The notes beneath the pieces were generated by a model that made no database searches, was not told where the DNA came from, and was given only the letters and a program-made list of their open reading frames with translations. A stretch of 24,000 nt of DNA from Methanofollis aquaemaris. Its GTDB lineage: Archaea > Halobacteriota > Methanomicrobia > Methanomicrobiales > Methanofollaceae. The translations under genes were made by a program, and so were the position numbers. Below, piece after piece: positions 1-24,000 of the stretch; position 1 is the stretch's first letter; every line of letters begins with the position of its first letter. The stretch lies in NCBI RefSeq assembly GCF_017357525.1, contig NZ_CP036172.1, positions 818,561 to 842,560 on the forward strand, read 5' to 3'.

Positions 1-382
1 CACCGGTGATGCCGTTCTCGGACGAGTTTACTCTGCACAACGGGGAAGAAGAAAGGTGACGGTCCACGGCGGCGCTGTCGGAGAGTGCCAGGGCAGTGTC
101 TTCAGGTTTCGCCGCCGTGCGGTGCATCTCCTCGGTGTTGTCCTGCGATGGCCCCGTGGCCTCCTTACCGGGAGATCTCCGGTGCAGATCCCTTTCCTCA
201 GGGTCGTCGCCTTCAGACGAACCGGGGGTACCGAGTTGCATCTTTTCCTTGCCGGGCGGCCGATCGGACACCTGCCTGCCGGGGAGAAGCGCTGGCGGAT
301 CAGGTGGCCGTTCGGGCTCTTCGTCAATGAAGAGGCGCTCCCGCGGTTGATCTCAGATAAAGATCAGGGGATACGGCCATGA
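1..382 (+). CDS. S26-type peptidase-like protein, C-terminal part only (5' end lies outside the window); paralog of 5810..6457
   Basis: The frame is open from position 2 to TGA at 380-382. The translation (TGDAVLGRVYSAQ...VQIPFLRVVAFRRTGGTELHLFLAGRPIGHLP...NEEALP) aligns colinearly with the C-terminal ~125 aa of the ORF at 5810..6457. The stop overlaps the next start (ATGA at 379-382). Confidence 0.7.
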   Translation, partial: TGDAVLGRVYSAQRGRRKVTVHGGAVGECQGSVFRFRRRAVHLLGVVLRWPRGLLTGRSPVQIPFLRVVAFRRTGGTELHLFLAGRPIGHLPAGEKRWRIRWPFGLFVNEEALPRLISDKDQGIRP

Positions 383-1527
383 ACCGCCGTGCCGGAACCG
401 TGCCGTCGGCCGAGGCGATCCGGGAACTCCACAGCATATACTCTCTCTGTGGCGTGCCGAGGAACGATCTCCTCTCTGTCTCTGACGATCTCCTCCTCTA
501 TCTCTCTTCGATCCTGCGGAATGAAGAGGCTTCTCCACCGGAATGCAGCCCGGAGGCATGGCGACTTCTCCTCCGCCGTCTGTCTCCGCACTGGGTGACT
601 CCGGTCCTGTACGGTTACCTCAGGTCGTGGGACCAGGCATGCCTCCCACCTGCAAAGGTCATGGAGACCGTACGCCGCGACTATCTCATCGGTAAGGTCC
701 GTTCGGTCCAGATGGACCGGCAACTCGGTGAGATCCTCACCACAGCAGAGGACCATGGGATCCGGATACTGATATTGAAGGGACCCGCTCTTGCCAGGTC
801 GGTCTACCCTGACCCCGCAATGCGGGGCGGGGGTGATCTCGACGTGCTGGTCTACCCCGACCAGGTGGAAGAGACCGAGAACCTTCTCGGGGCTCTCGGG
901 TACCGGTGCGATGATAGATTCTTTGCGGTCTCCAAAAATTATTATCATGAAGAGACATTTCTCCCGGACAAAAAAGATCTCGGGAATTTAGCAGTCGAGA
1001 TCCACTGGCGGTGTGCCCCGTCGCTGGGTTTTGTCCCTGCAGTCCCACCGGAGGAACTCTTCTCACGGGCCGTAACCGTCCATACCGATCAGTTCACCTT
1101 TGAGACTCTGGCACCGGTTGACGCTCTCCTCCATACGGCGCTGCATATGATCTTTGGCCATACCTCGAGCATCCGTCTCACCTGGATCCATGACATCGCC
1201 CTGCTTGCTCGCCAACTCAGGGTACCGGAAGAGTGGTCGGTTCTCAGGTCAGCAAGTCGGGTATGGGGAGCACGGAATACCGTCGAGGTCGCCCTCACCA
1301 TGGCACAGGCCTGGACCGGCCTCACCCTCCCGCAAGGATTTGACGACTTCGATCTATGGCCGGCGCCGTCTGAGGAGGAGGTGGCGATCTGGCCCGACCT
1401 CCTGAAAAAAGATGCGTCACTCCGCACCTCTCTCAAACTCAAACTCTCGGTGCTGCCCGACAGAAGGGAGAGGGTCTCTATGTTGGGTTATTTTGCTGGC
1501 CGGAAGTTGAAACATCGATTCAGGTGA
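379..1527 (+). CDS. Nucleotidyltransferase-fold protein (resembles Pfam PF14907 'uncharacterised nucleotidyltransferase'), copy 1
   Basis: 382-aa ORF with an ATG start coupled to the upstream stop. It carries a Pol-beta-type signature (LILKGPALARSVYPDPAMRGGGDLDVLV, i.e. G..x(n)..DxD). By eye it is ~75-80% identical over its full length to the ORF at 6450..7598. Confidence 0.75.
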   Translation: MNRRAGTVPSAEAIRELHSIYSLCGVPRNDLLSVSDDLLLYLSSILRNEEASPPECSPEAWRLLLRRLSPHWVTPVLYGYLRSWDQACLPPAKVMETVRRDYLIGKVRSVQMDRQLGEILTTAEDHGIRILILKGPALARSVYPDPAMRGGGDLDVLVYPDQVEETENLLGALGYRCDDRFFAVSKNYYHEETFLPDKKDLGNLAVEIHWRCAPSLGFVPAVPPEELFSRAVTVHTDQFTFETLAPVDALLHTALHMIFGHTSSIRLTWIHDIALLARQLRVPEEWSVLRSASRVWGARNTVEVALTMAQAWTGLTLPQGFDDFDLWPAPSEEEVAIWPDLLKKDASLRTSLKLKLSVLPDRRERVSMLGYFAGRKLKHRFR

Positions 1528-1636
1528 TCCAGATCGGTCCGGCCCGGTCGGCACCCCCTCATCTCACCGCCACCCGACCCGTCACACTCATGCTGATATA
1601 CCAGAACCACCATAGGCCCCCGCCGGGGTGAGATAG

Positions 1637-2266
1637 TTGAGAAGACCAACGGCATGTTTGATAGTATGGTGCCTGGCAGGGCTGACGATATGTGGCGTCT
1701 CCGCCATGGCCCCGCCGGCATGGATCGGGCCGGGAACGACCGTAACCTACGAGGCCGCACTGACGCCGTACTATGCGATCGACTCCGACGATCCCCTGGA
1801 GAGGTGGGTGCATTATGAAGGGACCGGAGTGTACGCCTTCTGGATCGACAGGGTCATGGAACGTGACGAGACCGGGTATTCAGGAGACTCGACGGTGATC
1901 AGCGCCTTCGATGGCAGCACCATGGTGGAGGGCGAGTGGTCGTATCAGGCGGGAGATCCGGGCATGGGCCTGTTCTGGGTTGATCTCGACGGCGTCGCCT
2001 TCAGTGCGGAGAACCTTGTCGCGGAAGGGCCGATGGAGGTCGCCGGAGAGATATGGGACGCTCAGGCCTATTATTATGCATCGATCGGAAACACCTTCGA
2101 CGTACGGTTCATCGTCGATAAAGAGAGCGGCCTCCTCCTCAGCAAGACCGAAGGGCTGACCGGTGCGGATGGCCGGATGCAACGGGCGATCTATGTCCTG
2201 CAGTCAATCGAAAACCCGCAGCCAGGGATGGGTAGGCCTGAGAACACCACCTCATGTCAGGAATGA
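1637..2266 (+). CDS. Secreted or membrane-anchored hypothetical protein (N-terminal signal-peptide-like segment)
   Basis: 209-aa ORF with a TTG start preceded by GGGGTGA (SD-like) 6 nt upstream. The N-terminus RRPTACLIVWCLAGLTICGVSA is basic then hydrophobic. I recognise no family. A truncated homolog lies at 7601..7911. Confidence 0.6.
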   Translation: MRRPTACLIVWCLAGLTICGVSAMAPPAWIGPGTTVTYEAALTPYYAIDSDDPLERWVHYEGTGVYAFWIDRVMERDETGYSGDSTVISAFDGSTMVEGEWSYQAGDPGMGLFWVDLDGVAFSAENLVAEGPMEVAGEIWDAQAYYYASIGNTFDVRFIVDKESGLLLSKTEGLTGADGRMQRAIYVLQSIENPQPGMGRPENTTSCQE

Positions 2267-2352
2267 GAAGAGACTGACTGATCCGCAGACCCTGTGGTCA
2301 TCCATCCGTAAAACTTTTTATGACACAGAACGTGATTTCGGAGACAACTGAA

Positions 2353-2373
2353 GGGCGTGTTCATGCCCTTTTT
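2353..2373 (+). terminator. Possible terminator of the 1637..2266 gene: short GC hairpin followed by T5
   Basis: GGGC(gtgttcat)GCCC followed by TTTTT at 2369-2373. A second T-run (cttttttg, ~2413-2420) lies in the same convergent intergenic gap. Confidence 0.3.
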
Positions 2374-2429
2374 CTCGATCTACCTACCATAAAGCCCCCC
2401 AATATGCGATCCTTTTTTGTGAAACCTCT

Positions 2430-4112
2430 TCAAAGGCTTACGGGTTCTCTCGTGAAGTCCAGCACAAGGGCCGGCATCCCGTGAACAGTCCTGAGATCGC
2501 ACCGGCCGCCACAGCGGGCGAACCGTCGCTGGCAGGCCCGGAGATGCGGCCAGTCGCCATGGAGAACACTGGACTGAACAGCAAGGGAAACCATTTCGCC
2601 GGTCCCGGTGGCGGAAACAGCGATCTTTTCCGCTCCCGCGGCAGTGAGACCCTCTATCACCGCGGTGAGCCCGTCACAGAGTCTTTCCGGGCGAGTCCGC
2701 ACCACAAGGGAGTCGGCGTCGTGGACAAAAGAGATGCGGACCTCTTCAAAGAGGGGGAGGTGGGCGATTCTCTGTGCAAGCGCGGACCTGAACGCGTCCT
2801 CGTCCTCAGCCGCGGCGAGAAGCGCCTCATCGAGATGTGAGGAATCGGAGAGGCGCCCGACAAACTCCGCCATCAGCGGGACGACGTCGACCGGCACCGC
2901 GGCGTCGGGAGGGTCGAAGGCGCAAACCGTATGCAGGCAATCGGTGAGCAGGCGAGAGGCCCGGCGCACCAGCGAGGTATCCGCGGCCGGGTCGTCGAGC
3001 CCCCGCCCGAAGGCTCCTTCGATCTTTGCCGCGACCTGCACCGCTTTGAGGACGAACTGAATGTCAATCTTACCACCCTCCCTGAACTCTGTGGCAAAAG
3101 CGTCGAAGTCCGTGAGAAATGCATCGATCATATCGGACTCGATGAGATGCTGGTACCGCTCCGCCTCCTCCACCTCGCCGAGGGCCTCAAGATAATAGGA
3201 GAGGTAATAGATCCTGCCCGAGATGATCGGAAACAACCGGTTTGCCTCGGCAAGCATGTCCTGCGCGTATTCGACCGACTCGCGCAGTCGATCGTTGTCG
3301 AAGTTCCCGATCGCCTTCATGCACTCCAGGTCGTCCTCAAGTTTCCCGAGGGCACGGAGGGTGTCGGGCACCGTGATCTCTCTCCCGTGCCCGTTCCAGC
3401 AGAGAGTGATCCCGCCGGCGGTCAGGATCCGGCGGACCTCTCCAGCCGAGGTGAGCAGGGCATCGGGGTTCCAGCCGTGGAGCCCTGCGACTCCAGGGTT
3501 TGCCGAGAAGAGGAGGTCGCCGAGGAAGAGGTGTTCGCCGACCCTTATGCAGACCGAGTCGGGGCTATGCCCGGGGGTGGCGTAGACTGAGATCAGGTTT
3601 CCCGACGGGAAGGTGAGGCGGTCTGCCGGGACGGCGGCATGCTCCTCATGTTCAAGGACGATCGTCTCGCCGTTTCCGAGAGACACCTCGCGTCCATCCC
3701 CATTATGGAGGCGTACATCAACCCGGAGGGGCTCGATCTCCCACTTGAAGATATCGGCGACGGTCTGCGATTCGTCTCCCGACTCAAGCGCTTCCGCCCC
3801 CTCGGCATGGGCAAAGACGACGACGCCTTTCTCCTCGATCCACGACCGGCGCCTGATCGCCTGAAGACAGTGATCGAGATGACAATGGGTGATGAAGAGA
3901 CAGACCGGACGGGGGCGTGCTGCAGTGAGGGCCTCGACCGTCGAGATAATCGTCTCCATCTGTGTTTCATCCGCGCCGGTGTCGATGATGACGATCTCGC
4001 GCTCTGTTGCGATCAGATAGGCGTTCGAACAGCAGACATCCGGTTTCCTTGTCAGGGGAAGGATGCGTGCCCCATCTGTCCCCGGGATCTCCCGCCAGTC
4101 ATTTTCTGCCAT
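2430..4112 (-). CDS. MBL-fold metallo-hydrolase fused to a long C-terminal domain of unknown function (possibly a degenerate histidine-kinase-like ATPase fold)
   Basis: The N-terminal half has the metallo-beta-lactamase motif ITHCHLDHC (HxHxDH) and later ATPGHSPDS and NGHG. The C-terminal ~280 aa are helical, ending in ...RPERLCDGLTAVIEGLTAAGAEKIAVSATGTGEMVSLAVQ...GGRCDLRTVHGMPALVLDF. The first ATG is at 4112, with GAGGAG ~12 nt upstream. The track start at 4124 is TTG. Confidence 0.7.
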   Translation of the reverse strand: MAENDWREIPGTDGARILPLTRKPDVCCSNAYLIATEREIVIIDTGADETQMETIISTVEALTAARPRPVCLFITHCHLDHCLQAIRRRSWIEEKGVVVFAHAEGAEALESGDESQTVADIFKWEIEPLRVDVRLHNGDGREVSLGNGETIVLEHEEHAAVPADRLTFPSGNLISVYATPGHSPDSVCIRVGEHLFLGDLLFSANPGVAGLHGWNPDALLTSAGEVRRILTAGGITLCWNGHGREITVPDTLRALGKLEDDLECMKAIGNFDNDRLRESVEYAQDMLAEANRLFPIISGRIYYLSYYLEALGEVEEAERYQHLIESDMIDAFLTDFDAFATEFREGGKIDIQFVLKAVQVAAKIEGAFGRGLDDPAADTSLVRRASRLLTDCLHTVCAFDPPDAAVPVDVVPLMAEFVGRLSDSSHLDEALLAAAEDEDAFRSALAQRIAHLPLFEEVRISFVHDADSLVVRTRPERLCDGLTAVIEGLTAAGAEKIAVSATGTGEMVSLAVQSSVLHGDWPHLRACQRRFARCGGRCDLRTVHGMPALVLDFTREPVSL

Positions 4113-4505
4113 CAACGCATGCAACTCCTCTGATCTTTTGTTGCTCCAGATAAACAGCGCGGTGCGGGCATATATGCCTGCCTTTCTTGTTCCGGCGCCG
4201 TCAAAAGATGCGCTATTTTAATCTGATAACTACCAGAAGCGGGGCGGCGAAACAGGGGAAAACCAAAGGGTGGCGATTGAACCGTATCTTCCGGATGCCC
4301 TGTCGCAAGGAGAGAGATCCCTCCACACTCTGAAGCACTGCTCAGAACAATGTTCATCACGTATGCTTGAACCCAAGGTTCATGCCCATTCTACAGAACC
4401 AGACCCCCTAGACTTTTGGGATAGACGCTCTTTCAAAACATCACATAGACAATTCATAATTCTTATAATTCAGAAAAGTGCCCTGAACCAAGAGACAATG
4501 GCTGA

Positions 4506-4530
4506 AAAATATTATAATAAAATATATATC
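4506..4530 (+). promoter_or_regulatory. AT-rich archaeal TATA/BRE-like promoter candidate for the small-ORF/kinase operon
   Basis: aaaatattataataaaatatatatcc sits in a ~480-bp AT-rich intergenic island between divergent genes, about 95-115 nt upstream of the ATG at 4622. A second TATA-like run (tagatatata) lies at 4598-4606. Confidence 0.35.
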
Positions 4531-4621
4531 CTACCACATCTGTGTTTGATACATCCTATTGCAACCATTTCCCCCTCCCTCAGGACACTGAAATGGTAGA
4601 TATATAGGAGAGGTGTCTTTG

Positions 4622-4792
4622 ATGAAAAAACAAACATACGAATCACCACGATTGATCGATCTCAGGGCACATGAGAAGACGATGGGATACGGTTCCCACT
4701 GCACCGGGGGGAGTGCACCCGCTGCTGTAAGATGTGACGACGGCTCATATGCCGTCGCATGTCAAAACGGCGGAGATGTAGGTCAAAATTAA
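4622..4792 (+). CDS. Small ORF (56 aa), candidate ribosomal precursor peptide: MKKQTYESPRLIDLRAHEKTMGYGSHCTGGSAPAAVRCDDGSYAVACQNGGDVGQN
   Basis: Hand-translated; below the 60-aa cutoff of the ORF track. A strong SD (GGAGAGGTG, 4607-4615) lies 6 nt before the ATG. It is on the same strand as, and 150 nt upstream of, the kinase gene. The N-terminus has a KKxxYxxPxL leader-like motif. The C-terminal part is rich in Gly/Ser/Ala/Cys (3 Cys). Confidence 0.6.
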   Translation: MKKQTYESPRLIDLRAHEKTMGYGSHCTGGSAPAAVRCDDGSYAVACQNGGDVGQN

Positions 4793-4941
4793 TTTCAGGA
4801 TATACCCGTATAGATCTGATTGAACAAGGAACGACAAGCAACAGATCCTATCCATTCCTCATGTACCGGAATCCGGGATTGAGACGGGCATACCCCCGGG
4901 AAATAGCAGAAAGATCGTGAAAGGGATCAATAGCGGTGAGC

Positions 4942-5820
4942 ATGTCCTGGAGTGAACATATCACATGGTATCCTTTCACTCTCGCGGACGAGAGTGAGTG
5001 GGCATTCGGGGCAGAGGACGAACTTTCAGACTGGATGGCCCGATTCGCAGCGGTCCTGAAACTCGAAGAAGGCCCTACAACCAACACAAGAAAGATTTTC
5101 TTCAGGCAAGACCCTCCCTACTCGCCGGGCTGGATCACTCAGGAACTCAGACATCTCAGAGTCTGGTCCCATGCCGACTGGCCCGGACATATCATCCAGA
5201 TCCCCCCCGGGCAGGAGGAGAATCCTTCAGTCGATTTCTTCAGGATGAGAGAGGCGATCGGTTTTCTCTGCACCGAACTTCTCTCTTCAGGTGCACTCCC
5301 CCTGCATGCCGCACTCCTCTCCCGCGAGAACCACGGCATCGTGATCGCCGCCCCTGGCGGGACAGGGAAATCCACCTGTGCCGCACGAGCTCCTCCGCCC
5401 TGGCGTGCACTCGGTGACGATATGACACTCGTCGTCAGGGACATGAACGGTGCATATCACGCACATCCTCTTCCCACCTGGAGTGACATTACAGTGCGAG
5501 GGTACACCGAGTGGAGTTGGGATCTGAGGAAGAGCCAACCCCTCAGAGGGGTGTATTTCCTGGAGCAAGCCGATCAAGACGGAATGGTCCCGGTCGGGCA
5601 GGGAGAAGCAACCGCAGGAATCACAGCCTCGGCCATCCAGATTATCCAACTCTACCTGTGGCATATCGATACGCCCATCGCCCGGAGATTCAGAGCGGAT
5701 ATCTTTGCAAATGCATCAAATCTCGTCTGTAAAGTCCCTGCGTTCCGTCTCAGTGCCACGCGTCATGGCCGGTTCTGGGAGGAGATCGAGCGCTCGATGG
5801 CATCTTCCGGTGGGAGGTGA
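4942..5820 (+). CDS. HPr kinase/phosphorylase-like P-loop kinase (HprK-related; resembles ScmC and lasso-cluster kinases)
   Basis: Contains the P-loop IVIAAPGGTGKSTCA followed by ALGDDMTLV (HprK C-terminal domain pattern G.SG.GKS ... DD). The ~130-aa N-terminal domain has no motif I recognise. ATG at 4942; GTG at 4936 is an alternative start. Confidence 0.7.
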   Translation: MSWSEHITWYPFTLADESEWAFGAEDELSDWMARFAAVLKLEEGPTTNTRKIFFRQDPPYSPGWITQELRHLRVWSHADWPGHIIQIPPGQEENPSVDFFRMREAIGFLCTELLSSGALPLHAALLSRENHGIVIAAPGGTGKSTCAARAPPPWRALGDDMTLVVRDMNGAYHAHPLPTWSDITVRGYTEWSWDLRKSQPLRGVYFLEQADQDGMVPVGQGEATAGITASAIQIIQLYLWHIDTPIARRFRADIFANASNLVCKVPAFRLSATRHGRFWEEIERSMASSGGR

Positions 5821-6457
5821 GCGGACGGAGCGACCCTCACACATCTTTCCGAACAGACCCGGCCTCATCACCTATGTCGGGCCGAGCATGTACCCGACGC
5901 TCAGGACCCTTGACATCATCCGCTACCGCCCCTATGATGCAGGCTGCAGGATGCGGAGAGGTGACGTGATCCTCTTCCGGCCTCCAGGACGCAATCGGAT
6001 CGTCATCCACCGCGTCGTTGCAGTCACTCATGAAGGAATACGCACCCAGGGCGACAACAATCTCTCATGCGACCCCTATCTCCTCACCTGCGATGCCGTT
6101 CTCGGACGCGTCCTCTCCGCACATAGGGAAGGGAGAGAAATAGCGGTCCGCGGCGGCGCGGCAGGGTGGTGCCGCGGCAGCGCCCTCCGTCTGCGACGCC
6201 GTGCGGTACACACCCTCGCCGTTGCCCTGCGACACCCTTGCGACGCTCTTGCCGGGAGATGCCCGATACAGATTCCTTTCCTCCGGGTCGCCGCCTTCAA
6301 GCGAACTCGCGGCACCGAACTGCACCTTCTCCTTGCCGGGCGATCGATCGGACGTCTCCCGACCGGGGAGAGGCGCTGGCTGATCAGGCGACCGTTCGGG
6401 CTCATCGTGAATGAAGAGGCGCTCCCGAGACCAAAACCAGAGGGGAACCATGAGTAA
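5810..6457 (+). CDS. Soluble S26-family (signal-peptidase-I-like, Ser/His archaeal/ER type) peptidase with an Arg-rich C-terminal extension
   Basis: Carries S26 boxes in order: GPSMYPTL (Ser nucleophile), RGDVILFRPP, IVIHRVV (His rather than Lys, as in the Sec11/archaeal type) and GDNNLSCD. There is no hydrophobic N-terminal anchor in any candidate start. The GTG at 5810 overlaps the kinase stop by 11 nt; ATG 5765 is the alternative. The ~110-aa C-terminal extension is conserved with 1..382. Confidence 0.7.
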   Translation: MGGERTERPSHIFPNRPGLITYVGPSMYPTLRTLDIIRYRPYDAGCRMRRGDVILFRPPGRNRIVIHRVVAVTHEGIRTQGDNNLSCDPYLLTCDAVLGRVLSAHREGREIAVRGGAAGWCRGSALRLRRRAVHTLAVALRHPCDALAGRCPIQIPFLRVAAFKRTRGTELHLLLAGRSIGRLPTGERRWLIRRPFGLIVNEEALPRPKPEGNHE

Positions 6458-7700
6458 CCATGCCGGTGTCCCGGACTCGACAACGGCTATCAGAGAAACT
6501 CACAACACATACTGGCTCTGTGGGAAGCCGAGAAACGATCTCCTCTCGGCGCCGGACGCACTCCTCCTCTACCTCTCTTCGGTCCTGCGGAATGAAGAGA
6601 TCCCTCCACCGGAATGCAGCCTCGAAGCATGGCGGCTTCTTCTCCGAAGCCTGTACCCGCACTGGGTAACACCGATCCTGTATGGGTATCTCAGGTCATG
6701 GGACCGGGCACATCTCCCACCTGCGGAGGTCATGGAGATCATACGCCGCGAATATCTCATCGGCAAGGTCCGTTCGGTCCAGATGGACCAGCAACTTGGT
6801 GAGATCCTGACCGCAGCAGAGGACCACGGGATCAGGATGTTGATACTGAAAGGCCCCGCCCTCGCCAGATCGATCTACTCTGACCCCGCGATGCGGGGCG
6901 GGTGTGATCTCGATCTGCTGGTCTGCCCCGATCAGGTGGAAGAGACAGAGGATCTTCTCGTGGCTCTCGGGTACCGGTGCAATAATAGAACATTTGCAGT
7001 CTCAAAGAATTTTTATCATGAAGAGATGTTTCTCCCGGACAAAAATGATTCTGGATGTTTAGCGGTCGAGATCCACTGGCGGTGCGCTCCCTCGGCGGGG
7101 TTCGTCACTGCTGTTCCACCTGAGGAACTCTTCTCACGGGCTGTAACCATCAGCACCGATAAACTCACCTTTGAAACCATGGCGCCGGTTGACGCTCTCC
7201 TCCATACAGCACTGCACATGGTCTTTGGCCACACCAGGAACATCCGCCTCACCTGGATACATGACATCGCCCTCCTCGCAGGCCAGCTCAGGATCCCGGA
7301 GGACTGGGCGGCGGTGAGGGACGCGAGTGCTACGTGGGGTGCACGGAATGCCGTCGAAGTCGGTCTCACGATGGCGGAGGTCTGGACCGGCCTCACTCTC
7401 CCGCAAGGATTCGATGACTTCGATCTCTGGCCTTCGCCATCCGAGAGGGAGGCGACGATCTGGCCCGATCTCCTGAGAAGAGACGAATCGATTCCTTCCT
7501 CTCTGAAACTCAGTCTCTCGGCGCTGCCTGACAGAAGAGAGAAGATCCATATGCTGAGGTATCTTGCCGGCCGTACGTTGAAGAATCTCTTCTGGTGATC
7601 CGGGCACGGGCCTGTTCTGGATTAAACTCGACGGTGTTGCCTTCAGTGCGGAGACCTCTGTTGCGGAAGGGTCGATGGAGCACGCCGGGGAGCGGGATCG
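6085..7700 (+). repeat. Segmental duplication, copy B, with an internal ~430-bp deletion relative to copy A
   Basis: Same gene order as copy A. Sequence equivalent to 1528-1963 of copy A is absent. The junction sits at a shared GATCC (tgatccag at 1525-1532, agatccgg at 1964-1971, tgatccgg at 7596-7603). Confidence 0.75.
6450..7598 (+). CDS. Nucleotidyltransferase-fold protein (PF14907-like), copy 2
   Basis: With ATG 6450 the product is 382 aa, the same length as copy 1, and this start overlaps the peptidase stop by 8 nt. The motif LILKGPALARSIYSDPAMRGGCDLDLLV is present. The track start at 6411 adds a non-conserved extension. Confidence 0.75.
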   Translation: MSNHAGVPDSTTAIRETHNTYWLCGKPRNDLLSAPDALLLYLSSVLRNEEIPPPECSLEAWRLLLRSLYPHWVTPILYGYLRSWDRAHLPPAEVMEIIRREYLIGKVRSVQMDQQLGEILTAAEDHGIRMLILKGPALARSIYSDPAMRGGCDLDLLVCPDQVEETEDLLVALGYRCNNRTFAVSKNFYHEEMFLPDKNDSGCLAVEIHWRCAPSAGFVTAVPPEELFSRAVTISTDKLTFETMAPVDALLHTALHMVFGHTRNIRLTWIHDIALLAGQLRIPEDWAAVRDASATWGARNAVEVGLTMAEVWTGLTLPQGFDDFDLWPSPSEREATIWPDLLRRDESIPSSLKLSLSALPDRREKIHMLRYLAGRTLKNLFW

Positions 7701-7911
7701 TTCCCAACCTGCTTTCACTTTTACCCTGGTTTTCACTGACATACACTCAGGAAGTGTCACCATACGGGCGGACATTAGGGGCGCGATTGCCGATCCCGGC
7801 CTTTTCACCCCAATCTTCTCCGTCATGTTCACCAGGATCCCGATCGCGCACACACCCACCCCGAGACCCCGACGGATCAGATCTGCTCTGTGCCCCCCCA
7901 TTTTGGTGTAA
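7601..7911 (+). pseudogene. 5'-truncated remnant of a paralog of the 1637..2266 secreted-protein gene
   Basis: 7601-7700 aligns at nucleotide level with 1964-2063 (ccgggca(t/c)gggcctgttctgg...gccttcagtgcggaga...gcggaaggg.cgatggag). The encoded PGTGLFWIKLDGVAFSAETSVAEGSMEHAGE matches DPGMGLFWVDLDGVAFSAENLVAEGPMEVAGE. The N-terminal ~108 codons, including the signal peptide and start, are missing. Confidence 0.65.
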
Positions 7912-8335
7912 CATAGTACTCTGAGAGAGAGAGATCTCTCTTCTCTCTCTAGAATATGCATTCTGAGCCTCTTCATCCGTTCCCTTTGTGTTCACTTTTC
8001 CAGTGTAACTCCGGTGAAAACAGGGTGAAAAGGTGTCATTGTTCGGGGGGTCGGGGTCGAACCAGACATGCACGCCTCCACTCCACTGGGGATACGCCGC
8101 CAGGTCGGGGTGACCGGCGGCACCGCTGAAGAGAAGGAGGGAGAGAGAGTATAAAAAGGAAAGGGGATTTGTCCGAAAGTGGGAACGTCGGTGTCTCGCG
8201 AGATGGTGGCGGTCAGGCGAGATTGTCGTAATAATCCGACTCTGTTGAATCGGGCATGAACCCTGGGTTCCCCATACGTGATGGACCGGCAGAGGACGGG
8301 AACCCCCTCTGAACGATTCCCCGCTCGCCTTCCCA

Positions 8336-8498
8336 CCCTATCGCAATCCCGGGGGTTCCGGGGGCAGCGCCCCCGGCGCGTATGATGAGGGAAGGCACGG
8401 CGATCAGAAGGGCCGCCCCGCCAGAAGAACGAGAAACTTTATCCTGCTCTCTCGCGCCGGGGGGAGACCCCCCGGACCCCCCACGACGAAGATAGGGG
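8336..8498. repeat. Long imperfect inverted repeat (arms 8336-8380 and 8453-8498, 72-nt spacer) built from a G/C-palindromic element
   Basis: The left arm ccctatcgcaatcccgggggttccgggggcagcgcccccggcgcg pairs with the right arm cgcgccggggggagaccccccggaccccccacgacgaagatagggg. The right arm has an internal perfect hairpin ccgggggg-aga-ccccccgg (8457-8475). The left arm has ccggggg-cagcg-cccccgg. Confidence 0.7.
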
Positions 8499-8923
8499 TC
8501 GGGCGGCAGAGCACCCGGTGAAAGGATAGAAGAAGGCGAGGAATGGATGTTCACGCCACGAGGAGAGGAGAGTTTTACACCATCATCTTTCTTTATCTCT
8601 GGCAGAGGGGGAAGCCAGGAGAGTTTTGGGATGACCTCATGAAATGAATTTCATGCGGTATGCCTGAGGAGTGCTTTCGCCTCATGAGCGATTCTACAGA
8701 GCTGATATTTTATTTCAGCCTCACGGATCCTTCACCCCTGCTGTTCAAGGTTGGCGGCGCAAGAGGTGAGAGTGCCGTTCGCAAGTCCACGGGCGATGGA
8801 GCGGTCTGCATACTCGTTCTTAACGATATGAAAAGAGCGACCTGATCGCGTTGGCGCGGATTTCATACACATGCCTTCAGTCAGGGCAGGAAAAGCGTTC
8901 GGGATTTGGACCCAAAATCAGAG

Positions 8924-8996
8924 TGCTGCCATGGGGATTCGAACCCCAGTCGTCGGCGTGAAAGGCCGACATGATTGGCCACTACACTATGGCAGC
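8924..8996 (-). tRNA. tRNA-Glu (anticodon UUC)
   Basis: A 73-nt cloverleaf was folded by hand: acceptor GCTGCCA/TGGCAGC; anticodon stem TCGGC/GCCGA with loop CTTTCAC; T-arm TGGGG-TTCGAAT-CCCCA; discriminator A. No CCA is encoded. Confidence 0.9.
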
Positions 8997-9134
8997 AGAA
9001 GTGCTATACTATGTATTCCGATCCTGGTACTTAAATTTTCGGGCCATCGCCGACCGTCGCCGCCTCTCCCTCCCACAATATTCAAATAATCGCATGGCCA
9101 CAGACGCATGCGCGAGAGAGGGGGAGTGAAAGAA

Positions 9135-9518
9135 ATGAGTTTTGCAAGTCCGGTCTCTGTGGTCCACCCAAAGATTGTGGCCATCGAGAAGATCGTCGGC
9201 AAGAGGGTGAAAAACGCCCTGGGCGAAGACCTCGGCGAGGTCCATCACCTGATGGTGGACGTGCCCTCAGGTTCGATCATCTTTGCCGTCCTCTCCTCAG
9301 GGGGGATCATGGGCCTGGGAGAGAAACTGTACCCCGTGCCCTGGCAGGCACTCACCGAAAAAGAGGACGACTATCTCCTGAAGATCAGGAAAGAAACCAT
9401 GGAGACCGCACCAAGTTTTGATCACAACCACTGGCCAAAGGCCGACGACCTCTCATGGTTCGAGCGGGTCTTCAGGTTCTACGACTACAGCCCGCCCTGG
9501 GAGATCGAGATCAAATAA
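9135..9518 (+). CDS. PRC-barrel domain protein
   Basis: VGKRVKNALGEDLGEVHHLMVDVPSGSIIFAVLSSGGIMGLGEKLYPVPWQAL matches the PRC-barrel pattern. ATG 9135 is preceded by GGGGAGTGA; ATG 9108 is an alternative start. Confidence 0.7.
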   Translation: MSFASPVSVVHPKIVAIEKIVGKRVKNALGEDLGEVHHLMVDVPSGSIIFAVLSSGGIMGLGEKLYPVPWQALTEKEDDYLLKIRKETMETAPSFDHNHWPKADDLSWFERVFRFYDYSPPWEIEIK

Positions 9519-9537
9519 AAAAGAAGAAGGGATCCGA

Positions 9538-10404
9538 TCAGTAGATCGGGGTCCCTTCGTTCCCGGTGATGGTGGAGAAACCGGCCATCAACTGTTTGGT
9601 GATCGGGCCGGGGGTACCGGTTCCGATGGTCCGGCCGTCGATGGTGACGATCGGACCGAGTTCTGCCGCCGTGCCGGTGACAAAAACCTCGTCGGCGGTG
9701 TAGAGATCGAAGTACCCGACATCGCGTTCCATGACCGTGAGCCCGAGCGATGCCGCGGCTTCGAGGACGACATGCCTGGTGACGCCCCGCAGGTTATTGA
9801 GGGTGTGCGGGGTGATGAGGACACCGTTCTTGACCAGGAAGAGGTTGTCTCCCGACCCCTCGGTGATGTTGCCGTGGGTGTCAAGGAAGATCGCCTCGTC
9901 GCCGCCCTTGTAGTTGGCCTCGATCTTGGCAAGGATATTGTTGAGATAGTTGAGGCTCTTGACATTCGGCGGGAGAGCGTCGGCGGCGTTCCTGCGAACC
10001 GAAACGGTGATCGCGGTCAGGCCCTTCTCGTAGAGATCGCCGTACATCGCGCCCCACCCGGTGGCGATGATGATCACCGTCGGGGTGGCGCACTTGCGCG
10101 GGTCGAGGCCCAGGTCGCCCTTGCCGCGGGTGACGATCGGTCTGATGTAGGCGTCCTTGAGGTTGTTCCTGCGCAGGGTCTCAAGGAGCGCCTCCTTGAA
10201 CTCGTCCCTGGTGATGGGAACCTCAAGGTCGATCGTCTTGGCCGAGTCATAGAGCCGGTCGATGTGCTCGTCCAGTCTGAAGACCCGTCCGTCATAGGCC
10301 CGGATCCCCTCGAAGACACCGTCGCCGTACAGCAGGCCGTGGTCGAAGACCGAGACCTTTGCCTCTTCCTCGGGGACAAACTCACCGTTGAGGTAAATGA
10401 TCAT
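9538..10404 (-). CDS. ilvE: Branched-chain amino acid aminotransferase (class IV PLP enzyme)
   Basis: The 288-aa product has typical IlvE blocks ([65 protein letters not shown]). Confidence 0.9.
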
Positions 10405-10438
10405 GAATGATCTGTTAGAGCGACGAGGGTATAGAAGT

Positions 10439-11827
10439 TTATGGTCCGTTCAGCCGTTCCCTGCACCGGGAGACGAATCCCCGGTACAGGGCGGCGCTCG
10501 CCACCGGGTGGAGGTGGGTGTAGCTCGCGAGCACGTTGCCGCGGACCGCCCCGTCCATGCCGCCCGAGATCCCGGTACCCCTGGAGAGACGGTAGGCATA
10601 GGTCGTGCCCTCGTCGAGAATAACCTCGGAGTAGTGGAACTCGTGCCCCCGAAACGCCCAGTCGCCGAAAGGACAGGCAGGACCGGACCGCCCCTCGACA
10701 TAGCCCAGAGACCGGCGGGCCGGAATGGCCGCCTCGCCGGGCAGGACGCCGCACATCTCGTAGACCTCCTCGTGCTCCCGTCCCTGCCAGCCTGAGCGCA
10801 GGACCAGGCGGTCGGTGAGGTAGATGAGCCCGCCACACTCGGCATAGATGGGAACGTCGTTCTCAGCGGCGGCACGGAGTCCTTCCCGCATCCTGACATT
10901 TTTCTCCAGTCCTCCGGCGTAGAGTTCGGGATACCCGCCGCCGAGGATATAGCCGTCCGCCTCGGGGAAGGGGTCGTGGATGGGACTGAAGGTCACGACC
11001 TCCGCACCCAGCGCACCGAGGAGGTCGAAGAGATCGTTGTAGTAGAAGTTGAAGGCCTCGTCGTAGGCGACCGCGACCCTGAGGTCGGGTGCCGCCTGCA
11101 CCGGCGCAAAGATCTCCTCGGCCGGACCTTTCGGGGTGCACTCGACCATCAGCGCCTTCAGGGCGTCGAGGTCGATGCACGATGCCACGACGTCTTGAAT
11201 AGCCTCGACCCGCGCCAGAAAGTCGTCGCCCTCCTGCCCCTCGCGGTACGGGACCAACCCGAGGTGGCGCATCGCCAGCTGCATCCCCTCGTCTCTGGGG
11301 ACCGCACCGATCACCGGGAGCCCGCAGTAGTGTTCGATGGCTCTCGTGGTCTTTTCACGGTGACCTGCGGTCCTGATGTTGTTGAGGATGACGCCGGCGA
11401 CCTTCACCTCGGGGTCGAACCCGGCATAGCCGTTGACGATGGCGGCGGCGCTCCTGGTGATGCTCCGGGCGTCCACGACCAGGACCACCGGGAGGTCGAG
11501 GGCCTTGGCGACCGAGGCGGTGCTGCCGGCATCGCCCAGGGCCTCGGCACCCTCGAAAAGACCCCGTACCCCTTCGACCAGGGCGAGGTCGGCGCCCTTC
11601 GCGCCGTGCTCGAAGACTCCCTGCATCTGGGCCGGGGACATCACATAGGAGTCCAGGTTCCGGCAGGGTCGTCCGGTGACCGCCGTCAGATACGAGGGGT
11701 CGATGTAGTCCATCGCCACCTTGTAGGTCTGCACCGTGGCCTCCCGCGAGAGGAGGGCGGCGAGGGCGAGGGTGATGCTCGTCTTCCCGCTGCCCGACCG
11801 GTCGCCTGAGATGAGGAGTCCTTTCAT
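10439..11827 (-). CDS. cfbB: Ni-sirohydrochlorin a,c-diamide synthase (CbiA/CobB family amidotransferase)
   Basis: Starts [22 protein letters not shown] (P-loop) and has a C-terminal glutamine amidotransferase block ([17 protein letters not shown]). It sits in the cfb operon. ATG 11827 is preceded by GGGGAGAG. The 105-codon upstream extension in the track overlaps cfbD and was rejected. Confidence 0.85.
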
Positions 11828-11831
11828 CCGC

Positions 11832-12905
11832 TCACTCTCCCCGTGCCATGCTCCGGAGCACCGCCCCGAACTCGCTCTCCACGATCTCCCTGACCCCGAG
11901 GGTCTTGGGATGGAGGTCGACCTCGACGACGACCATGGCATGGCCGATCCCCTTGAGGGGCGCGACCTGTCTGGGGCCGTTGGTGACCGAGATCGTCTCG
12001 ATCCCGTCGGTGTACTCCGGCGGGACAGCGTGGGGCACGCCGACCAGGAAGGCGAAGTCGGGTTTGATCTCCTGGATCCGTTCGCCGACGGCCTCGCCGT
12101 TCTCCCCGTACTCGTCGAGGGCGCCGAGGAGTTCGGGTTCAAGCCCCCGCTCCTTCATCCCGGTGAGGATGCGGGCGCCGTCGGCCCGCACCTTCGGGAG
12201 GCCCCGGTCTTCGAGGTTGGCAAGATAGGTGATCTCGGCCTCAGGGCAGGCCTCGCGGAGGGCGCAGAGTTCATCGGCAAACATGTATGCCGTTTCTTTC
12301 TTCGCGTTGAGCACCGCGACTCCCCGCTTCCCGCTCCTCGCAAGGTCGAGGATACGGCGAGCGGCGAGGTGCTTGAGGTCGCCACGGGACGGTTCGATGT
12401 ACGGCTGCGATGCCGCACCCCTGAGCCGTTCCACCTGGTTTGCCGCAGCGAGGAGGCGGCGTTGACGTTCGAGTTCCTCCCCGTCGATCCACCCGGCCCG
12501 TGCGGCGGGTTCGAGGACCGCAAGGACGCCCTCGATGTTCTCCCTGAAGCCGGCATGGATATCGACTGCGATTGTCGGGGTCTCGACACCCGACGCCTCG
12601 ATGGCCGCCTCGATATCCTCGCCGATGATCATCGAGACGCAGGTGCCGATCACCGCCATCCGCGCCGGGGAGAATTCTGTCTCTGCGTACCTGAGCACCC
12701 GTTCCAGAACGCCCTGGCCACCGAAGATGAACTCGTTCTCACCGAGCGAGGTGGTCAGGACTCGCATTCCGTCTTCTTCGAGGAGACGGGCATGCTTGAA
12801 CGAGCAGCCCGAGGGGCCGTGGAGGATGGCCACCTCCACCCCGAGGTCGCGGGCGGTATACAGGGAGGCGACGATCGAACTTGGCCGTGGTTGTACGTAT
12901 TCCAT
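11832..12905 (-). CDS. cfbD: Ni-sirohydrochlorin a,c-diamide reductive cyclase subunit (nitrogenase NifD/NflD-like)
   Basis: A nitrogenase component-1-like protein (ILHGPSGCSFKHARL, VIGTCVSMIIGEDI) located between cfbE and cfbB. ATG 12905 is preceded by GGAGAT and lies 1 nt after the cfbE stop. Confidence 0.8.
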   Translation of the reverse strand: MEYVQPRPSSIVASLYTARDLGVEVAILHGPSGCSFKHARLLEEDGMRVLTTSLGENEFIFGGQGVLERVLRYAETEFSPARMAVIGTCVSMIIGEDIEAAIEASGVETPTIAVDIHAGFRENIEGVLAVLEPAARAGWIDGEELERQRRLLAAANQVERLRGAASQPYIEPSRGDLKHLAARRILDLARSGKRGVAVLNAKKETAYMFADELCALREACPEAEITYLANLEDRGLPKVRADGARILTGMKERGLEPELLGALDEYGENGEAVGERIQEIKPDFAFLVGVPHAVPPEYTDGIETISVTNGPRQVAPLKGIGHAMVVVEVDLHPKTLGVREIVESEFGAVLRSMARGE

Positions 12906-12906
12906 T

Positions 12907-14088
12907 CTATCTCCATGTCTTGACGGCAAGGACAATAGTCCCACCGTTGCTCATCTGCTCTGCTCTGCTGATCCCGTCCTCCAGGTCGGCAGCCGTGACG
13001 GCGCCGGCCGGGAGGTCGTCTGCGTCGTAGTCGCCGACGATGACCGTTTTGTCTGGCCCGATCTCCTGCACCGCCGCCACCACTTCGTCGGCCGGGAAGC
13101 CCTCGCAGATGGTCTGGCCCTCGGTCCCGATCACCAGGACAAAGGGTGCGCCGCCTCCGAGGGCCCGTGCGTACGCGGCGGCATCGGCGGCGATCTCGCG
13201 GCATGCGCCGCTGTTCGCACAGTCAACGGTGAGCCGACCGTGCTCGCGGGAGACCGCCATCCGCCCGGTAAGGGGAGCGAAGTCCGCCAACCCCGTCGGG
13301 TCACGGCCCAGCAGACAGGCCGCGACGGCCGCCATCTGCAGCGGCGTCCGGTATCCCCGTAGGGCAAGGAGTGGGTTCTCAAACGAGCCCTGCACCTCCC
13401 CGTACCGGTAGATACAGTGCGTCCCCTCGACGACGGCGACCTCATCGGCGCCGACGGCGCCCGGCACCGTCACCCCGGCAGGGACGAGCACCCGTGCCGC
13501 GGCAGCGAGAGAACGGACCTTCTCGGTGATGGCCCGTCTCTTCCCGGCGGCGCAGGGGTAGTCGTCGCCCGAGGTGAGGACGGCAAGGTCGCCGGCCCCC
13601 GAGACGCCGAGAGACTCTTCGGCGATCAACCACCCGCCGCACTTGACCGCCTCTCTCGCGGCCGGGAGAACCGAAGCCGGCGTGATGGAGCGTCTCCACA
13701 GACGCCGACGCTCGGGAAAAACGAAGGTGCCCATCGAGGTGTGAAGCACACCACGGCCGCCAAGCACATGCGCCAGGGCCGTCGCCGTGGTGGTCTTCCC
13801 CCTCGCACCGGTGACCTCGACCATCAATCCGGGTCGGGATGAGAGAAGGAGGAGGCGGACCGCCTCATGATGGGTGATGACCTCGGGCCCCCGCCTGAGC
13901 AGGGGATGATCGGGATCGAGGTGGACCGGGGCGACGATCAGATCGTAGGATCGTCTCGCCGCCTCGGCAACAGAGATCCCGACCTCGCCGCGGTAGACGT
14001 CCACCGCATCGACGGTGTGCCCGGCCCCCTCCAGTGCCTCCGCAATCTCAGTGCCGCCATGGATAGTATCGAGGACGAGGACTCTCAT
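12907..14088 (-). CDS. cfbE: Coenzyme F430 synthetase (Mur-ligase family)
   Basis: Has the Mur-ligase P-loop VEVTGARGKTTTATALAHVL. Its size and its position directly after cfbA (zero-nt gap) fit the cfb operon described for methanogens. Confidence 0.8.
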   Translation of the reverse strand: MRVLVLDTIHGGTEIAEALEGAGHTVDAVDVYRGEVGISVAEAARRSYDLIVAPVHLDPDHPLLRRGPEVITHHEAVRLLLLSSRPGLMVEVTGARGKTTTATALAHVLGGRGVLHTSMGTFVFPERRRLWRRSITPASVLPAAREAVKCGGWLIAEESLGVSGAGDLAVLTSGDDYPCAAGKRRAITEKVRSLAAAARVLVPAGVTVPGAVGADEVAVVEGTHCIYRYGEVQGSFENPLLALRGYRTPLQMAAVAACLLGRDPTGLADFAPLTGRMAVSREHGRLTVDCANSGACREIAADAAAYARALGGGAPFVLVIGTEGQTICEGFPADEVVAAVQEIGPDKTVIVGDYDADDLPAGAVTAADLEDGISRAEQMSNGGTIVLAVKTWR

Positions 14089-14493
14089 TCAGACGTTTGC
14101 GTTGATCGCATCCTCGGCGTTCTTGACCATCAGGTCGGCCAGGAGGGGGTCGGGCCCGATGGGACCGGCATAGACCAGCGGGATCTCGCCGTTGTTGTGG
14201 GCGAAGGTGCCCTTATTCTCGCCCTCGGGGAGGCCGAGAAGGGCCGGGATGTCCTTGACGATGTGGATGCCCTTCGCAAGGAAGAGTGGGACGACGACAA
14301 GCATCTCGATCTCGTCCTCCTTGAAGAGATTCAGGGCGTCTTCCACGGTCGGGGTGTTCATGGACATGAAGCCCGGCCTGACCAGGTATTCAGGGTGCTG
14401 GTCTGCGATGTGGGCGGCGGTCTTTTCGATGAGTTCCTGGTTATAGGACAGCTTGCTGCCGTGTCCGACGAGTAGTAATCCCTTTTGTGACAT
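14089..14493 (-). CDS. cfbA: Sirohydrochlorin nickelochelatase (small CbiX-type chelatase)
   Basis: A 134-aa CbiX(S)-like product (LLLVGHGSK..., VVVPLFLAKGIHIVKDIP). It is the first gene of the cfbA-E-D-B string. Confidence 0.85.
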   Translation of the reverse strand: MSQKGLLLVGHGSKLSYNQELIEKTAAHIADQHPEYLVRPGFMSMNTPTVEDALNLFKEDEIEMLVVVPLFLAKGIHIVKDIPALLGLPEGENKGTFAHNNGEIPLVYAGPIGPDPLLADLMVKNAEDAINANV

Positions 14494-14570
14494 ACATTCA
14501 TGAGTACAACTTTCGTAGCATAAATGTGTTACCGATTGGTTCTCTGGCCCGCCCGGCCCACGCTATCTGA

Positions 14571-14960
14571 ATGAACGATTTCGAGCAGGATGTCGTCCAC
14601 TGCCACAACGATTTCTTCACCCGAAAACGCCTCCAGGGCTCTGCCTGCTGGCTCAAGCAGCACAAATATTCCACACAGTACGTTGATGTCCTCGTCGATT
14701 CACTCGACTCCCACCAATTATGCGCGATCGAGTGCACGTCACTCAAGAGCAAAAAAGATCTTTCCGGAGAAGACCGGACGGTGCGGCTATCCGACCGTCG
14801 AATTTCAGGGCGATTCCGGTCGAAAGAACCAGGCCCACCTGATGCCATGGGAGGCCCGGCTCACCTCTGGAGGAGGGACCCGGGCATCAGGATCGAAGAC
14901 TTCGAGAACTGCACCCCGCTTGAACGCACCGACGAGGCGTACATCCTCAACAGCCTGTAA
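14571..14960 (+). CDS. Hypothetical protein (weak PD-(D/E)xK nuclease / Hjc-like spacing)
   Basis: A 129-aa ATG ORF in the ~500-bp divergent gap, ending 41 nt before the next gene. The pattern FEQD...YVDVLV...CAIECTSLKSKK loosely recalls the E...D...ExK arrangement, but the Lys position is Thr. GC is lower than in neighbouring genes. Confidence 0.35.
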   Translation: MNDFEQDVVHCHNDFFTRKRLQGSACWLKQHKYSTQYVDVLVDSLDSHQLCAIECTSLKSKKDLSGEDRTVRLSDRRISGRFRSKEPGPPDAMGGPAHLWRRDPGIRIEDFENCTPLERTDEAYILNSL

Positions 14961-15001
14961 CAAAAGGGCTTTGTGATGGCAGGGACAACATTGGAGGAAG
15001 C

Positions 15002-16138
15002 ATGATCGAGTGGTATGAGCGCTGCGGATTGGTCCTCAACGGCCAGGTGGTAAAGACTCCGGTTGTCATTGCTTCGATGGCAGGGATAACCGACGCCGCC
15101 TATGTGCTGACCAGAAAAGAGCATATCGGCGCCGCGTTCATCGGCGGATACTCCATCGACGCAGAGACGATGGAGGCGAGCCGTGCGATGGCGGCGGCGG
15201 GCCGAGAAGAGTTCGTGTACGACGACCCCATCACCGAGTTGAAGGAGCAGATCAAGGCCCTGGAGGGGAGGGGAGTCCTGATCGGGCTGAACCTGCGGGG
15301 AAGCACGCCTGCTTCATACGCGGCGGTCGCTGAGGAGATCGGGGACGGCGTGGTCTATGAGATCGACGCCCATTGCCGCCAGCCCCAGATGACGGCGCTC
15401 GGGTGCGGCGAAGCCCTGCTGCACGAACCGCACCGGCTTGCAGAGACGGTCAGGGTGCTCAAGGCCCTGGACGTGACCGTCTCGGTGAAGATCCGTGCCG
15501 GGGTCGCGGACGACGACCGCCAACTTGCCCGTCTCCTCTGGAAGGCCGGGGCCGACATCCTCCATGTGGATCTGATGGACTTCGGCTATGCGAGGCTGCG
15601 CCAGATCAGGAATGCCTGCCCGCTGCCGCTCATCGCAAACAACTCGATCACCTCCTTCGACCGGGCGATGGACCTGTTCGCCCATGGGGCCGATATGGTC
15701 TCTCTCGCAAGACGCTCGGACGAGCGGACCCTGGCCGGGATCGATGCCGCCATCTGCCGGCGGGCCGATGAGACCGGGTGGTACAACGCACCCAAGCAAC
15801 TCTGCCGGGGCGGCGACATCAGGTCGCTCGCCTTCTGCTGTCTGCCGGTGAAGCACTGTCCGCTCCTCCCGTTCCTCGAAAAAGTCGGGCTCACCAGGGA
15901 GGAGTATATGGAGATAAAAACCAGAGCGGTCGCGGATACGCCCCTCGCCCAGGGGAAGATGACCTGCTTTGGAAGTATGGCCTGGTGCTGCAAGTCGAGT
16001 TCGCCGTGCATGCTGCGCGGGATCGCGGCGAAGGAGGGCGGGCTCAGCGATCAGGAGTACATGCGCCTGAAGCGTCAACTTGCCGACAAGATCATGGAGC
16101 GGATCTTTGATGGAATGCCGGAAGAAGACGCGAGTTGA
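15002..16138 (+). CDS. TIM-barrel flavoprotein-like protein (dihydrouridine synthase / dihydroorotate dehydrogenase-like) with a Cys-rich C-terminal domain
   Basis: The N-terminal VVIASMAGITDAAY and EIDAHCRQPQM resemble DUS-type motifs. The C-terminal ~110 aa contain 9 Cys (CRGGD...FCCLPVKHCP...MTCFGSMAWCCKSSSPCM). GGAGGAAGC lies directly before the ATG. Confidence 0.6.
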   Translation: MIEWYERCGLVLNGQVVKTPVVIASMAGITDAAYVLTRKEHIGAAFIGGYSIDAETMEASRAMAAAGREEFVYDDPITELKEQIKALEGRGVLIGLNLRGSTPASYAAVAEEIGDGVVYEIDAHCRQPQMTALGCGEALLHEPHRLAETVRVLKALDVTVSVKIRAGVADDDRQLARLLWKAGADILHVDLMDFGYARLRQIRNACPLPLIANNSITSFDRAMDLFAHGADMVSLARRSDERTLAGIDAAICRRADETGWYNAPKQLCRGGDIRSLAFCCLPVKHCPLLPFLEKVGLTREEYMEIKTRAVADTPLAQGKMTCFGSMAWCCKSSSPCMLRGIAAKEGGLSDQEYMRLKRQLADKIMERIFDGMPEEDAS

Positions 16139-16931
16139 GAACGCCCAACTCGCGATGGCCCTGGAGGTCTCAGCCTCCCCGAAGCCGGGGAACGTGGACC
16201 GCGGGCACGACTATCCCGATACCCGCCTGGAGCACTTCCTGGCCTCGGCGGTCTTTGCCGGCCGGGCTCTCGATCTTGCCGAGGAGGGGAAGACCGGGAT
16301 CGGCGAGGTGATCCTGGAGGCGGTGAAGGACACCAACTGCCATGCCGGCGGGAACACGCACTTCGGGGCATTCATCCTCCTCGTTCCGCTGGTGCATGGC
16401 GGCGGGGTCGACGGGGCCATGCGGGCGGTCCAGGAGACGACGGTCGAGGACGCGGTGGCCTTCTACCGGGCCTTCGGGGCGACGCAGGTGCGGGTGCTCG
16501 AGACGGACGACCTGGACGTGAACGACCCCGCGGCCCTCGATACCCTGCGCAAGCAGGGGATGACGCTCTACGATGTGATGGCCTACTCGGCGCCGCGGGA
16601 CATGGTGGCGCGGGAGTGGACGAACGGGTTCGCCCTCTCACAGGAGACAAAGGATCTCCTCTTCGCCCACGGCAGCGGGAAGGAGGCGATCGTGCAGGCC
16701 TTCCTCGACCTCCTCGCCGCCCACCCGGACACCTTTGTCGCGAAGAAACTGGGTGCCGACGCGGCCCGCCGGACGATGGAGCGGGCCGGCGAGGTGAAGG
16801 CCGGGGAGATCTCGCTGGAGGTCTTCGACGAGGAGTGTCTGGCCGCCGGGGTGAACCCGGGTTCGCTGGCAGACATCATGATCGCGGGGATCTATCTCGC
16901 GCTCAGCGAGGGGTGGAGATGGGATTCCTGA
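16110..16931 (+). CDS. Triphosphoribosyl-dephospho-CoA synthase (CitG)-like protein
   Basis: CitG-family-like blocks are present (ALEVSASPKPGNVDR, GGNTHFGAFILLVPL). The start is uncertain: ATG 16110 overlaps the upstream gene by 29 nt; ATG 16155 or TTG 16080 are alternatives. Confidence 0.65.
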   Translation: MECRKKTRVENAQLAMALEVSASPKPGNVDRGHDYPDTRLEHFLASAVFAGRALDLAEEGKTGIGEVILEAVKDTNCHAGGNTHFGAFILLVPLVHGGGVDGAMRAVQETTVEDAVAFYRAFGATQVRVLETDDLDVNDPAALDTLRKQGMTLYDVMAYSAPRDMVAREWTNGFALSQETKDLLFAHGSGKEAIVQAFLDLLAAHPDTFVAKKLGADAARRTMERAGEVKAGEISLEVFDEECLAAGVNPGSLADIMIAGIYLALSEGWRWDS

Positions 16932-17488
16932 GAGAGGGGATCAACGAGGTGGTCGCGACGACCCGCGGCAATGCCGCACCGATGGGGATCATCTGCCGCA
17001 ACGGTGCTCTTTCGATGGTCCTCTTCAGGGGTTCCCACACCGAGGCAAATATCAGGCGGGACGGATGGGTGGTGGCAAACTTCACCGCCGACCCGGTGGT
17101 CTGGGTGCGGACGGCCTTCGAGGATCTGCCGCAAGAAGATCTGGTCGCCGAGGAGGTGGCGAGCCGGCGGGTCGAGCGTCTCTGCACCTGCGAGGCCTGG
17201 GCGGCGTTTGCCGCGGAGGTGAAGCACGAGACCGCCGAGAAGAGCCTGATCGCCCTCACTCCGCTGGCCGAGCCCGCCGTTCTGAAAGAAGGAGTCTGCC
17301 CGGTGAACCGCGGGTTTGCCGGGATCATCGAGGCGACGGTGCATGCCACCCGGTACGTCCGGAGCCGCGATCCTCATCTCAGGGCCCTCATCGACCATCA
17401 CCTCGCGCTGGTGCAGCGGTGCGGTGGGCCGCGGGAGTGGGAGGCGGCACGGGTGCTGGAAGGGTTCATCTCTGAGGATAAGGAGTGA
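16919..17488 (+). CDS. DUF447-family protein (FMN-binding split-barrel-like)
   Basis: Starts MGFLREGINEVVATTRGNAAPMGI..., typical of DUF447. ATG 16919 overlaps the CitG-like stop by 13 nt. The upstream 101 codons in the track are Arg/Gly/Pro-rich overlap and were rejected. Confidence 0.65.
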   Translation: MGFLREGINEVVATTRGNAAPMGIICRNGALSMVLFRGSHTEANIRRDGWVVANFTADPVVWVRTAFEDLPQEDLVAEEVASRRVERLCTCEAWAAFAAEVKHETAEKSLIALTPLAEPAVLKEGVCPVNRGFAGIIEATVHATRYVRSRDPHLRALIDHHLALVQRCGGPREWEAARVLEGFISEDKE

Positions 17489-17491
17489 GGA

Positions 17492-17764
17492 TCACGGGAA
17501 TACGAAATAGATCTCTTCTCTGAATTTTACGCGGTAGAAGATCAGAGTACCTGAACTGGTGAGTCTGCATCCAATCCTATATCGTCCCACCCGTATCCGG
17601 TAGAAATCCGAATGCCCTTTCATCTTTTTAAAATCAAAATCAGTGTAGAGATCGTTGGAGTCCGGTATAGCAGAAAATACCAGTTCTTCGATATTTTCTC
17701 TGAGGGGAATCGGCACCTTTGTGAGATCTTTTAAAAATGTCTTTTTATAGAGGCATTCAACCAT
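17492..17764 (-). CDS. RelE/ParE-family type II toxin
   Basis: The 90-aa product contains FLKDLTKVP...KKMKGHSDFYRIRVGRYRIGCRL...IFYRVKFREEIY, matching the RelE pattern (YRiRvGdYRi...v.hRkeiY). The region is clearly low-GC. Confidence 0.8.
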   Translation of the reverse strand: MVECLYKKTFLKDLTKVPIPLRENIEELVFSAIPDSNDLYTDFDFKKMKGHSDFYRIRVGRYRIGCRLTSSGTLIFYRVKFREEIYFVFP

Positions 17765-17765
17765 T

Positions 17766-17969
17766 TCAAACCGATTCCTTCATTTTTTTATAATATTCCC
17801 GCGCCTCTGCACGGCCGAGGGGTTCTTCATCATCTGCCTCCTCGATGTAGTGTGAGAGGCCGTAGTCCTCGATGATGGACTCGATCCGTTCAAAGGTAGA
17901 GATGTCGATGATGACGCCGACCGGGGTATTGTCTTCGGACATCACATACTGACGTTTAATATCAAGCAT
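17766..17969 (-). CDS. Cognate antitoxin (Phd/YefM- or RelB-like)
   Basis: A 67-aa product (MLDIKRQYVMSEDNTPVGVIIDISTFERIESIIED...) with an acidic C-terminus. Its stop is 1 nt from the toxin ATG. ATG 17969 is preceded by GGGGAGAA. Confidence 0.7.
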   Translation of the reverse strand: MLDIKRQYVMSEDNTPVGVIIDISTFERIESIIEDYGLSHYIEEADDEEPLGRAEAREYYKKMKESV

Positions 17970-18025
17970 AGATTCTCCCCGATACACTCTTTCGCGTCTG
18001 TTGATATAAATGATGATCAACCGGA

Positions 18026-18196
18026 TCACAAGTCAGTCGTCAATGACATCGGCCAAGTTTTTCGGCACTCTTCCAGTGTCACACCGGTGGCCCTACCACC
18101 CGGCAGATCCAAGATCTTCCTATAGTAGGGTTTGTCACCCTTGATGATCTCATAGTGGGCTTGCTGCAATGCCACCTCGATGTATTCGATGATCAT
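18026..18196 (-). pseudogene. HicB-like antitoxin N-terminal fragment, apparently frameshifted or truncated
   Basis: The hand-translated 56-aa ORF is MIIEYIEVALQQAHYEIIKGDKPYYRKILDLPGGRATGVTLEECRKTWPMSLTTDL. Up to LEECRK it fits the HicB N-domain pattern. The expected continuation (KNLADVIDD) is readable in another frame, and no HicA partner is adjacent. Confidence 0.35.
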
Positions 18197-18302
18197 CTCC
18201 ACTCAAGAAGGACAATGGATCCCAAAGGAGGAGAAGACTTTGCCATGCCCGAGTGTATTCCATGCTACGGGTATGGCAGGATACTGTGGGGGACGTTCCC
18301 CT

Positions 18303-20150
18303 CTACAACGGGAAGACCGCGTACTGCATGTACCAGATATACTGCACCACCGGGATCCAGAAATGGTAGCCTTCCCAGCAGAGGGTGGCAAAGCGGAAGT
18401 CCGCCACCAACCACCATGCAAGGGAGAAGAGCATCAGGACGGGGAGCAGGGTGGCAAGCGCCATGGGCCGCACCCTCCCTGCGGCCGTCAGGAGATAGAG
18501 GGCCGCGGCTGCGGCGAGGAAGAGGTAGGTGAGGGGCATGAGAAATACCAGTTCTCCGCTCATCTGCGTCCCTGAGTGGATCTGGAGGACGACATAGATG
18601 AGCGGAAGGTCGATGACGATCAGCCAGAAGAGGGTCTGCAGGGAGCGTGTGATCTCGTTCTCGCCAAACCCGATGTACCGGAGGGCATAGGTACCGAGCA
18701 CGATCATCGGGAGATAGATGGGACTGAGATAGCGCATGTCGGGGACGATCCCCGGACTCCCCGACATCCCGGAGACAGACCTGAGATAAGCAGCCAGGAC
18801 GATGAGGGCGGTGAGGGCAAAGAAGGTGATGAACCGGGCGTCACGGGCCGTCGCCGTCAGGGAGAGGCGCCCTGATGTACGGAGGCGGCGGGCGAGCGGG
18901 ACGACGAGGAGGAGGGCGAAGAAGGAGAACGAGGAGACCTGAAAGATCCCGGCCGAACCGGGGAAGGAGGGATCGAAGAAGGTTCCATAGCACCCTGAGA
19001 TGAGGTCGCCGCTCGGGAGGGCGTACTGTCTGGTCACCGTCGCCTGGAGGGTGCCGGCCGCGGATGAGAGTCCTCTCGGGACGGCGGCGCCAGAACACCC
19101 CGCCTGCCAGGGGAGGAGGAGGGGGTGACCGGTGAGGGCGAGATTGTTCACAAAGAGCGGGAGTGCTCCGAGTGCGACGCCGGATACGGTCAGGACGATC
19201 GTCCCGCACTCGCGCCACCCTTTCCGGGCCGCGAGGACGAGGAGGAGAGCGAAGAGCAGAAAACCTGCAAGGAGCGATGGGCCGAGTTCCGGCCTGGCCC
19301 ATGCCGTCCACCCGACGGCGATGAAGGAGGCGAAGAGCCAGAGGGGGCGGTCGCGGGAGAGATAGAGGGTGAAGAGGTAGACTGCAAGCGTAAAGAAGAG
19401 CATCACCAGCATGTGGTCCTTGGCATTCCCCGACCAGAAGAGATAGAACGACGAGGTGAGCGTCGCGACAAGGCCAAAGATTCCCCAGCGGACCGGGCCA
19501 AAGACCTCCCGGAAGAGATGATAGACAAGGAGGGCAAAGAGGGCCAGGGCGACGGTGTTGGTGAAGACGATGGCTGCGACCTCAGGATAGACGCTGACGT
19601 CTCCGGGATGCACCCCGCGTACAAACCAGAAGGGGCGGTAGAGGGCCATGTTGAGGACAAAGAGAATGCCCCAGGAGATGATGGCGGCATAGGTCCAGGA
19701 GATGATGGCGGCATAGGTCCAGGGGACGCCGCGCCAGCGTGCGTATTTGGGGAACCACCACTCGATCATGAGGATGACGGCAAGGAGGAGTGCCGACCAG
19801 AGGATGAGGACGAAGAGGCGGAAGGAGTCATCGAAGAGAGAGAAGAGATAATATGCCGGGAGGGAGAGGGTCGGGAGCGCCAGGGTGTAGCAGAGGCAGT
19901 CGTGGTGAGAGGCGGCATAGGCCGAGGAGCCATAGGGGTGGTAGCCGTACAGAAGATCCTCGCCTTCGACCAGGTGGTTCACCTGGTCCGCGGAAATCCA
20001 TTCGTCGGTGATGAAGATGGCGGGATATGAGATGGTGAGGGCGATGAGAAAGGAGAGAAGGACGATCATGAGGTTTGATTGTATGGCGGACGGGTGGGAG
20101 GGTTCATCCGCCTGATCTCTTCTCATCGGGGCAGGTGTCCTCTCCGTCAT
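18303..20150 (-). CDS. Polytopic membrane protein, possibly a GT-C-fold glycosyltransferase (ArnT/PMT-like)
   Basis: 615 aa with many predicted TM segments. An acidic DE motif (FITDEWISADQ) follows the first TM, as in GT-C enzymes. There is no firm family match by eye. Confidence 0.5.
   Translation of the reverse strand: MTERTPAPMRRDQADEPSHPSAIQSNLMIVLLSFLIALTISYPAIFITDEWISADQVNHLVEGEDLLYGYHPYGSSAYAASHHDCLCYTLALPTLSLPAYYLFSLFDDSFRLFVLILWSALLLAVILMIEWWFPKYARWRGVPWTYAAIISWTYAAIISWGILFVLNMALYRPFWFVRGVHPGDVSVYPEVAAIVFTNTVALALFALLVYHLFREVFGPVRWGIFGLVATLTSSFYLFWSGNAKDHMLVMLFFTLAVYLFTLYLSRDRPLWLFASFIAVGWTAWARPELGPSLLAGFLLFALLLVLAARKGWRECGTIVLTVSGVALGALPLFVNNLALTGHPLLLPWQAGCSGAAVPRGLSSAAGTLQATVTRQYALPSGDLISGCYGTFFDPSFPGSAGIFQVSSFSFFALLLVVPLARRLRTSGRLSLTATARDARFITFFALTALIVLAAYLRSVSGMSGSPGIVPDMRYLSPIYLPMIVLGTYALRYIGFGENEITRSLQTLFWLIVIDLPLIYVVLQIHSGTQMSGELVFLMPLTYLFLAAAAALYLLTAAGRVRPMALATLLPVLMLFSLAWWLVADFRFATLCWEGYHFWIPVVQYIWYMQYAVFPL
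19671..19718. repeat. Perfect 24-bp tandem duplication (2 units) inside the 18303..20150 CDS
   Basis: ccaggagatgatggcggcataggt occurs at 19671-19694 and again at 19695-19718. This gives WTYAAIIS-WTYAAIIS in the protein, in frame. Confidence 0.95.
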
Positions 20151-20407
20151 CTTATCTTCCCTTTTTTCAAAGGGAGCGCAGGAGAGAACATGATAGTATA
20201 TGCCCTCAGAATTTCATTTTCCACCATAGACACGCGATCACACCTGTTCTGATTATATTTTCATCATCAATATGATATATACTCGTTTTGATATTCGTCT
20301 GCCCTCGGTTTGTGAGACCGACCCCGTGAAGAGACGGGTAAGTGTGTCCACTCCTTCACTCTCTTCACAACAGGGCAGCGAGCAGGAACACAACACCCCG
20401 CCGCCTC

Positions 20408-20460
20408 CCGGTTCTCTTCATCGTGGGGGGTTCCCCCCGGCTGAGAGAGCAGATGAGAAT
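20408..20460. repeat. Third copy of the G/C-palindromic intergenic element seen at 8336-8498
   Basis: ccggttctcttcatcgtggggggttccccccggctgagagagcagatgagaat aligns with the reverse complement of 8436-8500 (cccctatcttcgtcgtggggggt[ccggggggt]ctccccccggcgcgagagagcaggataaag), apart from a 9-nt indel. Confidence 0.65.
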
Positions 20461-20649
20461 ACCTTCTCCTTCTAACAGGGCGGCACGTCTGGTTCCACGG
20501 CGTTCTTTTCACGAGAGGATACTGGATCGTTTTCCACAACCAGAGATCTCTAGCGACCTTTTGTTCTTGACGCGCCACTACGAAGCGATCAAAAAACGGA
20601 ACCCGACTTCACCAATCGGGTTGCGGAAAAGAAATGTCCGGGGTCCGGT

Positions 20650-21285
20650 TCACACAGTCCGGTCCGGTTCAACAGACTGATCAATCGGGGAGAGAGCATC
20701 TTCACCGGATTCGGATGGATCGGAGGTGCCCTCCTGATCATCGTCCTCATCCGGATATTCTTCTTCACAGAATTCCTCCTCTTCCACCTCGGCATGATAT
20801 GTCAGCCATGCAACCCCGAGGATCAGGGGCACTCCAACCGGAACCGAAAAGCCCGCGGGGCCGTGGAAGAGCAGGCCGTACTGGGCGATGACCGAGGCGA
20901 GGTATGCAACCCCCGCACCCGCGATGAGGAGGGAGACGAGTTTTCTGATCGATGCATAGTCCTCGTACCACATGCAAACGAAGTACCCGATCGCGGCGAT
21001 CAGGAGGAGCGTGCCGCAGAGCCATAAAAGGACTGAGAGGGCACTCCTCCCACCGAGGATGCCGGATGAGACATACTCGATGTCGCGCACGAGGGTGATG
21101 ATGTTCGTCCCGAGATAGGTCTGCTGATACCGCAGGAGTGGGAACTGGAGGCCTGCACCCAGACCACCTCCGATGAGGTAGATGTTTGCAGGCAGGACAA
21201 GGGTAAGGGCGAGAAGGGCGGAGAGGATGGATCTTTTGATCCTGTACATCACGGCATCTCCGCCCGGCATGATAATGGGTTCCAT
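20650..21285 (-). CDS. Membrane protein of unknown function with a highly acidic C-terminal tail
   Basis: Several TM segments are followed by HAEVEEEEFCEEEYPDEDDDQEGTSDPSESGED. The start is ambiguous (ATG 21285, 21270 or 21249; the track start at 21303 is TTG). Confidence 0.6.
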   Translation of the reverse strand: MEPIIMPGGDAVMYRIKRSILSALLALTLVLPANIYLIGGGLGAGLQFPLLRYQQTYLGTNIITLVRDIEYVSSGILGGRSALSVLLWLCGTLLLIAAIGYFVCMWYEDYASIRKLVSLLIAGAGVAYLASVIAQYGLLFHGPAGFSVPVGVPLILGVAWLTYHAEVEEEEFCEEEYPDEDDDQEGTSDPSESGEDALSPIDQSVEPDRTV

Positions 21286-21353
21286 AGATCGTTCACTGAG
21301 CAATCACCAGATATTTTCTGTCATGAGGGGAGGAAAAATATCCCTTTCTCCGG

Positions 21354-21746
21354 TCAGGTCACAGCATCAAGAATGACCTGCGACGATCCGTCTTTGTAGG
21401 TCGCCATGACCATCACCCGATGCCCTCCCCGGGGATCGGCGACCGGAGTGGCATTGAATGCGGATGCTCCGACCTCATGATCGAGCCGGTTGGTCTGCTC
21501 GATCCCGTCGATCGTCCAGTTCAGGTGATCGACATCCCGCTCCCCCATGCCGCCGACATAGGTAACGGTGATCGTGCCGTCTTCAAACTGCGTTGCCGTC
21601 GCCCCGACGATCCCGTTTCCCTGAAGATCTCCGGTGGTGCCAAAACCGAAGGAGGCAACGATGGCGGCAAGGATCACCGTGACGGCGACCATGAGGATAG
21701 CGGCGATGGTCGAGGAGACCGCGTCGTCATGTGCGGACTGAACCAT
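21354..21746 (-). CDS. Archaeal type IV pilin-like protein (DUF1628 / class III signal peptide)
   Basis: The N-terminus DDAVSSTIAAILMVAVTVILAAIVASF is the archaeal pilin N-terminal domain pattern. GGTGGAG lies before the ATG. Confidence 0.8.
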   Translation of the reverse strand: MVQSAHDDAVSSTIAAILMVAVTVILAAIVASFGFGTTGDLQGNGIVGATATQFEDGTITVTYVGGMGERDVDHLNWTIDGIEQTNRLDHEVGASAFNATPVADPRGGHRVMVMATYKDGSSQVILDAVT

Positions 21747-21784
21747 AGGTCTCCACCCCCATAAAGAAAAAAAAGGGAAGGGGT

Positions 21785-22192
21785 TCAGACGAAGGTGTCC
21801 AGGACAACCTGCGTTGTACCGTCGTTAAACAGTGCTGCAGCAACCACATGTTCCTTTGCGGAGGTGCCAAGACCAGTGAATGTGGTTGAATTCCCAACTT
21901 TAGGTGTTTGCCAGTTCTCGGTGTGCTTTGTGTTTGAAGAATCAGTGACAGTTATGTTGAGCCACAGCATGTCGCCTGCGTCCGGACCGCCCTGATAGGT
22001 GACCATAATATCCTGACCCTGCTGGGTCGCAGTGGCGGCGACACTCTTAGTGCCAGACATGTTGCCGGCCATACCGAAAACAAACGCGGCGATGACGGCC
22101 GCGAGGATCACCGTGATGGCGACCATGAGGATGACGCCGATAACCGGCGACACAGCCTCGTCATTCTTCTCAAACTTCTCAAACAGTTTCAT
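21785..22192 (-). CDS. Archaeal type IV pilin-like protein (DUF1628 / class III signal peptide)
   Basis: From ATG 22192 the product starts MKLFEKFEKNDEAVSPVIGVILMVAITVILAAVIAAFVFG, a canonical DUF1628 N-terminus. The upstream 25 codons in the track were rejected. Confidence 0.8.
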   Translation of the reverse strand: MKLFEKFEKNDEAVSPVIGVILMVAITVILAAVIAAFVFGMAGNMSGTKSVAATATQQGQDIMVTYQGGPDAGDMLWLNITVTDSSNTKHTENWQTPKVGNSTTFTGLGTSAKEHVVAAALFNDGTTQVVLDTFV

Positions 22193-22624
22193 CGGTTTCA
22201 CCACCCTACCCGTACAGGTAGGATAGTATATGCTCTCATGGCACAGTATATCAAGATTTTGATCCAATCGACCTTAGATCCGGAGATTGTTATATATATA
22301 TTTTGATTTGAGTTTTTTAAAACGCAACTCCGGGCCAGAAAATCCCGAATTTATGCACGGATGACGCACCACCTCCCGCACCCGCCCCTGCGCCCCCATT
22401 CTGAAGGAGTAATTCCCTGAAAAAGCGATGAAATATTCCTCTCTTCATATGGATTCATATACATTACACCAGACTCTCAGGTCCAGGATTATCCCGATGT
22501 CCGGGCCATAAAATAGCGCCAGATAATAATATATCTAAGTTCCGCAAGATCATGAGTGCCACTTATCCGGTAAACTCCAAAAAATAAATATTATGGAGAG
22601 CACCCTACAAATCAGTCCGATATC

Positions 22625-23428
22625 TCATCCCGACCATTCTTCCCCCATACCGCACCGCCACAGGGGGTTCACCGACCGCCTCCCTGCAAGGTCGGGGACG
22701 GCATGGACGATGGCACCGTCGATGAAGCCCTTCGTCTCGACGAAGGCCTCCCGCACCGACATCCCGCGGGCAAGGCTGGCGGCAAGTGCCGCGGAGAAGC
22801 AGCACCCCGTGCCATGGACGGCGTACGGATGGCGCTGACCGGTGAGGAGCACCTCGCCGTCCCGGTCCATCAGGAGGTCGGCCGGTTCGCCGGGGAGGTG
22901 GCCACCCTTCACCACCACCGCACCGGCCCCCATCGCAAGGAGCGACCGGCCCGCCTCCCGCATCGTTTCGGGGCCGTCGATCTCCACACCGGTGAGCACC
23001 GCCGCCTCGGGGAGGTTCGGGGTCACCACCGCAGCCCCGGGGATGAGTTCACCAAGAAGCACCTCGACCGCGTCCTCAGAGAGAAGACGGGTGCCCGAGG
23101 TCGCCACCATCACCGGGTCGACGACCACGGGCACGCCGGCAGGCAGGGAGGCGGCCACCGCCCTGATCCCCGATGCATCCGCGAGCATCCCGGTCTTGAA
23201 GGCTCCCACCCTGAAGCCCGCCGTGACCGCCTCTATCTGGACGGCCACCGCCTCGGGTGGGAGGGGCCATGAGCCCCGCACCCCGCCGGGGTTCTGGGCA
23301 GTCACCGCCGTGATCGTCGACGTCCCCCAGACGCCGAAGGCTGCGAAGGTCGCCAGGTCGGCCTGGATTCCGGCCCCACCGCCAGAGTCGGAGCCTGCGA
23401 TCGTGCATGCGCAGAAAGGAGTATCCAT
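22625..23428 (-). CDS. thiD: Hydroxymethylpyrimidine/phosphomethylpyrimidine kinase
   Basis: Contains [37 protein letters not shown] and [13 protein letters not shown], the canonical ThiD/PfkB-family blocks. Confidence 0.9.
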
Positions 23429-23470
23429 CAGAGATCATGGGAGCCGCATCCCTCGAATACCTTCCCACCC

Positions 23471-23731
23471 TCAGGAGGAGACCGGCACCGCCTCACGGAC
23501 AAGGAGAAGAAACCGATCCTTCGGAAGGTTCGCCTGCTGGAGCACCGAGAGGAGTGTCCCCACCGGCAGGTCGCCGCGGCGCGGCACGATCACCAGGAGG
23601 CGGCGACCGGTCTCGTCGACGCGACTGAGGGCGACCTGGCTTCCTCTGCTCCGTTTCGGTGCGAAATCGAACCCAGCCCTCTTCAGACCCCTGATGACCT
23701 GGTCGGAAGAGAGCACATGAAGCCGCGTCAT
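23471..23731 (-). CDS. hicA: HicA-family type II toxin (YcfA-like)
   Basis: [17 protein letters not shown]...GSQVAL......[23 protein letters not shown] fits the HicA pattern. The ATG overlaps the upstream hicB stop (ATGA). Confidence 0.7.
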
Positions 23732-23964
23732 TCCGACACCTCGAAGGTCGTCGTGAACTTTCGCGGCGAACGGAGGGCCGGGACAATGTCATCGGTCAGG
23801 CCGAGCACCTTTGCGTTCTCCAGATAGAGTTCCGCCGCTTCCCTGAGATGGGCAAGGGCGCGGTCGGGCGTCTCGCCGCAGCTCGCAACCCCGATCTCAG
23901 GGCACTTCGAGACATAGATCCCGCCCTCCTCCCAGAGGGCCGCGGTCAGGGTGTATCTCCTCAT
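23728..23964 (-). CDS. hicB: HicB-family antitoxin
   Basis: The 78-aa product contains ...EEGGIYVSKCPEIGVASCGETPDRALAHLREAAELYLE, the HicB N-domain pattern. It is translationally coupled to hicA. Confidence 0.7.
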   Translation of the reverse strand: MRRYTLTAALWEEGGIYVSKCPEIGVASCGETPDRALAHLREAAELYLENAKVLGLTDDIVPALRSPRKFTTTFEVSE

Positions 23965-24000
23965 GGCTCATCTCCCCCCACATGCCGGACAGGCCGGCAC

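What the first reader, a model, noticed from the sequence alone, without database searches (positions are those of the whole stretch)
4506..7598. Candidate undescribed RiPP-like cassette in a methanogen: small peptide + HprK-like kinase + soluble S26 peptidase + PF14907-like nucleotidyltransferase
Seen in sequence: four co-directional genes lie behind an AT-rich promoter island. They are an SD-preceded 56-aa ORF, a P-loop HprK-like kinase, a Ser/His S26-type peptidase without a membrane anchor, and a Pol-beta-fold nucleotidyltransferase. The last three have overlapping stop/start codons, which suggests one translationally coupled unit. Established knowledge (from memory): HprK-like kinases and nucleotidyltransferase-fold proteins are tailoring enzymes in Firmicute lasso-peptide clusters (paeninodin-type kinase; the pseudomycoidin kinase plus nucleotidyltransferase). 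An HprK-like protein (ScmC) is also part of the uncharacterised SynChlorMet radical-SAM cassette. Inference: this window has no lasso cyclase, B1/B2 protein, stand-alone PqqD, radical SAM enzyme or exporter. An S26 signal-peptidase-like enzyme sits where a leader peptidase would be expected. I am not aware of a described RiPP class with that combination, in archaea or elsewhere.
Basis: partly seen in the sequence, partly recalled or inferred. Interest (0 to 1): 0.88.

Follow-up and report, generated by a model that had tools for sequence, protein, structure and literature searches.

The report
Duplicated arm of SynChlorMet peptide cassette
The four genes are real and do look like a peptide-modification set, but they are a second copy of one half of the already catalogued, never characterised SynChlorMet radical-SAM cassette, and the "missing" enzymes lie just left of the window.

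Summary
An SD-preceded 56-aa ORF (4622-4792), a P-loop protein (4942-5820), a soluble Ser/His S26-type peptidase (5810-6457) and a PF14907 nucleotidyltransferase (6450-7598) run co-directionally with overlapping junctions.

- **Kinase identity:** it is ScmC itself (TIGR04249, 216 bits against a cutoff of 125). The organism is Methanofollis aquaemaris.
- **Missing enzymes:** sequential GenBank ids and contigs from what appears to be the same strain's sequencing run place ABC exporter–ScmF–ScmE–ScmD directly upstream of a paralogous ScmC–S26–NTase set. The 3' part of that set is window 2-1527.
- **Orthologue:** a related Methanofollis-like contig has one copy of the same peptide and enzymes, lying directly beside ScmD/E/F.
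- **Conservation:** among 43 ScmC loci from bacteria and archaea, the S26-like peptidase (29), ScmD (30), the radical SAM enzymes (27-28), an ABC exporter (24) and the NTase (19) recur. So do small ORFs (25 loci) with a [YW]-[EQ]-x-P-x-L leader, a Gly-rich junction and C-x-x-G repeats.

The finding is therefore a tandem duplicate of the precursor-plus-tailoring arm of a catalogued, experimentally uncharacterised RiPP cassette, not a new class without radical SAM enzymes.

Useful by-products are a candidate precursor family, a candidate soluble S26 leader peptidase, and evidence that ScmC diverges together with its peptide.

The parts
4506..4530 (+). AT-rich block, a putative archaeal TATA/promoter element about 95 nt upstream of the peptide ATG
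   Evidence: Read directly from the sequence. GC drops locally. The block is partly conserved upstream of the orthologous peptide in L044. Promoter function is inferred.
4606..4612 (+). Shine-Dalgarno-like GGAGAGG, 9 nt before the peptide start
4622..4792 (+). Precursor peptide, copy 2 (56 aa): leader MKKQTYESPRLIDLRAHEKTMGYG, core SHCTGGSAPAAVRCDDGSYAVACQNGGDVGQN. The split after G24 is a predicted cleavage site.
   Evidence: The orthologue in L044 is also 56 aa with all three Cys kept. pN/pS is 0.21 in the leader and 0.71 in the core. The same leader motif occurs in 37 small ORFs across 25 of the 43 ScmC loci (plus the window and L046). The gene is not annotated in GenBank or RefSeq.
4942..5820 (+). 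ScmC, copy 2: a P-loop protein with an HprK/PEPCK-like fold and the presumed peptide kinase
   Evidence: TIGR04249 scores 216.4 bits against a cutoff of 125. The sequence is 100% identical to QSZ66690.1, annotated 'SynChlorMet cassette protein ScmC'. The AF2 model has pLDDT 93. Foldseek finds PEPCK at 1.5e-9 and HprK/P at 1e-4. A profile search of PDB sequences returns only HprK/P. dN/dS is 0.27 against the orthologue.
5810..6457 (+). Soluble S26-type Ser/His peptidase, copy 2: the candidate leader peptidase. It has about 100 extra C-terminal residues and no N-terminal membrane anchor.
   Evidence: TIGR02228 scores 53.8 bits against 51.85. Ser/His/Asp motifs are conserved and there is no TM segment. 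Bona fide archaeal signal peptidases aligned alongside it carry the anchor and lack the extension. The AF2 model (pLDDT 72.5) best matches SEC11A, SipA, SpsB and LexA, at weak E-values (best 5e-3, none at or below 1e-3). A homologue lies in 29 of 43 ScmC loci, mostly next to ScmC. dN/dS is 0.25.
6450..7598 (+). PF14907 (NTP_transf_5) nucleotidyltransferase-fold protein, copy 2
   Evidence: PF14907 E = 4e-48. G148, R162, D166-x-D168, H222, H269 and D285 are conserved in 18-19 of 19 family members. It is present in 19 of 43 ScmC loci. dN/dS is 0.32.
7591..7716 (+). Remnant of the hyp209 gene (42 aa), marking the right end of the duplicated unit
   Evidence: tblastn 64% aa identity and blastn 86% over 100 nt to window 1952-2050
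2..382 (+). 3' part of S26-like peptidase copy 1 (QSZ66686.1 / WP_265582045.1)
   Evidence: Frame-2 translation and 79% nt identity to copy 2. The full 207-aa protein was rebuilt from L046 plus L001 and found in the protein collection.
379..1527 (+). PF14907 nucleotidyltransferase, copy 1 (QSZ66687.1)
   Evidence: 76% aa identity to copy 2

Best explanation
The four genes are the second, tandemly duplicated copy of the precursor-plus-tailoring arm of a SynChlorMet (Scm) RiPP cassette in Methanofollis aquaemaris.

**Genome order.** ABC exporter, ScmF, ScmE and ScmD (all on the opposite strand) | pep1, ScmC1, S26-1, NT-1, hyp209 | MBL-fold gene (opposite strand) | pep2, ScmC2, S26-2, NT-2, hyp209 remnant. 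The window starts inside S26-1.

**Shown here.**
- Family identity of every enzyme.
- Conserved synteny in 43 loci.
- A conserved precursor family: short leader M-x(2-5)-[YW]-[EQ]-x-P-x-L-[IV]-x-[LF], a Gly-rich junction that is often G-x-G, and a core of roughly 10-residue repeats C-x-x-G-[GST].
- Intact catalytic motifs and purifying selection on all copy-2 genes.

**Inferred mechanism.**
1. The PqqD-family protein ScmD binds the YExPxL leader.
2. The two radical SAM/SPASM enzymes ScmE and ScmF cross-link the core at its Cys residues, most likely as thioethers. They would act in trans on both precursors.
3. ScmC, which has diverged far more between the copies than its neighbours and so tracks its own peptide, uses ATP to phosphorylate the peptide, probably on Ser/Thr near the C-x-x-G motifs.
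4. The PF14907 enzyme elaborates that site, by analogy with PsmN, which is needed for hexosylation of a kinase-installed phosphate in pseudomycoidin.
5. The anchor-less S26 peptidase removes the leader after the small-x-small junction (G22-Y-G24↓S25 in this peptide).
6. The ABC transporter, which has no C39 peptidase domain, exports the product.
For: **Identity.** ScmC equivalog hit. Existing annotation and organism.

**Rest of the cassette in the same genome.** L045 carries ScmD, ScmE, ScmF and an ABC exporter, all three Scm proteins above equivalog cutoffs. L046 carries the pep1 tail plus ScmC1 and joins L001 by 19 nt inside S26-1. GenBank and RefSeq accessions are consecutive from ABC (QSZ66682 / WP_...039) through ScmF, ScmE, ScmD, ScmC1, S26-1, NT-1, hyp209, MBL, ScmC2, S26-2, NT-2 and PRC to IlvE (QSZ66694 / WP_...053). 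Their order matches the known order of all window genes.

**Orthologue.** L044 reads ABC-ScmF-ScmE-ScmD | 56-aa peptide-ScmC-S26-NT.

**Co-occurrence in 43 ScmC loci.** ScmD 30, S26 29, radical SAM 27-28, peptide 25, ABC 24, NT 19. In 16 loci the peptide ORF ends within about 300 nt upstream of ScmC.

**Core motif.** Gly at +3 of Cys in 72% of cases. Cys-Cys spacing is mostly 9-11 residues.

**Selection and history.** dN/dS is 0.25-0.32 for copy 2 against the orthologue. dS between the two copies is about 1.9 for ScmC but about 0.55 for S26 and NT.

**Repeated architecture.** Several ScmC genes share one radical SAM set in L006, L009, L017 and L037. A second S26 and a second peptide beside the extra ScmC were seen in L009 and L017.

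**Kinase/NTase precedent.** PMC6993621.

**No C39 domain.** The ABC protein aligns to bacteriocin_ABC only from profile position 198 onwards.
Against: - No experiment exists for any Scm protein. The library holds no paper naming the cassette.
- Linkage of ScmDEF to copy 1 rests on accession order and on contigs that do not all overlap. There is a gap between L045 and L046.
- ScmC's kinase activity is inferred from fold and P-loop only. It scores far below the HprK-related kinase A/B cutoffs.
- Scm peptides have no conserved C-terminal Ser, unlike lasso kinase substrates.
- The junction Gly motif is variable.
- Some ScmC loci with full flanks lack radical SAM genes (L031, L036, L003, L005, L032). 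Dependence of copy 2 on ScmE/F is therefore not proven.
Confidence: 0.78

Rival explanations
1. One reading: peptide, ScmC, S26 peptidase and NTase form a self-sufficient pathway independent of radical SAM enzymes. The steps would be phosphorylation, nucleotidylation or glycosylation, then leader removal. Copy 2 would work on its own.
For: Copy 2 has no ScmD, radical SAM gene or exporter within the window. ScmC-S26(-NT)-ScmD loci with full 10-kb flanks and no radical SAM gene exist. In two of them (L036, L031) the peptides lack Cys altogether.
Against: pep2 keeps three Cys in the same C-x-x-G context as the radical-SAM-linked relatives. Its orthologue sits directly beside ScmD/E/F. The same genome encodes ScmD/E/F and an exporter about 7-10 kb upstream. 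Copy 2 has no RRE/PqqD protein of its own.
Confidence: 0.12
2. Copy 2 is a decaying, non-functional duplicate left over from a segmental duplication.
For: The neighbouring hyp209 gene of the duplicated unit is reduced to a 42-aa remnant. The S26-2 gene has lost the ATG used by copy 1 and by the orthologue, and must start at a GTG or an upstream ATG.
Against: All four ORFs are intact, and catalytic residues are intact. dN/dS against the orthologue is 0.25-0.32, and the peptide leader has pN/pS 0.21. Copy 2, not copy 1, is the orthologue of the single-copy cassette in L044.
Confidence: 0.06
3. The peptidase is the housekeeping signal peptidase I, as annotated in RefSeq, and its neighbours are unrelated genes.
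For: It passes the TIGR02228 cutoff by 2 bits. RefSeq names it signal peptidase I.
Against: It has no membrane anchor and carries an extra C-terminal region of about 100 aa, whereas true archaeal homologues have the anchor. It is adjacent to ScmC in bacteria and archaea alike. Two copies lie in one cassette.
Confidence: 0.02

Closest known systems
SynChlorMet cassette (NCBIfam/TIGRFAM models TIGR04248 ScmD, TIGR04249 ScmC, TIGR04250 ScmE, TIGR04251 ScmF)
   Same: ScmC in the window and ScmD/E/F in the same genome all score above the equivalog cutoffs. The gene order matches that of 27-30 other loci.
   Different: The window holds only the precursor, ScmC, peptidase and NTase arm, as a second tandem copy without its own ScmD/E/F. 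None of the four Scm models that matched here covers the precursor, the S26-like peptidase or the PF14907 protein. No NCBIfam model matches the peptide. I recall that the cassette's precursor was listed as unidentified; that is from memory and was not checked.
Kinase plus nucleotidyltransferase tailoring pair of Firmicute lasso peptides (PadeK/PsmK and PsmN)
   Same: Both pair an HprK-like P-loop kinase and an uncharacterised NTase-family protein with a PqqD-type RRE and a YxxP leader. PsmK phosphorylates the precursor, and PsmN is required for hexose on the phosphate (PMC6993621; co-occurrence in PMC7533575).
   Different: No lasso cyclase or B protease is present. ScmC is far below the cutoffs of HprK-related kinases A and B (33 and 15 bits against 200). 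Scm peptides have no conserved C-terminal Ser. Whether PsmN belongs to PF14907 was not tested here.
Radical SAM/SPASM thioether RiPPs (sactipeptides and ranthipeptides, e.g. PapB, AlbA)
   Same: These systems also combine SPASM maturases, a PqqD/RRE, Cys-rich repeat cores and an ABC exporter. ScmE and ScmF give sub-threshold hits to PapB, AlbA, StsB and SkfB.
   Different: There are two distinct SPASM enzymes, plus ScmC, S26 and NTase partners. The core motif C-x-x-G-[GST] with about 10-residue spacing is not one of the characterised motifs I know of (from memory). The chemistry is unknown.
Soluble or specialised S26 peptidases (NiSOD maturation protease SodX, SipW)
   Same: They have an S26 fold and remove a short N-terminal propeptide from one dedicated substrate. 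Sub-threshold hits were found to TIGR02754 (27.5 bits) and SipW (31.3 bits).
   Different: Both hits are below the family cutoffs. The Scm-associated protein has a Ser/His (ER/archaeal-type) dyad and a unique C-terminal region made of a long helix and a small beta-sheet.

Membership tests
SynChlorMet cassette | ScmC (TIGR04249) at or above the equivalog cutoff | tested here: met
   216.4 bits against 125. Copy 1 is also annotated as ScmC.
SynChlorMet cassette | Two radical SAM/SPASM proteins, ScmE (TIGR04250) and ScmF (TIGR04251) | tested here: met
   They are not in the window: no CxxxCxxC ORF was found. They are in the same genome on L045: 614.7 and 551.9 bits against cutoffs of 400. Accessions WP_265582041 and 040 come just before ScmC1.
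SynChlorMet cassette | PqqD-family ScmD (TIGR04248) | tested here: met
   111.7 bits against 100 on L045. QSZ66684 comes directly before ScmC1, QSZ66685. It is not in the window.
SynChlorMet cassette | Physical linkage of these genes in one locus | tested here: inconclusive
   Consecutive accession numbers and orthologous synteny in L044 support linkage. The chromosome sequence left of the window could not be read, and there is a gap between contigs L045 and L046.
Lasso peptide cluster | Asn-synthetase-like cyclase (C) and transglutaminase-like leader protease (B/B2) | tested here: not met
   None was found among the window ORFs that were scanned. None appears among the recurrent gene families of the 43 loci.
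Type I signal peptidase (S26) | Catalytic Ser plus Lys/His, with boxes B-E | tested here: met
   GxSMxP, GD, HR and GDxxxxxD are conserved at 90-97%. TIGR02228 scores 53.8 against 51.85. The fold matches SEC11A and SpsB, at weak E-values.
Type I signal peptidase (S26) | N-terminal membrane anchor placing the active site at the membrane surface | tested here: not met
   No hydrophobic segment. Anchored archaeal homologues in the same alignment show the difference. Pfam PF10502 scores 18.2, below 22.9.
HprK/P and HprK-related kinases A/B | Family HMM at cutoff, with a P-loop kinase domain | tested here: not met
   TIGR04352 scores 33.2 and TIGR04355 scores 14.9 against cutoffs of 200. Only the fold and P-loop are similar.
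PF14907 NTP_transf_5 | Pfam gathering score and the DxD catalytic motif | tested here: met
   164.6 bits against 31.2. D166-x-D168 is invariant in 19 of 19 members.

The most novel reading that the evidence does not exclude
The YExPxL-leader peptide plus ScmC, the soluble S26 peptidase and (often) the PF14907 enzyme may form an autonomous, widespread maturation module, to which radical SAM enzymes are optional add-ons. In this reading a signal-peptidase-type enzyme serves as a cytoplasmic RiPP leader peptidase. An HprK/PEPCK-fold kinase primes a nucleotidyl or glycosyl modification. Copy 2 in M. aquaemaris would make a product of its own. Supporting observations are the radical-SAM-less loci with Cys-free cores (L031, L036) and the joint divergence of ScmC and its peptide.
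Probability: 0.2. Interest if true: 0.75.

Novelty: new member of a known kind. Interest (0 to 1): 0.45.

Why it matters
The SynChlorMet cassette is a catalogued unknown. Its proteins are named in automatic annotation, but I found no paper on it, and no NCBIfam or Pfam model matches its precursor.

This locus, together with the 43-locus comparison, supplies what an experiment would need:
- a candidate precursor family with a leader motif and a predicted cleavage site;
- two further conserved partners, a soluble S26 peptidase and a PF14907 enzyme;
- evidence that ScmC is the peptide-specific component;
- a cultured methanogen carrying two precursor/ScmC modules beside one radical SAM set.

If the S26 protein is the leader peptidase, that would be a new use of the signal-peptidase fold in RiPP biosynthesis, to my knowledge. 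The product would be one of the few archaeal RiPPs open to study.

Tried and rejected
- **Genome context.** Exact-protein look-ups of P0003 and P0074 found nothing. The NCBI chromosome is not in the contig index, so only short Logan contigs were available. The genome-contig scan did not return M. aquaemaris. I therefore inferred gene order from consecutive accession numbers.
- **Literature.** 'SynChlorMet' and 'ScmC' plus 'radical SAM' found no paper, and no listed hit carried a TIGR04249/50/51 identifier. The only ScmE/ScmF hits were unrelated single-cell software. A search on ranthipeptide, archaea, kinase and PqqD found nothing relevant.
- **Family models.** This Pfam copy has no hit for ScmC; PF27840 appears only in the precomputed tables. 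No NCBIfam or Pfam model matches the peptide.
- **RNA features.** The peptide-ScmC intergenic region (4790-4945) folds no better than shuffles (z = 0.06), so no attenuator is claimed. Rfam finds only tRNA-Glu.
- **S26 homologues and model.** The word-index search gave only 9 hits. The AF2 model is therefore moderate (pLDDT 72.5), and the C-terminal region could not be assigned to a fold.
- **Lasso peptide reading.** Rejected, because there is no cyclase or B protein.
- **Double-glycine/C39 export-coupled cleavage.** Considered and rejected, because the ABC exporter lacks the peptidase domain.
- **MBL-fold gene (2430-4124) and hyp209.** Neither recurs in other Scm loci, so neither is counted as part of the system.

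Full report
**1. What is in the window**

The window comes from the methanogen Methanofollis aquaemaris. The P-loop protein is 100% identical to QSZ66690.1 of that species. The neighbouring genes include coenzyme F430 biosynthesis genes CfbB, CfbD, CfbE and CfbA, and methanogenesis marker 9.

At the reported coordinates there are four co-directional ORFs:
- **Peptide:** a 56-aa ORF (ATG 4622 to TAA 4792), preceded by GGAGAGG.
- **P-loop protein:** 292-294 aa (4936/4942-5820).
- **S26-like protein:** it ends at 6457. Every possible start (GTG 5810, ATG 5765, ATG 5711) overlaps the end of the previous gene.
- **NTase:** a 382-aa protein starting at ATG 6450, which overlaps the S26 stop by 8 nt.

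An AT-rich stretch lies upstream (GC 0.46-0.50 against about 0.6). It contains a block that is partly conserved upstream of the orthologous peptide gene of a related organism.

**2. Identity of the enzymes**

- **P-loop protein.** It matches TIGR04249, 'SynChlorMet cassette protein ScmC', at 216.4 bits against a cutoff of 125. The HprK-related kinase A and B models match only over the P-loop (33 and 15 bits against 200). A confident AF2 model (pLDDT 93) resembles PEP carboxykinases (E about 1e-9) and HPr kinase/phosphorylases (E about 1e-4). A profile search of PDB sequences returns only HprK/P, aligned over the His, P-loop and Asp region.
- **Peptidase.** It passes the archaeal signal peptidase I model by 2 bits, with weaker hits to SipW and the NiSOD maturation protease. 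Across 30 family members the Ser (GxSMxP), His-Arg and GD...D boxes are conserved at 90-97%, and no segment is hydrophobic enough to span a membrane. True archaeal signal peptidases aligned with it carry an N-terminal anchor and lack its C-terminal extension of about 100 residues. A moderate AF2 model best matches SEC11A, SipA, SpsB and LexA, at weak E-values (best 5e-3).
- **Nucleotidyltransferase.** It is PF14907 (E = 4e-48), with an invariant DxD.

**3. The 'missing' genes are just outside the window**

Window 2-1527 is a second copy of the 3' part of the S26 gene plus the NTase gene, 79% identical in DNA to 6085-7601. The genome also encodes a second ScmC, 52% identical to the first.

Contigs from one public sequencing run, whose proteins are identical to the M. 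aquaemaris GenBank entries, carry the following:
- ScmD, ScmE, ScmF and an ABC exporter on L045. The three Scm proteins score 111.7 (cutoff 100), 614.7 (cutoff 400) and 551.9 (cutoff 400) bits.
- The tail of a second peptide plus ScmC copy 1 on L046. This contig joins the contig that opens the window through a 19-nt overlap inside S26 copy 1.

GenBank and RefSeq protein accessions run consecutively in this order: ABC (QSZ66682 / WP_265582039), ScmF (66683 / 040), ScmE (041), ScmD (66684 / 042), ScmC-1 (66685 / 044), S26-1 (66686 / 045), NT-1 (66687 / 046), hyp209 (66688 / 047), MBL (66689 / 048), ScmC-2 (66690 / 049), S26-2 (66691 / 050), NT-2 (66692 / 051), PRC (66693 / 052), IlvE (66694 / 053). 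For every gene inside the window this order equals the physical order. The radical SAM genes, the PqqD protein and the exporter therefore lie directly upstream of copy 1, roughly 7-10 kb from the finding. This linkage is an inference from numbering and synteny, because I could not read that DNA as one piece.

**4. Orthologue and history**

A contig from another sample (L044; ScmC 75% identical) has a single cassette: ABC, ScmF, ScmE and ScmD on one strand. On the other strand it has a 56-aa peptide (MKTRAYESPRLIDLRAHEKTMGYGHHCVTGSAPAAVNCGVGNYAVACHAGGDVGEN), ScmC, S26 and NTase.

The finding's copy is the orthologue of this cassette. dS is about 0.5-0.6 and dN/dS is 0.25-0.32 for all three enzymes. 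The peptide leader has pN/pS 0.21 and the core 0.71.

The two M. aquaemaris copies are a mosaic. S26 and NTase differ by dS of about 0.55, whereas ScmC differs by dS of about 1.9, and the peptide cores are unrelated apart from the Cys pattern. A 42-aa remnant of the hyp209 gene after NT-2 marks the end of the duplicated unit.

**5. The cassette across genomes**

Forty-two genome loci with ScmC homologues, plus L044, were compared. Genes found within the fetched flanks:

| Gene | Loci (of 43) |
|---|---|
| ScmD | 30 |
| S26-like peptidase | 29 |
| ScmE / ScmF | 27-28 |
| ABC exporter | 24 |
| PF14907 NTase | 19 |

The peptidase is usually the gene next to ScmC. This holds in Deltaproteobacteria, Nitrospirae, Planctomycetes, Chlorobi, Aminicenantes, Methanotrichaceae and Methanogenium. 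The S26 peptidase and the NTase are therefore regular members of an extended Scm cassette, not a special feature of this methanogen. The ScmC family itself has about 970 cluster representatives at E ≤ 1e-30.

**6. The precursor family**

A leader profile found 37 small ORFs across 25 of the 43 loci (plus the window and L046), almost all beside Scm genes. In 16 loci the ORF ends within about 300 nt upstream of ScmC.

They share three features:
- A leader of the form M-x(2-5)-[YW]-[EQ]-x-P-x-L-[IV]-x-[LF].
- A Gly one to six residues before the first Cys, often as G-x-G.
- Cores built from C-x-x-G-[GST] units. Gly occupies +3 in 72% of cases, and Cys-Cys spacing is mostly 9-11 residues.

The window peptide fits: CTGGS, CDDGS and CQNGG, spaced 11 and 9 residues apart. 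No NCBIfam or Pfam model matches these peptides. The window's peptide gene is not annotated in GenBank or RefSeq.

**7. How it probably works**

Shown:
- The gene families, the synteny, the conserved catalytic residues and purifying selection.
- The joint divergence of ScmC and its peptide.
- The absence of a C39 peptidase domain in the exporter.

Inferred:
- ScmD binds the YExPxL leader, as PqqD-type RREs do.
- ScmE and ScmF cross-link the Cys-containing repeats.
- ScmC phosphorylates its cognate peptide.
- The PF14907 enzyme builds on that phosphate. The precedent is pseudomycoidin, where the HprK-type kinase PsmK phosphorylates the precursor and the NTase-family protein PsmN is required for hexose attachment to the phosphate (PMC6993621; co-occurrence of such genes with PqqD in lasso clusters, PMC7533575).
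- The anchor-less S26 enzyme cuts after the small-x-small junction (G22-Y-G24↓S25), which fits the -3/-1 rule of this peptidase family (established knowledge).
- The ABC transporter exports the product.

Several ScmC genes share one radical SAM set in L006, L009, L017 and L037, and a second S26 and peptide beside the extra ScmC were seen in L009 and L017. This supports the idea that copy 2 uses ScmD/E/F in trans.

**8. What remains open**

Five loci with full or nearly full flanks carry ScmC together with ScmD, S26 or NT but no radical SAM gene. In two of them (L036, L031) the peptides have no Cys at all.

For this peptide, however, it is unlikely, given its conserved Cys pattern, its orthologue's context and the nearby ScmD/E/F.

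**9. Verdict**

- **Observation:** confirmed.
- **Interpretation:** partly supported. It is a RiPP cassette, but not a new class.
- **Novelty:** a new member of a catalogued but experimentally untouched kind. The duplication adds interest, and the comparison defines the precursor family and two further conserved partners.

Noticed in passing
window 7591-7716: A 42-aa remnant of the hyp209 gene (1637-2266) lies directly after NT-2. It shows that the duplicated unit once included that gene.
   Followed up: yes
window 4942-7598 versus window 2-1527 and L046: The two cassette copies have mosaic ages. ScmC differs by dS of about 1.9 (52% aa identity), while S26 and NTase differ by dS of about 0.55 (70-76%). 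Either gene conversion has homogenised the 3' genes, or the pep+ScmC unit was replaced.
   Followed up: partly
window 7717-8920, especially 8240-8262, 8336-8380/8453-8497 and 8390-8420: About 1.2 kb has no convincing ORF and no Rfam match. It contains a 45-nt imperfect GC-rich inverted repeat. It also holds two short sequences (23 and 31 nt) that recur in the ScmD-pep1 intergenic region (L045). It may be a small repeat element.
   Followed up: partly
window 4622-4792: The conserved 56-aa precursor gene is absent from the GenBank and RefSeq annotation of this genome. It has no accession slot, and the exact sequence is not in the protein collection.
   Followed up: yes
L036 9235-12743; L031 9431-11797: These ScmC cassettes lack radical SAM genes within 10 kb. 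Their leader-bearing peptides have no Cys: one ends ...GFSGQDEPFPPE, the other carries HSGSSG repeats.
   Followed up: partly
L003 7863-8492; L005 7601-8314: The ScmD (PqqD) ORF runs on, without a stop, into a leader-plus-Cys-rich-core sequence. This may be an RRE-precursor fusion or an unrecognised start codon.
   Followed up: no
window 2430-4124 (- strand): A 560-aa MBL-fold hydrolase with a long C-terminal extension lies between the two cassette copies. No homologue was found in the other Scm loci.
   Followed up: partly
window 10442-14493 (- strand), 15002-16135: This is a coenzyme F430 biosynthesis cluster (CfbB, CfbD, CfbE, CfbA), followed by a protein with a methanogenesis marker 9 domain.
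   Followed up: yes
window 21357-22267 (- strand): Two adjacent small proteins carry archaellin/type IV pilin-like N-termini. Only 21357-21746 was scanned and hit the model; the other is judged by sequence. A 615-aa polytopic membrane protein (18306-20150) nearby has no family match.
   Followed up: no

Follow-up and report, generated by a model that had tools for sequence, protein, structure and literature searches.

The SynChlorMet (Scm) cassette is a bioinformatic prediction of a RiPP system that is defined by a small set of curated profile models. These include TIGR04252 (SCM_precur_ScmA, NCBIfam), a model of 49 positions with a cutoff of 35 bits that describes the ScmA precursor peptide, as well as TIGR04249, TIGR04248, TIGR04250 and TIGR04251 that describe ScmC, ScmD, ScmE and ScmF, respectively. 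The library that we searched contained no paper on the Scm cassette or its product, nor on its TIGRFAM accessions or PF27840. Several components of the cassette do have described counterparts in lasso peptide clusters. For example, an HPr-kinase homolog in lasso clusters phosphorylates a serine, and the resulting phosphate then receives hexoses from a nucleotidyltransferase (PMC8498205). Additionally, a YxxPxL motif is conserved in lasso leaders, and an RRE both brings the precursor to the leader peptidase and stimulates the kinase (PMC10368454).

In this study we describe an open reading frame (ORF) of 56 codons in a 24-kb stretch of the Methanofollis aquaemaris chromosome, the whole of which is referred to below as the window, that very probably encodes a ScmA-type precursor peptide of the Scm cassette. 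The peptide gene is the first of a tightly packed series that continues with scmC, a gene coding for an S26-like peptidase and a nucleotidyltransferase (NTase) gene. The scmC gene starts 149 nt downstream of the peptide ORF on the same strand, scmC and the S26-like gene overlap by 11 nt, and the S26-like and NTase genes overlap by 8 nt. The features of the window that are discussed below are:

1-1527, plus strand: copy A of a duplicated half-cassette, comprising the 3' end of an S26-like gene (2-382) and an NTase gene (379-1527; PF14907, E=3.5e-49)
4505-4530, plus strand: AT-rich box, probable archaeal BRE/TATA promoter of the peptide operon
4622-4792, plus strand: scmA-like precursor gene, 56 aa and a TAA stop, with the leader at about residues 1-24 and the core at about residues 25-56
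4637-4663, plus strand: leader recognition motif Y6-E7-S8-P9-R10-L11-I12-D13-L14, presumed binding site of ScmD (PqqD/RRE)
4685-4693, plus strand: G22-Y23-G24 junction, [small]-x-Gly throughout the family, with cleavage proposed after G24
4700-4789, plus strand: core with three repeats of about 10 residues, C27-T-G-G-S-A-P, C38-D-D-G-S-Y-A and C47-Q-N-G-G-D-V
4942-5820, plus strand: scmC copy B, PEPCK/HPr-kinase-like P-loop protein (TIGR04249, 216 bits against a cutoff of 125)
5810-6457, plus strand: soluble S26-like Ser/His peptidase with a conserved C-terminal extension (TIGR02228, 53.8 bits)
6450-7598, plus strand: NTP_transf_5 nucleotidyltransferase copy B (PF14907, E=4e-48), present in 43 of 85 sources

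Translation of positions 4622 to 4792 on the plus strand gives MKKQTYESPRLIDLRAHEKTMGYGSHCTGGSAPAAVRCDDGSYAVACQNGGDVGQN followed by a stop, and this 56-aa product exactly reproduces the one proposed in an earlier sequence-only reading of the same DNA. The residues that were singled out at that time are all present, including Y6, P9, L11, T20 and G22, cysteines C27, C38 and C47, and the tripeptides APA at 32-34 and AVA at 44-46. A mechanical ORF list enters the frame as 4613-4792 with a GTG start. We prefer the ATG at 4622, since a Shine-Dalgarno-like AGGAGAGGTG is located 6-15 nt 5' of this codon and since DNA homology between the window and its closest relative sets in at 4618, which is 4 nt 5' of the ATG. 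This relative is L001, a 9.6-kb Methanofollis-like contig that carries P0001, a close homolog of the window peptide with 77% identity and equal length (E=9e-21). The peptide had been described as unlisted, and it is indeed absent from both protein search results and gene records. Specifically, a word-indexed search of 5.8 billion proteins returned P0001 as the sole match and did not return the window's own peptide, and none of the gene records has the 56-aa peptide as its product.

Assignment of this peptide to the ScmA family does not follow from the curated model. TIGR04252 gives no match to the window peptide even at E<=10, with the 35-bit cutoff not reached, and it gives three matches, all under the cutoff, in a set of ten peptides. 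TIGR04252 is in fact a narrow model that matches 15 of 47 aligned family members at E<=1, with a best value of E=6.6e-10. Because this model misses the window peptide, ScmA membership rests on transitive profile evidence together with genomic context, and because the model does match 15 of the 47 relatives we class the ORF as a divergent representative of a known family. The profile evidence comes from a leave-out profile of 55 peptides, none of them from Methanomicrobiales, that detects the window peptide at E=1.7e-6 (29.6 bits) with the best reversed decoy at E=1.5. The window peptide is a divergent ScmA member, and as such a new and unannotated addition to a known, bioinformatically defined family. 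The sequence-only reading was right to see a RiPP precursor here, and what it overlooked was the existence of a curated family, ScmA (TIGR04252), for such precursors. A context-blind exhaustive profile search of 1.84 billion representatives provided one further relative, P0196, which is encoded directly upstream of a ScmC gene and has a core that is window-like (HCTEGSAPA…C.TGSYA..CQ). This search recovered just two relatives that were already called as genes.

To obtain a broader sample, genomes in GTDB were scanned with an alignment-based ScmC query that provided 80 further ScmC loci, M. aquaemaris not being among the loci returned, whereas the same scan with a single ScmC protein as the query returned nothing. 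Bacterial loci are from Syntrophales and other Deltaproteobacteria, Chlorobiaceae, Omnitrophota, Aminicenantes, Nitrospirae and anammox bacteria, while archaeal loci are from Methanocella, Methanothrix, Methanolinea, Methanogenium and Methanoregulaceae. Gene order in these loci is typically scmD, two radical SAM genes, the peptide gene, scmC and the S26-like gene, with NTase and ABC transporter genes following in some, all in the same orientation. ScmE exhibits 65-70% identity between archaea and bacteria. An iterative leader profile that was run on six-frame stop-to-stop segments of 85 sources recovered 64 leader-bearing segments from 45 of them. Under a relaxed criterion, which requires a leader-like motif and two or more C..G units at intervals of 8-12 residues, 59 of 84 ScmC loci are positive with no reversed decoys. 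Of the 77 loci with enough upstream sequence, 46 have such an ORF in the orientation of ScmC, ending no more than 700 nt upstream of it.

The leader of the family has the consensus (K)K-x-x-[YW]-E-x-P-x-L-[IV]-x-L, followed by [small]-x-Gly. Alignment of 47 family members shows that P9 is invariant and that Y/W6, E7, L11 and L14 are conserved, and the window peptide contains every one of the positions used in a broad-family test of the leader (Y6, E7, P9, L11, L14 and G22-x-G24). The motif from Y6 to L14 is identical in P0001, and this 100% identity continues through the leader as far as G24. The suggestion that this leader is of a kind bound by PqqD-like RRE domains is thereby strengthened at the sequence level, as Y-x-x-P-x-L falls on the most conserved positions of the family, with the proline invariant. 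The same does not hold for the Thr20-x-Gly22 sequence that had been likened to a lasso junction. T20 is found in the window peptide and P0001, its column in the alignment of 47 members consists largely of gaps, and the junction that is conserved is instead [small]-x-Gly24. G24 is nearly invariant in this alignment; among 62 peptides the residue at the -3 position of the junction is small in 92% (A 27, G 18, V 6, S 3, T 3), and the junction Gly sits 2-3 residues ahead of the first core Cys. A Sec-type signal peptide also has to be given up, as the leader KKQTYESPRLIDLRAHEKTM contains no hydrophobic segment and the adjacent S26-like proteins have no membrane anchor.

Downstream of the junction, the family core is composed of 21% Gly, with Ala, Ser, Cys and Thr at about 10% each, and is built from repeats that have Gly at C+3 in 75% and Ala or Pro at C+6 in 42%. 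The spacing between successive cysteines has a mode of 10, with spacings of 9, 10 and 11 seen in 35, 91 and 44 intervals, respectively. The window core conforms to this pattern with Gly at C+3 in three of three repeats and Cys spacings of 11 and 9, and the distance from Tyr to the first Cys is 21 as compared to 17-22 in the family. All three cysteines and the C+3 Gly positions are kept between the window peptide and P0001. The APA and AVA tripeptides had been viewed as possible internal S26 sites (A-x-A), a role that is not supported given that their alanines occupy the conserved Ala position of the repeat (C+6/C-4).

Directly downstream of the peptide gene, the product of scmC is 100% identical to P0002, a protein that NCBI names ScmC. 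A 6.1-kb Logan contig bearing P0002 consists of the window sequence plus 209 nt. The GGTGKST P-loop (Walker A) and a DD pair are invariant in ScmC, and an AF2 model with a pLDDT of 91 has PEP carboxykinases (PEPCK) as its top Foldseek matches. The PEP carboxykinase superfamily also includes HPr kinase. The neighbor that had been called a kinase is this protein, and its identity as ScmC had gone unrecognized. The S26-like gene begins at a GTG at 5810, as fixed by alignment to L001, and is present in 69 of 85 sources, most often directly after ScmC. Its product retains the GPSMxP, HR and GDNN motifs (catalytic Ser/His/Asp) and has no N-terminal transmembrane anchor; a structure model based on a 2-sequence alignment had a pLDDT of 38 and was uninformative. 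Upstream of the peptide gene and on the opposite strand is a gene of 564 aa coding for an MBL-fold protein, which occupies the place held by scmD in the ortholog locus. Between the two, a 12-nt AAAAATATTATA is identical at window positions 4505-4516 and L001 positions 4320-4331 amid intergenic DNA that is otherwise unalignable, and the AT-rich box of which it is part would be the promoter of the peptide operon. GC content drops to 0.48 in window positions 4001-5000. RNA of the intergenic region between the peptide gene and scmC is not significantly structured (z=0.05) and thus gives no indication of an attenuator.

The window contains no gene for ScmD, ScmE or ScmF, for PqqD or for any radical SAM protein anywhere in its 24 kb. 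The situation is different in L001, where the peptide gene sits between divergent scmD and scmC. Genes for ScmD, ScmE, ScmF and an ABC transporter are read away from the peptide gene on one side, and scmC, the S26-like gene and the NTase gene follow it on the other. The curated models score ScmD at 115 bits (cutoff 100), ScmE at 603 (cutoff 400) and ScmF at 572 (cutoff 400) in L001. All three of ScmD, ScmE and ScmF, which a complete cassette has in one locus, are present beside the ortholog in L001 and are missing from the window. Nucleotide homology between L001 and the window extends from 4618 to 7573. M. aquaemaris nevertheless has a ScmE of its own, P0075, which is encoded elsewhere on the same chromosome and scores 615 bits against the cutoff of 400. 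The sequence-only reading had anticipated that maturases could be located outside of the window, and both the adjacency of ScmD/E/F to the ortholog in L001 and the ScmE on the M. aquaemaris chromosome agree with this.

The peptide-proximal genes of the window are also duplicated. Window positions 1-1530, which we term the older copy, have 78.6% nucleotide identity to 6085-7601, with the NTases of copies A and B being 76% identical and the C-terminal regions of the S26-like proteins having 69% amino acid identity. The genome encodes a second ScmC, P0004, that is 52% identical to the ScmC of the window, in keeping with the prediction that a copy A of the module exists. A 99-nt remnant of a 209-aa gene at 7594-7692 marks the edge of the duplication. 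The much lower identity between the ScmC paralogs (52%) than between the NTases (76%) or the S26-like C-terminal regions (69%) is a hint, drawn from sequence comparison, that ScmC may be the precursor-specific component of the half-cassette. Since ScmE is present on the chromosome and since the leader is identical to that of L001 from Y6 to G24, the most economical reading is that the window copy would be a satellite half-cassette relying on ScmD/E/F that act in trans.

From these observations we propose the following route of maturation. ScmD, which is a PqqD-type protein, probably binds the Y-E-x-P-x-L leader, given that the lasso PqqD chaperone is what it matches best outside its own family and given the precedent of YxxPxL recognition by an RRE in lasso systems. 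ScmE and ScmF, both radical SAM/SPASM proteins, would then modify each of the Cys-containing repeats, for which Cys-derived cross-links such as thioethers appear to be the most likely product. ScmC and the NTP_transf_5 enzyme may decorate the peptide through a phosphate, by analogy to the activities of their lasso counterparts. The cytoplasmic S26-like Ser/His peptidase would remove the leader after Gly24, cutting between …KTMGYG and SHCTGG…, and the ABC transporter would export the product. The S26-like protein is the best candidate for the leader peptidase because it is present in 69 of the 85 sources, because its motifs are kept and because the junction fits the -3/-1 rule. To our knowledge, no cytoplasmic S26 Ser/His peptidase has been described as a RiPP leader peptidase. 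In the window, where the half-cassette is separate from the genes for ScmD, ScmE and ScmF, we suggest that these proteins serve it in trans, with ScmE being the one that was found on the chromosome.

A different possibility is that the satellite half-cassette no longer depends on the radical SAM enzymes, with only ScmC, the S26-like peptidase and the NTase acting on the precursor. Its product would then be a linear Cys-containing peptide that is trimmed of its leader and carries a phospho or nucleotidyl decoration. The absence of scmD, scmE and scmF from the 24 kb, with an MBL-fold gene in place of that arm, would be expected under such an arrangement, as would the duplication of the remaining genes as a unit and the divergence between ScmC paralogs that suggests specificity for a precursor. 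However, between Y6 and G24 the leader agrees at every residue with that of an ortholog that sits beside ScmD/E/F, and therefore its RRE-type motif is still under selection. Furthermore, an intact ScmE is present in the genome (P0075, above), and the three cysteines and C+3 Gly positions are retained. We thus consider independence from these enzymes to be unlikely.

It is more improbable still that copy B is a decaying and non-functional duplicate. The degraded edge of the duplication, with its 99-nt gene remnant, and the absent ScmD/E/F arm could both be viewed as signs of decay, but the frames of the copy B peptide, ScmC, S26-like protein and NTase are all intact with conserved catalytic motifs. 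Moreover, L001 retains orthologs of both the peptide and ScmC, and the promoter box is common to the window and L001.

There is only a very slight chance that the peptide ORF is an untranslated chance frame in the 5' untranslated or promoter region of scmC. The ORF is short, was missed by PGAP and other gene callers and does not match curated families. Nevertheless, comparison with P0001 shows the pattern of a coding sequence, as lengths are equal with no indels, nucleotide differences between the two ORFs are distributed as 7/10/16 over the three codon positions with most at the third, and dN/dS is about 0.24 for the leader. The value for the core is about 0.54, which is calculated over 34 codons only and by itself carries little weight. 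By comparison, intergenic DNA upstream of the ORF cannot be aligned between the window and L001 save for the 12-nt box. Additionally, a Shine-Dalgarno-like sequence precedes the ORF, and the leader and core signatures recur in 59 of 84 ScmC loci with zero decoys. A lack of conservation would have spoken against the gene, and what is seen instead is a 77% identical homolog, constraint on the leader and relatives that are adjacent to ScmC. The 56-codon ORF is a real gene that has been left out of public annotation.

A lasso precursor, in which a B1 RRE would bind a Y-x-x-P-x-L…T-x-G leader and a lasso cyclase would be encoded elsewhere, has next to no likelihood and is rejected, for although Y-x-x-P-x-L is present with a Thr two residues before Gly22, phosphorylated lasso clusters also contain HPr-kinase-like and NTP_transf_5 genes, and 2 of 47 family members weakly match lasso_leader_L3 (E=0.017), there is no Asp/Glu ring acceptor at core positions 7-9 (T28, G29 and G30 when counted from G22; S31, A32 and P33 when counted from S25), no asparagine-synthetase-like cyclase or transglutaminase-like B2 protease is found by Pfam in the window, L001, L002, L003 or L085, T20 falls in a column that is largely gapped across the family, and relatives carry two radical SAM/SPASM genes instead. 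The core had already been judged to be non-lasso from its lack of Asp/Glu at positions 7-9 from G22, and this judgment stands; the resemblance to lasso leaders that had been remarked upon also has some basis in the weak lasso-leader matches and in the similarity of ScmD to lasso PqqD, with the exception of the T-x-G junction.

Identification of this gene closes an annotation gap, as the peptide is absent from public annotation and is invisible to the curated ScmA model. A ScmA model rebuilt from the approximately 90 sequences that were collected would let annotation pipelines name such genes. The Scm cassette is widespread among strict anaerobes, both bacterial and archaeal, and a defined precursor makes it approachable through a leader motif and a repeat unit, with candidates for both the cleavage site and the leader peptidase. 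The window peptide itself would be a radical-SAM-modified peptide from a methanogen. We tentatively suggest that Scm products could represent a structurally new RiPP class, a generalization that is possible though in our judgment somewhat short of probable, in which 2 to about 20 C-x-x-G-x-x-A repeats are modified by ScmE/ScmF, the peptide is decorated by ScmC and NTP_transf_5, the leader is removed after a small-x-Gly site by a cytoplasmic S26 peptidase, and one set of ScmD/E/F can act in trans on behalf of a portable, precursor-specific half-cassette. The interest that remains is in the chemistry of the Scm cassette, which is predicted by bioinformatics.

For completeness, we compare the window locus with known systems. 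The nearest is the ScmA family itself (TIGR04252), with which the window ORF shares a location adjoining ScmC, a Y-E-x-P-x-L leader and a Gly/Cys-rich core. Relative to typical ScmA loci, the window locus differs in that it lacks ScmD/E/F, contains a duplicated half-cassette and has an MBL-fold neighbor. Clusters for phosphorylated and phosphoglycosylated lasso peptides (paeninodin, pseudomycoidin and bsf) resemble Scm in having a Y-x-x-P-x-L leader, a PqqD-type RRE, an HPr-kinase-like P-loop enzyme, a nucleotidyltransferase (NTP_transf_5 in Scm) and an ABC exporter. Unlike these clusters, Scm has no lasso cyclase, B2 protease or Asp/Glu ring acceptor and instead has two radical SAM/SPASM enzymes and an S26-like peptidase. 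ScmC itself is also distinct, as it scores 33 bits with HprK_rel_A, far below the cutoff of 200.

The S26-like protein of the window is comparable to the NiSOD protease SodX and to other soluble S26 peptidases in having the motifs of the fold with no membrane anchor. The proposed role, removal of an N-terminal propeptide, would likewise be common to them, with the leader as the putative substrate of the window protein. The two nevertheless differ, as the window protein scores 27.5 bits with TIGR02754, below the SodX cutoff of 63, and, unlike SodX, has a conserved C-terminal extension of about 100 residues that is specific to Scm cassettes. Finally, sactipeptide and ranthipeptide systems such as PapB/freyrasin and AlbA/subtilosin share with Scm a radical SAM/SPASM maturase with an RRE and a Cys-rich core, and the repeated Cys-containing units of Scm recall those of freyrasin, which has repeated Cys-X3-Asp units. 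ScmE and ScmF score far below the cutoffs of every characterized maturase family that was compared, with values for ScmE of 90 bits against 340 for PapB, 86 against 850 for AlbA and 105 against 625 for StsB. Unlike sactipeptide and ranthipeptide systems, Scm has two paralogous maturases, a standalone PqqD and a repeat of the form C-x-x-G-x-x-A.

A unit comprising the genes for the peptide, the P-loop protein ScmC, the S26-like peptidase, the NTase and a 209-aa protein is present in two copies as the result of an old tandem duplication. Positions 1-1530 and 6085-7601 of the window are 78.6% identical at the nucleotide level, and at the protein level the ScmC paralogs of the two copies share 52% identity, compared with 76% between the NTases and 69% between the C-terminal regions of S26. 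The gene for the 209-aa protein is carried by copy A, the partner lying partly inside the window, and is reduced to a 99-nt remnant in copy B (1952-2050 vs 7594-7692).

1637-2266, forward strand: 209-aa protein with a signal-peptide-like N-terminus, after the copy A NTase gene

A family search with this protein returned no match, and among the Scm loci compared it was seen only in the M. aquaemaris genome.

The region upstream of the peptide gene is occupied by a divergently transcribed gene:

2430-4124, reverse strand: 564-aa protein with an N-terminal metallo-beta-lactamase (MBL) fold and an extension of ~340 residues

This gene takes the place that scmD, scmE and scmF hold in L001, the Methanofollis-like contig carrying the orthologous peptide gene. 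The extension is without a family match, and no full-length counterpart of the protein was found in other Scm loci, the sole match being a weak and partial one to the MBL region at locus L038 (E=6.7e-10). The window and L001 have in common a AAAAATATTATA box upstream of the peptide gene (4505-4516 and 4320-4331, respectively) as well as the 5'-UTR elements ACACTGAAA…AGGAGA (4587-4621 and 4389-4423), while the DNA around these elements is otherwise unalignable.

The Scm module is bordered by a tRNA gene:

8923-8996, reverse strand: tRNA-Glu(UUC)

No convincing ORF was found in 7600-8900, and this ORF-poor stretch together with the tRNA gene might constitute an island boundary.

Elsewhere in the window, a reverse-strand cluster (10439-14493) encodes a CbiA/GATase_3 amidase, a nitrogenase-like Oxidored_nitro protein, a CbiX chelatase and a 393-aa protein for which a Pfam scan gave no match; the cluster appears to be one for coenzyme F430 (cfb) biosynthesis. 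The N-terminal parts of two small paralogous proteins (21354-21746 and 21785-22267, both reverse strand) contain a hydrophobic segment (…AILMVAVTVILAA…), and the proteins appear to resemble archaeal pilin-like proteins.

ScmA-like ORFs have been missed by gene callers in other Methanomicrobiales cassettes too, and the uncalled ORFs include:

L085, 6877-7068, reverse strand: ScmA-like ORF located between scmC and the S26 gene, not upstream of scmC
L002, 9695-9889, forward strand: ScmA-like ORF, Methanomicrobiales cassette
L013, 9741-9935, forward strand: ScmA-like ORF, Methanomicrobiales cassette

In some cassettes ScmA paralogs form arrays, numbering six in L052, five in L012 and four in L026, and L008 encodes giant ScmA variants with 19-21 Cys, CC pairs among these. 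Between Methanofollis and distant bacterial phyla, ScmE retains 65-70% identity (protein set P0075-P0194) whereas ScmC retains only about 35%, a disparity that points to what may be either unusually strong constraint on ScmE or its recent horizontal spread.
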